Of a stretch of DNA of 64,000 nucleotides, positions 1-64,000 are shown piece after piece (within the stretch, counting starts at the first letter, position 1; each line of letters starts with the position of its first letter). Under the pieces are notes generated by a model, which worked only from the letters and a program-made list of their open reading frames with translations, made no database searches and was not told where the DNA came from. The stretch covers positions 1,120,001 to 1,184,000 of the forward strand of contig OY762721.1 in NCBI GenBank assembly GCA_963666345.1, given 5' to 3'. This stretch comes from Desulfatiglandales bacterium. Its GTDB lineage: Bacteria; Desulfobacterota; DSM-4660; Desulfatiglandales; Desulfatiglandaceae. Made by a program: the position numbers and the translations under genes.

Positions 1-1
1 G

Positions 2-250
2 GAATCCGAAGGCAAGACCTTTTATGAGATAATTGACTCGGGACAGGCCTTCGGCATGATGACGTTTGATCATTCCATTGCTGAGCTCTTCAGGCAGGGA
101 CTCATAACAGAGGAAACGGCCATGAGCTACGCCTCCAGGAAGGCTATAATGGGCAGGTCGATCGACTCGATAAAGTCCGAAAGAGGGCAAAAAACCACTA
201 CCCTGGAAAAACTGGACATGGATGAAGACTACGGAAAAAGCGGAAGATAG
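2..250 (+). CDS. PilT/PilU-family twitching-motility ATPase, C-terminal part (runs off window start)
   Basis: Open frame ESEGKTFYEIIDSGQAFGMMTFDHSIAELFRQGLITEETA matches the PilT/PilU C-terminal GM.TFD..L..L...G.I motif. Confidence 0.75.
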   Translation, partial: ESEGKTFYEIIDSGQAFGMMTFDHSIAELFRQGLITEETAMSYASRKAIMGRSIDSIKSERGQKTTTLEKLDMDEDYGKSGR

Positions 251-275
251 GGTTAGTACCCCTGGAGGATATTAT

Positions 276-932
276 ATGGAAATAATCTGCGATCAGTGTG
301 AAAAAAGGCTGAATATACCTGATGAAAAGATCCCTGCTAACCAGCGTGTATCCTTAAGCTGCCCCAAGTGCGGAAAAAAGCTGACCCTTGACGGGCGAGG
401 GTTGGTAAAAAGCGAGAAGACTCAAACAACCGAGGAAACCCCTGAATTGGAAAGCCGGGACTACGATGAGCAGGACACCTTTTTAGACACCTTTGAAGAG
501 GGCGTTCCACTGGCCCTGGCAATGGTTGAGGATGAAACCCGGAAGGATGTTATCAAAAGATCCGTCGAGGAGCTGGGGTACAAATTCGTCCCGGCCGCCA
601 ACAGCCATGATGCCAACGGGAAGATGAGATTTCACAACTTCGATCTGATGGTAATCGCAGACGGCTTTGACGACACATCCGTCGAAAACAGCCCTATCCT
701 GAATTATCTGAACCACCAGCCGATGTCTATAAGAAGAAAGATCTTCGTGGCCCTTTTGGGTGACGACTTCAAGACCAAGGATCCGCTGATGGCCTACTCA
801 CTCAGCTCGAATCTGGTGGTAAACAACAAGGATATCGGCCAGATCACATCTATTCTGAAGAACTCAATAACTGAAAACAACAGGTTTTACAAGGTATTCA
901 TGGATACCATGGTGGAGGTGGGGAAGGCATAG
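276..932 (+). CDS. Zinc-ribbon (MJ0042-like) domain protein with receiver-like C-terminal region
   Basis: CDQC...CPKC N-terminus; GGAGG RBS before ATG 276. Confidence 0.65.
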   Translation: MEIICDQCEKRLNIPDEKIPANQRVSLSCPKCGKKLTLDGRGLVKSEKTQTTEETPELESRDYDEQDTFLDTFEEGVPLALAMVEDETRKDVIKRSVEELGYKFVPAANSHDANGKMRFHNFDLMVIADGFDDTSVENSPILNYLNHQPMSIRRKIFVALLGDDFKTKDPLMAYSLSSNLVVNNKDIGQITSILKNSITENNRFYKVFMDTMVEVGKA

Positions 933-959
933 GGGATTTGCGAATAATCCTCTTTGAAA

Positions 960-2012
960 TCACCCCGCTCCGGAATTATCGATCGCGCAGGGGAGCATAA
1001 GCGCCCCCTTTTCCTTTTTCAGGACCTTAATCCAGGCTGGCCTCAGTTTTTGCACGGCATCATAGGCACCGATCGCCCATACCGCTCCGCCGGCTCCCGC
1101 GCCTGAAAAACGCGCTCCGCAACCAGCCCTTTCAGCCTCATCTATCAGGCCTTCGGTTTCAGGGATAAAGGCCTCGGGGGTTATATCTCTCCTTATTTCC
1201 ATCTCTTTTTTTATGAGACCTGCGGCCCTTGCCCATTCACTCTCCTTGAGCGCCGGGGCCAGCTCTTTTACGATCTCATTTGCCTTAATCCATCCGGAAC
1301 GGGTCCTGCCTGAAAGAAAATCATCTATCCATTTGCGGTTCGTGACTGAAGACACGTGGCTCTTTCCGCTGTAGGCGACAAGTATTCTTTCCGAAAGTTC
1401 CCTTCTGCCTCTGCCGTCAAGGATCATCGTCCTTTCAAAGGGGCAGGCCTTCCTGCTGTATAACCATTGCCACAGATTCACACCCCCGTAGACCGCGGCC
1501 GCCTGATCCTGCATACCGCAGTTTCCTCCGCCCACACCATCCTCTATATGGTATGCCAGATGAAGGAGCTCTCTTTTTGAAAGGCCTTTGCCCTCTTTTT
1601 TCTCTTTGACCTTTGATAAGGCCCTTAAGAGGGCTACAAGGGCGGTGCTTGAGCCTCCAAGCGCGGATTTCACAGGTGCCTGGGAGCTTATGCGAACCTC
1701 CACTCCTTCGTATCCGAAAAGGGACAGGGCCGCAAAAAATATACCGAATGAAGAGGTAAAGGATGCATTGCCGGATGAATATACCTCACTTTTCATGAAT
1801 CCATCGGATGATATCTTCAACATCCCCTTTTCATAAGAAGACAACTTAACCCTGGTCCTGAGATTAAGGGCGATATTTACGGTTGAAGGCCGGCATGACT
1901 CCAACGGAAGGGCCATGGCCTTTATATCCCATGTCCCCCCCGCGTCGATCCTGCACGGGGCTGATGCCTCTATACTGTTAACTTCCAGAAACTGCGTCAA
2001 TGACTCAGGCAT
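960..2012 (-). CDS. GHMP-family sugar kinase
   Basis: SAPCRIDAGGTWD, PVKSALGGSS, GMQDQ and SGAGAGG motifs; start placed at MPESL, overlapping the Nudix stop. Confidence 0.8.
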   Translation of the reverse strand: MPESLTQFLEVNSIEASAPCRIDAGGTWDIKAMALPLESCRPSTVNIALNLRTRVKLSSYEKGMLKISSDGFMKSEVYSSGNASFTSSFGIFFAALSLFGYEGVEVRISSQAPVKSALGGSSTALVALLRALSKVKEKKEGKGLSKRELLHLAYHIEDGVGGGNCGMQDQAAAVYGGVNLWQWLYSRKACPFERTMILDGRGRRELSERILVAYSGKSHVSSVTNRKWIDDFLSGRTRSGWIKANEIVKELAPALKESEWARAAGLIKKEMEIRRDITPEAFIPETEGLIDEAERAGCGARFSGAGAGGAVWAIGAYDAVQKLRPAWIKVLKKEKGALMLPCAIDNSGAG

Positions 2013-2550
2013 GGAGTTCACCATTTTCCAGCCGCAATCTTGCCATGAAAAGGCCTGATATCGTCTTACTGTCCCTGATTTCGCCACTCTTTATCATCTC
2101 GATTGCGGCATCAAATTTCACCTCATGTACATCGATTATCTCATCACTGTCCAGATCCTGTTGAGCCGCTGCAAGGTCCGTGGCAAGGTAGACATGAATA
2201 AGTTCATCGCTGTATCCCGGCACAGGGATTATCTGCCCAAGACTCTGCCAGTTGCTGCCGGAGTATCCTGTCTCCTCGACCAGTTCCCTTTTTGCGCAAT
2301 TAATCGGAGATTCTTCAGGATCGAGGGTGCCGGCCGGGATTTCCCAGATATGATCTCTGACCGCATGGCGGTACTGCCTTAACAGCAGCAGGGTATTTTC
2401 CCTTACAAAAGGGATAATAGCCGTAGCACCAGGGTGACGGATTATATCCAGGTCCGTAGAGACTCCGTTTTCAAGCGTAACCATTTCCTTTGTAACGGTT
2501 ATCACCCTTCCTTCGTAAATCCTGGCCGTATCGTGAATCTTCGCAGTCAT
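2005..2550 (-). CDS. Nudix hydrolase, ADP-ribose pyrophosphatase-like
   Basis: Nudix box GTLDPEESPINCAKRELVEETG; RQYR motif. Confidence 0.85.
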   Translation of the reverse strand: MTAKIHDTARIYEGRVITVTKEMVTLENGVSTDLDIIRHPGATAIIPFVRENTLLLLRQYRHAVRDHIWEIPAGTLDPEESPINCAKRELVEETGYSGSNWQSLGQIIPVPGYSDELIHVYLATDLAAAQQDLDSDEIIDVHEVKFDAAIEMIKSGEIRDSKTISGLFMARLRLENGELHA

Positions 2551-2626
2551 TATTTATCTCCAAAATAGTGTCAATTCAGTAAAGTGATACTGCGGGGCCA
2601 TGTGCATCTTTTCTTTGCTGCACCCG

Positions 2627-2652
2627 GTCCCACTGCTTCGCAGCGGGTTCCC
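2627..2652. repeat. 26-bp REP-like repeat; identical reverse-complement copies at 41345-41370 and 48190-48215
   Basis: GTCCCACTGCTTCGCAGCGGGTTCCC, internally palindromic. Confidence 0.75.
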
Positions 2653-2690
2653 GGTTTCTTCGCCGTGCTCAGTCCGGACGCTCAAGCGCA

Positions 2691-2872
2691 GGTGCCGGGA
2701 CTCTTTTTGAAGGCCTTATCTCACAAAAAAATACCACAGGCATATGCAGTGGCCGGATACCGGGCTTTCTTCCTCGGTGCCTTATCAGACCGGGGAACAT
2801 TTCCAAAAGCCCGGGGATGCGGCCGCTTCTCCGTCAAGACTAGACAAGGCCGTAAATAAGAGTCCCGGCGCC
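2691..2872. repeat. ~180-nt nested-hairpin repeat, copy 1
   Basis: GGTGCCGGGACTCTT..GGCCTTATCT..ATACCACAGG..AGTGGCCG..GGGCTTT / AAAGCCC..CGGCCGCT..AAGGCC..AAGAGTCCCGGCGCC; homologous to 4738-4917 and 9371-9550. Confidence 0.85.
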
Positions 2873-2923
2873 GTAGCGCTATTGCCTATAAACAAACACC
2901 TTGCAATTAGCAAGTGTCCTGTC

Positions 2924-3991
2924 TCACATCTTATCAAGTGCCTTATCAAGCGGGATCAGGAACTCGTCACATTCCATGCCCACGATACTGACACGGTTCT
3001 CTTCAAAAAACTTCCTTATTGTCGCATGAAGGCTCCTTCGATCAGCCGGAAGCCCCTTGAGCTTTGCCTCAAGGTCAAGCATTGCACGTCTGGGTGTGAC
3101 GAAAAAATCCCCTGTAATATAGATATCCTTGATCCTCTTCTGGGCGGGGTTGATTATCAGGGTAAAACGCACCATTCCGCCCTTTGCCTTGTATATCCCC
3201 TGATGCACTTCCTTTTTCTCGAATTGGTGTCTTACATGATTTATCCATTCGGAAGACCTGTAAAAATCAACCTTTTCTCTGAAAAGCGCCTTTTCAAAGG
3301 AGGCCAATCCGCCCGGCTCAAGTGTTATATCAAAGGTCTTTTCAAACCCTCTGACCATTGCCTCCTTAATCTCTTGGGTGGCAGGCGTATGACCAAGCTC
3401 CCATTTAAGGCAGGTAACCCTCTCCCTGACCGAGTCCACCTCCTTAGCCCTCAGTTTTTCCACCGGAATCTTAAGGCTTCCCATCATGCGGTCCACGTCG
3501 AAATCAACCAGTATGGTACCATGGAACATGAATGCATCGCCTGAATCAATGCCGCCCGTACCAGAAATCTTTCTGCCTTTCACCTCTATATCATTTCTGG
3601 GCCTGAAATCCGCCTTTACCCCAAGCTCATTGAAGGCTGAAATAGCGGGACCGCACAGCCTTTTGTATAGGCCAGCATTGGGGACCTTCACATCAAAGAA
3701 ATCCCTGTCGCATATGATCTCCCAGCCGATCTGGCTTTCGTCCAGATAGATGGCCCCGCCCCCGCTCGGCCGCCGGTTGATATCGATTCCTTTGTTTTTG
3801 CAGTAGACGGCGTCCACCTCCTCCTCTATTGACTGATGGAATCCCACCAGCACCACGGGGGGTGAAAACTGAAGGAAATGTATCGTATTAGGGCTCTCAC
3901 CCCTTCCCTTTACCGCAAGCAGGGTATCATCCAGGGCCATATTTTCCGCCCCGCTCATAGGAGGCGTATCAAGTAAACGCCAGGCTTTCAT
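2924..3991 (-). CDS. Lipoate-protein ligase A family protein with C-terminal domain
   Basis: NMALD, RRPSGGGAIY, NDI...RKISG and FHGT motifs; GAGGAG RBS. Confidence 0.85.
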   Translation of the reverse strand: MKAWRLLDTPPMSGAENMALDDTLLAVKGRGESPNTIHFLQFSPPVVLVGFHQSIEEEVDAVYCKNKGIDINRRPSGGGAIYLDESQIGWEIICDRDFFDVKVPNAGLYKRLCGPAISAFNELGVKADFRPRNDIEVKGRKISGTGGIDSGDAFMFHGTILVDFDVDRMMGSLKIPVEKLRAKEVDSVRERVTCLKWELGHTPATQEIKEAMVRGFEKTFDITLEPGGLASFEKALFREKVDFYRSSEWINHVRHQFEKKEVHQGIYKAKGGMVRFTLIINPAQKRIKDIYITGDFFVTPRRAMLDLEAKLKGLPADRRSLHATIRKFFEENRVSIVGMECDEFLIPLDKALDKM

Positions 3992-4098
3992 TATCTGTCT
4001 CCTCACAAAAATTTTGTTCCTCATTTATCAGCTGCCAATGGCAATGTCAAAAGATAGGGGAAAAGTCTTACAGGCCGGATCGGATCCAGGGCCATAAT

Positions 4099-4323
4099 TG
4101 ATGACATCGTAATAAGTCAAAATTCAGACGGCACAGTAGAAAGTTCAAATGCAAGCCTTGCACTTCCGGGAACCCGCCCCAAGCCTGTTGAGGGGTGGGA
4201 CTGAGCAAGGCCCGCAGGGTCTTCCGAAGAATCTTGAGGAATGAGGCGTATAGTACATCGCAATGACGAAAGATGAAGCATAATCCCCCGTGGCGCGGGA
4301 TTGGACTTTTTACGAAGCCGGCA
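4099..4323. mobile_element. MITE-like non-autonomous element
   Basis: Imperfect 20-bp terminal IRs TGATGACATCGTAATAAGTC / GACTTTTTACGAAGCCGGCA; TAAT on both flanks; nested REP-like hairpin. Confidence 0.55.
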
Positions 4324-4349
4324 TAATTGATTAACCATGACGAAGTCTT

Positions 4350-4694
4350 CTAGACGCTCAGAAGAGTTTCTCCATTCTTTAAGAGTTCGGTAAGTGGTTC
4401 CCCCCAATATTTCACTTCCACATCCAGGGCCTCAAACACCTCAGTTGCCCCCAGCTGATCCGCGCACGCCTTGCACGCGGTCACATGCACGCCGGCCTCT
4501 ATCGCCTCCTTTATTTTCTCCCTTATATCAGGCTCATCGCGCACGAGCCGGGCGGGATCTCCCCATATTATGAGGGTCACCTTGCCCCACCAGCCCTTGA
4601 TCAATGAATTTATTGCGTACATGAATACCATTTTTTCCGCGGTCACGCGATTTCCGTTTGTCCAAAGCATGTATAAATGTTCACTGTCTGCCAT
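4350..4694 (-). CDS. DsrE-family protein
   Basis: LYMLWT..MVFMYAINS..WW..VTLIIWG..ACKACAD pattern. Confidence 0.75.
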   Translation of the reverse strand: MADSEHLYMLWTNGNRVTAEKMVFMYAINSLIKGWWGKVTLIIWGDPARLVRDEPDIREKIKEAIEAGVHVTACKACADQLGATEVFEALDVEVKYWGEPLTELLKNGETLLSV

Positions 4695-4737
4695 TTTGTC
4701 CTCCTTATTCTTCTGGTTTGGCTTAAACTCAATTGCA

Positions 4738-4917
4738 GGCTCACGGGCTCTTTCGCAGGCCTTATCTTACAAAAAAATACCACAGGCACTCGAAGTGGCC
4801 GTTTATAGGGCTTTCCTCCCGAATTCGCTACCAGCCAGGGTAATGTTTGCAAAAGCCCGTGGATGCGGCCACTTCTCCGTTAAGCATAGATAAGGCAGAG
4901 AAAAGAGTGCCGGTGCC
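4738..4917. repeat. ~180-nt nested-hairpin repeat, copy 2
   Basis: Same conserved blocks as copy 1. Confidence 0.8.
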
Positions 4918-4933
4918 GAAGCGTTTATACCCT

Positions 4934-5146
4934 TTAAATAGCCGAATTCTTGCTTGCAGCCTTCGATTCAGCGTCCGCAACCCTTATCATCGTTGGAATC
5001 CTGAATCTGCCTGGTATGTAGTCGGAGGAAATCAGGGCCTTTTTCCTGTAGATCGATGCGGGAGAGGAGGATGACCAGTCACAAAAAACCACTGCCGCTG
5101 CATAAGCGGGTGAAGAATCATAAGATACGTCGACGGCTGCGATCAT
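4934..5146 (-). pseudogene. Truncated endonuclease V-like gene
   Basis: MIAAVDVSY..AAAVVF..DYIPGRF resembles the EndoV N-terminus; similarity stops after YIPG. Confidence 0.55.
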
Positions 5147-5372
5147 TTTTCCGGCCTGAAAACAGGGCATCTTTTTTCTCTCAAATATCAATCTAACCCT
5201 ATTTATGAACTATATCAATCTATTGATATACAGGCTTCCGCCTTATGATCATCAGCTGATAGAGAGATAATCCATATTCATTTATTGAAAAACCCTTGAG
5301 AAAGGTTATTATCAGGTAATTTTCTTTTTTGACCCTTTTATTATGCCCAGTAAAGGAGGAAGGGACTCTCTT

Positions 5373-5918
5373 TTGGACCCTGTTACCATAGTCGGAACGG
5401 CATTCGGCCTTGCAATGGATGCATTTGCCGTGGCAACTGTCGTTGCGGCAGGACTTAACCGGATTACTTTCAGGCACATCTTCAGACTTGCCTGGCATTT
5501 CGGACTGTTCCAGGCCATGATGCCGGTCATAGGCTGGTTCGGCGGCGCTGCTGTTTCATCCCTTTTTACATCCTTTGCCTATTGGGTAGCCGCCGGGCTC
5601 CTTGCATTCATCGGCATCAGGATGATATGGGAGTCTTTCGAGCATGAACAAAAGGGAAAATCGTTTGATCCCACCAGGGGATGGAGCCTTGTGGGACTTT
5701 CCGTTGCCACGAGCATTGACGCCCTGGCAGTGGGAATATCAGTCGGCCTTATGAAGATATCGATCTGGATTCCGGCACTTGTAATAGGCCTCATAACCAT
5801 GGTCCTTACCTCCTTTGGTGCCTGGTTAGGGCGGACGGGCGGCATGATCTTCGGGCCGTGGGCCGAAAGGATCGGTGGAGTCATATTGATCCTTATCGGC
5901 ATCAGGATCCTGATTTAG
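5373..5918 (+). CDS. mntP: Manganese efflux pump MntP family
   Basis: GLAMDAFAV, FGLFQAMMPVIGW and ATSIDALAVG motifs; start position uncertain (TTG). Confidence 0.9.
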   Translation: MDPVTIVGTAFGLAMDAFAVATVVAAGLNRITFRHIFRLAWHFGLFQAMMPVIGWFGGAAVSSLFTSFAYWVAAGLLAFIGIRMIWESFEHEQKGKSFDPTRGWSLVGLSVATSIDALAVGISVGLMKISIWIPALVIGLITMVLTSFGAWLGRTGGMIFGPWAERIGGVILILIGIRILI

Positions 5919-5956
5919 CATTTATCAGAAAACCGGGGATTTCCGGATAAAAGCCT

Positions 5957-6634
5957 TCAAACATGGTGGATCGCCTTAAAATAAAGAAGGGCACCGTTTT
6001 CGACCGGCAAGGTTTCAAGGCATAAATCAAATAGCGAGCAGTATTCTTCCAATTCCTCTTCAGAGTATAATTTCCCCCTTATGGGACTGGTTGTCTTTTT
6101 TCTCTCCGGAACCGGTACCGAGCAATAAAAGACACCTCCCCGCACCAGGACCCTCCTTATTTCCGCTAAGACAGCTTTCAGATCATTGAAGAAGTTAAGA
6201 GAAAGCATGCAGACGCAGATATCAAAGGAATCATCGGCAAAAGGCAGGTCATCGGCTGTCGCGACGTAAAAGCGGGGTTCTCTGAAATCCGCCTCTCTGA
6301 ATCTTTTAACAGCCTTCCTGAGTAGTCCGGCACTTATGTCCGTCCCTGTATAGCTGTTGCCGGATGGGAGAAAATCCGAGGCACTTCCGCTTCCAGCCGC
6401 AAGTTCAAGGATACGCTTATCCTTTACATCCTCTAACTCCTGGCTGAGGATTTCAACATGCCTGATTATATCCCCTCCGAATTTTTTAGGAAAAATGGAG
6501 TTCTTCATGATGTAGTCATAAAGGAATGAAAAGGCATCTCCAAGCCATGGTCTGAATCTCCTCGGCTTGCCGTATTTTGTCTCAACATATTCAAGCCCTC
6601 TTACCTTTACCGTCTTTATCCCTTCTTTTAACAT
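5957..6634 (-). CDS. Class I SAM-dependent methyltransferase
   Basis: ILELAAGSG, GTDIS, ADDLPFADDSFD, IRRVL..GG. Confidence 0.8.
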   Translation of the reverse strand: MLKEGIKTVKVRGLEYVETKYGKPRRFRPWLGDAFSFLYDYIMKNSIFPKKFGGDIIRHVEILSQELEDVKDKRILELAAGSGSASDFLPSGNSYTGTDISAGLLRKAVKRFREADFREPRFYVATADDLPFADDSFDICVCMLSLNFFNDLKAVLAEIRRVLVRGGVFYCSVPVPERKKTTSPIRGKLYSEEELEEYCSLFDLCLETLPVENGALLYFKAIHHV

Positions 6635-6877
6635 AACCGGCTGAATCGCACCTCCGCTATGAGCAACTTTACACACATCCTTTAATGATGTTGCGCACTG
6701 CTTATCAATTATCACTTTACCAGTCAATGGCTGCAGCCCGACTTTGGAGTTTCTGGATCTGCCGGAGCGAATGCAGGGTACTGTCTTTTTTTATGGTTGA
6801 TTAATTGTAAATAATAGCCAAGCATACAGATCTTAAACATAATTATCCGTCACCTTATAAAGGGACATGTTTTTACC

Positions 6878-7459
6878 ATGAGTGAAACCTTTCTGATTCC
6901 AGCCAGGCGATGCAGGGTCTTTGAGACTATCTCAAGGAGCCGCTTTATCACGACAATCGGCCACGCAGCAGATGATGCAGCGGCAAAACAGTTCATAGGG
7001 AAAATAAGTAGCGAATTCGCCGATGCCTCACACAACTGCTGGGCATACCAGACCGGACCTCCCGGAGATACCATATCCATAGGCATGAGCGATGACGGCG
7101 AACCACACGGAACAGCGGGCCGCCCCATGCTCACGGTGCTTATTCATGCGGGGGTAGGTGAAATCGTTTCAGTAGTGACAAGGTATTTCGGAGGGATCAA
7201 GCTGGGAAAGGGAGGACTCGTGCGTGCCTACACCAGCGGGGTCAAGCAGGCGCTCGAACAACTGCCCACGACATATAAGCAGGAGTTCGAGGTCATTACA
7301 GGCCTGTTTGACTACCGGCACCTCCGGGAGATCCGAAGGATCTGCCGCACCTTTAAGGCCCGTATTGTGGATGAAGTATATGCAGAAAGGATCCGCCTTG
7401 AAATCGAACTGCCGGCCGGGACCCGTCAGGCCTTTGAAAAAGAGGTGTCCCGATTTTAG
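6878..7459 (+). CDS. yigZ: YigZ/IMPACT family protein
   Basis: SRFI, ASHNCWAY, SDDGEPHGTAGRPML, VTRYFGGIKLGKGGLVRAY. Confidence 0.92.
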   Translation: MSETFLIPARRCRVFETISRSRFITTIGHAADDAAAKQFIGKISSEFADASHNCWAYQTGPPGDTISIGMSDDGEPHGTAGRPMLTVLIHAGVGEIVSVVTRYFGGIKLGKGGLVRAYTSGVKQALEQLPTTYKQEFEVITGLFDYRHLREIRRICRTFKARIVDEVYAERIRLEIELPAGTRQAFEKEVSRF

Positions 7460-7608
7460 CACCCCCGGCAAGACTAAAAGAGAAAAACCTCAGGAAAGCA
7501 AGGGAATAAAGAAGAAAGATAAGCCACGAAAAGGCCCGGCAAAAGGGAATAAAGCCCTTTCGAGATCTACAGACGGACATAATATGAAGACACCCGGAAA
7601 AACCGGGT

Positions 7609-7637
7609 AAAAAAAGTGGCAAAGGATTTTGCCACTT
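7609..7637 (-). terminator. Intrinsic terminator downstream of tRNA-Pro
   Basis: AAGTGGCAAA-N4-TTTGCCACTT hairpin followed by a T-run on the minus strand. Confidence 0.7.
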
Positions 7638-7670
7638 CAAAGACGCAAAGATATTTATATTATTAAAACA

Positions 7671-7747
7671 TGGTCGGGACGACTGGATTTGAACCAGCGA
7701 CTCCCGCGTCCCGAACGCGGTGCTCTACCAGACTGAGCCACGTCCCG
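7671..7747 (-). tRNA. tRNA-Pro (anticodon CGG)
   Basis: CGGGACGTGGCTCAGTCTGGTAGAGCACCGCGTTCGGGACGCGGGAGTCGCTGGTTCAAATCCAGTCGTCCCGACCA; full cloverleaf with encoded CCA. Confidence 0.97.
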
Positions 7748-7777
7748 ACTCTATTTAATTGAGTTGCCCACCATATA

Positions 7778-8389
7778 TTATTTCTTTTTAAGAGGCAAGG
7801 GCAATTTGTCCGCCACAATTTTCATGAACTTTTCCATTATCTTGGCGGTGGCCCCCCATATCACATCCCCCTTATAGGAAAACGTCGGCCCTGTGTAGGG
7901 CTCTCCCATGTATTCAAAGACATCACCCCTTGCCTCTCTGTTTTCAGGATGAAACAGATTAAGCGGCACGGGGATTACCCTTTCAACCTCCACCTCGCTT
8001 ATGACAAAATCATACGGGTATGGAATAAGGCCCACTACCGGATGAATCACGAAATTTGAGGCAAGCGTGAGAGTATCATCCATGGGACCAAGAATCTTTA
8101 CATCCTCAGGTCTGATGCCTACCTCTTCATGAGATTCCCTAAGGGCCGTGTCTATAAAGGAGTTATCCTCATCGTCCACTGCGCCGCCAGGAAAGGATAT
8201 CTGCCCCTTATGGTGCTCCACCGTGTCTGTCCTTTTGGTAAAAAGCACGGCGCAGCCCCCGTTCATAGAAAAAAGCGGGATAAGGACCCCTGCGTGGCGA
8301 TATAGATGTTCCCCGTCTTCGATCACGCCGGGATTTCTGCTATTCAATACCTCCCCTATTAAATGAACCATGTCTTTGCCTGTTTCCAT
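7778..8389 (-). CDS. Nudix CoA pyrophosphatase (NudL-like)
   Basis: FTKR..HKGQISFPGG..ALRESHEEVG; IWGATA. Confidence 0.88.
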   Translation of the reverse strand: METGKDMVHLIGEVLNSRNPGVIEDGEHLYRHAGVLIPLFSMNGGCAVLFTKRTDTVEHHKGQISFPGGAVDDEDNSFIDTALRESHEEVGIRPEDVKILGPMDDTLTLASNFVIHPVVGLIPYPYDFVISEVEVERVIPVPLNLFHPENREARGDVFEYMGEPYTGPTFSYKGDVIWGATAKIMEKFMKIVADKLPLPLKKK

Positions 8390-8404
8390 ATATCACACGC
8401 GCTT

Positions 8405-9175
8405 TTAAGATGCGGGTGTTTCCACCCCATAGACTCCAAGGTACTCGTCAAAAGCCCTCTTTGTCTCCTCATCGATTGGTTTCCGGTTTCCACCTATCAT
8501 CACAGGGATCTTCTCTTGGTAAAGATACTCGATCACCTCTTTTATGCCTGCAACCGCATTCACCGGTACTCCGCTTTTTGAGATGAATTCCTCTATCGCG
8601 TTATCTCCCCTGGTGTCCTTGACAACATCCCCGTTTTCATCATAGACCGCGGTCGTTTGCTCCCTGTCTATGCCGATACCGATTCCGATCACATTGTATG
8701 ACCTGCTATGGGCCCTTGCCTCATGCTCAATTTTTTCAAGCAGTTCATATTTTGTCCCCATCGAGGTTGCCACGTCATCAACAACAAATATACGGCACCC
8801 GTCAAACAGGGACTTGTTCACGAATATAGTCTTCTGCGAGCTAGCCTCACCGTGCGTCTTTGCCTCCTTGCGGTCATACTCAAACAGCATATCAATGCCA
8901 TGATCCCGCCATAGTGCGATAGCAGTCGCAAGCGCTATGGAGCTTCCCTTGTAAGAGGGGCCGAGTATTATGTCGGTCTCCTTTTCAAGGCCGAGTGAAA
9001 CCATCATTCCCGCGTAAAACGAGCCCATCTCCATGCTCAGCCTTCCGGTCTTGAACATGGCCATATTTACAAAATATGGGGTGGGGCGTCCGTCCTTGAG
9101 CACAAGGCCCTTGTCAAAAAAAAGCGCCCCTGTCTCGGCGAGAATTTCGGCGAATCTGGTCTTGTATTTTTCCAT
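8405..9175 (-). CDS. pyrE: Orotate phosphoribosyltransferase-like protein
   Basis: LKDGRPTPYFVN, GPSYKG, RKEAKTHGE and VVDDVATS PRPP loop. Confidence 0.8.
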   Translation of the reverse strand: MEKYKTRFAEILAETGALFFDKGLVLKDGRPTPYFVNMAMFKTGRLSMEMGSFYAGMMVSLGLEKETDIILGPSYKGSSIALATAIALWRDHGIDMLFEYDRKEAKTHGEASSQKTIFVNKSLFDGCRIFVVDDVATSMGTKYELLEKIEHEARAHSRSYNVIGIGIGIDREQTTAVYDENGDVVKDTRGDNAIEEFISKSGVPVNAVAGIKEVIEYLYQEKIPVMIGGNRKPIDEETKRAFDEYLGVYGVETPAS

Positions 9176-9370
9176 ATAACGATTCTATGAAAATTACTTT
9201 TCCATATCAACCAGAATTTCTTCGCTTCGCTCAGGGCGGAACTTAGCTTACCGCTTACCGGAGCGGCAGCCGCCCGGTCGTGCAGCGTTATTTGTTACCA
9301 GTTATTCGAAAAAACTATAAAACCACACATCCCGGGTCCTTATACCTCTGTCTGTTAACCCACAAGCGCA

Positions 9371-9550
9371 GGTGCCGGGGCTTCTTTTTCCGGCCTTATC
9401 TCACAAAAAATACCACAGGAAGCACCAGTGGCCGCAGACAGGGCTTTCTTCCCGGCTGCCTTTCAGCTAAGGTAACGCCCGCAACGGCCATTGGATCCGG
9501 CCACTTTTCCGTCAAGCATAGAGAAGGCCGGAGAAAGGAGTCCCGGTGCC
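9371..9550. repeat. ~180-nt nested-hairpin repeat, copy 3
   Basis: Same conserved blocks; long outer stem with G-U pairs on the + strand. Confidence 0.85.
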
Positions 9551-9784
9551 GGAGCATCCCTGCTATAAATGGGCAAGAAAGACTTAAAATGATTCATTCA
9601 CCACTTGCTCCCCCTAGCCCCGTGAATCCTTATATATCAATGACCGCCCCGTCATTTGTAATATCTTGACATAGAAATAAAAAGCCGATATCTGTTTGTT
9701 AATTGTTCTCCGGACTTATTTAAAAGCAACTTTGTCAATAATGTTAATCTTTCTATTTGTTAAATAAAAATAGGGAGGGTTATT

Positions 9785-10039
9785 ATGCCTGAGGAAGAAG
9801 TTGCCGTTATCATAAAATTCTTTTCAAAACCGAGCGTGGCAGCCCTTGAAATAAAGGGGGCCGTTAAGGTAGGAGACACCCTTCATTACAAGGGTCACAC
9901 CACCGACTTCACAGAGACCGTTAACAGCATGGAAGTAGACAACAACTCTGTTGATGAGGCCAAACCGGGTGATCTGGTGGGGATAAAGGTAAAGGAAAGG
10001 GTAAGAGAAAACGACAAGGTTTACAAGGTAGTGGAATAG
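9785..10039 (+). CDS. Small translation-elongation-factor-like beta-barrel protein
   Basis: KVGDTLHYKGHTTDF..V.SME..AKPGDLVGIKVKERVRENDKVYKV; GGAGG RBS. Confidence 0.75.
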   Translation: MPEEEVAVIIKFFSKPSVAALEIKGAVKVGDTLHYKGHTTDFTETVNSMEVDNNSVDEAKPGDLVGIKVKERVRENDKVYKVVE

Positions 10040-10560
10040 CCCTTTATCATGTCAAGCGCCTTTGGTATAAGCTTTCTTATAAAGGCCTCTTTTTCAAAGC
10101 TCGTCATCCCTGAAAATTGCTCATATTGAGGGTGTTTTTCACTCAAGACGGGTATTTGCGCCTTCAGATGAGGCGCCAGTGAATCGAACCGCCTTATGAG
10201 CTCAACAAGGGTGTAATCATCGCCCGGGCAGCTCTCAAACCATCCCAGCCTCTTCATGCACTCGAATCTTATGCTGTCGAGCAAAAATAGATATTGATCT
10301 ATCACCGCCATCTTTTCTTTCGGTTCCAGCTCATTAAACTCGAATCCGGAGCCCATACCGCTTATATTCATTATCAGGTCATAGATATAGAAATTGCTGT
10401 TTTCCCTTCCCTGGGACAGTATGCACAGGGTGTTAAAGGTAATGTTTGTGAGCCTGGTGTCAGCCCCGAAATCCTCGTTAAAACGACTTTTCCAGTTACG
10501 AAATCCCTTTTTTATGAAAACCTGGAGTCTGCCCTCTTCCAGGTCAATGACCTGCGGCAT
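10021..10560 (-). CDS. Hypothetical protein
   Basis: 179-aa ORF overlapping the upstream gene, operon-like. Confidence 0.6.
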   Translation of the reverse strand: MPQVIDLEEGRLQVFIKKGFRNWKSRFNEDFGADTRLTNITFNTLCILSQGRENSNFYIYDLIMNISGMGSGFEFNELEPKEKMAVIDQYLFLLDSIRFECMKRLGWFESCPGDDYTLVELIRRFDSLAPHLKAQIPVLSEKHPQYEQFSGMTSFEKEAFIRKLIPKALDMIKGYSTTL

Positions 10561-10939
10561 CCTTTTCCCCCTTACAGAATGGATCTTCTTTAAGCTGAAA
10601 TCCGCACTTTACACATACCCCTATTCTTGACTGTTTGAATCCGCATCGAGGGCACATGATAAAATCATCAAAAGAGGCTATGTTTATCGAATGATTGAAT
10701 CGCTTAGCCTCCTCAAAGCAGCCGTTTTCCTCAATAGTAACCCGGCCTCCGGCCTCCTGAATGGTATCGGCGTAATGCCTTGCGTCCTTCAGGGTTGCAT
10801 CACGTTTTATAACCGCCGGTGTTTTTTTCATCAGCTCAGTCAAGGTCTCACTTGGAATACCATAGCGAGACATTTTCTTTAAAAAGCCCGCCTCATCCCC
10901 CCTCAATCCCTTGAATATTACACGATATTTCTTGACCAT
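10544..10939 (-). CDS. Hypothetical protein with C-terminal zinc ribbon
   Basis: CPRCG..CVKCG. Confidence 0.6.
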   Translation of the reverse strand: MVKKYRVIFKGLRGDEAGFLKKMSRYGIPSETLTELMKKTPAVIKRDATLKDARHYADTIQEAGGRVTIEENGCFEEAKRFNHSINIASFDDFIMCPRCGFKQSRIGVCVKCGFQLKEDPFCKGEKDAAGH

Positions 10940-11054
10940 CAGGCAGGCCCTTTTGATAAAATAAAAAAACAGCACGGGGAAACTCGTATTACGGGCGCAT
11001 GAACATCATTTGAAATTCAGGGACGCTCTTTACAGGCATTGACATTCAACCCGA

Positions 11055-12635
11055 TCATCCCAGGCAGGCCTTTACAAAGCCGTAGAAAAGGGGTGCAGGC
11101 ACTTCCATCCTGGATTTCAATTCAGGATGCGCCTGTGTCGCGACAAAGTATTTGAGATCCGGTAATTCGATAAATTCAACCAATCTGCCGTCCTGTGACG
11201 CGCCTGAGAATATCATTCCTTTTTCCTGCAGTAGGGAATGATACTCAGGATTAACCTCGTAACGGTGGCGATGACGCTCTGTCGCCTCTTTCTTTCCATA
11301 CAGGGACCCGACAAGGCTGCCTTTCTTTAGCAGAGCCTTGTAGGCGCCCAGTCTCATGGTGCCCCCCTTTTCATACACCTCCCGCTGCTCCGGCAGGATG
11401 TCGATAACAGGATAGGGGGTATCCGGAGCTATCTCTGTCGAGTTTGCACCTTCAAGACCACACACATTCCTTGAAAATTCGATCACAGCAAGCTGGAGAC
11501 CGAGGCAAAGCCCGAGAAAAGGGACGCCCTTTCCCCTTGCCATCCTTATTATCTCTATCTTTCCCTCTGTCCCTCTTGATCCGAACCCTCCCGGCACCAC
11601 AACTCCGGCGACATGATCCAGAAACGATGTATCAGCAAGATCCGTAGTCTCGATCCACTCAAGGTTTATCTTGCAGCCCAGATGAGCTGAACAGTGATTG
11701 AAAGCCTCGATTATAGAGGCGTAGGAGTCCTCAAGTTTCGTATATTTCCCGCACATTGCGATGGAAATTTCTCTTTTGGGATTGCGGATATTTTCTATCA
11801 ACGCCTTCCACCTTCTCAGGTCGGGCGGGCTGTAGATATTCAGTTTTTTATGGATTATCTCAGGGAGACCCTCCTGCTCGAAGATAACCGGAATCTCATA
11901 GACATCCTCTACATCAAGGCCGGTTATCACGGCACTCGGATGGACATCGCAGAAACTGGAGATCTTCATCTTTACCTTCTTTGTCAGAAACTCCGTGCAC
12001 CTTCCTATAATGATATCAGGAAATATGCCGCGCTGCTTAAGAAGGTTAACGCTCTGCTGGGTCGGCTTTGATTTCTGTTCGTTGACGCCATAGGGTATGG
12101 GAACATAGGTGAGGTGAACATATATGATGTTTTCCTTGCCCACATCCTCTTTCATCTGCCTCATGGCTTCCAGGAAAAGCTCGTTTTCGATGTCACCGAC
12201 CGTTCCTCCGATTTCCACAATTATCATGTCCGGCTTTTCCTCGGAGGCGACCTCGAATATATGGTCCTTTATTGTATCGGTGACATGAGGGATATACTGA
12301 ACCGTTTTCCCGAGATAATCACCCTTTCTCTCCTTTTTCCTGACCATGTCGAATACCTTGCCCATGGTAAGATTCCATTTGGACTTGCAGTTTACCCCTA
12401 GGAATCTCTCATAGTGACCGAAATCCATGTCCACTTCGGCTCCGTCATCAAGAACGAAGACCTCCCCATGCTCAAAGGGGTTCATGGTGCCCGGATCGAC
12501 ATTCAGATATCCGTCGCATTTGATGGGGACTATTCTGAGTTTGGAGGAAAGCAGGTGTCCGATTGAAGCGGCAGCAACCCCCTTTCCAAGACCGGAAAGA
12601 ACACCACCTGTGATAATTATATATTTTGTGGGCAT
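11055..12635 (-). CDS. pyrG: CTP synthase
   Basis: GGVLSGLGKG, DPGTMNPFEHGEVFV, KSKPTQ, GLCLGLQ, ERHRHRYE, QAHPE. Confidence 0.97.
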   Translation of the reverse strand: MPTKYIIITGGVLSGLGKGVAAASIGHLLSSKLRIVPIKCDGYLNVDPGTMNPFEHGEVFVLDDGAEVDMDFGHYERFLGVNCKSKWNLTMGKVFDMVRKKERKGDYLGKTVQYIPHVTDTIKDHIFEVASEEKPDMIIVEIGGTVGDIENELFLEAMRQMKEDVGKENIIYVHLTYVPIPYGVNEQKSKPTQQSVNLLKQRGIFPDIIIGRCTEFLTKKVKMKISSFCDVHPSAVITGLDVEDVYEIPVIFEQEGLPEIIHKKLNIYSPPDLRRWKALIENIRNPKREISIAMCGKYTKLEDSYASIIEAFNHCSAHLGCKINLEWIETTDLADTSFLDHVAGVVVPGGFGSRGTEGKIEIIRMARGKGVPFLGLCLGLQLAVIEFSRNVCGLEGANSTEIAPDTPYPVIDILPEQREVYEKGGTMRLGAYKALLKKGSLVGSLYGKKEATERHRHRYEVNPEYHSLLQEKGMIFSGASQDGRLVEFIELPDLKYFVATQAHPELKSRMEVPAPLFYGFVKACLG

Positions 12636-13109
12636 AGGACCTAAGGATTATCTGTTTGTTTGATTTGGGACTCGGTTTGTAAATGATTAATCCATATCAA
12701 TGGCAATAGTCAAGCCCTAAAAGAAAAAAGATCCGGGGCACTGAGACCGGCCCTGCTAAGCCCTGATCAGGCGTCAAAATATTACGGCGCCTTGGATCCA
12801 ACATCCCGCAGCGGCCCGGGGATAAGACGAAATCCCCGGTCATGATTGATCGCATTTTGATCAGACGGTGGGTTTCGGGTAAAGAAATCGTCTTGACCTT
12901 GATCCAGAAAAGACTAAGATTAAAAGGGAAATAGACTTAAACCTGCGAAGCGAAATTTTTCCCGCAAATTTTACGGTCGGCTGATGAATAACCCTGCCGA
13001 GAAGCGATGGGTCAGCATCGGTAATATCTGTAACCACACCCCGGGGTGAATGAATTGACTGTTTCCCGCCCGAGGCGGATTAAACTATTTTTTGACGAAA
13101 GATGAGGCA

Positions 13110-14417
13110 ATGGCCCCTATAATTGCAATAGTGGGAAGACCCAATGTGGGAAAATCGTCCCTTTTCAACAGGCTTTCCCGTTCAAGAGACGCACTTGTCG
13201 ACGATATGCCCGGTATTACACGGGACAGGCTTTACTCCACCGTGCAATACGACGGCAGCACCTTCACCCTGATTGATACGGGCGGTTTTGACGATACGGA
13301 TCAGGACCCTCTTGTCAAAAAGATGCGCGAACAGGTGGAAACGGCCATTGATGAGGCCGACGCCATAATATTCATGGTGGATGGACGCCAGGGTATAATA
13401 CCGGGAGACGAGGAGGTCGCCGACATCCTCAGACGAAGCAGGAAAAAGGTATTTCTTGCGGCAAACAAGATAGACGGTCCTGAACATGATCACATGAGCC
13501 TTGTTTTTTACCGACTGGGTGTTGAAAAGGTATACCCCGTATCCGCCGCGCACGGCTATGGAATAAGAGACCTGTTCGAGGGAATTATGAGGGACCTTCC
13601 ACCGGCCGAACTCGAACATGAAGATGAAGACAAGATCAGGGTGGCGGTCCTTGGAAAGCCTAATGTGGGCAAATCTTCTCTCATAAACAAGATACTGGGG
13701 CTTGACAGACTTGTCGTAAGCGATATCCCAGGTACGACCCGTGATTCCGTGGATACGAATTTCAGTTACAGGAACAGGGATTACGTCCTTATCGACACTG
13801 CGGGGCTCAGGAGAAAATCGAGGGTAAGAGAAAAGATCGACAAATTCTCAATGATAAAGACACTCAAAAGCATCGAACGCTGCCATATCGCCGTTCTGCT
13901 CATAGATGCCGACGAGGGGGTATCCGATCAGGACGCACGGATATTCGGTTACGCGTTTGAGCGCGACAGAGCCATAGTCCTGGCAATTAACAAGTGGGAC
14001 CTTGTAAAGGGCAATCCTGAAAAGATAGACTATCTTAAAAGGGATATAGAGAGAAAGCTCAAATTTATTTCCTTTGCGCCGAGTATAAACCTCTCCGCCT
14101 TGACAGGCCACAGGGTTATGAAACTTTTTGACAGAATAGACCTGGTTCACACGCAATTTTCTAAAAAGATAGGCACAGGGGTACTGAACAGGGGGATAAA
14201 GGAGATAATTGAAAGGCATCAGCCGCCAAGAATCAAAGGGAAGAGCCTCAAATTTTTATACGCGACCCAGTCGCGTATAAAACCCCCTACATTTGTTATA
14301 TTTGTCAACAGGCCCGAAATAATACATTTTTCATACGAGCGTTTCCTTGTAAACAATCTGAGGTCGCACTTCGGGCTCGAGTTTTCTCCCATAAAGATAA
14401 GATTCAAAAAGAGGTAG
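13110..14417 (+). CDS. der: Ribosome biogenesis GTPase Der (EngA)
   Basis: Two G domains (GRPNVGKS, GKPNVGKS) plus KH-like C-terminus. Confidence 0.96.
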   Translation: MAPIIAIVGRPNVGKSSLFNRLSRSRDALVDDMPGITRDRLYSTVQYDGSTFTLIDTGGFDDTDQDPLVKKMREQVETAIDEADAIIFMVDGRQGIIPGDEEVADILRRSRKKVFLAANKIDGPEHDHMSLVFYRLGVEKVYPVSAAHGYGIRDLFEGIMRDLPPAELEHEDEDKIRVAVLGKPNVGKSSLINKILGLDRLVVSDIPGTTRDSVDTNFSYRNRDYVLIDTAGLRRKSRVREKIDKFSMIKTLKSIERCHIAVLLIDADEGVSDQDARIFGYAFERDRAIVLAINKWDLVKGNPEKIDYLKRDIERKLKFISFAPSINLSALTGHRVMKLFDRIDLVHTQFSKKIGTGVLNRGIKEIIERHQPPRIKGKSLKFLYATQSRIKPPTFVIFVNRPEIIHFSYERFLVNNLRSHFGLEFSPIKIRFKKR

Positions 14418-14447
14418 CCTGAAAACATAATTTCCCAACCTGGGTAT

Positions 14448-16445
14448 ATGATCATGACTGACGCACGTGAAAAGACCGGGCCGGAACTCCTGGCGGAAAT
14501 AGAGGCCCTTAAAAAAAGGCTTGAATCCCTTGAAACGACTCAGGATGAGGATTCTCAAACAGGGAGCACTCCTAACGAGTCGGAAGAGATGTACCGCAAC
14601 CTGATTGAGCGCGCAAACGACGGCATTGTGATCCTGCAGGATGGAAACGTCAAATTCCTCAATAAGCGTATGTCGGAGATGCTCGGCTACGGCAATGCCG
14701 GTATAATTGATAAGCCGTTCACCGATTATGTAAAACCTGAAGAGGCGGAAAGGCTCCTTAAGCGCTTTGCCAGGAGAATGGCAGGAGACCCGGCGCCTTC
14801 CAGGTATGAAGCCACCCTTATTAACAGCACCGGTAAATTCCTGGATGTGGAGATAAACGCCGGCCACATAACCTACAACGGAAGACCGGCGGACCTGGTC
14901 ATAATAAGGGATATGACCGAACACAAGGAGGCTGAAAAGGCCTTGCGCAAATCCGAAGAAAAATACAGGCTTCTTGTGGAAAATGCAAATGATGTCATAT
15001 TGATAGCTCAGGATGGCGTCATCAGATTCTTCAACCACCAGACCTCGGAGCTTACCGGCTATTCCGATGATGAACTTGAGGGTAAGCCCTTCATCGAACT
15101 GATCCATCCCGATGAAAGGGACTTTATAGAAAACAGACACAAGAAAAGGCTTAAAGGCGATGAACTTCCGTCCACCTATTCATTCAGGGTGCTCCATAAA
15201 AGTGGAAGGACGATGTCGGGCCAGATAAACACCGTAAAGATTGATTGGCAGGGCAGGCCAGCGACTCTCAATTTCATAAGGGATATAACAGAGCAGAAAA
15301 AGATTGATGCCAGGCTCAGGATGGCCCAGAAAATGGAAGCGGTGGGAACACTTGCCGGGGGCATAGCCCACGACTTCAACAACCTTTTGATGGCCATTCA
15401 GGGCGGTATCTCGCTCATGCTCCTGGAAACAGACAAGGACCTGCCTAATTACGATATCCTCAAGGGTATAGAGAGACAGATTCAAAGCGGTTCAAAGCTT
15501 ACCCGGCAGCTTCTCGGTTATGCCAGAAGGGGGAAATATGAAGTCAAGCCGCTTGATATCAACAAAATAATCGATGAAACCGCCGAGACGTTCGGAAGGG
15601 CGAAAAAAGAGATAAAAGTACATAAAAGGCTCGACAGGGATCTTTACCCGGTTAAGGCGGACCTGCCTCAGATAGAGCAGGTGCTCCTGAATCTTTGCTT
15701 AAATGCCGCTGATGCCATGCCGGACGGAGGCGAGCTCTTCATTGACACCGCTAATGTGTCACACCTTGATCTGAGCGCCAAGCAATATATCGCCAAAAAG
15801 GGTAATTACGCCATGATCAGGGTGACCGACTCCGGAACCGGTATAGACAAAGGGACTATTGATCGTATTTTCGAACCCTTTTTCACTACAAAGGAAATGG
15901 GAAGGGGTACGGGCCTTGGCCTGGCATCCGTGTACGGCATCGTAAAGGGACATGGAGGCTACGTAGATGTTGAATCTGAAGTAGGCAAAGGGACCACCTT
16001 CTTCATATATCTGCCCGCATCGGAAAAAGGGGCTGAAACTGCTGCCGGTCTGGAAAACGACATCGTCAAAGGTGAGGGAGCGATACTGTTTGTCGATGAT
16101 GAACCGATGGTGCTGGATGTAGGTGCCAGGATGCTTGAACGTATCGGATACAAAGTATTCAAGGCAAAAAGCGGGACAGAGGCCCTCGCGATCTTCGAAA
16201 AAATAAAGGACGACATCGACCTTGTCATGCTGGACATGGTCATGCCCGACTCTGCGGCGGAAAAGACCTTCGAAGGCATTAAGGCGGTCAGGCAGGATAT
16301 CAAGGTTCTGATCTCAAGCGGGTACAGCGAATTCGGCGAAGCCGAAGAGATAATGTCAAAGGGATGCGACGGCTTTATTCAAAAACCGTTTGACATCGCC
16401 GGGCTCTCAAAGAAAATCAACGAGATTTTAACTCAAAAGGCGTAA
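14448..16445 (+). CDS. PAS-PAS hybrid sensor histidine kinase with receiver domain
   Basis: AHDFNN H-box, FFTTK..GTGLGL G-boxes, VDDE..LDMVMP..QKPF. Confidence 0.9.
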
Positions 16446-16490
16446 TTTCATAAACGGAACCTGTTCACTGATTCGGGGGTTATCATAAGG

Positions 16491-18230
16491 ATGCGCACGA
16501 TAAGAATAGGAATGGCCCAGATAAATTCAGCGGTGGGGGATATAAAGGGAAACACGGAAAAAATAATTTCCTATCTTGAAAGGGGCAGAAAACTGGGAGT
16601 TGATCTTATAAGTTTTCCTGAACTTGCGGTTACAGGTTACCCTCCGGAGGATCTCCTTCTTATGCCCCAGTTTATAGACGCAAACCTTGCAGCACTTAAG
16701 ACAATAACCGGGGCCGCATCAAATATCTGCGCGATAGTGGGCTTTGTTGATAAGGACACGGACATCTACAATGCAGCTGCAGTAATAGACGACGGAAAAC
16801 TTATCGGCATATATCACAAGATATATCTTCCGAACTACGGTGTGTTTGATGAGAACAGATATTTTCAGGCAGGCGTTGACATGCCTGTTTTCAAGTTTGG
16901 AAGCTCCGTGATAGGGGTAAATATCTGCGAGGATATGTGGCATCCGGGGGATCCGACTACCAGCCAGACCCTTTTGGGGGATGCGGAGATAATCGTAAAC
17001 ATATCATCTTCTCCCTATCATGCCGACAAGGCGGGAAGAAGAAAACAGATGCTTGCCACAAGGGCCTCGGACAACGCGGTGATAGTTGCCTTTACGAATC
17101 TCGTGGGCGGCCAGGACGAGCTCATATTCGACGGAGCAAGCATGCTCCTTGATCAAAGGGGTGAGGTCCTGTGCCTGGGCAGGCAGTTTGAAGAGGATTT
17201 TATTGTAGCTGACTGCGATCTGGATGCGGTGTTTCATCAGAGGCTCCATGATCCTAAAAGGCGAAGCGCCAAGCGGCATCTTTTGATGTCCGATAAAAGG
17301 GTGAAGACATATCAGATCGAAAAACCCGGCTCAGGGACCCCAGTGAAGCCCGAGATCCCGGCCCGCGCCGTATCTTCGTTGACCGCTGCGGAAGAGATCT
17401 ATGAGGCCCTCAAATTAGGGATTAAGGACTATGTCGTAAAAAACGGTTTTGAAAAGGTGACCATAGGCCTCAGCGGCGGTATAGACTCTGCCCTGGTCGC
17501 GGCCATTGCGGCCGATTCTCTCGGAAACCGGAATGTCGTGGGAGTTTCAATGCCCTCGACATATACATCCAAAGAAAGCATCGAAGACGCGGAGAGGCTC
17601 TCATCCAATCTCGGCATAAGACATATAACCATACCTATTGATAAAGGATTCGACTCATTCGAGCGGATGCTCGCCCCGGCGTTCGAAGGCACCGAACCCG
17701 ACCTTACCGAGGAAAATCTACAGGCCAGAATCAGGGGGACCCTGCTCATGGCCCTTTCAAACAAATTCGGATGGCTTGTTCTCACCACGGGGAACAAGAG
17801 CGAGACAAGCGTTGGTTATTGCACCCTGTACGGGGATATGGCGGGCGGCTACGGCATAATAAAGGATGTCCCCAAAACCCTTGTGTATGAACTGGCAGGA
17901 TATATAAACGAAAAGGGCGAAAAAGAGTTAATCCCCGCGAGGATCCTCACCAAATCGCCGTCAGCCGAACTGAGGCCGAATCAGAAGGACTGCGACTCCC
18001 TGCCGCCGTATAATGTTCTTGACCCTATCCTTCAGGCATACGTTGAGGAGGACAAAAGCGTCAAGGAGATTGTCAGGATGGGCTTTGACGAAAAGACCGT
18101 GCGTGAGATAATAGGGCTTGTCGACAAAAATGAGCACAAAAGGCGTCAGTCCCCCCCCGGGATAAAGATAACCCCCAGGGCACTCGGCAAGGACAGGCGC
18201 CTTCCCATCTCCAACAGATTCAGGATGTAA
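16491..18230 (+). CDS. nadE: Glutamine-dependent NAD+ synthetase
   Basis: Nitrilase domain (FPEL, NICEDMW) plus GLSGGIDS, ENLQARIRG, TGNKSE. Confidence 0.95.
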   Translation: MRTIRIGMAQINSAVGDIKGNTEKIISYLERGRKLGVDLISFPELAVTGYPPEDLLLMPQFIDANLAALKTITGAASNICAIVGFVDKDTDIYNAAAVIDDGKLIGIYHKIYLPNYGVFDENRYFQAGVDMPVFKFGSSVIGVNICEDMWHPGDPTTSQTLLGDAEIIVNISSSPYHADKAGRRKQMLATRASDNAVIVAFTNLVGGQDELIFDGASMLLDQRGEVLCLGRQFEEDFIVADCDLDAVFHQRLHDPKRRSAKRHLLMSDKRVKTYQIEKPGSGTPVKPEIPARAVSSLTAAEEIYEALKLGIKDYVVKNGFEKVTIGLSGGIDSALVAAIAADSLGNRNVVGVSMPSTYTSKESIEDAERLSSNLGIRHITIPIDKGFDSFERMLAPAFEGTEPDLTEENLQARIRGTLLMALSNKFGWLVLTTGNKSETSVGYCTLYGDMAGGYGIIKDVPKTLVYELAGYINEKGEKELIPARILTKSPSAELRPNQKDCDSLPPYNVLDPILQAYVEEDKSVKEIVRMGFDEKTVREIIGLVDKNEHKRRQSPPGIKITPRALGKDRRLPISNRFRM

Positions 18231-18294
18231 CACCGGCACCATCTTCCTGACCTGGCTCAGAGAGACGGGTTCTCCACAGGAATTCCCCACAAAA

Positions 18295-18336
18295 GACATT
18301 TTTGTCTTCATATTATTTTTTTACTACAAATTTGTC
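18295..18336. promoter_or_regulatory. Paired putative activator binding sites upstream of amtB1
   Basis: GACATTTTTGTC (18295) and TACAAATTTGTC (18325), 30 bp apart, ~80 bp before the sigma54 promoter. Confidence 0.65.
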
Positions 18337-18414
18337 TTATATCATCCCACAGCACACGGCACTCCACACCTTATCTCATTGATAATACTATATTAAATCA
18401 TGACAAACCCTCTC

Positions 18415-18430
18415 TGGCACGTTCATTGCT
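18415..18430 (+). promoter_or_regulatory. sigma54 -24/-12 promoter of amtB-glnK-glnD
   Basis: TGGCACGTTCATTGCT matches TGGCAC-N5-TTGCW. Confidence 0.85.
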
Positions 18431-18464
18431 GAAAATAGAGTTAGAAACTATAAAGGAGGCAACC

Positions 18465-19685
18465 ATGAACGCGGCAGACACGGTTTTTGTATTAATTTCA
18501 GCGGCCCTTGTAATGCTTATGACACCGGGGCTGGCACTTTTTTACGGGGGTATGGTCCGGACCAAGAATATCCTGGGCACCCTCATGCAGAGCTTTATCA
18601 TTCTGGCGATAATAACGCTTGAATGGGTCCTGTGGGGCTACTCAATGTCATTCGGGCCCGATATCGGGGGAATCATAGGCAATCTGAGCTGGATAGGACT
18701 GGATTCGGTAGGCATGGCCCCGAGCCCTGATTATGGGAGCACTGTCCCGCACCTGGCATTCATGGTCTTTCAGTGCATGTTCGCGATAATAACCCCGGCA
18801 TTGATAACAGGCGCCTTTGCGGAAAGGATGAAGTTCAGCGCCTTTCTCATCTTTGTAATCCTCTGGGCAACCTTTGTCTACAATCCCATGGCCCACTGGG
18901 TATGGGGTGTCGGCGGCTGGATCGGAAAGATGGGCGCCCTTGATTTTGCCGGCGGCACGGTCGTTCATATAAGCTCCGGGGTCTCCGCACTGGCTGCGGC
19001 GATCTTTATCGGAAAGAGACTGGGCTATGGAAACACCGCCTATATTCCTCATAATCTGCCCATGACGGTCACAGGAGCGGCCCTTCTCTGGTTCGGCTGG
19101 TTCGGGTTCAATGCGGGCAGCGCGCTTGCGGCAGACGGTCTGGCAGCCAATGCCTTTGTGGTTACCCACATAGCCTCTGCAACCGCCGCCCTGTTCTGGA
19201 CCCTTCTTGAATGGAGGCACAGAGGAAACCCCACGACCCTGGGGGCCGCAAGTGGGGCCGTGGCCGGCCTTGTAGCGATAACACCCGCCTGCGGGTTTGT
19301 CGGGCCGCTTTCCTCCATGGTCATCGGAGCTTTTGCCGGTCTGATATGCTACGGCGGAGTTATCCTCAAAAGCAAATTGGGCTATGACGACTCCCTCGAC
19401 GTGGTAGGCATACACGGCCTCGGCGGCACCTGGGGTGCACTTGCCACCGGTCTTTTTGCCAGCACCGCAATAAATCCAAACGGCGCGGAAGGTCTGTTCT
19501 TTGGAAATCCCGGACTGCTCATGACCCAGTTCGTATCCGTCATCGTTACCATGGCCTTTGCCTTTATAATGACCCTTATCATACTCAAGGTCGTGGATCT
19601 TTTGATCGGTATCAGGATAACCGCAGAGGAGGAAGAAAAGGGCATGGACTTGACCCTTCACAACGAGGCGGGCTACAGCCTCTAG
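18465..19685 (+). CDS. amtB: Ammonium transporter
   Basis: MTPGLALFYGG, DFAGGTVVH, WFGWFGFNAGS, DDSLDV..HG; AAGGAGG RBS. Confidence 0.95.
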   Translation: MNAADTVFVLISAALVMLMTPGLALFYGGMVRTKNILGTLMQSFIILAIITLEWVLWGYSMSFGPDIGGIIGNLSWIGLDSVGMAPSPDYGSTVPHLAFMVFQCMFAIITPALITGAFAERMKFSAFLIFVILWATFVYNPMAHWVWGVGGWIGKMGALDFAGGTVVHISSGVSALAAAIFIGKRLGYGNTAYIPHNLPMTVTGAALLWFGWFGFNAGSALAADGLAANAFVVTHIASATAALFWTLLEWRHRGNPTTLGAASGAVAGLVAITPACGFVGPLSSMVIGAFAGLICYGGVILKSKLGYDDSLDVVGIHGLGGTWGALATGLFASTAINPNGAEGLFFGNPGLLMTQFVSVIVTMAFAFIMTLIILKVVDLLIGIRITAEEEEKGMDLTLHNEAGYSL

Positions 19686-19702
19686 TTCACAGCATTAAAT
19701 AA

Positions 19703-20065
<363 letters not shown>

Positions 20066-20101
20066 TACCGATTAACCGAATGAACCGAGGGACTATCAAG
20101 T

Positions 20102-22723
20102 ATGTCATCCTTTGCATCAGCCAGACTGGAGAGTTCGAAAGAACAGTTGGTTTCACTGTTTTCTGAAGGTGATATCTCCGAGACATTTCCTCAGAGTTAT
20201 ACCGAACTTGTAGACCGGTATTTTCGTTCTTTTCTTGAGGAAAGCGAGACCGGGCACAGGCTCTTCAGGGGGAAAAAGCCCTTCGCCCTTGTCGCCGTTG
20301 GAGGATACGGACGCAAGGAACTTTGTCTTAATTCGGATATCGATATACTCATATTGTTCAAAGGCAGGCTGCCTTCCACGGCAAAAAAACTGGCCGAGGA
20401 GCTATTTTATCCTCTGTGGGATATGGGGATGGATCTGGGTTATGGAGTTCGCTCCATCAGAGACTGCATCCGTCTGGCCGCAGATGACTTCGAAGTACTT
20501 ACATCCCTTATGGATGCCCGGTTCGTGGGGGGCGATTCACCCCTTTTTCTTTCTCTTGTTGAATCGGTTCAGGACAAAATAATCAAGAAAAAGGCCGGGG
20601 CCCTCAAGATATGGTTTGAGGCCAAAAACAAGGGCAGGATGGATATTTTCGGTGACGCAAGCTACATGCTTGAACCGAACCTGAAGGAAGGCATCGGCGG
20701 ACTCAGAGATTATCACCAGATCCTTTGGCTTTCAAAGGCATTTTTCAAGATTCGCACGCCAAGAGACCTTGAATTCGCAGGCATCCTTTCACATAAGGAA
20801 TATGAGGCACTCAAGGAGCAGCTCAATTTCATATGGCTTGCAAGAAACCGGCTTCATCACCTTTCGGGAAGGAAAAACGACAGGCTCGCATTTGAATACC
20901 AGGAAGAGATCGCAAAAGAGCTGGGATATAGAAACAAAAGGGGCTTTCTTGGCGTGGAACAGTTTCTTGGAGACCTTCATGCCTGCATGGGTGCGATCAA
21001 GTCATTGCGCCGTTCTTTTATCAATACCCAGCTTCCCGGAAACAGGATGAAGAGCCGTATCCTGCCCTTTCCCTTTCCAAAAGGAATTCATATCTCTCAG
21101 GGCGAACTTGAGTTTGACTCGGCTACCGCGATAATCAAAAATCCGATGCTGCTTCTTGAAATCTTCGAGCAGGCAGGCGCACTTTTATTTCCCCTTTCGA
21201 TGGAGGCAAAGAGGCTTGCAAGGGAATTCAGATATCTGGTGGACGAATCATTCATAAATTCGAGGGATGCGGCCATAAGCTTCGGCTCCCTCCTTGAAAA
21301 CAGATACGCTTCGCATGCCCTTGATCAGTTATTCGAGACCAATCTCCTTGAGGCCTTTATACCTGAGTTCGCTCCTGTAAAAGACAGGGTTCAGTTCGAT
21401 GCCTATCATACATATCCGGTTGGAAGGCACCTGCTGGAGGCCGTAAAAAATCTCAAGGAACTGCCCCGGCGAAAAGAGCTGCTCCTGTTGGAAATTTATT
21501 CCAATCTCCCGGATAAGGAGGCTCTTATACTTGCCGCCCTTCTACACGATATTGGCAAAACCGGTAAAGATCATTCTTCAAGAGGAGCGGCTCTTGCGGC
21601 AAGGATATTGAACCGGATGGGCTATCCGAAAAAAAAAGTAAAAATGGTCTCATCGCTGATCAGGAACCACCTTCTTCTGGCAGAGACGGCCACCCGCAGG
21701 GACCTGAATGATGAGAAGATCATTGTCGACTGTGCCGCCATGATAGGGGACGTGGAAACACTCAAGATGCTTTACCTTCTGACCTGGGCCGATTCCAACG
21801 CTACAGGGCCGAGGGCCTGGAATGACTGGGTGGCGAACCTGGTGGAAGAGCTTTTCTTCAAGGTGCTTCATGTCCTGGAAAAAGGAGAGCTGGCCAATCC
21901 CGACAACGCCCGCAGGCTGAGGCGCAAACAATCGCAGATAGCCGGGCTTATGTCTGAAGAAATTCCCGAATCACGTCTGAAAAATTACTTCGAACTTATG
22001 CCCCCCCGATACCTTCTCGATTCAGGCGCCGCGGATATATCAAGACACCTGGAGGCCGTTTTAGAACTGGAAAAACGATTTAAAACAGAGGGCGGCAATG
22101 CCTTTTCCTTTTCCGTAAAGAAAGAAGGCACGGAGGGTTTCTGGCAGATAACTCTCATGGCCGCGGACAGGCCCGGTCTTTTTTCCGATTTTTCAGGCAT
22201 CCTGGCCTTAAATAACATAAATATCTTTTCATCCTGCGTCTATACATGGAGAAACGGAATAGCCGTCGATATATTCAGGACCGGCAACCTCCCTGATCCC
22301 TTGCATATTGAAGATACATGGGAAAGGGTCCAAAGGGATCTGAAGATGTCCCTTGAGGGAAACCTTTCGATCAGGAAAAGGCTCGCAAAAAAGGCATCGC
22401 CTTCCCTGTTGAGTGTTTCAAAAGTTCCTTCGCGTGCGCCGCAGGTATCGGTCGACAACAATTCGTCGGATTTTTTTACCATTATCGAAGTCTTCGCGGA
22501 CGACAAACCGGGGGTACTCTTTCAGCTCAGCAGGGTCCTTTATGAACTGGGCCTTGATATCAGGGTAGCCAGGATAGCCACAAAGGCGGACCAGATAGCG
22601 GACATCTTTTACGTGCTCGACATGGAAGGTCAGAAGGTGGATGAGGAAAATGACCTTGCAAAAATCAAAGAGACACTGCTCTCAATGCTTGAAAAATCAA
22701 TCGAAACTCCGGCCCGGTCCTGA
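20102..22723 (+). CDS. glnD: [Protein-PII] uridylyltransferase
   Basis: AVGGYGR..SDID, EPNLKEGIGGLRD, LLHDIGK, two ACT domains. Confidence 0.95.
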   Translation: MSSFASARLESSKEQLVSLFSEGDISETFPQSYTELVDRYFRSFLEESETGHRLFRGKKPFALVAVGGYGRKELCLNSDIDILILFKGRLPSTAKKLAEELFYPLWDMGMDLGYGVRSIRDCIRLAADDFEVLTSLMDARFVGGDSPLFLSLVESVQDKIIKKKAGALKIWFEAKNKGRMDIFGDASYMLEPNLKEGIGGLRDYHQILWLSKAFFKIRTPRDLEFAGILSHKEYEALKEQLNFIWLARNRLHHLSGRKNDRLAFEYQEEIAKELGYRNKRGFLGVEQFLGDLHACMGAIKSLRRSFINTQLPGNRMKSRILPFPFPKGIHISQGELEFDSATAIIKNPMLLLEIFEQAGALLFPLSMEAKRLAREFRYLVDESFINSRDAAISFGSLLENRYASHALDQLFETNLLEAFIPEFAPVKDRVQFDAYHTYPVGRHLLEAVKNLKELPRRKELLLLEIYSNLPDKEALILAALLHDIGKTGKDHSSRGAALAARILNRMGYPKKKVKMVSSLIRNHLLLAETATRRDLNDEKIIVDCAAMIGDVETLKMLYLLTWADSNATGPRAWNDWVANLVEELFFKVLHVLEKGELANPDNARRLRRKQSQIAGLMSEEIPESRLKNYFELMPPRYLLDSGAADISRHLEAVLELEKRFKTEGGNAFSFSVKKEGTEGFWQITLMAADRPGLFSDFSGILALNNINIFSSCVYTWRNGIAVDIFRTGNLPDPLHIEDTWERVQRDLKMSLEGNLSIRKRLAKKASPSLLSVSKVPSRAPQVSVDNNSSDFFTIIEVFADDKPGVLFQLSRVLYELGLDIRVARIATKADQIADIFYVLDMEGQKVDEENDLAKIKETLLSMLEKSIETPARS

Positions 22724-22869
22724 AAAAAAGCGCCTATCGTTCGTAAGATATCCGTTCATTTCGCAAATACGGTTAAAAGGTTCCTGCAAGGGATGCGACA
22801 ATACCAGGGGCAGGCGATCATGTCCTCCCCTGCCACCGGGGATCAAACAACTCGACAATGCCGGCCGAA

Positions 22870-23079
22870 TCGCCTTTAACCTGTAAAGCAATTTCTGTCC
22901 GTCGGGCCAGCGCTTTGCCTTCAGCTTCATTCAACCCCACCTCACGGTGACGCAGTTGCCGTTCAGCCAACACTTCCCCTTGACGGGCTGACGGGCGCGC
23001 GTATAGGACTTGAGTCCATACATACTTCTCGATACTTATTGAGTCTCACCTACAAGTGGATGCGCCCTGCCGGGCGCAC
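22870..23079 (-). mobile_element. 5' fragment (domain I) of a class IIC group II intron; no RT ORF or domain V visible
   Basis: Begins GTGCGCCCGGCAGGGCGCATCCACTTGTAGGTGA immediately after a terminator T-tail; 3' limit approximate. Confidence 0.75.
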
Positions 23080-23113
23080 AAACAAAAAGGCCGCAGGCAA
23101 AGACTGCGGCCTT
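23080..23113 (-). terminator. Intrinsic terminator of glnK2-amtB2
   Basis: AAGGCCGCAG-N7-CTGCGGCCTT followed by TTTGTTT. Confidence 0.85.
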
Positions 23114-23126
23114 GATAAATTATTGA

Positions 23127-24458
23127 TTACTGCTGCGCGTAAGTGGATATCTCAAAGTCGGGATACGCGCTTCCGCCATGCTCGCCCAGATCAAGCCCTT
23201 CGGCCTCTTCTTGAGGGCCTGCCCTGAGGCCTATCGTCTTATTTACCACCTTGAAAAGGATAAAGGCGGTTGAAAAGGTCCATATAAAGCATGTGACAAT
23301 ACCCAGCACCTGCACGCCTATGATGGATGCCGAGGTGCCTCCCATATTGAAAATCCCCGCTGCAAGAGTTCCCCAGGCACCGTTTACACCATGAACCGAA
23401 ATGGCGCCTACAGGGTCATCCACTTTTACCTTTTCAAAAAAGAGCACCGACAGCACCACAAGTATTCCTGCCACGGCTCCTATTACAATCGAACTCCGAG
23501 GAGACACCGAGGCGCAGGGGCTCGTTATGGCAACAAGTCCTGCAAGCGCGCCGTTCAGACTCATTCCCACCTCAGGTTTTCCGAACTTTATCCAGGAGGT
23601 GAACATGGCAAACACAGCGCCTGTGGCCGCTGCCATATTGGTGTTTACGAATATCATGGCGATGTCCTTGTTTGCAGCCGTGGTGGAGCCGGGGTTAAAG
23701 CCGAACCATCCGAGCCACAGGATAAATACACCTAATGCCGCAAGCGGCATGTTGTGCCCCAGGATCGGCCTTATGCTGCCGTCTTTTCCGTATTTTCCTA
23801 GCCTCGGCCCCAGAACTATGGCGCCTGCAAGGGCGGCCCAGCCCCCGACCGAATGAACCACGGTTGAGCCTGCAAAGTCGATAAAGCCGAGGTTTTCAAG
23901 CCAGCCGCCCCCGTTAAAAAGGCCTCCCCAGGCCCAGCTCCCGAATATGGGATATATGAGCCCGCTTATAAAGATGCTGTAAATGAGATAGCCCGAGAAC
24001 TTGGTGCGCTCAGCCATTGCCCCTGACACGATGGTTGCGGCGGTTGCGGCAAAGACCACCTGGAACATCCAGAAGGCCAGCACCCAGGGATCTCCGCCCG
24101 GGGCAAAATCACTCAGAAAGAATCCCGAGGTACCGAACCACCCTGTCTTTGAAACCCCGAACATAAGGCCGAAACCGAGCGCCCAGAAGGCAAGCGAGCC
24201 CATTGAAAAATCCATGAGGTTTTTCATCATGATGTTTATGGCGTTTTTCGCCCTTGTAAAACCCGCCTCAACAAGAGCGAATCCCGCCTGCATGAAAAAC
24301 ACCAGACAGGCGGCCACCAGGGTCCAGACATAATCGGCATGGGTCTGAACCAGTGCTATGGCCTCTTTGTTGGATAAAACCGTGGGCGCCTCATCCCCCG
24401 CGAACAGGCCCGCAGGCACGCCCAAAATCAAAACAACCATTAAAAGCAAAAATTTCAT
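23127..24458 (-). CDS. amtB: Ammonium transporter (second copy, with signal peptide)
   Basis: FFMQAGFALVEAG, DFAGSTVVHSVGG, GWFGFNPGS, DDPVGAISVHG. Confidence 0.93.
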   Translation of the reverse strand: MKFLLLMVVLILGVPAGLFAGDEAPTVLSNKEAIALVQTHADYVWTLVAACLVFFMQAGFALVEAGFTRAKNAINIMMKNLMDFSMGSLAFWALGFGLMFGVSKTGWFGTSGFFLSDFAPGGDPWVLAFWMFQVVFAATAATIVSGAMAERTKFSGYLIYSIFISGLIYPIFGSWAWGGLFNGGGWLENLGFIDFAGSTVVHSVGGWAALAGAIVLGPRLGKYGKDGSIRPILGHNMPLAALGVFILWLGWFGFNPGSTTAANKDIAMIFVNTNMAAATGAVFAMFTSWIKFGKPEVGMSLNGALAGLVAITSPCASVSPRSSIVIGAVAGILVVLSVLFFEKVKVDDPVGAISVHGVNGAWGTLAAGIFNMGGTSASIIGVQVLGIVTCFIWTFSTAFILFKVVNKTIGLRAGPQEEAEGLDLGEHGGSAYPDFEISTYAQQ

Positions 24459-24476
24459 TTTACCTATCCTCCGTTT

Positions 24477-24953
<477 letters not shown>

Positions 24954-25022
24954 TCAGGCCTTATAATATTGAATTATATATGTTTTTTAATTTGACGGGA
25001 AAAGAAAGAAAAAATATAATGT

Positions 25023-25064
25023 TACATTATTGAGGTATGTTTTAAAATTTAGTACATTATTGTA
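25023..25064. promoter_or_regulatory. Paired putative activator binding sites upstream of glnK2
   Basis: TACATTATTGAG (25023) and TACATTATTGTA (25053), 30 bp apart. Confidence 0.6.
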
Positions 25065-25128
25065 ATTTTTTTGTACGCCTGTATCAAAACCCGGGCAAGC
25101 CATGAACACCTATTGGATGCGGGCTGCC

Positions 25129-25779
25129 TTAAAATTCAATCAGATCTATCGCCGTAAGGGTTGTGCGGTTCCTTGTTCCAGGTGCATTAACAAGATGCCA
25201 GGCAACATACTGCTCTGAATAAAGCCGGTCAGACATCCCGTCCACCGGCACTATAATATTCAATTTCCGCATCGCCGCCCCGATGGCTGTACCCAGAACT
25301 GCTCCGTTCGCAGCAGTGCCGACAATAATGACGGTCTTGATGCCTTTATCCGATAAAATCTTTTCCAGATCCGTGCCGTAAAATTTGTCTACCGAGGATT
25401 TGACTATTTTCTCCCCCTTTAACGGAGCGACCTCTTTTAAAATGGCTTCCGGCGTCCCTTTGCTGGTCAGGCTGTAGACGACAGGTATTCCCACAGCCCT
25501 CGCCTTTGTGACAAGTGTCTTGATTTTAGGAACAGAAGCTATACATCGAGGCCTTCTCTCTGAATTACAGGTTCGCTTTTCAATGTCCAAAACCAAAAGG
25601 GCCGTAACCTTGGAGTCCACTTTGACCGGTTTGATCGCAGGGGCCTCCGGCGCTTTGACGCTGGTCCATTCGTCAATAATCGTTTCATCTGCCCGAACAG
25701 GGCCTGTAAAAAACAAAAGAACGCCGAATAAAACGGTTCCCTTCATAATCATTTGTTGCATGTTTCCTTTAATAGTCAT
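25129..25779 (-). CDS. Isochorismatase/cysteine-hydrolase-fold protein, probably exported
   Basis: ALLVLDI, DKFYGTDLE, IIVGTAANGAV; hydrophobic leader ending VRA-DE. Confidence 0.8.
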   Translation of the reverse strand: MTIKGNMQQMIMKGTVLFGVLLFFTGPVRADETIIDEWTSVKAPEAPAIKPVKVDSKVTALLVLDIEKRTCNSERRPRCIASVPKIKTLVTKARAVGIPVVYSLTSKGTPEAILKEVAPLKGEKIVKSSVDKFYGTDLEKILSDKGIKTVIIVGTAANGAVLGTAIGAAMRKLNIIVPVDGMSDRLYSEQYVAWHLVNAPGTRNRTTLTAIDLIEF

Positions 25780-26013
25780 TTCTCTTAATCCTCCGATTGT
25801 TTTAATGCTGAGAAATGAAATGACACTATTCACGCATTTGTTTTCTGAAGGAGCTTTTGGATAACCAATCAGCATCGTGTTTCCTGATTGTAACTTCTTG
25901 GCCCAGCCGTGAGGACAAATAGGCTTGTGCTATAATGATGCAGTATTCAAATGGCAAGGCCACCGTATTCTATTTTAGACCACAGTAAGCAGATTTTTGA
26001 GGTATGATTAAAT

Positions 26014-26712
26014 TCACGGCACCTCCCAGAAGGGGCCTAGCTTCATGCCTTTAATTTTGTCGAGAAGTTCGTTTCTGAGAATAGGTCTGTTAGATATAAA
26101 GTCAGGATCCAGACGCCTGCGCATGTGTTCACATGAAAACAGACTGTGCAGATCGGCAAGAGAAATGATTCCATTTTCAGTACTTGGATCGAAAAGCACC
26201 CAATTACGAACATGTTCTTCCGACCGGAAGAAGTTCATGGTGCTTCAGGCGAAACTTATGTCATCGTACCACTTATTGAAAGGAACGGCCACATATCCTA
26301 CGATACCCTCAGGATCAACATTCAATATCTCACCATCTCGCATCTCAACACTTATCGGCTCCCCACAGTGCATGCAAACCGTATCGATCTGAACTTTTTT
26401 ACCTGGAAAAAGCCAGCTAACTGCCAGCGACTCGAAGGCTCACTGGCCAAACCACTTCTGCTCACCGTCCACAGTGATGGGATACTGGTTGGGAAGGTTG
26501 TTGAAAGGGGCCAGGGAAACGATGAGATCTGTTTTTGGAAAAACCCAGCCTGGAAGTATCTCTGAAAAAAGGGCCTGAACGGCTTTTCGGCCGTTCTCTA
26601 TGGAGACCCCAAGTGCCTCAGCTACTTCAGTGAAAAATGGGGCTTTCCCGGTTTCGACAAGACTTTTCATAATGCAGTGGTAGGTTTTGTCTAAGGTTGT
26701 AGGTTCTGACAT
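26014..26712 (-). CDS. MerB-like organometallic-lyase-fold selenoprotein with two Sec (U91, U156), 232 aa
   Basis: ORFs 26440-26712 and 26014-26238 are in one frame joined by TGA 26440-26442 (WFGQ-U-AFESL) and TGA 26245-26247 (SFA-U-STMNFFRSEEH); each is followed by a hairpin; GGAGG RBS. Confidence 0.85.
26206..26238 (-). promoter_or_regulatory. SECIS-like hairpin after the second TGA
   Basis: ATGAAC-TTCTTCC-GGTC-GGAAGAA-CAT-GTTCGT. Confidence 0.7.
26411..26432 (-). promoter_or_regulatory. SECIS-like hairpin after the first TGA
   Basis: AGTCGCTGG-CAG-TTAGCTGGCT; weak stem with a bulged U. Confidence 0.5.
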
Positions 26713-26751
26713 GGCTATTTACCTCCATTTATTATTCTAGTATGAACTCAA

Positions 26752-26767
26752 AGCAATATATGTGCCG
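26752..26767 (-). promoter_or_regulatory. sigma54 promoter of the Sec-MerB-like gene
   Basis: CGGCACATATATTGCT. Confidence 0.8.
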
Positions 26768-26894
26768 AACAGGCCTTGCCTTAATTAATAAGAAATCAAT
26801 GCCATTGTATTCAGTAGTATAAGGGCGAATTTTAGGGTAGCATAAAAATTAATTAATATTATCAACGCAATAACTGGACTGGCAATATTGCAAG

Positions 26895-28649
26895 TCATAA
26901 TGGCATTTCTGCCGTTTTTAGCTTTCTGTAAATTGTTGCAGGGTCCATCTTGAGGAATTTGGCAGCCTGCTTTACGCCACCATGTTTTTTAATTGCCGTT
27001 TTTAGCAGCGTTATCTCAAACTGTCTGACGGCATTCTTGAAGGAGCCCGCTTGCTGGATAGGATAATTGAGGAAGTCCTGTCTAAGCTCTGAGGGTAAGT
27101 CCTCCATGATGATTTCATCATGTGGGGTAACCAAAACGAGTCTTTCAATTAAATTGATCAGTTCTCTGACATTGCCGGGCCATTGAAAACCTATTAGATA
27201 ATCGATTACTTCTCGAGAAAAAAAGGCATTTTTATCATATTTGAGATTGGTCTTTTCGAGAAAGAAATTGATCATATGAAGAATATCGTCCGGTCTTTCC
27301 CTAAGAGGTGGGATAAAAATGGGAATGACGTTTATGCGAAAATAGAGATCCTTCCTGAAAGTTCCCTTTTCCACCATGCCTTTTAGATCACGGTTGGTAA
27401 TAACGATGAGCCGAACGTCAACCTTCTTGGGCGTAACACTTCCAATCCTTACGATCTCAAGGTCCTGAATCGTCCTTAAAATCTTGACTTGAAGGTTTTG
27501 GGGCATCTCTCCTATCTCATCCAGGATTAGGGTTCCTCCTTCGGCAGCTTCGAAAAGGCCTTGTTTGCCCTTTGCATCGGCACCGGTAAAGGCACCATGC
27601 TCGTAGCCAAAGAGCTCCGACTCCAGAAGATTTTCAGGTATGGCCCCACAGTTTATTTTGAGCAGGGGGCTGCTGTTGCGCGTTGAGTGCCTGTGAATAT
27701 AGTTGGCAATAACCTCTTTGCCTACTCCTGTCTCGCCCGTTATGAGCACAGGGGCATCCACCTGAGCAACACGCCCGGCCAGTTCAAAGGCTTGCCTGAT
27801 TGCCTTGGATTCAGCTACAATCTGGGCCTTTTCAAAGTGGTGCGTCTTAAGCCTTTCTATCTTTTCATGATATTGACTGTAAGGCCTTTTAGATTCAATG
27901 TTTTTACTTGATAGCCGCCTGATATCGCTTAGTTCCCTGACGTTACTGACAACCATGGTGATATCGCCGTTGTCATCAAATATCGGAGTTGCAGTGACAA
28001 GGGTCTCTTTTCCAGTGAACCATCTTTTCTGTAGAGTGAGTGTCCGCTTTTCCTTGAGTACCATTTTGGTTGCTGACCGGTTTGAAAAATACCCCTCCGT
28101 TTCCAGTTCAGCCACATTCTGTCCCAGGACCTCTCTGGCCGATATACCAGTAATCTTCTCCCAGGAGGGATTAACGCGTATTATGTTGCCTTCACCGTCG
28201 GTGATAAAAAAACCGTCGTAGGATGAATCAATAATCGCAACCATCTCTTCAATCATGTGGCGGCAGTCTTCACATTTATGGATATTCTCTTCAATTTCTG
28301 AGAAATCTTGAAGAATCGTCACCACCTTGATAAGCGATTCATTTTCTAGGATAGGGATCTGATTGACAACAATAGTACGGTCATCCCATTCGACTCTTTT
28401 CTCTTTCTCAAGTTTTACTCTTAACTGAAGATCCTGGAAGTCCTTCCAGATTTCAGGGATAACCTTGGAAATATTTTTCCTTTCCAGTTCCTCGGCTTTC
28501 AGCTTTAGTATTTTTTGTGCTTCAGTATTAAAAAATGCAATCAGGCCCTGGGGGTTAGTTATAATTATACCCTTGGGCGGTAATTCAAGCATCTTCTTGT
28601 ATGTGTCTTGCTCACTTTGAAGTATGTGATTTGATAATTGCAAAGACAT
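26895..28649 (-). CDS. PAS-PAS sigma54-dependent activator (copy 1)
   Basis: [31 protein letters not shown], Fis-type HTH. Confidence 0.93.
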   Translation of the reverse strand: MSLQLSNHILQSEQDTYKKMLELPPKGIIITNPQGLIAFFNTEAQKILKLKAEELERKNISKVIPEIWKDFQDLQLRVKLEKEKRVEWDDRTIVVNQIPILENESLIKVVTILQDFSEIEENIHKCEDCRHMIEEMVAIIDSSYDGFFITDGEGNIIRVNPSWEKITGISAREVLGQNVAELETEGYFSNRSATKMVLKEKRTLTLQKRWFTGKETLVTATPIFDDNGDITMVVSNVRELSDIRRLSSKNIESKRPYSQYHEKIERLKTHHFEKAQIVAESKAIRQAFELAGRVAQVDAPVLITGETGVGKEVIANYIHRHSTRNSSPLLKINCGAIPENLLESELFGYEHGAFTGADAKGKQGLFEAAEGGTLILDEIGEMPQNLQVKILRTIQDLEIVRIGSVTPKKVDVRLIVITNRDLKGMVEKGTFRKDLYFRINVIPIFIPPLRERPDDILHMINFFLEKTNLKYDKNAFFSREVIDYLIGFQWPGNVRELINLIERLVLVTPHDEIIMEDLPSELRQDFLNYPIQQAGSFKNAVRQFEITLLKTAIKKHGGVKQAAKFLKMDPATIYRKLKTAEMPL

Positions 28650-28680
28650 ATTTTTTGACCCAAGTCCGACTGTTTAAAGC

Positions 28681-29403
28681 CTATCCTCCCAGATAGGCTT
28701 CTTTAACTTTGTTGTTGTCCAACAGCTCTTCGGCAGGTCCTTCCAAGACTATTTCACCTGTTTCAAGCACGCATGCATGACTTGCGATCTTGAGAGCGGC
28801 TTTGGCATTCTGCTCTACCAATAAAATAGTAGAGCCTGTACGGTTCAGGTGTTTTATTGCTTCAAATATATCTCGGACAATTAAGGGGGCCAGACCCATG
28901 GAAGGTTCGTCTAAAAGAAGTAGATCTGGCTTTCCCATCAGCGCACGTGCGATCGCTAGCATCTGTTGTTCACCACCGGATAGGGTCCCGGCGATCTGTT
29001 CAGAACGCTTTTCCAGGACAGGAAACATGTTATATATAATCTCGATTCTTTCATTGATCTCCTGTCGAAATTTCCTTTTAAAGTATAGGAAAGCCCCAAG
29101 ATGAATATTGTCTTTAACAGAGAGGTGAGTAAAAATCTGTCTTCCTTCTGGAACCTGGGATATTCCTAATCCAACAACCCTGTTTGCCGGGAGATTGGCA
29201 ATATTTTTATTCTTATAAAGGATTTTACCCTTTTTTATCTTGATGAGCCCCGATATTGACTTTAAAAGTGTGGATTTCCCCGCCCCGTTTGCACCTATGA
29301 TTGAAAAAACCACCCCTTGAGGAATAGTAATTGAGATCCCTTTAAGTGCCAATATATTTCCATAGGATGTCTCAAGTCCTTCAATATTAAGCATCTTATT
29401 CAT
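28681..29403 (-). CDS. ABC transporter ATPase, LivF-like
   Basis: GANGAGKS, VPEGRQIF, LSGGEQQM, LDEPSMGLAP. Confidence 0.92.
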   Translation of the reverse strand: MNKMLNIEGLETSYGNILALKGISITIPQGVVFSIIGANGAGKSTLLKSISGLIKIKKGKILYKNKNIANLPANRVVGLGISQVPEGRQIFTHLSVKDNIHLGAFLYFKRKFRQEINERIEIIYNMFPVLEKRSEQIAGTLSGGEQQMLAIARALMGKPDLLLLDEPSMGLAPLIVRDIFEAIKHLNRTGSTILLVEQNAKAALKIASHACVLETGEIVLEGPAEELLDNNKVKEAYLGG

Positions 29404-30175
29404 TCCCTCCCAAGTATGCCTCAATTACTTTGGGGTCGTTTTGTATTTCTTCGGGTGGGCCTTCAGCTATCTTTTCCCCGTAGTTGAGAACCATAATTTC
29501 GTCAGAAATATTCATCACAACTTTCATATCGTGCTCTACAAGAAGCACTGTAATCCCCTGCTCCCTGATGGACCTTATAAGTGAAGATGCAACCTTGGTT
29601 TCAGTTTCATTAAGGCCTGCTACCGGTTCATCCAGGCATAAAAGATCAGGCTCAGTGGCCAGCGCCCTCCCTATTTCCAATGTTTTCTGGTCACCCAATG
29701 GCAGACTTCCCGAGGGTTCACGCATTTTATCCTTGAGACCGATAAATTCTAAAATTCCAATTGCTTTTGATTGAATATGTGTTTCTTTTCTTCTTGTCCT
29801 GGGGAACGCAAAGCCAGACGCCAGAAAAGATGACCGCGTTCTTGTGTGGCAACCAACCATTACGTTTTCGAGGACAGTCATATTGTCAAAAAGCTCAACA
29901 GTCTGAAAGGTTCTAGAGATTCCAAGATTGCAGATTTCGTGTGCTTTTAGCTGTTGAATGCTTTTTCCTTTAAAGCATATTGTTCCCCTAGTGGGAGGAA
30001 AGATGCCTGTTATGACATTAAATAGGGTAGTTTTTCCAGCGCCGTTTGGTCCTATAATGGCCTTAATGGTCCCCATTTTGACCTGAAAGTTCTGGTCATT
30101 AAGCGCCAGCAGGCCCCCAAAAACCATGCCCACTTTTTCCAATTCAAGGATGTTCTTATTGAATGATTCTTTCAA
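29396..30175 (-). CDS. ABC transporter ATPase, LivG-like
   Basis: GPNGAGKTT, RTFQ, LDEPVAG, VIEAYLG. Confidence 0.92.
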   Translation of the reverse strand: MKESFNKNILELEKVGMVFGGLLALNDQNFQVKMGTIKAIIGPNGAGKTTLFNVITGIFPPTRGTICFKGKSIQQLKAHEICNLGISRTFQTVELFDNMTVLENVMVGCHTRTRSSFLASGFAFPRTRRKETHIQSKAIGILEFIGLKDKMREPSGSLPLGDQKTLEIGRALATEPDLLCLDEPVAGLNETETKVASSLIRSIREQGITVLLVEHDMKVVMNISDEIMVLNYGEKIAEGPPEEIQNDPKVIEAYLGGNE

Positions 30176-30182
30176 TGTAGAT

Positions 30183-31136
30183 TCAGCTCCTAAACCATCT
30201 CTTTATAATTCCAGGTATGCCGACAAGTCCTTTTGGCAAGAATATGGTGACTAAAAGGAGGATGGCCCCGTACACCACAATCTCAAATTCCTCAAAAAAA
30301 TGTAGCCACTCATAGCTTAAAAATGTAATCAACCCAGCACCTATTATGGCGCCCCAAAGTTCATACATCCCTCCCAATGTAATCATTATGATAAGTTTAA
30401 TTGAAAAGGAGACGTCAAAGGTAGATGGGTTAACAAAGTTGAGGTAATGCGCGAATAAACTTCCCGCAAGAGAGGCCAGCATGGCCCCATATATAAAAAC
30501 AATTACTTTGAACCTTAATACATTTATGCCCATGGCACTAGCAGCTGCTTCACTGGAGTGGATAGCACGAAGAGCACGGCCCGTGCCTGACAGAACGACA
30601 TTTACAGAAAAAATAAAAGCCGCGAAAACAAAAGCCCAAACGAGGTAATAGTATTTTTCAGTGGTATCAAATTCAAATCCGAAAAGGCTGAGCATCGGAA
30701 TCCCGGTCATACCATCGGGACCGCCTGTTAAATCGACTTCTTGATTTAGAATTACGGAAACAATTATCCCGAATGCCATGGTAGCCATTGCAAGATAATG
30801 CCCTCTTAGCTTGAGGGAAGCCGGGCCTACCAATAGGGCCACAAGTCCTGAGAATATCATACCTATAGCCATGCAGAGCCATGAATTCAATCCATATCTT
30901 GCAGTAAGGATCCCTGAAACGTAGGCACCGATACCATAAAATGCCGCTTGACAAAGTGATATCTGGCCAGTGTAACCCAATAGCAAACTGAGACCGATGG
31001 TGATCAGGCTATAGATACCTGCGAATACCATCACGTCAGGATAGTGGGTAATGGCGGGAATGTGTTCAGCTATCCAGGGGAAACCTATTATGATGACAAA
31101 AAAAATTGCGATTGCCCGTTTTCGGATATGTAACAT
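30183..31136 (-). CDS. ABC transporter permease, LivM-like
   Basis: GYTGQISL.QAAFYGIGAY, LRGHYLAMAT. Confidence 0.9.
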   Translation of the reverse strand: MLHIRKRAIAIFFVIIIGFPWIAEHIPAITHYPDVMVFAGIYSLITIGLSLLLGYTGQISLCQAAFYGIGAYVSGILTARYGLNSWLCMAIGMIFSGLVALLVGPASLKLRGHYLAMATMAFGIIVSVILNQEVDLTGGPDGMTGIPMLSLFGFEFDTTEKYYYLVWAFVFAAFIFSVNVVLSGTGRALRAIHSSEAAASAMGINVLRFKVIVFIYGAMLASLAGSLFAHYLNFVNPSTFDVSFSIKLIIMITLGGMYELWGAIIGAGLITFLSYEWLHFFEEFEIVVYGAILLLVTIFLPKGLVGIPGIIKRWFRS

Positions 31137-31138
31137 AC

Positions 31139-32041
31139 CTAAAACCTTTTCATTTTACTAATTTCTACGTTGCCTAAAAGCCCGCTAGGTTTAAAGAAGA
31201 GCACTCCCAGAATTACTATTAAGGCAAAAGCATCTTTATATGCTGAGGATATTAAACCTGAACCGAATGATTCAATAGACCCCAGGATCAATCCACCAAT
31301 GATAGCACCAGGAAAACTGCCAAGACCTCCCAGCATTGCTGCGCCAAATGCCTTAATTGCCAACTCCGCTCCCCTGTCATATTCCATGAAGGTTATAGGG
31401 GTTACAATGATGCCAGCTATTGCACCGATAGACGCGGAAAGCGCAAAAGATAATGAAAACATTAGCTTAACATTGATACCAACTAGACTTGCTGCATCCG
31501 GGTTATCCGCGCATGCGCTCATAGCCTTGCCGAGGATGGTTTTTCCAAAAAATATGGTCAGGGATATTGCAACCAGAACCAGAAAGCCCATAACCCAGAA
31601 ATATTGGGGTTGGATTACAGCACCAAAAAACTGAATGGGGTTGCGACCTGATAAAGCAGGAAGATCAAAAGGATCTTTACCCCAAATAAGCATGGCTGCT
31701 CCCTTTAGCAGGAAAGAAAAGGCCAAAGTAGCTATGATAAGTGTAAGTACCGAGGGCTGCTTGATCGGCCTAATTGCAAGTCGATCAAGTAGGATTCCCA
31801 CCAGGGTTACAAGGAGGACAGTTGCGGGGAAGGCTATAATAAGAGGCAGTCCAGCTGCAGTGTGAAAAGAAACCATGGCCAGCCCTCCCAGCATGACAAA
31901 CTCACCCTGCGCAAAGTTTATGACCTCAGTAACATTGTAAATAATACTGAAGCCTACTGCTACCATTGCATATATGCTGCCTACAGTGAGCCCGGTTATT
32001 AGATACTGAAGGAGCTCACCTGTTAATGTCAATTCTTCCAT
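31139..32041 (-). CDS. ABC transporter permease, LivH-like
   Basis: GSIYAMVAVGF, INFAQGEF, GGLGS. Confidence 0.9.
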   Translation of the reverse strand: MEELTLTGELLQYLITGLTVGSIYAMVAVGFSIIYNVTEVINFAQGEFVMLGGLAMVSFHTAAGLPLIIAFPATVLLVTLVGILLDRLAIRPIKQPSVLTLIIATLAFSFLLKGAAMLIWGKDPFDLPALSGRNPIQFFGAVIQPQYFWVMGFLVLVAISLTIFFGKTILGKAMSACADNPDAASLVGINVKLMFSLSFALSASIGAIAGIIVTPITFMEYDRGAELAIKAFGAAMLGGLGSFPGAIIGGLILGSIESFGSGLISSAYKDAFALIVILGVLFFKPSGLLGNVEISKMKRF

Positions 32042-32059
32042 ATTTACTCCCGTCAAAAG

Positions 32060-32086
32060 TGAGGGGTGGCAGTTATGCCACCCTCA
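32060..32086 (-). terminator. Stem-loop between binding-protein and permease genes
   Basis: GAGGGGTGGCA / TGCCACCCTC inverted repeat. Confidence 0.5.
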
Positions 32087-32115
32087 TCTGCTGACTTTGC
32101 CGGCATGGGAATTTT

Positions 32116-33279
32116 TTAGTTTGCCGGTGCCCAGTTATCACCCTTAACTTTTACCAGGGTAAAAGATTCCTGCCAATTCAGGCCGATATGATCGTCCGCG
32201 GACATGTTAAATGTACCATGTTGGCCGATAAAGTTTCTGGTATTTTCAACTTCGTTTCGGATACCTTCCTTGTCGCAGCCAACGGCCTTTATAGCCTTTA
32301 CCACAAGCATGAGGGCATCCCATGCGTGTCCGCTGAAGGTGGCTATCGGCTCATTATATTTGGCCTCATAATCTGTAACAAACTTCATACAAACATCTTT
32401 TTGCTGTGATTCCGGGAGTAGCGTAGCGATATTGCAAGGGCCGAGAGGGCAATGAACACCTTCAGCTGCGCCTGCTGCCAGTTCTATATTCTTGAGATTG
32501 CCAAAGGCCTGGCTTCGATAAAGAGGGATTGAAGACATACCGAGATCTTGCCAGTTTCTCATCAAGACTACCGAGCTGGGGCCAATCCCCCAGTTACAAA
32601 TTGCCTTAGCTCCTTTTGACTTGATTTTAGTCAATTGCGCTGTTATATCTTGATCTTTCGGCCCATAAGTCTCGTCTGCTACAATTTCCATTCCATATTT
32701 GGGGGCTAATCGGAGCAGCTCTTGTCTGCCACTCTTACCAAATCCTGATGTAAGGGTTATGACAGCGATTTTATTTATACCTCGCTTTTTAAGATGTGAG
32801 TAGTTGGCTTCCACACCCATTGTGTCGCTCTGAGGAGTCTTGAAGACCCATTTACGTATTTTTTTCGTCTTATCGTTGTAAACAATTTTATAACTGGCGG
32901 CACAGGTCACAAGGGGTGTTTTAAGTCTTTTTGCTTCATCAACAATCGCAAGCGAAGTTCCGCTCAATGAAGGCCCTATTACCGCACAGACCTTGTCCTG
33001 CGTAACCAGTTTTCTAAAGAAAAGTCTTGTCTTGGTAGAATCGCCCTCAGTGTCGTAGAGAATTACTTCCAACTTTTTCCCATTGATGCCGCCCGATGTG
33101 TTGATTTGGTCAACCAATAAATTAACTGTTTTCTTTTCAGGATCACCAATAAATGATGCGCGTCCGGTTACAGAAAAAAGTGCCCCAACTTTGTATGAAT
33201 CGCCACTGAAAGCCAAGGTGGGGAGGATAAAGGATAATGAAATAAAGGTGCCTAATACAATAAATAAATGCTTTTTCAT
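32116..33279 (-). CDS. Periplasmic substrate-binding protein, branched-chain-amino-acid (PBP type 1) family
   Basis: Signal peptide; GGINGKKLEVILYD, VIGPS.SG, HAWDA. Confidence 0.9.
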   Translation of the reverse strand: MKKHLFIVLGTFISLSFILPTLAFSGDSYKVGALFSVTGRASFIGDPEKKTVNLLVDQINTSGGINGKKLEVILYDTEGDSTKTRLFFRKLVTQDKVCAVIGPSLSGTSLAIVDEAKRLKTPLVTCAASYKIVYNDKTKKIRKWVFKTPQSDTMGVEANYSHLKKRGINKIAVITLTSGFGKSGRQELLRLAPKYGMEIVADETYGPKDQDITAQLTKIKSKGAKAICNWGIGPSSVVLMRNWQDLGMSSIPLYRSQAFGNLKNIELAAGAAEGVHCPLGPCNIATLLPESQQKDVCMKFVTDYEAKYNEPIATFSGHAWDALMLVVKAIKAVGCDKEGIRNEVENTRNFIGQHGTFNMSADDHIGLNWQESFTLVKVKGDNWAPAN

Positions 33280-33559
33280 TCCTCTTTCTCCTATTTGCTA
33301 AAATTGACAAAATATAAAATCATACAAGAAAAACTTAAGCAATACTGAATTCACCCCCTTTCTTATCAAAATTTTGTGCTTCCGGGTTAGGTTGAAAACT
33401 ATGTTCGTATTACGTGAGTATTCTTTCTTTTCTCCAGGCGCCCAATCTTGATTTCACTGTCTCTATATTCCAGGCTCGTACATGATCAAGTTTTGAAAAA
33501 TTATCGGCCCGTTAATCAGCCCCTTTTTTCTTTATTACCTTGGCTGTGTTAGTGCACTG

Positions 33560-34010
33560 ATTGTATACATCACACCACAACGCTGGGTCTTACCCGGTGA
33601 GGGTTTTTGACTAACGATGAAACGCTCACACGCCTTGACATCGGTAAGGAATATTTTCCCAGGGATGCAGTGGTTGATATCATGGCGTACTTAGAGGTCG
33701 GTCTTTATTAAACCTTTCCCGATAGTACACCAAGTTAATGGAATGGGTTGTATCAATTAAAGAACCATCTAGCACCGTGAAGTCCCCAAGCTTCTTGTGA
33801 TTTATTTGGAACATGCTGCAAGTCAGAATATAATAGGTATCTAAGACTTTTAATCTCTGTCGAGTCCTGGTGTATTGTTGATCTAAAATAAACTGCTACC
33901 TTATACCCGCTTTGGGGCTATACTTTCTTGTGCAAAATCATATTCATTTGAGGACTTGCACGAGGTATTTCCTTTTAAAGTGCTCTTTAAGGTAAAAACA
34001 TATAGGGCAT
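33560..34010 (-). pseudogene. Heavily decayed IS4-family transposase
   Basis: Frame-broken peptides LGDFTVLDGSLIDTT and DINHCIPGKIFLTDVKACERFIVSQ resemble an IS4 DDE region; boundaries approximate. Confidence 0.6.
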
Positions 34011-34323
34011 CCGGCTGCCGGGGGAATTATATCTTAAAGATGCTGGTCAGGAGTTCGGATAGTTTGTTAGATAGCGGTGACTCTTTCTTCCTGCCTTCTG
34101 CTTTGATAATGTAACGAATGTCCTTAAAATGCATGTACTTCCAAATAACCTGAGGCTTTACAAAATAAGTTTTTCAATTATAGGGCATAAATTATCTTTT
34201 ACTTCATGACAATCGATTGCAAGTTTCTAATCGGATGAAAATATTATAAGGAAAGTTCTATTAGAGATGAGTTTCTTTCCATTCCTGTTCGCTATTATGC
34301 TAAAAGGCTTTTTGTTATTTTTT

Positions 34324-34339
34324 AGCAATATCTGTGCCG
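34324..34339 (-). promoter_or_regulatory. sigma54 promoter facing the ABC operon
   Basis: CGGCACAGATATTGCT. Confidence 0.75.
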
Positions 34340-34547
34340 TATGGCCCATACCATTTTTAATAAAGGATTAAGGCTATTGTATTCAATAGCATAAGAACTC
34401 AAAGGGAGGGGGGTGGACATAGAAAAATATGGATAGAAATGGGAAGCTCAAAACTGCAATAAGTCAACACCCTGGCGGCCAAATTTAGGGGAGAATAAAA
34501 ATAAATTAATATTATCAACGTGATAACTGGACTGGCAATATTGCAAG

Positions 34548-36287
34548 TCATAATGGCATTTCTGCCGTTTTTAGCTTTCTGTAAATTGTTGCAGGGTCCA
34601 TCTTGAGGAATTTGGCAGCCTGCTTTACGCCACCATGTTTTTTAATTGCCGTTTTTAGCAGCGTTATCTCAAACTGTCTGACGGCATTCTTGAAGGAGCC
34701 CGCTTGCTGGATAGGATAATTGAGGAAGTCCTGTCTAAGCTCTGAGGGTAAGTCCTCCATGATGATTTCATCATGTGGGGTAACCAAAACGAGTCTTTCA
34801 ATTAAATTGATCAGTTCTCTGACATTTCCGGGCCATTGAAAACCTATTAGATAATCGATTACTTCTCGAGAAAAAAAGGCATTTTTATCATATTTGAGAT
34901 TGGTCTTTTCGAGAAAGAAATTGATCATATGAAGAATATCGTCCGGTCTTTCCCTAAGAGGTGGGATAAAAATGGGAATGACGTTTATGCGAAAATAGAG
35001 ATCCTTCCTGAAAGTTCCCTTTTCCACCATAGCTTTTAGATCACGGTTGGTAATAACGATGAGCCGAACGTCAACCTTCTTGGGCGTAACACTTCCAATC
35101 CTTACGATCTCAAGGTCCTGAATCGTCCTTAAAATCTTGACCTGAAGGTTTTGAGGCATCTCTCCTATCTCATCCAGGATTAGGGTTCCTCCTTCGGCAG
35201 CTTCGAAAAGGCCTTGTTTGCCCTTTACATCGGCACCGGTAAAGGCACCATGCTCGTAGCCAAAAAGCTCCGACTCCAGAAGATTCTCAGGTATGGCCCC
35301 ACAGTTTATTTTGAGCAGGGGACTGCTGTTGCGCGTTGAGTGCCTGTGAATATAGTTGGCAATAACCTCTTTGCCTACTCCTGTCTCGCCCGTTATGAGC
35401 ACAGGGGCATCCACCTGAGCAACACGCCCGGCCAGTTCAAAGGCTTGCCTGATTGCCTTGGATTCAGCTACAATCTGGGCCTTTTCAAAGTGGTGCGTCT
35501 TAAGCCTTTCTATCTTTTCATGGTATTGACTGTAAGGCCTTTTAGATTCAATGTTTTTACTTGATAGCCGCCTGATATCGCTTAGTTCCCTGACGTTACT
35601 GACAACCATGGTGATATCGCCGTTGTCATCAAATATCGGAGTTGCAGTGACAAGGGTCTCTTTTCCAGTGAACCATCTTTTCTGTAGCGTGAGTGTTCGC
35701 TTTTCCTTGAGTACCATTTTGGTTGCTGACCGGTTTGAAAAATACCCCTCCGTTTCCAGTTCAGCGACATTCTGTCCCAGGACCTCTCTGGCCGAAACTC
35801 CAGTTATTTTTTCCCAGGAGGGATTTACGCGTATTATGTTGCCTTCGCCGTCGGTGATAAAAAAGCCGTCGTAGGATGAATCAATAATCGCAACCATCTC
35901 TTCAATCATGTGGCGGCAGTTTTCACATTCAAGGAGGTTTTCTTCAACGCCTGAGACATCCTGAATTAGAATCATAACTCTGATAACCGTATCTTTGTCT
36001 ATGATAGGGATCTGATTGACAACAATAGTACGGTCATCCCATTCGACCCTCTTTTCTATCTCATGTTCGGCTCCAATCAGGATATCCTGGAAGTCCTTCC
36101 ATGCCTCAGGGATGATGTCGGAAATATGCTTCCTTTCCAGTTCATCGGTTGAAAGTTTCAGTATCTTGATAGCTTCAGGATTAAAAAAGGTAATCAGGCC
36201 CTGGGGGTCAGTTATAATGATGCCCTTGGAGGGTAATTCAAGCATCTTCTTATTCGTTTCTTGTTCACCCTGCAATATACGATTCAT
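34548..36287 (-). CDS. PAS-PAS sigma54-dependent activator (copy 2)
   Basis: Same motifs; nearly identical to copy 1 from CRHMIEEM onward. Confidence 0.93.
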   Translation of the reverse strand: MNRILQGEQETNKKMLELPSKGIIITDPQGLITFFNPEAIKILKLSTDELERKHISDIIPEAWKDFQDILIGAEHEIEKRVEWDDRTIVVNQIPIIDKDTVIRVMILIQDVSGVEENLLECENCRHMIEEMVAIIDSSYDGFFITDGEGNIIRVNPSWEKITGVSAREVLGQNVAELETEGYFSNRSATKMVLKEKRTLTLQKRWFTGKETLVTATPIFDDNGDITMVVSNVRELSDIRRLSSKNIESKRPYSQYHEKIERLKTHHFEKAQIVAESKAIRQAFELAGRVAQVDAPVLITGETGVGKEVIANYIHRHSTRNSSPLLKINCGAIPENLLESELFGYEHGAFTGADVKGKQGLFEAAEGGTLILDEIGEMPQNLQVKILRTIQDLEIVRIGSVTPKKVDVRLIVITNRDLKAMVEKGTFRKDLYFRINVIPIFIPPLRERPDDILHMINFFLEKTNLKYDKNAFFSREVIDYLIGFQWPGNVRELINLIERLVLVTPHDEIIMEDLPSELRQDFLNYPIQQAGSFKNAVRQFEITLLKTAIKKHGGVKQAAKFLKMDPATIYRKLKTAEMPL

Positions 36288-37021
36288 TGATTCTCTTTCA
36301 TGACTTATCGATGTTCTGAATGATGTTTACTTCAAAATCGTCTTTATATCCGGAGCAAGCCAAAGAAATCTTACCCCATATATCAAAGCAAAACCAGCAT
36401 TAACACCCCTAATATATAATGATATCTAACATATCATGCCATGATATTCAATGATGTTCGTTGAGTTTATAAAACACCGAAACCGGCAATAAGTGCCTTA
36501 ACTTAGCAAAATGGTATGATTCGCCCAATCCACCGGCGAATGATAACCATGTAAGTCTATTCTGCGAAAGGACAACAGAGCAAAACGAGTCCCAAAACAA
36601 AAGATCCAAATGCAACAATGCTTTCAACTAAAACTCATATTCGATTCCCTATGAATATCCGATTTAGCTTGTCTTTGAGGCTATTTTCTTATTAATTTAA
36701 TAATAAATATAAAAGGATGTAAGCTATCATTATTGGATTAAATGTATATGCAGGATCGAAGTATAGGCATATTGCTATTTCCATAAACTTGAAAACTGCA
36801 AGTTCGCGATAATAAGCTGCAAAAATGCAAATGCTTTATCCTATTGATAACATTAAAAAAAATAATTTTATTTATAAAATTAGAGCTGGATAAGATGATA
36901 TTATGCGGCTTTACCTCTCTGCTTTTCTCCAATAAAGTTCAGTGCATATTTCCCCCTTTTGTACCCTTATCCTGTCGAATACAATAGACTTAATCCTTTA
37001 TTAAAGCTGGCAGGGGTCATA

Positions 37022-37037
37022 CGGCACAGATATTGCT
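37022..37037 (+). promoter_or_regulatory. sigma54 promoter of the methyltransferase operon
   Basis: CGGCACAGATATTGCT, identical to 34324-34339. Confidence 0.8.
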
Positions 37038-37308
37038 GAAGAAAAGGCTGATTCCTCGGTGGAATAGTCGTTTATGTTTTTTTGTCTGCATTGGTAAATG
37101 GGGAACTGAAGGGATTTGGTGAAAAGCTGAAAAAGGCCTTTGGAACAAGTTATAAAATCCCAACTTACTCGATTGTGAATCAGTGAGGGGACTTTTATTA
37201 ATGCATATCTAAAGTGGATGTTTCTCCGTATGTCTATTTGGGAGAAGGTGATAAAAGTTTTTCCAGGCACTTCATTTATAATTTTTATGGCCCCTATTCA
37301 ACCGCTTT

Positions 37309-37520
37309 GAGAAAATAGGACCGGATTTAATCGCGGCGGTTATCCTACCTGTTTGGAGAAGTTTGGGGGTGATGTAAAGAGTGGAGATTATAAGCTCGAT
37401 GTGAAAGATATCACCCAGCTACTCAAAGAGGCCATCTTACGGATTGATCATCCGGAAAAACAGAAACCGTTATCGCACCCGAGGATTTTTAAAGACTTTA
37501 TAAGAAGGAGTATTTCATGA
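37309..37520 (+). pseudogene. Relic resembling the C-terminus of a CCG-domain Fe-S oxidoreductase
   Basis: EKIGPDLIAA/(frameshift)YPTCLEKFGGDVKSGDYKLDVKDITQLLKEAI; its TGA overlaps the next ATG. Confidence 0.45.
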
Positions 37521-38899
37521 AGATTTCGTTGCCGGAAATTTTATTGAGGTCAAAAGAGGGCCAGTTTATGGAGGAAAAGCAATTTGACCTGGCCCTCTTT
37601 AAAAAGACCCAGGAGCTCCAAAAAAAATACCACATCAAATATGATCCGGGAAAACCCCTGGACACCGAAGGGGACTTGGCAGACAGGATCTATCAGGCTG
37701 GAGTTGAACTTTTTACGGAACTTGGGACTTTTTGTGTCACCACCAATAGGGTTATCAATGTATCGGAAAAAGAGCTTTTTGCCGCCATTGATACTTGCCC
37801 AGAGGAAATTGAATTAGGCCAGGGAAATGAGCGGGTCAAGATGGGCCATCGAGATGTAGAAGGCGATCAGCAGGTCGTTGTGGTAGCAGGTATTCAAACC
37901 GCACCCTACAGCGACGAAGCTCATATGTTCATGATTTACAAGGGATGTGCCATGGATCGCTGTGTGGACGGGATATGGGGAGGCATCCTTTTGAAGAACG
38001 ACGGTAAGTACGATGTCATAGCTGGCACACCATCCGAGATCTATCAGTACAGAAAAACGGTGGAAATACTGAGAAAGGCCGTTACTGCGGCGGGGCGACC
38101 AGGGCTGATTACCATCAGCAATGCGCCGACCAGTGGAGCCACCATTGCCATGTTTGATGAAGAAATGGGACTTCGACGCACCGATTACATGGAAAGCACT
38201 GGCATGTCGGAGTTGAAGGTGGCCTATGATGACCTGAATCGATCGGCCTTTGCCCTTGCCCACGGGGTAAGCATCCACGGCACCCACAGCTCCACCATCG
38301 GAGGATTTTCAGGCAACCCTGAAGGCGCAACAATAACGGCTGTGGCGGGAAGCCTTCAACTTATAGCAATACATTTTGCAGATAGCTTTCGATGCGGTAC
38401 TGTAGATTCAAGAATCAAGGCCCGTCAGAGTAGAAGTCAGTTATGGTCGGCAGGTTCAGCCATTCAGGCGCTTAGCAGGAACACCAAGCTTATCGTTGAC
38501 GGCAGTATTGGAGACCACCCGGCAGCAGGTCCCGGCACCAAACAATATTTTTATGAGAGCGCGGCAGGCCATATTGTATCGACGGTAATGGGAGGTCATT
38601 CCACAGAGGGAACCCGTAAATTCACAGTGGGAAACACCTGTAATTACGGGACGCCTCTTGAGTCCCGATGGATGGGGGAAGTTTGCAAGGCGGCCGTAGG
38701 TATGGATCGAAAAACGGCGGAGCAAATCGTCTTGTATCTTTTAAGCAAATACGAAGACCATCTCATGGATGCTCCTGAAGGAGAGACTTTCGATGGCCTT
38801 TATGACCCGAAGCATATGTTACCCAACCAACATTATCAGACCCTGTATGACGAAGTCAAAAAGGAGCTTAAGGATATTGGAATCAATTTTATCGATTAA
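37517..38899 (+). CDS. Monomethylamine:corrinoid methyltransferase (MtmB) family, non-pyrrolysine
   Basis: AGRPG, ELKV, IGGFSG, AGPGT, ESRWMGEV and APEGETF..Y motifs; no in-frame TAG. Confidence 0.88.
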   Translation: MKISLPEILLRSKEGQFMEEKQFDLALFKKTQELQKKYHIKYDPGKPLDTEGDLADRIYQAGVELFTELGTFCVTTNRVINVSEKELFAAIDTCPEEIELGQGNERVKMGHRDVEGDQQVVVVAGIQTAPYSDEAHMFMIYKGCAMDRCVDGIWGGILLKNDGKYDVIAGTPSEIYQYRKTVEILRKAVTAAGRPGLITISNAPTSGATIAMFDEEMGLRRTDYMESTGMSELKVAYDDLNRSAFALAHGVSIHGTHSSTIGGFSGNPEGATITAVAGSLQLIAIHFADSFRCGTVDSRIKARQSRSQLWSAGSAIQALSRNTKLIVDGSIGDHPAAGPGTKQYFYESAAGHIVSTVMGGHSTEGTRKFTVGNTCNYGTPLESRWMGEVCKAAVGMDRKTAEQIVLYLLSKYEDHLMDAPEGETFDGLYDPKHMLPNQHYQTLYDEVKKELKDIGINFID

Positions 38900-38911
38900 T
38901 GGAGAAAAAAT

Positions 38912-39574
38912 ATGGAAATAGAAAATTTGGCTGAAGAACACAAACAAATCTTGGATTCACTTATGCGAGCCATAGTCGACATAGATGACGAAAAAGCCAC
39001 GACCATCGCCGAAAAAATCATTGAACAAGAAATCAATCCTAGCCTTGCCATCAAATATTCCATCTCGAATGCTGCTATAGGGATTGGAGAAAAATTTGAT
39101 TCTGGAGAATACTTCCTTGCCCATCTTGTCATGGCTGGAGATTTGATGGCTTCGGTGGGCAAAATCCTGGAGCAAAATATCCCTATAGAAACACGCGAAA
39201 GAAAAAAAGTAGCCGTCATCGGTGCAGTGCAGGGCGATATGCATACTGTAGGAAAGAACCTGGTGTCTACCATGTTACGTTCCGGCGGATTTGAGGTCTA
39301 TGATATGGGAGTCGACGTGCCCAGCATGGCATTTATAGAAAAGGCAAAAGAACTTGATGCAGACCTGATTGCCCTCTCTTCTCTGCTAACCACAACAATG
39401 CCCTATCAGAAAGAGGTAATTGAGGATCTGGCAGCAATGGGTCTCAGAGACCGTTTCAAGGTTATGGTGGGTGGGGGTCCTGTAACAAGAAGCTATGCTG
39501 AAAAAATTGGGGCTGATGGGTATGGTAAAGACGCCATCGAAGCACTAGAAGAAGCGAAGAAAATTTGCGCATAA
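38912..39574 (+). CDS. Corrinoid (B12-binding) protein, MtmC/MttC-like
   Basis: GDMHTVGKNLV (DxHxxG), SSLLTTT, MVGGGP, GADGY. Confidence 0.93.
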   Translation: MEIENLAEEHKQILDSLMRAIVDIDDEKATTIAEKIIEQEINPSLAIKYSISNAAIGIGEKFDSGEYFLAHLVMAGDLMASVGKILEQNIPIETRERKKVAVIGAVQGDMHTVGKNLVSTMLRSGGFEVYDMGVDVPSMAFIEKAKELDADLIALSSLLTTTMPYQKEVIEDLAAMGLRDRFKVMVGGGPVTRSYAEKIGADGYGKDAIEALEEAKKICA

Positions 39575-39599
39575 CAATATAATATGAAAGGCTTATGAG

Positions 39600-40967
39600 A
39601 TGATATCTTTGTATGAAATTGCCGAAAGAACTCAAACTGGTGAAAAAGTGGAAGAAAAGAAATGGGATATGGAATTCTACCAAAACATCAGTGAGCTTCT
39701 CAAGAAATACCAAATACAGACCCCTGACGACCACTGCTATATTAATATGGATGATGAATTGCCTGAAAGAGCCTTTGAGGCAGCTATCGAATTTTTGGAA
39801 AAAACTGGGATCTACTGCATTACTACCAGAAGACGGATAAAGCTCACTAGAGAGGAAATCCTAACTGCAATTAACGAAGCTCCTACTGAAATTTTGATGG
39901 GCGAAGGAAGGGACCGAAGGGTCTGGAAACAACGCAGCATAGAAGAAAAGGAGAAGGTTAATGTCTGTCCAGGCCATCATACTCCTTTTACGGAAGATTT
40001 GGCAGGACTTGTGGTGAGTAATTTTGCCCAGATCCCCAGGACCGACTTTATTGAAGGATTCAATTTTTCCGAAGTCGATGGTCGAGAAATAATGGGGCCA
40101 CCCATGGAAGTATACGCTTCCAGGCGCCAGGTGGGATGGATGAGAGAAGGCATTCGTAAGGCTGGAAGGCCTGGCTTGGCCATTGTCTATTATCCTATTA
40201 ATACGAGAGCGGAAGATCTTATAGGTGCAATAGACCCCGATCATGGGATCAGAAGAACAGACGGCGTCTTGCTTTCCCTTTTGCCGGATTTGAAAATGGA
40301 ACAAGATATGCTATCAGCAGCCATTGTCTACGAGGAATATGGATCCTTTAAACTGAGCGGCAGTTTTGCCATCGCAGGTGGATTCTGTGGCGGTATGGAA
40401 GGCGCAATCATCGAAGGGATCGCTAAGCCTATTGCAGCCATGATTGCCTATCGGGACTATATCAATTACACCGGCGTAGAACATGTTCATATGCTTAACG
40501 CAAGAGTAATTCTGCTTCCATGGATCAATTGGGCTCGTTCCGTTGTGAATCAGGCCTTAAACCGTTTCACTCACACACTGTGTATGCGCTGGATCATACC
40601 AACCTCGGGGCCGGGTACCGAATTGAATCTTCTTGAAGGTGCAATGCAATCCATTGAGGCCCCCATAAATGGTATGAATCTCTATGCTCCAAGGCATTGC
40701 CGAACGACGGTTAACCATGGACAAACACCACTGGAAGCTGAATGGATGATTCAGGTTAGCGATGCGGTAATTGAACAGGGATTCGACAGACGAGCAGCTG
40801 ATGAAATTTTGTCGAAGATTGCCGATGTTATTAAGGATGAAAAGCCGGCAGAAGGCTTTGATATAACTCAGTGTTATGATCTTGTTCACCACAGACCACT
40901 GCCAGAATACCAAAACGTCTACATGAAAGTAAAAACGGAACTTGCAAATATGGGTCTGAAAATTTAA
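39600..40967 (+). CDS. Second MtmB-family methyltransferase, non-pyrrolysine
   Basis: ERTQTGEK..WD, AGRPG, GGFCGG.EG, SGPGTE, CYDL...P..EY motifs; no in-frame TAG. Confidence 0.88.
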   Translation: MISLYEIAERTQTGEKVEEKKWDMEFYQNISELLKKYQIQTPDDHCYINMDDELPERAFEAAIEFLEKTGIYCITTRRRIKLTREEILTAINEAPTEILMGEGRDRRVWKQRSIEEKEKVNVCPGHHTPFTEDLAGLVVSNFAQIPRTDFIEGFNFSEVDGREIMGPPMEVYASRRQVGWMREGIRKAGRPGLAIVYYPINTRAEDLIGAIDPDHGIRRTDGVLLSLLPDLKMEQDMLSAAIVYEEYGSFKLSGSFAIAGGFCGGMEGAIIEGIAKPIAAMIAYRDYINYTGVEHVHMLNARVILLPWINWARSVVNQALNRFTHTLCMRWIIPTSGPGTELNLLEGAMQSIEAPINGMNLYAPRHCRTTVNHGQTPLEAEWMIQVSDAVIEQGFDRRAADEILSKIADVIKDEKPAEGFDITQCYDLVHHRPLPEYQNVYMKVKTELANMGLKI

Positions 40968-41421
40968 GGTTCTTCTCCAACTTAGTTGGCGAAGAGGGTC
41001 CAAGGACCCTGGGAGTCAAGGCCCGCCCTGTCGCGACTCTGTGATCACTTAAATTATAGGCCAAGCTCCACATTGCCGACAATTTATTGACAATCCAGTA
41101 AGGTTAATAGGTCTGGGCCAGGGGTTCAAGGGATTGTTTTCTAAAGAGTTTATCAGCATTTTTAACAAGATTTATTGATCTCCGTGTAATTTATGTTGTT
41201 TGAGAATTTTTGATTTATTCTATATACCTGAAAAGCGTTCGTGGGATTTCTGCAACAGCTTTAAATCTTTGTAATGCTTTAGCGGTGTTATCAGCCGTTT
41301 CAATGGAGCACTCGAATCCTTGAATCCTCGACCCCTTCGAAACTGGGAACCCGCTGCGAAGCAGTGGGACTGAGCGAAGCAAAGAGTCCTTCATTTAGAT
41401 CAACTCTTTTGGAGATGGACC
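40968..41421. mobile_element. TIR-bounded element with an internally deleted four-helix-bundle gene (copy A)
   Basis: Ends GGTTCTTCTCCAACTTAGTTG / CAACTCTTTTGGAGATGGACC; minus-strand relics LKHYKDLKLLQKS and MLINSLENNPLNP. Confidence 0.65.
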
Positions 41422-41468
41422 CCAAATCTTTAATTGAGCCCATACCAATATCCTCTCAACATTATTAA

Positions 41469-41526
41469 AGCGAACACCCGGCTTCAGCACGTGCCATTAG
41501 GCGTCCGCTGAAAGCCGATGTTCGCT
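41469..41526 (-). other. attC-like integron cassette recombination site (58 bp)
   Basis: AGCGAAC-ATCGGCTTTCAGCG..GCTGAAGCCGGGT-GTTCGCT imperfect hairpin. Confidence 0.75.
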
Positions 41527-41894
41527 GCCCCTTTTCTTTCGTTCCATGTTTGCGGATAGTAGAGCTTCAACACATTCCAAAATCTTTCACGAACCACCTG
41601 TTTCCCATTATGATAATCTTCGAAAAAGCCAACTTCATTCCATTCTGGGGGATAGCAGTAGCGTTCACCATCTTCGCCATATTGGCATACCCAAAAATCC
41701 GGCTCTTCTGGATCAATGACCTTGAAACAATCATCGTCATAAAGAACGGGATCATTACCATATGGTTTCGAATCCGCATCTGTAAGCAGCCTATATGCGC
41801 CTGCTTCAATTCCGAGGACCTCATATATACGGCCTATAGTAAGGGATAGACTATACCCCTTGGAATCTTTGAGCTTTATGGGTGATACTTTCAT
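41484..41894 (-). CDS. Hypothetical protein, gene cassette
   Basis: ORF starts just after a GTT core site and reads into the attC. Confidence 0.65.
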   Translation of the reverse strand: MKVSPIKLKDSKGYSLSLTIGRIYEVLGIEAGAYRLLTDADSKPYGNDPVLYDDDCFKVIDPEEPDFWVCQYGEDGERYCYPPEWNEVGFFEDYHNGKQVVRERFWNVLKLYYPQTWNERKGAANIGFQRTPNGTC

Positions 41895-41901
41895 AATTTT
41901 A

Positions 41902-41946
41902 GCAGCGAACAATGCCATCACCGGAGGGGATGGCATTGTTCGCTGC
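41902..41946 (-). other. Short, perfectly palindromic attC-like site
   Basis: GCAGCGAACAATGCCATC-N9-GATGGCATTGTTCGCTGC. Confidence 0.6.
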
Positions 41947-41950
41947 CTGT

Positions 41951-42790
41951 CTACCCCTTATTGGCAATGACCGCAAACTCGCTTGATTTCGGATCATACG
42001 GTGTTCCAGCCAGGTCAGAATAATATCCTTTGATGGAAAGACTTGCCTCCTTAAATTCCCTCTCTAGATCTTCGGGTGCAAAATACTGTAACCAGTTGTA
42101 CACCTGCTTAGTGCGCTCAGACTCAATAATTGTGTATTTGTCCAGCACTACCTTCTCATCATCGTATTTGAATGTATTTAGAAAGCCATAATACTTGTTT
42201 GGTGACCAAAATCCGTTGAGCTGGTTCACCTCATATGTCGCGGCCTCTTCCCTTTGTTCGAATGCCGATAGGGAATAAATGTCAATAAGTACCGAACCGC
42301 CCGGTTTTAGGATCTTATGGAATTTGCGCAGAAGCCCTTTCCTTTGTTTTGGGCTAAGGGCGCAGAAATCACACATGATCATCAGGACCAGATTGAACCG
42401 GTCTTCTGTTTCAAACTCAAAGTAATTCTGATTCACGTAGCTGATGTTTAATTGCTCGCGGGTTGCGATATCCTTTGCGTACTCGATGGACCTCCCCGAA
42501 AAATCGATACCTGTCACATTTGCTCCGTGTTTCGCCAAACGTGCTGCGTATAATCCAGGACCACACCCAAAATCGGCTATCTTGGAATCTATGCCGATGT
42601 TGAACTGAGTTGCGATCCATTCCACCGATCGATTGATGAATTCCGCGTTTCGTGAAGAAACGTCGATCGCCTCGTCGAGGTGAAACAAGAGCATCTGTTT
42701 TGATGTATGTTCATCGGTCCATAGATCGCTTGCGGTGTAAAATTGAAACGGTTCCGGCCGTTCGTTAATCCCCTCTAATTCATCAAACAT
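41951..42790 (-). CDS. Class I SAM-dependent methyltransferase, first cassette
   Basis: IADFGCGPGLY, GIDFS, LKPGG. Confidence 0.85.
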   Translation of the reverse strand: MFDELEGINERPEPFQFYTASDLWTDEHTSKQMLLFHLDEAIDVSSRNAEFINRSVEWIATQFNIGIDSKIADFGCGPGLYAARLAKHGANVTGIDFSGRSIEYAKDIATREQLNISYVNQNYFEFETEDRFNLVLMIMCDFCALSPKQRKGLLRKFHKILKPGGSVLIDIYSLSAFEQREEAATYEVNQLNGFWSPNKYYGFLNTFKYDDEKVVLDKYTIIESERTKQVYNWLQYFAPEDLEREFKEASLSIKGYYSDLAGTPYDPKSSEFAVIANKG

Positions 42791-42810
42791 TCTCTATCCT
42801 TGTTTATTAC

Positions 42811-42921
42811 ACAGAACAGTCCCAATATGAGGAAAATTTTCCATCTATTGGCATATTTAAACATGAAATATGGAAAATTTCATATCGACTTTTCCACCTA
42901 ACAGATAATGCTATCGATATC
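42811..42921 (-). other. attI/promoter region of integron relic 1
   Basis: GTTCTGT core at 42811-42817; homologous to 47522-47664 starting at the core site. Confidence 0.6.
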
Positions 42922-43011
42922 ATGGAAAGTTCAAAATTCCGACCGGATCCCAATCTTCGTCTCATGGATCAGGTGCGACAGGTCTTGAGTTATCACCATT
43001 ATTCCTATCGC
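42922..43011 (+). pseudogene. intI: Integron integrase N-terminal stub
   Basis: MESSKFRPDPNLRLMDQVRQVLSYHHYSYR resembles the IntI N-terminus; divergent from the cassettes. Confidence 0.75.
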
Positions 43012-43022
43012 AAAGTCCTGAT

Positions 43023-43190
43023 GGTCAGGTCTTGAATGTTGAATGTCTGGGTTCTTTTTCGATTGCCCGAATCCTTTTCTTCAGGTTTCTGTTCTGATAA
43101 ATTTTGCTCTTTACCCATCAGCCGGCATCTATGTGAATGGTGCCCTTTATCTCAGCCTCCATGGGTTAATTCAAATTTCAGGACCTGACC
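43023..43190. repeat. REP-like inverted-repeat-bounded segment at the intI truncation
   Basis: GGTCAGGTCTTGAA ... TTCAGGACCTGACC. Confidence 0.55.
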
Positions 43191-43426
43191 CCTCTGCCCC
43201 GTAAAAAGAAACTCTTTCTTGTGACATCTATGGGTAATATGCCACGCATATCCTGGTATGTAATGTCGATTTGCCCTTGGCATATTGTCCCCGATTTCTT
43301 AGAAATTAAAGTTTGGCATCAAAATTAATAATTTAAGCCAAAAAACGCTTAACATTCCGACATTTTAGCTTTATTTCAGTTGGTTACCTCGGTCCTACCC
43401 CCGATTAACACTCTCTTATAATTTAA

Positions 43427-46400
43427 TCAACGCATGGCATCCAGATCAAGCGCGACTGATATTGACTCGTCGGTAGTTCCTTCGGACGGCTTGACCATTA
43501 AACGTTCGGTAGGCAGTCCTTCAGTACCGGTGGTCATCATTCTTACAATAGCCTGTGCCCTATTGTCCGCTAGCTGTTTGAGCGTTGATCTTTCAACCTG
43601 CTCACGTTTCACAAGATCGGCGAACAGCTGTTTGGCAAGTTTAGCGGGATTTTCAGATACCTGTGTTGTATCAGCATTTTTTTTCACCTGTTTTGATTTG
43701 ATTTTTTCATCCTCAGGCTCCTTTTCAGGTTTCAGGGCCTCGTAAGCCTCCTGACCGTACCTTTCAACCAGGATTTCCGCTAATTTCTCCAGAGATTGAG
43801 GATTGCTGAAATCCACAGGTCCCGGATCTTCTCCCGGAGCCAAATGCACCCCTGTTGCCTCTGCCACTGCTCGACGGACCTTAATCCGTTTGATTGCCTC
43901 TCCATCGGAATCGCTGTTATAGCGACCTGTAACTATAAGCTTTAAATTGGGTCTTTTACTAAGTGCATCGAGTAATTTCACCAGTTTTTCCTGTTCCGGC
44001 GGAGGGACTTCATGGCGCCCTGCTTCAAAAATTATGGCATCAAGTTCTTCCTCCTCACCCCCTAACAACCCTCCGAGGGCCTTGAAAGGGGCTGTGACTA
44101 TCTTGGTCAGCAGGTTAACCAAGGCCTTCCATACAAGCGGGCCGTAGCGGAATTCAGGGTCTTCAAGGCTGCCGGTTATCGGCAAATCCATATCGATTAC
44201 ACCATTTGAATCTCTTAATAGGGCAATGGCGAGATCAAGCGGGAGGTTCATGGCATCGGGACTTTCGACTTTTTCACCCAGCTTCAGGGTATCTATCACA
44301 ATCTTGTTTTGACTCAGCAGTTGGCTGTTTTCGATCTTGTATTGCAGATCCAGGGAAAGCTTGCCGGAGTCGATCTTACGTCCCGCAAATTTGCCAGAAT
44401 AAGGTGTCAGATTGCTCATATCCACGTTGCTAAATATCACGGAGATATCTGTATGCTCTTTCGGATTAAAGGAATTGATCTCACCTTTGATGTTACTGCT
44501 TCCATATTCATCAACACGGCCTTGGAGGTCAACCTGTGTCAGGGCACCCGGAGAAGAAGATATACCTATAACCGTACCTTTAAGTTCATGGATTTTTGAA
44601 GCAAACTGAGGTCTCAGGCTGAGATCGGCAAAATCCAGTTTGCCTCTATCGAGGCTCAGCCTTCCGACCCTCACAGAAAAGGGCTGCCCTTCAGACTTCG
44701 GAGAAGATTCTTTAGGTTTAATTTCCGCTGAAGCTCTATCTTTGTCGCTAAATGCCTCCACCAGATTAACCGTCTTATCTTTATAAATGATAAATTTTCC
44801 CTCCAGCCCGGCAAGTTTCAGGATATCCATTTTTATCTCATTTGGTTTCAAACTAAAAAAGAGATCCGGGGTCTCAAGCTGCTCCCATCCCATCAGGGTA
44901 GCAGTACTGGAGTTTTCAATGATCTTAAGATGTGAAAAACCTATCCGTCCCTTGTATGTCGTGCCTCCTTTTGAATTACGATTAAATGTCCCGGCTGTGG
45001 ACAAGAGGCCGGACTTCAGCGTAAGGTCTGCAGCAGCTTTGGCAAGATAGGGCTGTGCAACGGGCAGGGAAAAGTCAGTTACGGTAACATCGGACTTTAT
45101 CTCAAAGCTAACCGGGTCAAGCTTGCCCGATACCGAAAACTCACCGCCTTGGACAACCTTAAGAGAAATCTCGAATGGGGATGGAGACGTTCCATCAAAA
45201 CGTGAAACAGTCAGATTAATGTTATCTAGATCAATCAGAGTGCTGCCTGGTTTTACCGTTAAATCAAAGATCTTTGTTTTGAAGCCCGAAAGCGATGCCT
45301 TTTCAACCAAGTATTGCCAGCCATTGCTGTCCTTTTCTTTTGGAGCCTTCTCAGGGGCAACCTGTTCTGAGTCTTTTGAGACAAGCAATTGGGCAAGGTT
45401 GATTTTGTTATCCTTATCACGGATAACATTAACCATGCCGTTTGAAAGCTCCAAACGGGAAATGGAAGCAGACTTCGTACCAAGGTCAAAAGACCCATCC
45501 GCCAATGTCATGGCTTCTATCTCAACGGCCGGCTGGGAGGCAGTTAAGAATTCCATCGCGATCTGCTTAAGGCTCAGGCCAAGGTCATCAACCTTAAGTT
45601 GTGCCTCTGTCGAACCGACGTTGATAGCCGCATTGAAGGCTAGCCGGACTTCATCGGCGGAAAAGCGGGTCGGCTTGGCTTTGCTATGGTCTGTGAAATT
45701 AATCGCCAGTTTTTGAAGGTCAAAGTCCGCGATATTAATGGCCCAAGGGTTTCCTTTATCTTTTGTGCTAGATGAAGGGGACGAAACCGGTCTTGTTTCT
45801 GTCTTTCTGCTTGTGAGCCTATGGATGCTCAACACCCCATCCCGGTCCTTTATAAGGTTCAGGGTTCCTCCCCGGATTGCAAGGCTGACTGGATCGATTC
45901 TGTGTTGGACGAGATCCACTTTTTCAGCATCCACACTTATTTCAAGCAGGCTCAAGAAGGGTTTTTCTGCCCCTTTACGCTGAAGCTTAAGGTTATCGCT
46001 CTTCACACTCAAATCATTCAAGGCAAATACAGGATTGTCTTTGCTCAAATCGAGAAGGTATTGGGTTTCTATGTTCAGTTTACCCTCCGGAGGGGCAATG
46101 TTCAAAAGAGAACAGACAAAATGCCAAGGGGTTATCAGGGATATCTGTTGAAATGCCAAGCTGCCTTGAGAGCGCAGTGGCTGCAACGAAACCTGGCCCG
46201 ATCCTTTGAGGGTTGCGCCATCCGCGCTTGTCGTTAATGTGTATTGGCCCACACGATCGGGTAATGTTGAGATACCACTCAGCCGGATGTCTAGAGGGGA
46301 AAATGACACACTTGCCGGTTTGGGCTGTCGATTATCTGTAATATCAATCCGGGCCCGGTTGATCCCTGCATCATGCAGCAATAACCTTAATGGTTTGCTT

Positions 46401-46831
46401 TTCTTTTCATCAGATGCCGCTTTTTTCTCTCCTGCCAGACGGGTCAAATTAACTTCGCCATTCTTCTCAATTAAGATATTCACGGACGGCGCATCAACAG
46501 AGATCTCTGCAAAGGTGAGTGCCCAGCGGAAAAGACTGCTGATTTGAAAATTGACGTACAAACGCTGGAACCCGGCAATTGCTATTCCATCAGGTTCATT
46601 AATCTGAAAAGCCGTTGCCTCTAGTGACAGGGTATAGGGATTAATTTTAACCTGCTCAAGGGATACTTCACAGTCAAGGCGTTGACTGAGCGTCTGCGGA
46701 AGATAGCGTTCAATTAAAAATGGCATCAAGACGAACCCAGCAATCGTATATAGAGCTATCAAAATGGCGACAATAATGAAGGCTTTGCTCCTGACAATTC
46801 TGATAAAAGTCTCTTTTAATTTATCATTCAT
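43427..46831 (-). CDS. DUF748-type (AsmA-like) envelope protein
   Basis: N-terminal TM, INPYTL repeat start, PYSGKFAG..I..GKL.LDL.Y, LPLDLAIALL.D..G.ID.DLP. Confidence 0.82.
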   Translation of the reverse strand: MNDKLKETFIRIVRSKAFIIVAILIALYTIAGFVLMPFLIERYLPQTLSQRLDCEVSLEQVKINPYTLSLEATAFQINEPDGIAIAGFQRLYVNFQISSLFRWALTFAEISVDAPSVNILIEKNGEVNLTRLAGEKKAASDEKKSKPLRLLLHDAGINRARIDITDNRQPKPASVSFSPLDIRLSGISTLPDRVGQYTLTTSADGATLKGSGQVSLQPLRSQGSLAFQQISLITPWHFVCSLLNIAPPEGKLNIETQYLLDLSKDNPVFALNDLSVKSDNLKLQRKGAEKPFLSLLEISVDAEKVDLVQHRIDPVSLAIRGGTLNLIKDRDGVLSIHRLTSRKTETRPVSSPSSSTKDKGNPWAINIADFDLQKLAINFTDHSKAKPTRFSADEVRLAFNAAINVGSTEAQLKVDDLGLSLKQIAMEFLTASQPAVEIEAMTLADGSFDLGTKSASISRLELSNGMVNVIRDKDNKINLAQLLVSKDSEQVAPEKAPKEKDSNGWQYLVEKASLSGFKTKIFDLTVKPGSTLIDLDNINLTVSRFDGTSPSPFEISLKVVQGGEFSVSGKLDPVSFEIKSDVTVTDFSLPVAQPYLAKAAADLTLKSGLLSTAGTFNRNSKGGTTYKGRIGFSHLKIIENSSTATLMGWEQLETPDLFFSLKPNEIKMDILKLAGLEGKFIIYKDKTVNLVEAFSDKDRASAEIKPKESSPKSEGQPFSVRVGRLSLDRGKLDFADLSLRPQFASKIHELKGTVIGISSSPGALTQVDLQGRVDEYGSSNIKGEINSFNPKEHTDISVIFSNVDMSNLTPYSGKFAGRKIDSGKLSLDLQYKIENSQLLSQNKIVIDTLKLGEKVESPDAMNLPLDLAIALLRDSNGVIDMDLPITGSLEDPEFRYGPLVWKALVNLLTKIVTAPFKALGGLLGGEEEELDAIIFEAGRHEVPPPEQEKLVKLLDALSKRPNLKLIVTGRYNSDSDGEAIKRIKVRRAVAEATGVHLAPGEDPGPVDFSNPQSLEKLAEILVERYGQEAYEALKPEKEPEDEKIKSKQVKKNADTTQVSENPAKLAKQLFADLVKREQVERSTLKQLADNRAQAIVRMMTTGTEGLPTERLMVKPSEGTTDESISVALDLDAMR

Positions 46832-46952
46832 TGCATACTCCTCATAGACCCATCGCGATTATTATTCCTTTTGAAGGTATCCTCTTAACCGGTAGCATTT
46901 TCCAACCGCCTGTCGTGCTTCATGATTATTGTATGGCTGTATCAATAAAAAA

Positions 46953-46971
46953 GGTTCATCCGGCAAATGCC
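46953..46971. mobile_element. Solo ISL3-type terminal inverted repeat
   Basis: GGTTCATCCGGCAAATGCC, 19/19 identical to the IR at 52257. Confidence 0.65.
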
Positions 46972-47184
46972 TTATACCAATGAAGTCTTCAACTCGCGTA
47001 AAGGCCTCAACTTCTGTTAGCCCTGCCCTTGTCGTATTTTCCCATGCTTTTGCAGGACGTTTGACTCTTGATTCAGTGATCCTACCACGGACGCCCGTAC
47101 GAACAGCCAATTGACCAAGTCTGAGCCTCAGCAATAAGGTAATTTGTTAGGCGATAATACGAAAAACTCCATATCGGTCACTGT

Positions 47185-47466
47185 CTATTTTAGAAGCTCC
47201 TCTGCTTCTGATGGAGTTGCCAAAGGGTAGATGTCAAAACTTACGGGGACAATGTTTGTCCATTGCGTCATAAGTTTATGAAGCTCATCGTTTGAAGACA
47301 CATCAAAAATGGCAACAATGCCTCTGCCTACCCTTGGGTAGAAGCAAACAATTTTATCTTTTGATTTTAAATCATTAATCCAAGAAAAAAATCCCAATCT
47401 CGCGTTCTTTACATCTTCCGGCCTGGAAGGGTGCGGTGTACTCACTACTAAATATAGCATATTCAA
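47185..47466 (-). CDS. Small muconolactone-isomerase/DUF3303-like protein, probable cassette
   Basis: IFDVSSNDELHKLMTQW..FDIYPL; bracketed by GTCAGGCG and CGCCTAAC. Confidence 0.6.
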   Translation of the reverse strand: MNMLYLVVSTPHPSRPEDVKNARLGFFSWINDLKSKDKIVCFYPRVGRGIVAIFDVSSNDELHKLMTQWTNIVPVSFDIYPLATPSEAEELLK

Positions 47467-47521
47467 ACACCTTCTTGATTTTCAGATTTTAATGTTTTTC
47501 TGTACAGTTTTGAAATTTTTC

Positions 47522-47682
47522 GCCTGACAGTTCCAATATAAGGAATATTTTCCATCTATTGTTTCTATAGAAAGGGAAAAAGTCCTCTTATTGGCATATT
47601 TAATCATAAAACATGGAAAAGTTCACATCGACTTTCCCATCTAACAGATAATGCCATCGATATCATGGAAAATTCAAAATTC
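47522..47682. other. attI/promoter region and 6-codon intI stub (MENSKF), integron relic 2
   Basis: Diverged copy of 42811-42939. Confidence 0.6.
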
Positions 47683-47745
47683 CTCCATTTTAGCTTTATT
47701 TCAGTTAGTTACCTCGACGACCTCCGATTAATTGTTTTTATATTG

Positions 47746-48277
47746 GGTTCTTCTCCAACTTAGTTGTCGAAGAGGGTCCAAGGATTCAAGGATTCAAGGG
47801 TTTTCTTTCCAGGGATCATCGCTTTGGACATTGCCCCGACATCCCCTATTTCCCTTCTTAATCTCTGAAGCCGCTCTTCTTTCAAATAACCCAGGTCAGC
47901 TGATGTCATGTCCCGGGTTTCCAATTCACAGGCTGAACCATATGCAATAAAGAAAAATTACATATACTCTATAGCCGTTTTTCTCCCATACCCTCAGGCG
48001 GTATCCCTTGATACGAAAACAGCGGATCTTCTGATTCGGGAGGTAAAACAGTATTGCTCATCTTTAAAAAAACGTTTCGTTTCTTTATACATATGCAAAC
48101 GAGGTGTATACAATTTTTGCCGAACGTTTAACTTCCTATGATCTTTAAGCTTTTCACTCGAACCCGCGGCCCCTTGACCCCTCCAAACCGGGAACCCGCT
48201 GCGAAGCAGTGGGACTGAGCTGAGCTAAGCGAGGGCGAAGAATCCTTCATTTAGACCAACTCTTTTGGAGATGATCC
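47746..48277. mobile_element. TIR-bounded element carrying a four-helix-bundle pseudogene (copy B), 8-bp target-site duplication
   Basis: Ends GGTTCTTCTCCAACTTAGTTG / CAACTCTTTTGGAGATGATCC; TTATATTG on both flanks. Confidence 0.75.
47787..48152 (-). pseudogene. Four-helix-bundle (23S rRNA IVS-protein-like) pseudogene
   Basis: TSRIRRSAV..A*GYGRKT..IAYGSACELET..DLGYL..SLERKPLNP; two stops and a frameshift. Confidence 0.8.
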
Positions 48278-48316
48278 TTATATTGTTGGTTTGGATTTAC
48301 GGGCAGGACAATTCTT

Positions 48317-48385
48317 ATTAAACGCATGGGCTGACGGATGCGCAATCGTTTTCCCGCGTATCCTTTGTCAAGCCCGATGTTCGGT
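48317..48385 (-). other. attC-like site after hicA
   Basis: ACCGAAC..GGGCTTGAC..GGAT../..ATCCGTCAGCCC..GTTTAAT. Confidence 0.6.
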
Positions 48386-48388
48386 TTT

Positions 48389-48568
48389 CTATTCGGCATT
48401 CAGATCCTTCAAAATTTTTTTTGCTAATGGTTATTTGATCTCGGTATGCCGGGGGACAGTTTCCGTAGCTCCATTCTTCGGATTAATCCAAAGTGAATGC
48501 GAGGCCCCCTCCCTCTTCAGGTAGCAGCCCGCAATTCTCAATCTTCGCTCAAGGTCTCGTCGTTTCAT
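48389..48568 (-). pseudogene. hicA: HicA-family toxin with a premature TAA at codon 46
   Basis: MKRRDLERRLRIAGCYLKREGASHSLWINP..VPRHTEIK*PLAKKILKDL. Confidence 0.8.
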
Positions 48569-48783
48569 CCTATCAGAACCTTATCCTGGATCGCGTCATC
48601 AGGCAGCCCCCGAAGAATGTCGGCCTTGCGATCTTCCAAAATCAATTCAATAGCCTGACGCAGATTTGTTTTGGTTTCTTCTATTGTCTCGCCCTGTCCG
48701 TTGGCGCCGGGTACCTCCGGACAGATAGCCCAGAAGTCGCCCTCGGGAGCCGGTTCTATGATTGCCGTAAATTCAGCTTTCAT
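48565..48783 (-). CDS. hicB: HicB-family antitoxin
   Basis: FTAIIE..WAICPEVPGANGQGETIEE..NL..AIELIL; AAGGAG RBS. Confidence 0.88.
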   Translation of the reverse strand: MKAEFTAIIEPAPEGDFWAICPEVPGANGQGETIEETKTNLRQAIELILEDRKADILRGLPDDAIQDKVLIG

Positions 48784-49173
48784 TATCATCTCCTTATTTA
48801 TCATTGAAAGAACCAACCTCTCGCCTGATTGACCGTAGCGGAACCGCAATCAGGCGAGAAAGAAAATTGCACTTATTTCACTTCATTTTTAAATATCAGC
48901 GAATCTCCGTATGCATCTTTTTCAAACCGGCTATCATGTTTTAAAAATATTTTCATATTCTCATTTTCTGTGCTGAAATGATGTATCAGGATTTAGAACC
49001 GGGGCACGGTAACATATTGCAATTTACCACTTAACATTCCAAAAATAAATCCTGATTCAATAGGTGTATCATAATTTGAATCAAGGGCCTTTTTTCATGG
49101 CTGCCGTGATTAAAATGATCAAATACCGTATGCAAGGCCAAAAAGGACTATTCTGGGGGAAGCCAAAAATATT

Positions 49174-49810
49174 TCACAGGGCCATAAAAAAGCGGTCAAA
49201 CCCTGCAACAAAGGCTCTTCCATCCTTTTTAAGAAGCACACCTTCCTCTCCTGTAACCTGAACAATGGGGAAAACATCCCCGTTCCATTCCTGCCTGAAC
49301 CTATGAAGGATAGATGAAAAACCGCGTGATTTTGCCTTGCACTCAACTGCAAGGATCGGTCGATTTTTGAGTGTCAAAACAAAATCGATCTCCTTTTTGT
49401 CATAGGTCCTGACATAGTAGAGCCCCACCTTCGGCCACCCTGCATCATAAAGTGAGGTAACGAAACGGAGCAATTCAGTTCCTACCATATTTTCAAACCG
49501 GCTGCCTTCCCTGCCCGCATAAGTCCAGTCAAGAAAATACCATTTCTTTTCCTTCTTCATGGCCCTGTTTATCTTCCCTGAAACAGGGGGAATCGGCCAA
49601 GCGAGATAGAGGCTCTGCAGTGCTGACAGCCATGCCTGGACCGTGCTGTGACTTGATTCAATGTCTTCAGCAAGGGAACGCAGCGAAAGGGGCGATCCTA
49701 TCCTTTCCGGAAGAAGCTCCACGAGGTGAGAGACACGGTCAAGTTCTCTGATCCCTGAAAGATCTCTCAGGTCTTCCCGCACAAGAAGGCTCAAATAATC
49801 CCTGTGCCAG
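49174..49810 (-). pseudogene. C-terminal fragment of an AAA/DUF4143 ATPase-nuclease
   Basis: EDLRDL, KWYFLD, FENMV, EIDFV..AVECK; no Walker A region present. Confidence 0.65.
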
Positions 49811-49902
49811 CAATTGACCAGTAAAAGCATATACGCCATTGATCATTAATGCGAATGCCGTATTGACCTGAACGATCACCTTTGCCATGCCCGGCACACA
49901 AG

Positions 49903-49955
49903 GTTAAACTGAGAGGCGCGTTTTTTTAGCGGTCGGCTCAAGTGATTGGTTCGCT
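49903..49955 (-). other. Degenerate attC-like site after the toxin gene
   Basis: AGCGAACCAATCACTTGAGCCGACCGC..CTCAGTTTAAC. Confidence 0.5.
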
Positions 49956-50236
49956 TATGTGCTTTTGACATACGTCTTCAGATCGCGATAATAATTCTCA
50001 TGGGGGCCAATCATTATCAATTCGAGGTCTTCCGCCACGAATCTGTAAGCCAAAAGATACTGAGTCGTCTTAATATTATACTTATGGACGTAGATCCCTC
50101 GCAGATCACCTTTCTTTTCGGTACCAATAGCCGGATTTTCAGCAATGAGCTTGACTTGTTCATCAAGTTGCAACTTCTGTGTCTTGCTGAACTTCTTGAC
50201 TTTTCGCGCAAACGATCTTGATTGAAGAATCTTCAT
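49955..50236 (-). CDS. RelE/ParE-superfamily toxin
   Basis: F.RKVKK, NP.IG..KKGDL, GPHENYYRDLK. Confidence 0.85.
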   Translation of the reverse strand: MKILQSRSFARKVKKFSKTQKLQLDEQVKLIAENPAIGTEKKGDLRGIYVHKYNIKTTQYLLAYRFVAEDLELIMIGPHENYYRDLKTYVKST

Positions 50237-50242
50237 AGGGGA

Positions 50243-50461
50243 CTACCCGAATTTGTATTCTGAGGATTCATCCAGTTCCAGCTCAGCGACTCCAATAAGG
50301 ATTTCTTTAATCAGGCCATACGTGAGGTCGGGATTATCCTCAGCGCATTTGCCGATTCTGGCCCAATGTTCAATTTGGCCGGTGATAGACCGTTTGTCGA
50401 TTTTGCTATAGATTTTAGCCTCTTTGACCAGATCGCCAGAGACTCTTACAGCGGTTGCCAT
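50243..50461 (-). CDS. ParD-like antitoxin
   Basis: RSITGQIEHWARIGK.AEDNPDL.Y; GGAGG RBS. Confidence 0.85.
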   Translation of the reverse strand: MATAVRVSGDLVKEAKIYSKIDKRSITGQIEHWARIGKCAEDNPDLTYGLIKEILIGVAELELDESSEYKFG

Positions 50462-50488
50462 GTCAGCACCTCCGATTAATTTTATTGC

Positions 50489-50517
50489 AATATACTACAA
50501 TTCATAGCAATTTGCAA
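50489..50517 (-). promoter_or_regulatory. sigma70-type promoter inside the TA cassette
   Basis: TTGCAA-N17-TATATT. Confidence 0.5.
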
Positions 50518-50545
50518 CATTTGTAAGTGGGATTGTCAATATTGA

Positions 50546-50649
50546 AGCGAACGCCCCGCCTGAGCCGCGGCCCATTAAAATTTCAACCCTTCACAGTTTT
50601 AACGAAAAACCGCAATTTTTCCGCCGTCTGCTCCAGGCGGATGTTAGCT
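50546..50649 (-). other. attC site (104 bp)
   Basis: AGCTAAC (contains the upstream stop) ATCCGCCTGGAGCAGACGGC..GCCGCGGCTCAGGCGGGGC-GTTCGCT. Confidence 0.8.
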
Positions 50650-51054
50650 GCCGGGAACAAACCCAGCAGGGGGAACACTCTTGTTTCTCACTGAATGTAT
50701 GACCTTGTCGTTTGCTAAACGAACCCTGGCAAGGGAATAAGCATTTTCTCTGATTTTCTCTGGAAGATGATTAAGCGGGATCCATGTTTCCCACGATTCT
50801 TCTGGCTTGAGTCGCCGGGGAAGTGGCCGAGCAGGATTAAGTATATGAATGTCTGTACCGGCGACAACCCAAACATGGGTCACCTCAACTTCACGTTGAG
50901 GAGATGCATTCCTAACGTTGATGAAATAACACTCTGGGCCATTGGGTAAAAGAAGAGCACTATGGCAACGGACTTTTACACTTTTGCAAAGACCAATTGC
51001 ACTAAATATCCACCCGAGAACTGTTTGAACCATCTCTAAAATCACCTCAATCAT
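50644..51054 (-). CDS. Hypothetical protein, gene cassette
   Basis: ATG 4 nt after a GTTATCT core; stop inside the next attC. Confidence 0.7.
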   Translation of the reverse strand: MIEVILEMVQTVLGWIFSAIGLCKSVKVRCHSALLLPNGPECYFINVRNASPQREVEVTHVWVVAGTDIHILNPARPLPRRLKPEESWETWIPLNHLPEKIRENAYSLARVRLANDKVIHSVRNKSVPPAGFVPGS

Positions 51055-51058
51055 AGGC

Positions 51059-51123
51059 AGATAACGATAAAGATTTTATTGAGAGTGATGCTTTGCAGCA
51101 TTCTCAATAAAATTGTGTTGGAC
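51059..51123 (-). other. attC-like site (65 bp, AT-rich)
   Basis: GTCCAAC..ATTTTATTGAGA / TCTCAATAAAAT..GTTATCT. Confidence 0.65.
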
Positions 51124-51467
51124 TGAGCCGATTCGCCCCATGCTATGGGGATTGTATCGGTTCTCTTATAAAGGATATCTGATAAATCTTTGTCTCTTTG
51201 ATAGATTGAACAGCGTTTTTAATGCAGTGGAAGTTCATACTACCATCTTCAACGGTCTTTAATGACCTGGGAAAAGGTGTTTTTAATGCTTAAGCACACT
51301 CTTTTCCCATAGGCCTTTCCAGGTCTCTTATGTTTGTGATCCAGATTTTTCTAATAGCCAGGTTGTTCACGGGGAAGCCCTCGCAGGCAATGGATTTATA
51401 ACTTTCCTAAAATGCATCCTTCCTTTGCCGCATTGGGGGCATACCATCACATCAATGCCTGTCAGCC

Positions 51468-51860
51468 TTAAGAGTAAATCTTGCCACCTTTCTCTCCCTT
51501 TAACGGAGCGACCTCTTTTAAAATGGTTTCCGGCGTCCCTTTGCTGGTCAGGCTGTAGACGACAGGTATTCCCACAGCCCTCGCCTTTGTGACAAGTGTC
51601 TTGATTTTAGGAACAGAAGCTATACATCGAGGCCTTCTCTCTGAATTACAGGTTCGCTTTTCAATGTCCAAAACCAAAAGGGCCGTAACCTTGGAGTCCA
51701 CTTTGACCGGTTTGATCGCAGGGGCCTCCGGCGCTTTGACGCTGGTCCATTCGTCAATAATCGTTTCATCTGCCCGAACAGGGCCTGTAAAAAACAAAAG
51801 AACGCCGAATAAAACGGTTCCCTTCATAATCATTTGTTTCACATTTATTTTCATAGTCAT
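51468..51860 (-). pseudogene. 3'-truncated duplicate of the isochorismatase-fold gene at 25129-25779
   Basis: Near-identical sequence up to APLKGEK, then diverges. Confidence 0.85.
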
Positions 51861-52256
51861 CTCTCTTAGTCCTCCATTTTTTTAACGCTGTAATCAGACG
51901 GGATTGATTCAGGCTTGAATCATTATTAAGCCCGGGCAAACCCGGCAAGACTGATGATATCTTAATAGCTGGTTCAAAATAATGAGTTCCAATATATCGG
52001 GAACTTAGATTTCAGTTAAATGTAAGACATTGTCGACCGCCCGTACCTAATCTTGTGCATTGAAAATTTTGAAATATTTATCCAATACCATTTTCATATC
52101 GCAACTCTCATTGAGCCTGCCATCTCCATAAGATACCACCATTTTTAAAGAAGGGTCCGGAAAGTAGCTTTTCCAAAAACTGATTTAAAGGTTGGTATCA
52201 TTTTCGATATAATCTTATCCGGATATGTTCGGTCTTAATTCACGGTTTTCTTTTAT

Positions 52257-53605
52257 GGTTCATCCGGCAAATGCCGGGGTAATAATATTGGTTGGTGAAT
52301 TTACTGTAAAAAGCCATAGAAAAATCGTCGCCAATGGGTTATCTCGTTTCTGAGCTACGACACTACAGACACGAGAGGAGACCGACAATGGCGACGACAA
52401 GCTTTTTGTATCACACAATGGGCCTTAAAGGCTACCGACACATTCGTACCGAGTATCGTTATGGTGTTGTCTTTTACCATGTAAAACTGAGGAACACCAA
52501 ACGCAGGTGCAGAAGATGCGGTGCCAGGTGGCGTTATCTCAGAAAAGCAGGAAAATTTACCAGGGTTTTTCATGCCTTGCCCATTGGCAGAAAGCCACAG
52601 AAGATAGTGCTTCATGGGCATGAACAATACTGCCGGCATTGTGGACGTATATTGAGGGAACCCATTAAATTTGCCAGAGGGAAAAAGCGTTCTTTGAGAT
52701 GTTTTGATCGATTTATCGTTGATCTGTGCACTATTGCTACCATCAAGGCAGTGGCTGCGTTCCTTGGGGTTGGATGGGATCTGGTTAAAGGCATCTTCAA
52801 GGAAGATCTTAAAAAGCGCTTGAGCAGACGAAAGCTGAGAAGAGTCCGCTACATTGCGGTTGATGAGTTTGCTCTTCGAAAGGGGCATCATTACATGACT
52901 GTGGTCATGGATCTTGAAACCGGACAGATCCTTTATGCTGAGAAGGGCAAGGATGCACAGGCCTTGATCCCTTTTCTCAAAACGCTGCGCAGGAGAAGAA
53001 TAAAACTCATGGCAGTGGCAATGGACATGTCCCCGGCCTACATGAATGCTGTTAAGGAAGTATTCCCCAATGTTGATATCGTACACGATCCTTACCATGT
53101 GGTGGTTAATGTCAACAAGGCTATTGATGAAACCAGGAAAAATATTTACCGCACCATGACAGGCAAGCAGCGTGGCATCATTAAAGGATCGAGGTTTTTG
53201 CTGCTCAGACCGCTAGAGGCTTTAAGTGAGGCCTCACTTTCAAAGCTTTCTGCTATTATGGAAATCAATGAGCCGCTGTATAAAGCATATATACTGAAAG
53301 AAGAACTTCGCTGGTTCTGGAATCTACCGAATGCATGGTTAGGTGAGCAATTCTTGGATAACTGGATCAAGGAAGCATACGAAACAGGTATCAAAAGCTT
53401 CATAAAGCTGGCTGATTCACTGCTGCGACACAAACCAGGTTTGTTATCATATTTTGCTCACCGTATCTCCACTGGTCCACTTGAGGGCCTTAACAACAAA
53501 ATCAAAGTGCTCAAACGACAAGCATATGGTTTCAGAGACAACGAGTATTTTAAACTACGTCTCTACTTCTTACATAATGACACCCCGGCATTTGCCGGAT
53601 GAACC
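52257..53605 (+). mobile_element. Complete ISL3-family insertion sequence
   Basis: Perfect 24-bp IRs GGTTCATCCGGCAAATGCCGGGGT; 8-bp TSD TCTTTTAT. Confidence 0.95.
52388..53602 (+). CDS. ISL3-family transposase
   Basis: Zn finger CRRC/CRHC, IAVDEF, AMDMS, HDPYHVV, EGLNNKIKVLKRQAYGFR. Confidence 0.95.
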   Translation: MATTSFLYHTMGLKGYRHIRTEYRYGVVFYHVKLRNTKRRCRRCGARWRYLRKAGKFTRVFHALPIGRKPQKIVLHGHEQYCRHCGRILREPIKFARGKKRSLRCFDRFIVDLCTIATIKAVAAFLGVGWDLVKGIFKEDLKKRLSRRKLRRVRYIAVDEFALRKGHHYMTVVMDLETGQILYAEKGKDAQALIPFLKTLRRRRIKLMAVAMDMSPAYMNAVKEVFPNVDIVHDPYHVVVNVNKAIDETRKNIYRTMTGKQRGIIKGSRFLLLRPLEALSEASLSKLSAIMEINEPLYKAYILKEELRWFWNLPNAWLGEQFLDNWIKEAYETGIKSFIKLADSLLRHKPGLLSYFAHRISTGPLEGLNNKIKVLKRQAYGFRDNEYFKLRLYFLHNDTPAFAG

Positions 53606-53677
53606 TCTTTTATTTTGCCCCATCGTGTTTATATTAAAAGCAATGTTTAAAACTTATGACATGAGCGAATATCAGGA

Positions 53678-54373
53678 ATGAACAAGACTATTTCACTAAT
53701 CACACTTTCAGTATCTCTAATACTCGGTATGACACAACCCATTGAATCTGCCGCACGAACGGAAACAGCCACTATTGCAATGGGCTGATTCTGGGGACCT
53801 GACTCCCGGTTCGGGGGCATAAAAGGCGTCTTAAGCACTGAAGTGGGGTATACGGGAGGTATGACAAGAAACCCCACATACCACAGCATTGGCGACCATA
53901 CAGAGAGCCTTCAAATTCGCTATGACCCTGAAATGATTGACTACGGCTATATCCTTGAGACCTTTCAAAAGAGCCACATAATAACTGATAGATCATTTTC
54001 CAGACAATATCGATCCGCCATATTTTATCATGATGAAACCCAGAGAAGGATTGCCCAAAAAATGCTTGAAAGGGTCGAAAAAGATACCCGCAAAAGGGTG
54101 TACACTCAGATCGAAGCCTTGAAAATATTCTACCCCGCAGAGGATTATCATCAAAAATATGCCTTGAGGAGACATCCCGAGATCATTCGTCTGCTGGTGA
54201 ACCATTATAAAAACGAGAAGGAGTTTATGGAATCCACCATCGCAGCGAGGCTAAACGGTTATCTGGGCGGACATGGCAATTTAGGAATCGTGAGAGAAGA
54301 AATTTTGAAACTTGACATTGAAGACGATAAGAAAACCAAATTAATCGGATTACTGGAAAAGGTCATCCGTTGA
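53678..54373 (+). CDS. msrA: Selenocysteine-containing peptide-methionine (S)-S-oxide reductase with signal-peptide-like leader
   Basis: ATIAMG-U-FWG (TGA 53786-53788) at the GCFW motif; VGYTGG, PTY, HTE, AEDYHQKY; hairpin 53803-53817. Confidence 0.92.
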
Positions 54374-54379
54374 AGCCCA

Positions 54380-54736
54380 TACTACACTTTCAAATAAAGG
54401 GGCTTTATCACCTGTTGTTTCATCTCAAAACACCAGGATATATTCCCACTGAAAAATCCCAGATCATCTGATCAGGTGTGCACTGGTCTGGATTTTCTTC
54501 ATTTAACAGGATTTTCGTCTTTTACGATACCATTTTCATATCACAACTTTGGCTAAGGTTGTGATTTCACCCGCAAACACCAGGATATATTCACCATGAA
54601 AAGCCCCAAATCCTCTGATCATATCACAGTTCTTCACTAAGCTGAGATACCAACCATTTGACGCCTTTTTCCTTTTTATGAGATAACTTTCAAATCGCAG
54701 GTTCGGTTAACCCTGTGATATCCAGCAATAACACCC
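54380..54736. repeat. Degenerate ~150-bp tandem repeat (~2.4 units)
   Basis: AAACACCAGGATATATTC..TCTGATCA twice; hairpins at 54540-54565 and 54694-54719. Confidence 0.6.
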
Positions 54737-54846
54737 ACTTTTACAGCATCAATGACACAAGATAAAGTCATCCCTCTTGTGATTACCTTTGGAATTGTTG
54801 ATTTTTATAGCTGGCCGGAATTTTTGGATAGGATAATTATTTGCAG

Positions 54847-56592
54847 CTATTCATCATCATAAAGATGCATATCAGGATAATATTTTTTGGCACATTCTGG
54901 ACAAATACCGTGGCTAAATTCAATATCGGAATGTTTGTTCATATATGATTCGATCTTATTCCAATATCCCTTGTCATCGCGTATCTTTTTGCAGTGAGCG
55001 CAAATGGGTAAAAAACCCTGTAATGTTTTAACTTCTGATAGTGTTTTCTGAAGTTTGTCTCTTTCTTGCTGCAGAGCCTCCTCGGCTTTCTTGCGCACTT
55101 GAAGGGTTTTTGTCAGTTCCTCGTTTTTGATCTTTATTTCCAGGGTTCTATCCTCCACCTCCTGCTCAAGGTTTTCGGCATATGCCTTTTCCCGGTCCCT
55201 GGCATCGCACAGATTATCAATCATATTATTAAATGATTGGGCAAATGAGCCTATTTCATCTTTTGTATGTATATCAACGTGCGTTGTCAGATTTCCTTCT
55301 TTAACACGCAAAGCCCCCTTGGAAAGCTTGCCTAAGGGCCTGATGAAGTTCTTTATAGAGAGTATTGCTATAGCAATAATCGAGATTATCAAGAATAGAA
55401 TAGTTGCCAAGGTGAATTTCGTAGCCATTGACTTAACTGTTGAATCCAGCACGTTGCGGGTTTCCTGGATAGAGCCAAGAATAACGTCCTCAGCTACTAC
55501 TGTACCTAAACGCCATCCGGTTGAAGGCAAAAAATGAGAAGAAAGTATATATGGTTGTCCATTCAGAACAAACCGGGAAACCTTGTATTTATTCTCAATC
55601 ATACTTTCGCCTATCTTTCTGATTTCCACATTAGAGGAGTCCAATAGACTATGTTTCAGGATAACCGTGGCATCCACCAGTTTGTCCCGGTCTATCTTGA
55701 TTTCAAACATATCCAAATATTCCGGAGGGAAGGCAATAAGCCTTCCCTGATTATCAACAAGAAAGGAAAACAGGCCGTTCATCCTGTGAGGGGAGGGTAT
55801 GTTTTCAAAAATGTCGGTCACAATGGTATCCAGGGTAATATCAACCCCGGCTCCGCCGAGGTATTGTCCGCTCTTGCTGTAAACAGGGGTGCTCGCAGTG
55901 ATCAACAATCCCTGGTCGACACTGTCTAAGTAGATATTCGACCATACGGTCTTGCGTTCAAGGTTGTTTTCCGGCTTTGTAATCACATACCAGTTCGCAT
56001 TTCTTATATCAAATTTTGTTGTCGGAGGAAGTTTATCCACACCATGAATATTGGGATAGTAACGGGCGATTCCGGGCTCGGTGACAACATAACAGGCAAT
56101 ACTTTCGGGGTTTTCCTCTTTAATGGTTTCGAGAAAGGGATCAAGGTGGGAAAGAGTATTGATCTGTTCAATGATTCCCTCTGACATGTAAGGAGCGCCC
56201 CAGTATAATACCATTGTTCTTTCTGAACGATCATTTGAAAAGATTCCATTATGCGGGTAGACGACGATTTTCTCGTTTGGTTTGAGAGGCGTTTTTCCGT
56301 ATAAGGTCATATTTTCCAGGAGAACAGCAGACTGTTTGGCTATCATGGCTGAAGAAGCGGCGAACTTTTTGAAAGTGTTTTCATATCGCATAGCCTGTTC
56401 ATGAGCGATACGGGCCAGAAAAGCGTTTGCATTATCCCTGATGTTTGTTTCATTCCTGGAGGCGGATAATTCTCCGAATTCCGTAATCAGTTGTTTAGCG
56501 ATATAAGCAAGAGAAACCATTGACAACACCAGCACAAGTGAAAACGTTATCAACAATTTAACCCCTATTTTCGAATACAGCCATTTACGCAT
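54847..56592 (-). CDS. Membrane sensor with Cache-type and HAMP domains and a C-terminal Cys-rich motif
   Basis: Two TMs, WS..Y.D, DEIG..A.SFN.M, LPICAHCKKIRDD..FSHGICPEC. Confidence 0.8.
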   Translation of the reverse strand: MRKWLYSKIGVKLLITFSLVLVLSMVSLAYIAKQLITEFGELSASRNETNIRDNANAFLARIAHEQAMRYENTFKKFAASSAMIAKQSAVLLENMTLYGKTPLKPNEKIVVYPHNGIFSNDRSERTMVLYWGAPYMSEGIIEQINTLSHLDPFLETIKEENPESIACYVVTEPGIARYYPNIHGVDKLPPTTKFDIRNANWYVITKPENNLERKTVWSNIYLDSVDQGLLITASTPVYSKSGQYLGGAGVDITLDTIVTDIFENIPSPHRMNGLFSFLVDNQGRLIAFPPEYLDMFEIKIDRDKLVDATVILKHSLLDSSNVEIRKIGESMIENKYKVSRFVLNGQPYILSSHFLPSTGWRLGTVVAEDVILGSIQETRNVLDSTVKSMATKFTLATILFLIISIIAIAILSIKNFIRPLGKLSKGALRVKEGNLTTHVDIHTKDEIGSFAQSFNNMIDNLCDARDREKAYAENLEQEVEDRTLEIKIKNEELTKTLQVRKKAEEALQQERDKLQKTLSEVKTLQGFLPICAHCKKIRDDKGYWNKIESYMNKHSDIEFSHGICPECAKKYYPDMHLYDDE

Positions 56593-56791
56593 AACGACAC
56601 CTTAAAAGAGGTTAACGTATGGTTTGACTACTGTAATAGTGCATTTCAACCTGATCCCAGATAATTCAGTGAGTCAGGCGACATCACAAACCATGCTTTC
56701 TGCATCATTATTTATCTGATAGCCGACCATTTCAAGTATGCTACCGGTATCCTGGAAAATTTCAGAGCGAGCATACTCAAGGTTCGGATAA

Positions 56792-58744
56792 TTATTCTTG
56801 AGCAGAGGCCATTGCCTTGTTCAGCACCTCCCGCACTTTGCGCGTCAAACCTGCCGGTGAAAAAGGCTTTTCGAGAAAATTAAGTCCCGGTGCCAGAACA
56901 CCGCGATGAACAATAGAGTCGTCAGTATATCCGGACATGTAAATCACTTTCATTCGTGGGTAGAGAGTTTGCAGCCGTTCTGCGACTTCCTTACCGCCCA
57001 TCCTGGGCATCACCACATCAGTGATCAGCAGATCAATCGTTCCCTCGTGCTCCTTGCTTATTCTCAAGGCATCTTCCCCGTTTTCAGCCACCAGTACTCT
57101 GTATCCATGGGGCTGGAGAGACTTTTGTGCAAGTTTTCGAAGACTATTATCATCTTCTACAATCAAAACGGTCTCAGAACCACTAAGCTTCTCAATAGGG
57201 GTTTGTTCTTTTTCCCCCTTCTTAACATCTCTTTTTACCTTGGGCAGATAAATCTTGAAGGTGGAACCCTGTCCGGGCTCGCTGTAGACCCATATAAAAC
57301 CATTGTTTTGTTTGACAATGCCGTAGATCGTGGACAGGCCCAATCCTGTACCCTTGCCTTTTTCCTTGGTGGTGTAAAAAGGATCAAAGATATGTTCCTG
57401 GAGTCCTTTGTCCATCCCTATGCCGGTATCACTTACAGTCAGCAACACATAAGAGCCTGGCTGCTTTTCAACAGTGCCGTGATCGGTAAAATAGTTCTCG
57501 CCCAGATCCATGTTGACCGTTTCAATGGTGAGCTTGCCTCCATTGGGCATGGCGTCCCTGGCATTGACCGCCAGGTTCATGATCACCTGCTCCATTTGTC
57601 CGGGGTCTATCTCTACCTTCCATAAGCCAGATCCTGGGGTTATCAGAATTTCAATATCCTCTCCAATCAGGCGGACAAGCATCTTTTTTATACCTGTCAA
57701 TAATTTATTCAGGTCCAGAATCCTAGGCTGGACAATCTGTTTGCGGCTGAAGGCGAGGAGCTGGCGGGTCAAAGCGGCTGCCCTTTCCCCGGCTAACTTG
57801 ATCTCCTCTATCTCCTCAGTTAAGGGTTTATCGGTTTCGACAGTCATTAACATAAGGTCAGCATACCCGATGATGGTGGTCAGTATATTGTTGAAATCAT
57901 GGGCCACACCGCCTGCTAAGGTGCCGATGGCTTCCATCTTCTGGGCCTGACGGAGCTGCGCCTCGATCTGCATGCGTTTGGTGACATCGGTGAAGAACCC
58001 CACGTTGCACTCCAGGCCGTCGATGACGGCCGAGGTCGTTTGGATGTCCGCAAAGATGACGCTGCCATCTTTCCGGAGGCAGGGAAGATTCGGAGCGAGA
58101 AGCCTATCGCCACGCGCCTGGGCCTCGAACTCGGCCAGGACGTGATTGAGCGACTCTTTGGGGTGGATATCCGTCACGTCCAGCCCTATGAGCTCTTCTT
58201 CGGCATACCCCAACATCTCGCATATGGCTGGATTGCAGTATCTGAATCTCCGGGTCTCCATGTCCGCCACCAGTATGCCCTCTGTAGCTCCTTCAAATAT
58301 TATCCTATACCTTTCTTCTGATTCTTTGAGTACCTGTTCTGCAGACTCTTCCAGCAGGTCTTCTAATTGCCTGCGCTCGGTAATGTCCTCGATGGCCAGC
58401 AGGATGATCCGTTCCTTGCCCCATGTTTGTTCAATCTGGCGGGCATTCAACAGCATGACGCGCCTGCCGATGGTGGCAAAATCGTGTTCAACCTCATAAT
58501 TGTTAAAGCTGGTCTTTTCGGGAAGAATGGTTTCCAGCAGTTCCCGCAGCTTGGGGATATCCCACTGTTTGTTGCCAAGGTCATAGATAAGCCGTCCCAC
58601 AGTCTCTTCGGGTTTTACCTTGAAAAATTCATAGAAGGAACGGCTGGCTGCGATAACCTTCAGCTCTGAATCAAGTACCAAAAGGGGTTCACGTATTGTT
58701 TCTACGATATCTTCGAATATCTGGTCTGTCTGAGTCGCTACCAT
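56792..58744 (-). CDS. PAS-PAS hybrid sensor histidine kinase with receiver domain
   Basis: AHDFNN, NARDAM, GTGLGL, VEDD..TDVVMP..EKPF. Confidence 0.9.
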   Translation of the reverse strand: MVATQTDQIFEDIVETIREPLLVLDSELKVIAASRSFYEFFKVKPEETVGRLIYDLGNKQWDIPKLRELLETILPEKTSFNNYEVEHDFATIGRRVMLLNARQIEQTWGKERIILLAIEDITERRQLEDLLEESAEQVLKESEERYRIIFEGATEGILVADMETRRFRYCNPAICEMLGYAEEELIGLDVTDIHPKESLNHVLAEFEAQARGDRLLAPNLPCLRKDGSVIFADIQTTSAVIDGLECNVGFFTDVTKRMQIEAQLRQAQKMEAIGTLAGGVAHDFNNILTTIIGYADLMLMTVETDKPLTEEIEEIKLAGERAAALTRQLLAFSRKQIVQPRILDLNKLLTGIKKMLVRLIGEDIEILITPGSGLWKVEIDPGQMEQVIMNLAVNARDAMPNGGKLTIETVNMDLGENYFTDHGTVEKQPGSYVLLTVSDTGIGMDKGLQEHIFDPFYTTKEKGKGTGLGLSTIYGIVKQNNGFIWVYSEPGQGSTFKIYLPKVKRDVKKGEKEQTPIEKLSGSETVLIVEDDNSLRKLAQKSLQPHGYRVLVAENGEDALRISKEHEGTIDLLITDVVMPRMGGKEVAERLQTLYPRMKVIYMSGYTDDSIVHRGVLAPGLNFLEKPFSPAGLTRKVREVLNKAMASAQE

Positions 58745-59164
58745 AGTGCTCTCCTCTCTACATCAAGCCTTGACTTTATTTTGTTTGAATAAATGGAGCT
58801 TTTGAGTGTCAAGCATACTCGCTGTATCATTGATTTTTTTAACCTTTGAAAACTCAACCATGCTTGCATCTTGCATAATACTTCAAAATCTTCACAATAG
58901 GGATAGTTATCCTAACTTCAGGTATGCAAAATCATCGTAAAAGCGGAAAGGCCATTTAGCTTGATTATCAGTCAATCACTATATCCACAAATTAAGGATA
59001 ACATATTTATAATAATATGAAAATCTTTGATCTACAAATATTAGCTCATATTGACATAGCTTTTCGATACCTCAATATTCTAAGCAGCTTAAATAGTTCA
59101 GATATGTTTGACTTATCATCGGTAGGGCGTGGGTAAAGGGATGAGAAAATATTCCAGGTCCCGG

Positions 59165-60706
59165 CTACCTGTACTGCTTCGGGTTTATATCGTATTTTTT
59201 TACCTTGTAGCCGAAGATGCGCTCGGTGGTCTTTAAGGCCATTGCGGCCTGGCGCATGTTACCCCTGCTGTTTTTGAGTGCCTCCACAAGAAGCTCGTTT
59301 TCATATCTTTCTACCGCCTCTTCAAGGGAATTGGACTGCTGGGTGCCTGTCTCTTCCGCGGTCTGAAGAGTCGGCGGCAGATGATAGCCGTGTATTACCT
59401 GATCGTCACACAGGAGTACGGCCCTTTCAATGCAGTTTTCAAGCTCTCTTACGTTTCCGGGCCAGTGATACTGAGTGAGCGCGTCAATGGCGGGCGTTGA
59501 TATCCTCTTTATGTCCTTTCCGTATTCCTTTGCGTACTTTTCCAGGAAATAGTCGGCAAGAAGGAGCAGGTCCGATTCCCTGTCCCTTAAGGCGGGCATA
59601 TAGATGGGATACACATTGAGCCTGTAGAAGAGGTCTTCCCTGAAACCGCCCTCTTCCACCTCGGCCGCCAGATCCTGGTTGGTGGCGGCCACGAGCCTGA
59701 TATTGACCCTTATGGTCTTTGTCCCGCCCAGTCTTTCAAGCTCCCTTTCCTGGAGGACCCTCAGGAGCTTTGCCTGGCTTTCAAGGGCGAGTGAGCCTAT
59801 CTCGTCGAGAAAGATCGTGCCCCCGTTTGCAAGCTCGAATTTTCCCGCCTTCTGCGCGTTTGCGCCGGTAAAGGCCCCTTTTTCATATCCGAACAGTTCC
59901 GCCTCGACAAGATTTGCCGGCAGGGCCGCACAGTTTACCTTGATAAGGGGTTTTCCCGATCGCAGGCTGTTATAGTGGATGGCGTTTGCGACAAGCTCTT
60001 TTCCGGTGCCGCTTTCACCTAGGAGCAGGACATTGGCATTGCTTTTTGCCACCTGGGTGATCAGGTAGAATACCTCCTGCATCTTGCGGCTGTTTCCTAT
60101 TATGCTGGTAAAGCTGTATTTCTTATTTAAGGTCCTTTTAAGCCTTATGTTTTCCTGCCTCAACTGATCCGTTTCCCGGTTTATCCTCTCAAGAAGCGCC
60201 ACCTTCTGGGCGATAAGGCTGCTTATCACGGTCAGAAGCCGCACGTCTTCATCCAGAAGATCCTTGTCCTGAAACGCCCGGTCCACGCTCAAGGCCCCTA
60301 TTGTCCTTTTTCCGCTCTTTATCGGCACGCATACAAATGAGATCTTTGATTTATCTATCCCCTTTCGTGATCCCGTCTTATCCAGAAAAAGAGGTTCATC
60401 ATCTATATTGGGCACAACCATCGGCCTTCCCGATTCTATTACCCGGCCTGTAATGCCTTCACCCAGCCTGTACCGCCCCTTTGTCTTTTCTTTTTTGGAG
60501 AGCCCGTGGGCGACCTCGATATGGGTCTCGGACGTGTCAGGGTCAAGAAGGGTAATTGAGCCCCTTTTCATACCGAGGTGCTCTGAAAGGAGATCCAGTA
60601 TGCCGTAAAGAGATTTTCGCAGGTCAAGCGTGGAATGTATTGCCAGACTTATCTCATAAAGGCATGCTATTTCATCAGGCCTGGGGCCGGTCTTTTTTCC
60701 GCTCAT
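59165..60706 (-). CDS. GAF-domain sigma54 activator, NifA-like
   Basis: GEGITG.V GAF motif, [27 protein letters not shown]. Confidence 0.9.
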
Positions 60707-60774
60707 GCTTAAGCTCTTCGCTTTCTTTTTTTTAAGTCAGGAGATATTATCGTGCGTTTCCGCCCTGGAAACAA

Positions 60775-60816
60775 TCCAAAATAGTATTTTTAAGGGTTTT
60801 ACAATACAAATTTGTA
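60775..60816. promoter_or_regulatory. Putative autoregulatory site pair upstream of the NifA-like gene
   Basis: Perfect palindrome TACAAATTTGTA (60805) and degenerate TCCAAAATAGTA 30 bp away. Confidence 0.55.
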
Positions 60817-61132
60817 GATAACATGGCAAGCCCTAAAAAGAGGCCCGGAGCCACATAAACAAAAAAAATCCCGCTAGATGCCACGGACAAATCTTCCCGG
60901 CCCTTTGAACCGGCGCGTTAAAGCCATTAACAAGCCTTGCGGTATCTGATATCCCCTGTCTCAAGCACAACGGGGGAGGGCTGCGGGAAAAAGCAAAAAA
61001 ATTATTGTTATTGAAAAATAAAAGCGATAGATTTAAACGCTAGTTTTTTCATGCTTTTAAATCGGATTGTTTACAAGAGGGACGATCTCCCGCAGATATT
61101 AAAAAAAGGTATACAGATAAAAGGAGAATTAC

Positions 61133-62320
61133 ATGCCGGGTTTTGAGATATTTGGAGACGAGGAAAGAAAAGAGGTCCAGGAAGTCCTGGACACGGGCGT
61201 ATTGTTCAGGTACGGGTTTGACCAGGCGCGAAACGGTATATGGAAGGCAAGGACCTTTGAACAGGAGGTCTCAAAGGCCCTGTCGGTTAAGCACTGCCAT
61301 CTTTGCTCAAGCGGCACCGCGGCCCTTTCAATCGCGCTTGCATCGTGCGGAGTGGGCGCGGGAGACGAGGTCATAGTCCCGCCGTTTACCTTTATCGCCA
61401 CTATTGAAAGCGTGCTTCAGGCAGGGGCGGTTCCCGTATTCGCGGACATTGACGAGACCCTCTGTCTTAATCCGGAGGCGGCGGAGGCCGCGATCACCCC
61501 CAGGACCAGGGCAATGATCGTGGTCCACATGTGCGGCTCCATCGCCAGGATAGAACTACTGAAGGATATCTGTGAAAAACGGGGGATAATCCTTATCGAA
61601 GACGCCTGCCAGGCATTCGGAGCCACCTACAAAGGCAGGTACGCAGGCACCTTCGGGAAAGCGGGGTGCTTCTCCTTTGATTCGGTCAAGACCATCACCT
61701 GCGGAGAGGGGGGAGCGGTCGTAACCGATGATGATGAATTATACACAAGGGCGTTTCAGTACGCAGACCACGGCCACGACCATATAGGGGATGACAGGGG
61801 CCTTGAGGGGCATCCCGTGCTCGGCTCCAACCACCGGATAAGTGAACTGAACGCGGCGGTCGGCCTTGCCCAGCTGAGAAAGATCGACCGGATACTGGAA
61901 ACGCAGAGGAGATTCAAAAAGGTTATCACAGACGCCCTCTCCGATATCCCCCGGATCACATTACAGAAGACGGATGACCCTCAGGGCGATTCCGCCACGT
62001 TTCTTTCCTTTTTCCTGCCTGATGAAGAACAGGCCAGGCAGGCCGCGAAAGACCTGGCAAGTCAGGGCGTGGACGGGTGCTTTTACTGGTACGACAACAA
62101 CTGGCATTACATCAGGAAGTGGGACCACCTTTTAAGGCTTAATTCCGCGGCCAGGCTGCCGATCGAACTCATGGATAAAAGGCCTGATTACGGCGCGCTT
62201 GATCTTTCCGCTTCTCACGGCATCATGGGCAGGGCCATATCCATGCAGATAAAGCTGGGCTGGACACAAGAGGATGTCAAAAGGCGAATTGAAAAAATAA
62301 AAAACATATTTAATGGATAG
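61133..62320 (+). CDS. kdnA: DegT/DnrJ-family aminotransferase, KdnA-like (8-amino-Kdo synthesis)
   Basis: MPGFE.FG.EE..EV, SSGTAAL, SFD.VKTITCGEGG, WYDNNWHY. Confidence 0.8.
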   Translation: MPGFEIFGDEERKEVQEVLDTGVLFRYGFDQARNGIWKARTFEQEVSKALSVKHCHLCSSGTAALSIALASCGVGAGDEVIVPPFTFIATIESVLQAGAVPVFADIDETLCLNPEAAEAAITPRTRAMIVVHMCGSIARIELLKDICEKRGIILIEDACQAFGATYKGRYAGTFGKAGCFSFDSVKTITCGEGGAVVTDDDELYTRAFQYADHGHDHIGDDRGLEGHPVLGSNHRISELNAAVGLAQLRKIDRILETQRRFKKVITDALSDIPRITLQKTDDPQGDSATFLSFFLPDEEQARQAAKDLASQGVDGCFYWYDNNWHYIRKWDHLLRLNSAARLPIELMDKRPDYGALDLSASHGIMGRAISMQIKLGWTQEDVKRRIEKIKNIFNG

Positions 62321-63398
62321 AATCATGAAACAAGAATACAGAAATCTTAGTTTGGTCCCCCGAATGGTATTCGGCAGGGGTTGTTTTAATCAGCTGGGAG
62401 ATATCCTGGCACCCAGGCGGGAAAGCGGCAGGATGCTCTTTCTGGTCGACGACGTGCTGGAGCATACCGGGTTCGCTGATCGCCTTCCCATGGAAAAAGG
62501 CGACCTGCTCATATGGGTGAACGTTGATGATGAACCGTCCACGAAACTGATCGACAGTCTCAAGAGCAGGGCTACCGAGCAGCTTGGAGAAAATCCTTCA
62601 GCCGTTATAGGAATAGGGGGGGGGAGCGTCATGGACACTGCCAAGGCTGTCTCGGTCATGCTTGCCAACCCGGGATCATCGGCCGGATACCAGGGCTGGG
62701 ACCTGGTAAAAAACAGGGCCATATACCATGTGGGAATCCCCACCATCTCGGGCACCGGGGCCGAGGTCTCCCGTACCGCCGTTCTGACCGGGCCGATAAG
62801 AAAACTGGGCATAAATTCCGATTATTCCGTCTTTGATCAGATAGTCCTTGACCCGGACCTGCTTCACGGTGTGCCGTCCGACCAGAGATTCTACACCGGC
62901 ATGGACTGCTATATCCACTGTGTCGAATCGCTCAGGGGAGGATTCATCAACGCCTTCAGCAGGGCGTATGCGGAAAAGGCCATGGATATCTGCCGGGAGA
63001 TATTCCTTGAGGACTGGAAAAGGGAATCAGAGGAAAAGCTTATGATGGCATCTCTTTTCGGAGGCCTGAGCATAACCTACTCCCAGGTAGGCGTCTGCCA
63101 TGCCCTGTCCTACGGTCTCGCCTACGTCCTGAAGGTCCACCACGGCATAGGAAACAGCCTGGTCTTCGACTATCTCGAGGATTTCTACCCGGATGAGGTG
63201 GTTGAGTTCAGACGGATGTGTAAATGGCAGGACATTCAGATTCCCAGGGGAGTGACAAAGGGCATCCCGGAGGCGGACCTCACCAGGATGATCGATATAG
63301 CCCTGACACTGGACCCTCTGTGGGAAAACGCCCTGGGGCCTGACTGGAAAGAGATAATGACCCGTGATCGCCTGAAAGGGCTTTATGAAATGATGTGA
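62313..63398 (+). CDS. kdnB: Iron-containing alcohol dehydrogenase family, KdnB-like (Kdo 8-oxidase)
   Basis: FGRG.F.QL, YQGWDL, GTGAEVSRTAVL, FYTGMDCYIHCVES; directly after kdnA. Confidence 0.8.
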   Translation: MDRIMKQEYRNLSLVPRMVFGRGCFNQLGDILAPRRESGRMLFLVDDVLEHTGFADRLPMEKGDLLIWVNVDDEPSTKLIDSLKSRATEQLGENPSAVIGIGGGSVMDTAKAVSVMLANPGSSAGYQGWDLVKNRAIYHVGIPTISGTGAEVSRTAVLTGPIRKLGINSDYSVFDQIVLDPDLLHGVPSDQRFYTGMDCYIHCVESLRGGFINAFSRAYAEKAMDICREIFLEDWKRESEEKLMMASLFGGLSITYSQVGVCHALSYGLAYVLKVHHGIGNSLVFDYLEDFYPDEVVEFRRMCKWQDIQIPRGVTKGIPEADLTRMIDIALTLDPLWENALGPDWKEIMTRDRLKGLYEMM

Positions 63399-63442
63399 CC
63401 GCTTTCGGCGGGGCACAGCGGGACGGCAATAATGGAGTCAGC

Positions 63443-64000
63443 ATGACGGAAGAGCCCAGGAAACCTGTCCTGAGCGGTCTCAAGGCGCTTGACCATGTCA
63501 TAAAAGGCCTGCGCCTGGGCGATAATGTGGTATGGCAGGTCGACGACCTGAAGGATTATTCCCACTTTGCCGAACCCTTCGCCGAGCAGGCCATAAAGAG
63601 CACCGGCACGTGCGTGTATATAAGATTCGCACCGCACCCCCCTATCCTGCGCCCGCGCAGAGGTCTTGCAGTAACAGAGGTGGACCCGAAGCCGGGATTC
63701 GATGTCTTCAGCGCTCAGATCCACAGGGTCATAGAGGAATGGGGCAGCGAAACCCTGTTCGTGTTCGACAATATTTCCTTTCTTGCAGAGGAGTGGACAA
63801 CCGATGAACTGCTGGCCAACTTCTTTCAGGTAACCTGCCCCTTTCTCTATGAAATGGACACGGTGGCCTATTTCGCCCTAACCAGGGGCAAGCATGCCCA
63901 CAGCGCCATAGCCAGGATAAGGGACACGACCCAGGTACTCATCGACGTCTACCGTCTGAAAAACCGCATGTACATACATCCGCTCAAGGTCTGGGACAGG
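63443..64000 (+). CDS. N-terminus of a probable PEP/pyruvate-binding (PPDK-like) protein; runs off window end
   Basis: Open frame SGLKALDHVIKGLRLGDNVVWQVD..NFFQVTCPFLY. Confidence 0.6.
   Translation, partial: MTEEPRKPVLSGLKALDHVIKGLRLGDNVVWQVDDLKDYSHFAEPFAEQAIKSTGTCVYIRFAPHPPILRPRRGLAVTEVDPKPGFDVFSAQIHRVIEEWGSETLFVFDNISFLAEEWTTDELLANFFQVTCPFLYEMDTVAYFALTRGKHAHSAIARIRDTTQVLIDVYRLKNRMYIHPLKVWDR

Follow-up and report, generated by a model that had tools for sequence, protein, structure and literature searches.

A MerB-fold gene with two in-frame UGA codons predicted to be read as selenocysteine in a Desulfatiglandales bacterium

We analyzed a stretch of 64,000 nucleotides of the genome of a Desulfatiglandales bacterium (termed the window below) and found a gene for a MerB-fold protein with two putative selenocysteine (Sec) residues, which lies on the minus strand and runs from position 26712 to 26014. 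The coding sequence (26014..26712), delineated by its translation, the match to the Pfam family PF03243 and an AF2 model, comprises 232 codons plus a TGA stop (26016-26014), begins with ATG (26712-26710), and is preceded by a strong ribosome-binding site, GGAGG (26722..26726), 9 nt before the ATG, all on the minus strand. Of the 11 genes examined, 10 have an AGGAGG-type site ahead of the start codon, the upstream DNA of the eleventh (L024) being too short to judge. The first-pass annotation had described a 232-residue frame through two TGA codons at 26014-26712 without stating the strand; the frame is present, on the minus strand, and the plus-strand reading of the same interval, which gives nonsense and stops, was rejected. 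No intrinsic terminator was found 3' of the gene in the terminator scan. Within the gene, a simple terminator scan flagged only the first of the two SECIS-like hairpins described below.

All of the peptide strings pointed out in the first-pass annotation, namely WFGQ-U-AFESL, CMHC, and SFA-U-STMNFF, were found in the translation with TGA read as Sec (U), and the correspondence to the MerB active site that had been drawn by eye agrees with the HMMER alignment to MerB chains of solved structure. In this alignment, the UGA at codon 91 (26440..26442) occupies the position of MerB Cys96, codon 94 (Glu; 26431..26433) that of the proton donor Asp99, and the UGA at codon 156 (26245..26247) that of Cys159. 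A C-x-x-C motif at codons 113-116 (26365..26376), of which C113 aligns to MerB Cys117, and a His at codon 167 (26212..26214), coupled to C116 by covariation, are the other features of note, all being encoded on the minus strand. As anticipated, standard gene callers split this gene, and the pieces returned by an exhaustive search span profile positions 1-90, 92-155, and 159-233.

Neighboring genes in the window encode a sigma-54 activator, a Liv-type ABC transporter, and an isochorismatase-like protein, together with glnK-amtB. The activator gene directly upstream (26895..28649, minus strand) encodes an enhancer-binding protein with PAS, sigma-54 AAA+, and HTH_8 domains in the Pfam search, and a second copy, 92% identical to the first by BLASTP, is located at 34548-36287. 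Ahead of the two-Sec gene lies a composite sigma-54 promoter (26753..26812, minus strand), in which an upstream element, GAATACAAT..., is followed by the -24/-12 boxes (CGGCACATATATTGCT; 26752-26767, minus strand) 40 nt before the ATG. Only three true copies of this promoter exist in the 4.16-Mb genome, all of them inside the window, and they precede the two-Sec gene, the operon of the Liv-type ABC transporter, and a pair of MtmB-family genes accompanied by one for a corrinoid protein, respectively; the two nearly identical activators flank the genes with this promoter. Judged from these promoter and activator sequences, a putative local sigma-54 regulon would join the two-Sec gene and the corrinoid methyltransferase genes in this genome. 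The promoter was rejected as a trait of the family, being absent upstream of the other 10 homologues, and neither promoter nor activator was found at the closest orthologue (L034). No conserved operon emerged from the 80 loci of the family detailed below, in which 509 ORFs were clustered, or from the comparison of the flanks of 11 loci: no neighbor recurred in more than 9 of the 80 loci, and the commonest were a CCG-domain protein in 9, a molybdopterin oxidoreductase in 8, and an FAD-linked oxidase in 7 of them. Thus, the substrate is not indicated by the genomic context. The two largest ORF clusters at the 80 loci were a fragment of the two-Sec gene itself and the ORF antisense to this gene.

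The protein matched PF03243 with 84.8 bits against a gathering threshold of 27 over residues 72-191, and no other gene of this genome matched this family. The AF2 model (pLDDT 88.9, pTM 0.85) was compared by Foldseek, and all of the 11 chains found at E<=0.001 were MerB or MerB2, with target-normalised TM scores of 0.57-0.73 and ~200 aligned columns. A sequence search of PDB with the read-through protein also found MerB2 and MerB. The membership in the MerB fold, suggested earlier from short motifs, holds in both the HMM and the structure comparison. The N-terminal 60-70 residues, in addition, weakly resemble winged-helix DNA-binding domains (LexA and MntR; Foldseek E 0.08-0.6). In MerB, the mercury atom is clamped by Cys96 and Cys159. 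Compared with MerB (EC 4.99.1.2; plasmid R831b; PDB 3F0O, 3F2F, and 1S6L), the protein shares the fold, equivalents of the three active-site positions, and Cys117 (C113), but differs in bearing Sec for both Cys96 and Cys159 and Glu for Asp99, in possessing C116 and His167 that have no counterpart in MerB, and in the overall sequence (18-21% identity). The scores against the NCBIfam equivalog/exception models for MerB were below the cut-offs (38.5 against 193 for NF009710 and 34.5 against 200 for NF033555). Likewise, the set of Cys96, Asp99, Cys117, and Cys159, used as the MerB signature by Christakis et al. (2021; PMC8261052), is unmatched here, where the four residues are Sec, Glu, Cys, and Sec, a chemically analogous set.

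The genome is equipped for Sec decoding, as SelA (609 bits), SelB (394 bits), SelD (372 bits), and a tRNA-SeC with the anticodon TCA (UCA) were all found; the SelD gene carries an in-frame TGA of its own. The hairpins that had been noted downstream of the two TGA codons are both present by folding. Hairpin 1 (GCUGGC-AGUUA-GCUGGC; 26412..26428, minus strand) starts 11 nt after UGA-91, and hairpin 2 (UUCUUCC-GGUC-GGAAGAA; 26215..26232, minus strand) starts ~13 nt after UGA-156. We examined the pairing and the codon usage in 105 unique genes. In hairpin 1, whose loop reads GGUCU in the majority of relatives, standard pairing was found in 102-104 of the 104 unique sequences, and for the seven pairs in hairpin 2 in 88-102 of 102. 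Compensatory changes were found in hairpin 2, one pair being U-A in 26, C-G in 51, and U-G in 11 sequences, another U-A in 98 and G-C in 2, and a third C-G in 101 and U-A in 1. Synonymous sites are frozen at codons 95-99 (hairpin 1), and a single codon is used in 101-104 of 103-105 genes at each of codons 162-165 (hairpin 2). In the two windows following the UGAs (16 columns), the normalised codon entropy was 0.42, vs. 0.86 elsewhere (124 columns), a contrast reached by none of 100000 permutations (Mann-Whitney p 4e-5), and the freezing was confined to the hairpin regions after the two UGAs. No SECIS family was matched in Rfam, which returned six matches at chance level (E 4-9). These sequence features make it very likely that Sec is inserted at the UGA codons, and SelB would decode both, each by means of its own hairpin just downstream.

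Both TGA columns were kept in all 10 full-length homologues from 9 related genomes. We then fetched 80 loci with 55-86% identity from species-representative genomes, 68 of which were scored by pattern and the remaining 12 were read by eye, and found the combination of Sec, Glu, and Sec at the three active-site positions (U/E/U) in every one of them; such conservation of the two TGA columns goes far beyond chance. In a sample of 401 genomes of the phylum, exactly two in-frame TGAs were counted in 41 of the 44 strong matches, in 39 genomes (~10%); the carriers of the family number 417 genomes in all. The protein conservation runs on past both TGAs with a mean column identity of 74% in the alignment of the family (A1), in which E94 is invariant. 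Asp appears at this column in the C/D/C forms and in a small subgroup of the type U/D/U. Distant relatives in the databases carry Cys at one or both of the Sec columns (C/E/C, C/D/C, and C/E/U), and the columns held nothing other than TGA or Cys in intact copies. Neither of the conditions named as refuting in the first-pass annotation, a genome lacking Sec machinery or non-Cys residues at the two TGA columns, applies. The C/E/U forms are deposited as proteins of 153-159 residues ending just before site 2 (residue 155). Contigs from two independent marine-sediment metagenomes span both TGA codons, and none of the listed differences falls there. Decayed copies were seen in two genomes: that in G376 shows a TAA, the change E94Q, and, at site 2, Val; that in G027 is truncated. 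Altogether, the frame at 26014-26712 is confirmed as an intact gene of the MerB (organomercurial lyase) fold, very likely encoding a genuine selenoprotein.

The one-Sec and all-Cys relatives (C/E/U, C/E/C, and C/D/C) resemble the two-Sec protein in length, in the WF(G/A)Q-x-(G/A)FE and FRSEEH motifs, and in the CxxC...His unit, but differ from it in having Cys at the first or at both of the Sec sites; they are labelled 'hypothetical protein' or 'Alkylmercury lyase' in the databases. In the phylogeny inferred by FastTree from 155 residues and rooted at the midpoint, these relatives and the two-Sec forms grouped together as a single clade with a support value of 0.997. As the two-Sec forms are nested among the Cys and one-Sec forms, we tentatively propose that Sec may have been gained at site 2 before site 1. 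The CxxC motif, which is CMHC here and mostly CLDC in relatives, is invariant in the alignment A1, and H167 was found in 51 of the 52 full-length sequences with C116 but in none of the 8 sequences without it. MerB Cys117, which corresponds to the first Cys of this motif, is described as a deeply buried, structural residue (PMC8261052). The Cys113-x-x-Cys116...His167 unit, which canonical MerB lacks, probably forms a metal site of structural function.

The first-pass annotation raised the question of whether the protein is identical to SaoL, and the answer is no by score, motif, residues, and locus. Haft and Gwadz (bioRxiv 10.1101/2022.07.06.499078) describe SaoL, the 'selenocysteine-assisted organometallic lyase' (NF040728), as a protein of ~213 residues with one Sec that is the marker of a conserved SAO locus of nine genes. 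The two proteins are alike in the PF03243 MerB fold, Sec where MerB has Cys159, anaerobic hosts, routine truncation in databases, the lack of a mer operon, and a suspected role other than resistance. Nevertheless, our protein scored 43.4 bits against the SaoL model (cut-off 140), possesses Sec in place of Cys at the first site (in the context Q-U-A/G) and Glu in place of Asp at the Asp99 position, is A-U-S at the second site where SaoL has a C-U dipeptide, and bears the extra CxxC...His unit. No SAO gene was found among the flanking genes, and the best score against the SaoP model in the genome was 131.8 (cut-off 295). The SaoC model had no match in the genome, but this negative is a weak one, as the control for this model likewise matched no genome. 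No description of the two-Sec family was found in NCBIfam or in the literature searched.

No mer operon context was found around the two-Sec gene (no MerA, MerR, MerT, or transport genes of such an operon), and the best matches in the genome to the MerA and HgcA models scored 347 bits (cut-off 454) and 77 bits (cut-off 275), respectively. HgcA was detected in 18 of the 39 two-Sec carriers vs. 100 of the 362 non-carriers (Fisher p 0.025, phylogeny being ignored), and 21 of the 39 carriers, including this genome, have no HgcA above the cut-off. The prevalence of ~10% in the phylum exceeds what is expected from mercury resistance, and therefore favors a metabolic or non-mercury role. A similar role was argued for SaoL by Haft and Gwadz (bioRxiv 10.1101/2022.07.06.499078).

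By analogy with MerB, we propose, with a slight preference over its negation, that the two-Sec protein would be a diselenolate-site protein that cleaves carbon-metal(loid) bonds by protonolysis. Lyase chemistry, taken on its own, has an even chance of applying to the protein, and mercury as the substrate is a possible but doubtful extension of the same analogy. The two selenolates would hold a soft organometal(loid), methylmercury for example, between them, Glu94 would protonate the carbon to release the hydrocarbon, and the metal ion would remain bound by the diselenolate until handed on. In anoxic sediment, where sulfide and thiols buffer metals to very low levels, Sec may bind the metal more tightly and be the better nucleophile. 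Protonolytic cleavage of the C-Hg bond of MeHg by a synthetic selone, at 21 C, is reported in a review (PMC10114901). A diselenolate is expected to hold Hg(II) extremely tightly, which makes turnover and product release hard to explain and weighs against the lyase reading.

The protein may instead be a high-affinity binder, chaperone, or sensor of soft metals (such as Hg, Cu, Cd, or Ag) that cleaves no bond, the diselenolate just sequestering the ion or passing it on. Indeed, it is established that selenolates hold soft metals more tightly than thiolates do, and MerB itself is reported to retain Hg(II) after catalysis and, in its 99Ser variant, to bind Cu(II) (PMC8261052). The proton-donor carboxylate, however, would be needless for a pure binder and is kept as Glu in 80 of 80 loci and as Asp in a subgroup. 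The weak winged-helix likeness of the N-terminal region might be regarded as the mark of such a protein, but this domain belongs to the MerB fold as aligned over ~200 columns. We consider pure binding unlikely.

A fold and three active-site positions that are all those of a metal-carbon lyase also argue against a redox enzyme, in which the two Sec residues would form a diselenide cycled by the nearby CxxC and the substrate would be no metal. Such an enzyme would be in line with the invariant CxxC located between the two Sec residues and with the general trend that most bacterial selenoproteins are redox enzymes bearing Sec at the redox site (PMC9312934). C113, on the other hand, sits at the position of the buried, structural Cys117 of MerB (PMC8261052), and the covariation of C116 and H167 (51/52 vs. 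0/8) fits a metal site, not a dithiol relay. This explanation is improbable.

The putative regulon in the window brings up one more role, that of a lyase clearing methyl groups misplaced onto soft metals or metalloids by the co-induced MtmB-type methyltransferase/corrinoid system. The three copies of the shared promoter and the 92% identical activators flanking them are as expected for this role, but they are particular to this genome: the promoter and the activator are absent upstream of the other 10 homologues and at the closest orthologue L034, and MtmB/corrinoid genes are not among the recurrent neighbors of the 80 loci. Similarly, the enrichment of HgcA in the carriers (18/39 vs. 100/362, phylogeny ignored) is in its favor and modest, but 21 of the 39 carriers are without HgcA above the cut-off. 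We thus regard this role as very improbable. Finally, it is scarcely credible that the interval is not one gene, whether because the TGAs are true stops (by pseudogenisation, between three small ORFs, or through an assembly error) or because another genetic code has TGA read as Trp/Gly. Callers do split it and some database entries show W at both sites, but the TGAs are kept in 80 of 80 relatives amid 74% mean identity, distant relatives have Cys and not Trp at these columns, the hairpins and synonymous constraint coexist with SelB and tRNA-Sec in the genome, the terminal stop of the gene is itself TGA, independent metagenome contigs agree, and the truly decayed copies in G376 and G027 look different.

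The preferred reading, protonolysis of carbon-metal(loid) bonds at a diselenolate site, concerns a rare and costly design, since two Sec residues in an organometal lyase fold demand two recoding events per mRNA. By sequence, this two-Sec MerB design is common to many anaerobic sediment bacteria. It is strictly kept in >100 species of sediment anaerobes, and therefore selenium must matter for the chemistry. The series of C/D/C, C/E/C, C/E/U, and U/E/U forms in one clade constitutes a natural experiment on Sec at a metal site. As annotation splits the gene in three or applies a wrong code, metagenome surveys of merB-like genes miss the family.

Sulfate reducers and syntrophs drive mercury methylation. 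The same groups are implicated in mer-independent degradation of methylmercury, of which the mechanism was called obscure in a 2021 review (PMC10114901). On a speculative note, and with low expectation, the two-Sec family might be the missing mer-independent enzyme that, with its diselenolate site, degrades methylmercury or the methylated forms of other soft metal(loid)s at trace, sulfide-buffered levels in the sulfate reducers and syntrophs of anoxic sediment, and that in some lineages is deployed together with the corrinoid methyl-transfer systems making such compounds. The two-Sec family offers a concrete, testable gene for mer-independent methylmercury degradation.

The coordinates that the first-pass annotation assigned to the gene, 26014-26712, hold, with the qualification that the minus strand is the coding one, the frame being read from an ATG at 26712. 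This start codon is preceded by GGAGG (26726-26722, minus strand), and the frame runs through 232 sense codons, start codon included, to the terminal TGA (26016-26014, minus strand), the sole interruptions being in-frame TGA codons 91 (26442-26440) and 156 (26247-26245). The strings WFGQ-U-AFESL, CMHC, and SFA-U-STMNFF, picked out earlier by eye, were all found in the read-through frame. Translation table 11 splits the gene, as had been anticipated for standard gene callers, into ORFs of 90, 42, and 74 residues.

As judged from sequence data, both UGA codons are decoded as selenocysteine (Sec), five independent lines of evidence being in agreement, and we are highly confident that the product is a real two-Sec selenoprotein. 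The Sec machinery, the presence of which had been left to be checked, was detected in the genome as SelB (394 bits), SelA (609 bits), SelD (372 bits), and tRNA-SeC with the anticodon TCA. The SelD gene (G000:C1:620342-621268, outside the window) bears one in-frame TGA and thus encodes a selenoprotein itself. In a search of 61 related genomes, two TGAs occupied the identical columns in all 10 full-length homologues from 9 genomes (54-61% identity). A one-genome-per-species scan recovered 417 relatives, and all of the best 80 (55-86% identical) carried U/E/U, namely Sec at site 1 (residue 91), Glu at the acid position (94), and Sec at site 2 (156); 68 were assigned by pattern and 12 with minor motif variants by reading the sequence directly. 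Among 401 genomes drawn evenly from the phylum, 44 strong matches were found in 39 genomes, 41 of them with exactly two TGAs; the three exceptions had a third TGA near the end, an extra TAG, and a decayed copy (genome G376), respectively. Mean column identity across the TGAs was 74% in the homologue alignment, with 66 invariant columns spread over all three segments. The residues at the TGA columns of homologues, another point raised by the first-pass annotation, were TGA or Cys in intact copies, including Cys/Cys proteins. P0021 is a true Cys/Cys protein (51% identical) nested among the two-Sec forms, and P0074 exemplifies the database relatives with C/D/C. A large group of database entries of 153-159 residues has Cys at site 1 and ends just before site 2; these entries are one-Sec forms. 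Where 'full-length' entries show W at the two sites, this is TGA translated under code 4 and not genuine Trp.

Truly decayed copies differ in appearance, the one in G376 having acquired a TAA (codon 23), E94Q, and a Val in place of Sec at site 2, and the one in another genome (G027) being cut off after WFGR, which supports an intact recoded gene here. Two marine-sediment metagenomes from other studies supplied contigs, of an identical strain and of a diverged one, that span both TGA codons, and no change on either TGA was found among the differences listed, which were all but 14. The metagenome runs showed depth peaks and many 'loose ends' exactly on the SECIS stretches (window 26206-26250 and 26410-26477); contigs of other organisms match only the two nucleotide-conserved SECIS segments of their own gene copies. 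Several genomes (G034, G378, G436, G433, G226, and G349) possess two two-Sec copies, and those of G034 (L023 and L033) are arranged in tandem about 190 bp apart.

The downstream hairpin proposed for each stop was recovered by folding, 11 nt after UGA-91 and about 13 nt after UGA-156. Hairpin 1 is GCUGGC-loop-GCUGGC, the loop being AGUUA here and GGUCU in most relatives, and hairpin 2 is UUCUUCC-GGUC-GGAAGAA. Pairing and codon use were counted in 105 unique genes. The individual pairs of hairpin 1 were standard in 102-104 out of 104 sequences; for those of hairpin 2 the range was 88-102 out of 102, with double-sided changes at one pair (U-A 26, C-G 51, U-G 11), a second (U-A 98, G-C 2), and a third (C-G 101, U-A 1). 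Because the hairpin stretches also encode conserved residues, codon choice was measured at conserved residues only. Codons 95-99 and 162-165 were near-fixed (TCG 95/98, CGG 104/104, TCG 103/103, and GAA 101/103), and synonymous sites outside the hairpin windows were saturated, as for Arg200 with six codons. Normalised codon entropy was 0.42 in the two post-UGA windows (16 columns) versus 0.86 in the other 124 columns, a difference matched in none of 100000 permutations (Mann-Whitney p 4e-5). Hairpin 1 (26412-26428, minus strand) is followed by UUUUU here and looks terminator-like to a simple scan; the T-run is often broken in other genomes.

In the MerB model search that had been suggested, the read-through protein, with C in place of U, scored 84.8 bits on PF03243 (cut-off 27), and no other gene of the 4.16-Mb genome belongs to PF03243. 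The solved structures matched were MerB2 (5c17, E 6e-9) and MerB (3f2g, 1s6l, and others) only. Alignments to these structures bear out the earlier by-eye alignment, placing U91 on Cys96, E94 on Asp99, and U156 on Cys159, and put C113 on Cys117. The AlphaFold2 model built from 11 members of the two-Sec family (pLDDT 88.9, pTM 0.85) retrieved 11 chains with Foldseek at E<=0.001, all of which were MerB or MerB2 (target-normalised TM 0.57-0.73).

C113-x-x-C116 is invariant in the alignment of the two-Sec family. Among 60 full-length sequences, His167 was present in 51 of the 52 with C116, including 17 of 17 Cys forms, and absent from all 8 in which Thr, Ser, or Glu takes the place of C116; no other column in these sequences was coupled to C116. 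This C116...His167 feature is not shared by MerB, which has Thr at the position of C116. MerB Cys117, the counterpart of C113, is described as buried and structural in the accessible part of PMC8261052. C113, C116, and His167 are read as a putative Cys2His metal site, probably with a structural role.

Whether the protein belongs to the SaoL family had been left open, and it does not, as it scored 43.4 bits on the SaoL model (NF040728) against a cut-off of 140. SaoL is the sole MerB-like selenoprotein that we found in print, and the accessible text of its description (Haft and Gwadz, bioRxiv 10.1101/2022.07.06.499078) gives it a single Sec, which forms part of a C-U dipeptide and aligns to Cys159, retained Cys99 and Asp102, and a nine-gene SAO locus that it marks. 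In contrast to SaoL as portrayed there, the present protein has A-U-S instead of C-U, its first site is Sec, and its acid position is Glu. No SAO genes were found near the gene, nor genome-wide by the SaoP and SaoC models. The protein also differs from MerB, as it falls below the NCBIfam MerB equivalog cut-offs and lacks the signature Cys96/Asp99/Cys117/Cys159 of Christakis et al. 2021 (PMC8261052), as the accessible part of that paper gives it. Altogether, the overall reading of the first-pass annotation, a MerB-like protein in which both catalytic cysteines are replaced by Sec, stands, and this MerB-fold selenoprotein is distinct from SaoL.

An exhaustive profile search yielded 1230 representatives at E<=0.001, and most of the best 150 were fragments that span profile positions 1-90, 92-155, and 159-233, exactly the three pieces cut by the TGAs. 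In the 113 database sequences that were 140 residues or longer, the site patterns were C/E/truncated (46), W/E/W (29), C/E/C (11), C/D/C (10), and W/D/W (5), the rest being scattered. A midpoint-rooted FastTree phylogeny of the first 155 residues comprised 139 sequences, namely 31 of the 105 genomic two-Sec genes (chosen randomly except for the window's own) and 108 database sequences in which 135 or more of the 155 residues were present. The tree split into an all-Cys clade (23 sequences, mostly C/D/C) and a Glu-type clade (116 sequences, support 0.997). Within the latter, one-Sec forms were basal and two-Sec forms lay within an 82-member clade (support 0.986) with a few apparent reversions. 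This nesting loosely suggests that Sec came first at site 2 and later at site 1, the rooting and many inner nodes being weak. A small Asp-type subgroup of the two-Sec family (WFGQ-U-GFDT; P0018, P0019, P0022, P0026, and P0030) formed one clade with a support of 1.0 and shares Asp, not Glu, with MerB at the acid position. The two-Sec family is widespread in Thermodesulfobacteriota, with members also in bins labelled Poribacteria, Abyssobacteria, and Dehalococcoidia.

The gene flanks differed among the 11 loci first examined, and no conserved operon was detected: across 80 loci, no neighbour was shared by more than 9. In two genomes at least, the MerB-like gene is immediately followed by a gene for an aldehyde:ferredoxin oxidoreductase (L034:886-2459 and L024:869-2203), that of L034 being split into two overlapping ORFs by a frameshift or an assembly error. 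In this genome, a sigma-54 promoter, CGGCACATATATTGCT, is located 40 nt upstream of the ATG. It is part of a roughly 60-nt block in which an upstream element, GAATACAAT..., is followed by CGGCACAnATATTGCT. Near-identical blocks precede the MerB-like gene (26753-26812, minus strand), a Liv-type ABC operon (34325-34384, minus strand; about 1 kb upstream of the first gene), and an MtmB-like/corrinoid operon (36977-37036, plus strand); outside the window, the 4.16-Mb genome has no further true copy. Two PAS/sigma-54 AAA+/HTH_8 activators (26895-28649 and 34548-36287, minus strand) flank the promoter-linked genes and are 92% identical; their differences fall almost entirely in the first 130 residues, a pattern suggestive of recent duplication or gene conversion while the sensor ends diverge. 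Two MtmB-superfamily methyltransferase genes (37517-38899 and 39600-40967, plus strand) have no in-frame stop and are therefore non-pyrrolysine members, which no NCBIfam model names; the corrinoid protein between them (38912-39574, plus strand) resembles MtbC/MtgC below cut-offs. Since the three-copy block is shared and the two activators flank these genes, the two-Sec gene and a corrinoid methyl-transfer system are probably members of one small regulon in this genome. The closest orthologue, L034 (86% identical), has neither activator nor promoter and directly follows a livF-like gene, and the promoter was absent upstream of the other homologues examined; this is therefore local wiring and not a family trait. 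The stretches 33280-34547 and 36288-37516, about 1.2 kb each, hold one sigma-54 promoter apiece and no ORF of 100 aa or more; they may serve as long leaders or may contain small genes or RNAs that escaped recognition. A sigma-54 promoter-like site, TGGCATGCCCTTTGCT (24919-24934, minus strand), lies inside the annotated 5' end of a P-II (glnK-like) ORF, which suggests that the true start is downstream of that in the 155-aa TTG ORF.

In MerB, an organometal is bound through its metal by two chalcogenolates, and its carbon is protonated by a carboxylate. By analogy, Sec91 and Sec156 would bind a soft organometal(loid) between them, Glu94 would supply the proton, the hydrocarbon would be released, and the metal would stay on the diselenolate. 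We give a carbon-metal(loid) lyase about an even chance, and methylmercury or other organomercurials are doubtful as its natural substrate. HgcA and MerA gave no match above cut-offs in the source genome. HgcA was found in 18 of 39 two-Sec carriers versus 100 of 362 others in the 401-genome sample (Fisher p 0.025, ignoring shared ancestry), was split at contig ends in two further carriers, and was lacking in 21 of the 39. Simple 'mercury resistance' is disfavoured because mer genes are absent, about one in ten of the genomes sampled from the phylum is a carrier, and two selenolates would not readily let go of Hg(II). The protein may alternatively be a metal binder or chaperone, a diselenide redox enzyme, or an enzyme that clears away by-products of corrinoid methyl transfer. 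The strict retention of the carboxylate, along with the protonolytic C-Hg cleavage by a selone model compound reported in the accessible part of PMC10114901, is consistent with bond cleavage over mere binding.

For the MerB fold, the accessible portions of a 2026 catalogue of prokaryotic selenoproteins (PMC13188914) and of a 2022 review (PMC9312934) give only SaoL, with CU and one Sec in the former. A two-Sec MerB-like protein was not found in our full-text searches, whose coverage lay outside subscription journals, and the family is undescribed as far as the literature was searched. The gene fragments are named 'hypothetical protein' or 'Alkylmercury lyase' in databases, and the two-Sec family is systematically mis-annotated.

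Follow-up and report, generated by a model that had tools for sequence, protein, structure and literature searches.

A likely lineage-specific sigma54 regulon of a two-selenocysteine MerB-like gene, a Liv-type importer and a pyrrolysine-free MtmB cassette in a Desulfatiglandales bacterium

Three gene modules that otherwise evolve apart appear to have been brought under common sigma54 control in one lineage; this is the reading that we consider likely for a locus in a Desulfatiglandales genome. The locus lies in a window of 64,000 nucleotides (assembly GCA_963666345.1, contig OY762721.1, positions 1,120,001 to 1,184,000), and all feature coordinates given below are positions within this window. 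A first-pass annotation had described a two-selenocysteine (Sec) MerB-like gene, a Liv-type ABC operon, a pair of non-pyrrolysine MtmB genes with a corrinoid gene, near-identical -24/-12 promoters before the three units, and two near-identical PAS-AAA+ activators between them, and each of these descriptions is borne out by the data presented here. Its interpretation stands in part: Sec recoding, non-pyrrolysine MtmB, probable co-regulation in this genome and a liv–merB link in one close relative are retained, and a conserved three-part pathway is not.

A MerB-like protein with two selenocysteines

The merB-like gene (26014..26712, minus strand) encodes 232 amino acids with a MerB fold (PF03243, 85 bits) and contains in-frame TGA codons at positions 91 and 156. 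Its predicted structure (pLDDT 96) matches MerB 3f0o in Foldseek (E 4e-11, TM about 0.6-0.7). Sec91 and Sec156 align with Cys96 and Cys159 of MerB and Glu94 aligns with Asp99, a position held by Glu in 68 of 74 aligned proteins; there is also a buried CxxC at 113-116. The second Sec codon (U156) and its SECIS-like hairpin (26195..26247, minus strand) form a stable element (-20.9 kcal/mol, z -3.75) with synonymous sites frozen in TGA forms: within the hairpin the codons TTC, CGG and TCG are kept in 73/73, 71/73 and 73/73 sequences, respectively, and are unfrozen in the two Cys forms. The hairpin 3' of the first Sec codon (U91, 26440..26442, minus strand; hairpin 26412-26428) is weak, being no more stable than shuffled sequences (z 0.13), yet it recurs among relatives.

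Among 68 MerB-like relatives, the codons at the two catalytic sites are TGA/TGA in 54, Cys/TGA in eight, partial/TGA in five and Cys/Cys in one. The source genome encodes tRNA-Sec and selA, and selA was present in 30 of 32 carrier genomes in one set and four of five in another. On this comparative evidence, the merB-like product is a true double selenoprotein. If the TGA codons were instead real stops, the gene would be a pseudogene or a split gene, a reading that could draw on the ATG found at +7 past TGA156 in all 73 TGA-bearing sequences and on the weakness of the first hairpin. However, the TGA codons fall exactly at both catalytic cysteines and alternate there with Cys codons, and together with the frozen hairpin codons and the Sec machinery of the source and carrier genomes this makes real stops very improbable. 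In databases, 33 of 73 MerB-like matches are annotated as full-length proteins with Trp at both sites, and another 33 end at the second TGA.

The closest described protein types are SaoL and MerB. SaoL, the MerB-like selenoprotein of the SAO locus (NF040728; Haft and Gwadz, bioRxiv 10.1101/2022.07.06.499078), shares with the merB-like product the MerB fold, Sec at the Cys159 position, anaerobic hosts and truncation by annotation pipelines. In contrast to SaoL, the product also carries Sec in place of Cys96, has Glu where Asp99 would be, and shows A-U where SaoL has its CU motif; it scores 43 bits on NF040728 against a cut-off of 140 (two true SaoL controls scored 164 and 148), and a quick tree places it on a separate branch. 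No Sao family of the nine-gene SAO locus was found among the window genes scanned, nor were there conserved neighbours at MerB-like loci. MerB itself (PDB 3F0O; NF033555) shares the whole fold and the catalytic-triad positions, whereas identity is about 20%, Sec/Glu/Sec replaces Cys96/Asp99/Cys159, the NF033555 score is 35 bits against a cut-off of 200, and no mer operon accompanies the gene. A mercury system was considered and rejected, neither MerA nor HgcA being found over cut-off in the source genome.

The two-Sec clade was detected in 39 of 400 sampled genomes of the same phylum. It is absent from the accessible part of a 2026 selenoprotein inventory, including the families of Haft and Tolstoy (2025, mSystems) as tabulated in a 2026 review. 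The clade is little known and distinct from both SaoL and MerB. Its neighbours vary, except in one syntenic Dehalococcoidia/SAR202 group (9-10 loci) beyond which no conserved neighbour was found, and no mer or ars family occurred among the 87 nearest neighbours that were Pfam-scanned (of about 740 ORFs). The gene is usually stand-alone; in the source genome it rides with the Liv operon. As to chemistry, the leading, still tentative prediction is activation by two selenolates with Glu-assisted protonolysis of a carbon-metal(loid) bond; some other nucleophilic or redox chemistry is a possible but less likely alternative, and metal binding only is unlikely.

Promoters, activators and importer

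One sigma54 -24/-12 box lies 40 bp before the merB-like start (26752..26767, minus strand), in a copy of the liv promoter segment; the liv box itself is at 34324..34339 (minus strand), and an inverted copy of the liv promoter segment (36966..37043, plus strand; 86% over 78 bp) holds the third (37022-37037). With at most one mismatch, the 16-mer occurs three times in the 4.16-Mb genome, always at this locus, and the locus boxes are three of the 17 sites genome-wide that match YGGCAC-N5-TTGCW, so that their grouping is not due to chance. The three promoters have about 60 more upstream bases in common and are duplicated segments, a feature that the first-pass annotation overlooked. The boxes are conserved at 15-16 of 16 bases, against 4-13 of 40 for the drifted bases next to them, and this conservation despite flank drift suggests selection for co-regulation. 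In addition to the boxes, the genome has activators with GAFTGA motifs and RpoN (an RpoN-box motif is present). Co-regulation of the three units in the source genome is probable.

Two of the boxes are distant from the first genes of their units, at 1045 bp upstream of livK and 480 bp before mtmB-A, distances that had also escaped the first reading. These AT-rich gaps contain no pseudogene remnants recognisable against the genome or neighbour sets, and no Rfam match was found in 23000-44000.

Activator 1 (26895..28649, minus strand), with two PAS domains, an AAA+ domain with GAFTGA and an HTH, is inserted between livF and merB and is a duplicate of activator 2 (34548..36287, minus strand), a PAS-AAA+-HTH protein that scores 409 bits as PrdR against a cut-off of 795. 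The two share 92% protein identity and 93.9% DNA identity over 1808 bp, with GAFTGA intact in both. Their 3' two-thirds are 98-100% identical, which indicates that the duplication is recent or homogenised. An assembly artefact was ruled out as its source, as an independent metagenome contig has activator 2, liv and the start of activator 1 as well as the cassette.

The importer genes livK-H-M-G-F (28681..33279, minus strand) have the five-gene architecture of HAAT/Liv importers with binding proteins like 3SG0, 4DQD and 3TX6; among solved structures the binding protein is closest to 3SG0 and 4DQD, and the best matches have E values of 4e-36 to 6e-23. In contrast to true LivK and UrtA, the importer stays under the respective cut-offs. 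The three solved relatives presumably bind aromatic acids. In three other genomes, the genes that come after Liv orthologues (65-79% identity) encode an acyl-CoA ligase or regulators, and more distant paralogues (47-57%) lie within sigma54 operons with a methyltransferase-corrinoid fusion. Elsewhere, an orthologue of the activator (57%) drives a sigma54 box and a TAXI transporter. In the closest relative, G061, liv (83-91% amino acid identity) runs into merB (86%) over a 44-bp gap, followed by an AOR gene, and no activator or sigma54 box stands between liv and merB. This is the only relative in which merB occurs with orthologous liv. Contigs from three RNA libraries, all belonging to a single study, tile livK with 97-100% identity, and in one run isolated short fragments match the merB-like, corrinoid and mtmB-B genes; these matches are small shares and come from contigs only, and hence are no evidence of co-expression.

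The paired MtmB cassette

The third module consists of mtmB-A (37517..38899, plus strand; 460 aa, clade A), a gene for the cognate corrinoid (B12-binding) protein (38912..39574, plus strand; 220 aa) and mtmB-B (39600..40967, plus strand; 455 aa, clade B), whose product is 31% identical to that of mtmB-A. Both MtmB homologues give full-length PF05369 matches (264 and 217 bits) and adjoin the corrinoid gene. They are pyrrolysine-free: neither frame contains an in-frame TAG, Ile or Val occupies the Pyl202 position, and no tRNA-Pyl was found among 47 tRNAs. The PF05369 family and an adjoining cognate corrinoid protein are common to the cassette, to the Pyl-containing MtmB of Methanosarcina barkeri (1L2Q/1NTH) and to MtqB/MtqC of Methanococcoides methylutens Q3c, a non-Pyl MtmB system for tetramethylammonium and choline (PMC13044021). 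Like MtqB, the cassette MtmBs have no pyrrolysine; unlike either system, the cassette is a fixed bacterial trio in which two deeply diverged clades surround one corrinoid gene. It is complete in 26 of the 29 loci with room to show it, and its MtmB branch comprises 572 clusters at E<=1e-100.

Elsewhere the cassette stands beside six or more types of transporter; its neighbours include Liv, TRAP, TAXI, TTT, Opp, sugar-type ABC and SSS transporters, AOR, aminotransferases and dehydratases. This context was too varied for a substrate to be deduced, and the attempt was given up; N-methyltaurine, raised by one dehydratase/aminotransferase context, was dropped when that context did not recur. The first-pass annotation had seen no corrinoid activator or methyl-THF transferase, which is true of the window; however, the genome encodes both outside it. 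RACo-type activators are found at 1,048,060 and 3,497,704, a methyl-THF:corrinoid methyltransferase at 1,052,253, and CdhD-family (AcsC/D-like) and pterin-binding genes at 2.14-2.15 Mb, so that one corrinoid activator and the methyl-THF transferase are about 95 kb from the locus.

Linkage in other genomes and possible function

According to the first-pass model, the locus would encode one pathway, in which a methylated organometal(loid) or onium compound is imported, demethylated by the MtmB pair, and its residue cleaved or detoxified by the Sec-MerB protein. In its favour are the three conserved boxes of identical type, the liv–merB linkage in G061 and, in the accessible part of one report, a correlation between methyltransferase transcription and arsenic demethylation in Methanosarcina-dominated soil (10.64898/2026.08.27.747368). 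The MerB-like gene is over-represented among genomes with MtmB (4/10 versus 39/400, p about 0.01-0.03, confounded by kinship), and the only other genome among the 400 with the cassette also has a MerB-like gene. Of 50 MerB-like genomes one, G064 (identical with G210), carries the cassette, on another contig. This weak co-occurrence at genome level keeps the idea of one pathway alive. However, the co-localisation test by which the first-pass annotation had proposed to refute its own model came out largely against it: profile searches detected MtmB in none of 68 MerB-like loci (877 kb of flanking sequence) and a MerB-like gene in none of 40 cassette loci (295 kb, on mostly short contigs of which 13/40 reach 8 kb, those of the nearest cassette relatives, at 87-90%, being read over a short range). 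MtmB was present in seven of the 50 MerB-like genomes and none was shown in the other 43. A separate search of 60 relatives found the MerB-like gene in 11 and MtmB in one, which had no MerB-like gene; the missing MtmB of G061 is not proof, this genome being about 78% complete. Added to the acyl-CoA ligases that accompany Liv orthologues, and to the lack of MerA and HgcA over cut-off and of mer or ars families among the neighbours scanned, these results make a single pathway unlikely, and the MerB-like protein probably takes no part in the methyltransferase pathway.

It is similarly doubtful that the modules lie together by accident and that their regulation is decaying, with promoter copies that arose as by-products of recent duplication and distant liv and mtm boxes that no longer act. 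The long AT-rich gaps without a recognisable coding remnant and the near-identity of the activators' 3' two-thirds would fit such decay, as would the finding that none of the 64 other merB-like genes and none of the 27 non-self cassettes examined has a sigma54 box upstream. Against it stand boxes preserved amid diverged neighbours, intact activators and the RpoN-box motif in the genome.

Under the lineage-specific regulon that we favour, an activator and promoter unit would first have driven a livKHMGF-merB operon. This unit would then have been duplicated, with one copy landing between livF and merB, and an inverted promoter copy would have come to stand before the portable MtmB-A/corrinoid/MtmB-B cassette. 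A ligand sensed by the PAS domains may turn on all three promoters. The importer would take up a small organic acid or amine, and MtmB-A, MtmB-B or both would methylate the Co(I) corrinoid, with an N-methylated substrate or, less likely, an O- or S-methylated one as the methyl donor. The enzymes encoded about 95 kb away would reactivate the cobalt and pass the methyl group to tetrahydrofolate for the Wood-Ljungdahl pathway.

The locus thus appears to be a clear case of a regulon built by promoter duplication, with only a weak clue to its substrate, and the paired cassette brings a large branch, as yet uncharacterised, to a family in which one Pyl-free member has been characterised. Conceivably, but improbably in our estimate, the two-Sec clade could be a carbon-metal(loid) lyase of anaerobes that has been overlooked, being found in roughly one in ten genomes of the phylum and invisible to Cys96/Asp99/Cys159 surveys. 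In this lineage it would have been recruited, with the importer and an obligately paired non-Pyl MtmB cassette, into a catabolic route that supplies the Wood-Ljungdahl pathway with methyl groups taken from a methylated organometal(loid) or onium compound. How methylmercury is demethylated in anoxic sediments is described as poorly resolved, and the ancestral function of MerB as not known, in the available part of one study (PMC10114901), and merB surveys, as far as the accessible part of another describes them, demand Cys96/Asp99/Cys159 (PMC12484752). Since surveys screen for this triad and gene callers cut or mistranslate the gene, the double-selenolate MerB fold has been missed and is a testable candidate that may be relevant to anoxic methylmercury demethylation.

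Gene content of the locus

The gene content described in the first-pass annotation was confirmed in full in the source genome, a single contig of 4.16 Mb that is 96.7% complete and of which the window covers positions 1,120,001–1,184,000. On the minus strand, the sigma54 activator 2 (34548–36287) is followed by a −24/−12 box (34324–34339), which a 1045-bp gap separates from livK, the first gene of the importer operon livKHMGF (28681–33279). Activator 1 (26895–28649), a second box (26752–26767) and the merB-like gene (26014–26712) come next. The plus strand carries a third box (37022–37037) 480 bp before mtmB-A, which forms a cassette with a corrinoid gene and mtmB-B (37517–40967). L073, an independent metagenome contig of this organism, has the identical gene order between the cassette and the beginning of activator 1, which rules out an assembly error as the source of the activator duplication.

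The locus adjoins a nitrogen-assimilation cluster (18415–24944; two ammonium transporters, GlnD and PII-like genes) with two more sigma54 boxes, at 18415 (plus) and 24934 (minus). Directly downstream of the merB-like gene, on the same strand, lies an isochorismatase-family hydrolase (25129–25875); a partial copy (51468–51890), 96% identical, occurs at a distance of 26 kb, close to an ISL3 transposase. A non-coding repeat 3′ of mtmB-B (40950–41450) matches some 63 sites across the genome and has related pieces on contigs of other organisms; a search of Rfam with it gave no match.

A two-selenocysteine MerB-like family

Translation of the merB-like gene with TGA read as selenocysteine (Sec, U) yields 232 residues, of which U91, U156 and Glu94 align with Cys96, Cys159 and Asp99 of MerB. 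Its AlphaFold model (pLDDT 96) significantly matched only MerB structures (3F0O, E 4e-11). Among 68 related loci, drawn from species genomes, TGA occupies both sites in 54, Cys and TGA in 8 and Cys alone in 1, while 5 are partial and carry the second TGA. Downstream of the second TGA, the codons TTC (73/73), CGG (71/73) and TCG (73/73 TGA-bearing sequences) form a hairpin, and the two Cys forms of the gene have other codons at these positions. In the gene studied here this hairpin has a z of −3.75 and a loop that resembles the SECIS of E. coli fdhF, whereas the first TGA is followed by a weak hairpin (z 0.13). The host encodes tRNA-Sec and selA; among the carrier genomes tested, 30 of 32 and 4 of 5 have a selA that scores above the cut-off. 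By these comparative criteria, the gene encodes a double selenoprotein, as the first-pass annotation had proposed, with TGA at both catalytic-Cys positions alternating with Cys in relatives. That both codons are real stops is very improbable.

The two-TGA form was found in 39 of 400 genomes of the same phylum and, beyond it, in Chloroflexota and Gemmatimonadota among others; one contig (G034:C170, loci L124/L134) carries it in two tandem copies. Elsewhere in the window, an MsrA match (53843–54373) begins at profile position 28, and its N-terminus may hide behind a recoded TGA.

By profile score, the protein is neither SaoL (43 bits versus a cut-off of 140) nor canonical MerB (35 bits versus 200); as controls, one MerB1 and two genuine SaoL proteins exceeded these cut-offs. 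Similarly, a quick FastTree of 34 rows, with modest deep supports, separates the Glu-bearing family from both. SaoL is described as having a single Sec, placed within a CU motif, together with Cys99/Asp102, and as belonging to a nine-gene locus (Haft and Gwadz, bioRxiv 10.1101/2022.07.06.499078), and Table 1 of a 2026 inventory of 119 families gives SaoL, with one Sec, as its sole MerB-like entry (PMC13188914). Literature searches, which covered PMC9312934, PMC12013277, PMC13326102 and PMC5029168 by term only, turned up no account of the two-Sec form, of which prior notice is possible. We infer lyase chemistry for the protein. Cys-only, Glu-bearing sister clades (L206–L211; about 30% identical) occur in the same phylum, below all NCBIfam cut-offs where tested.

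The paired MtmB cassette

Both MtmB homologues match PF05369 (mutual identity 31%) and have Ile or Val at the pyrrolysine position of M. barkeri MtmB; they thus lack pyrrolysine, in agreement with the initial description. An mtmB-A orthologue (57–88%) was found in 40 non-self metagenome loci, some of which represent the same organism sampled twice. The corrinoid gene and then mtmB-B follow it in 26 of the 29 that extend at least 1 kb beyond mtmB-A, with highly varied neighbours around the cassette. A quick tree places A and B in two clades that are well separated, and clade B comprises 572 clusters at E ≤ 1e-100. The trio is therefore a conserved module of its own. Few assembled genomes carry it: 1 of 400 from the phylum and, among 104 from the family, a single fragment. 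This patchiness fits a portable cassette.

The one characterised pyrrolysine-free MtmB, MtqB, demethylates tetramethylammonium and choline (PMC13044021), and for this reason an N-methyl compound would be the default guess for the donor. Given their fixed pairing, A and B may form a heteromer or carry out two methyl transfers in succession. The corrinoid activator and methyl-THF transferase, missing from the window as the first-pass annotation had observed, are encoded elsewhere in the genome: RACo-type activators at 1,048,060 and 3,497,704, a methyl-THF:corrinoid transferase at 1,052,253 (312 bits, cut-off 259), and CdhD-family and pterin-binding genes at 2.14–2.15 Mb. Methyl groups could thereby flow to the Wood-Ljungdahl pathway. 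Two further MttB-corrinoid pairs are present, as is a large corrinoid cluster (L119, genome 1,048,000–1,072,000) that includes a RACo activator and a methyl-THF transferase, MtaA-like and URO-D-family methyltransferases, duplicated 650-aa B12 fusion proteins and TRAP transporters.

Linkage and regulation of the modules

It had been proposed that the three units form one sigma54-regulated pathway. Purpose-built profiles, which recovered every one of their own loci, detected MtmB at none of the 68 MerB-like loci, whose flanks total 877 kb (5 kb or more on each side in 34 loci). The converse search detected the MerB-like gene at none of the 40 cassette loci (295 kb in all; 13 loci of 8 kb or longer). 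Conserved linkage of the modules is thus absent, and a conserved system joining the MerB-like gene to the methyltransferases is not upheld. Among 60 relatives, 11 carry the MerB-like gene (9 with two TGA) and one, without it, carries MtmB. Any MtmB occurs in 7 of the 50 MerB-like genomes searched (from the 68), and this cassette in one, on a different 6-kb contig. There is a weak co-occurrence at genome level: 4 of 10 MtmB-positive genomes among the 400 have the two-Sec gene (p 0.011, with kin not independent and searches differing in sensitivity; p 0.03 once two same-genus pairs are merged), which counts against a reading as independent modules.

The assembly of the closest relative, G061, is 78% complete; there the Liv operon (83–91%) leads straight into the merB-like gene across a 44-bp gap, followed by an AOR gene, and no MtmB was found in this assembly. 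LivK orthologues (65–72%) head the same operon in G533, G530 and G515, where it is followed by an acyl-CoA ligase in two and regulators in one, and the Liv genes near four other MerB-like loci are unrelated (at most 50%). From these results, liv and merB are linked at the level of the lineage, and the MtmB link is seen only in this genome. Distant Liv paralogues occur in sigma54 operons ending with a methyltransferase-corrinoid fusion (L187:9944–17468, L191:8504–16103); these also hold a 416-aa protein without assigned family and may represent a system for the demethylation of aryl methyl ethers.

The three boxes greatly exceed chance expectation, but they are duplicated segments and not independent acquisitions. 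The near-identical activators reflect a duplication of 34477–36284 at 26824–28631 (93.9%). Similarly, 26752–26823 matches 34324–34395 at 75%, and 36966–37043 is an inverted copy of 34318–34395 (86%). Decaying or accidental regulation is a reading that we consider unlikely: the box (15–16 of 16) and an AT-rich block spanning roughly −60 to −17 (30–35 of 43) are conserved while the 40 bases downstream of the box have drifted (4–13 of 40), a pattern that favours retained function. The three units would then be co-induced in the host. A single dedicated pathway is likewise improbable; the genome-level co-occurrence speaks for it, and the absence of linkage speaks against it. No such box was found in the 300 bp that precede each of 64 other merB-like genes, nor in the 700 bp before 27 non-self cassettes, so sigma54 control of both is, on sequence grounds, local. 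The activator-box-transporter layout recurs in G002 with a TAXI transporter.

The locus is thus probably a lineage-specific regulon of independent modules, and its lasting value lies in two components, the two-Sec MerB-like family and the paired MtmB cassette.
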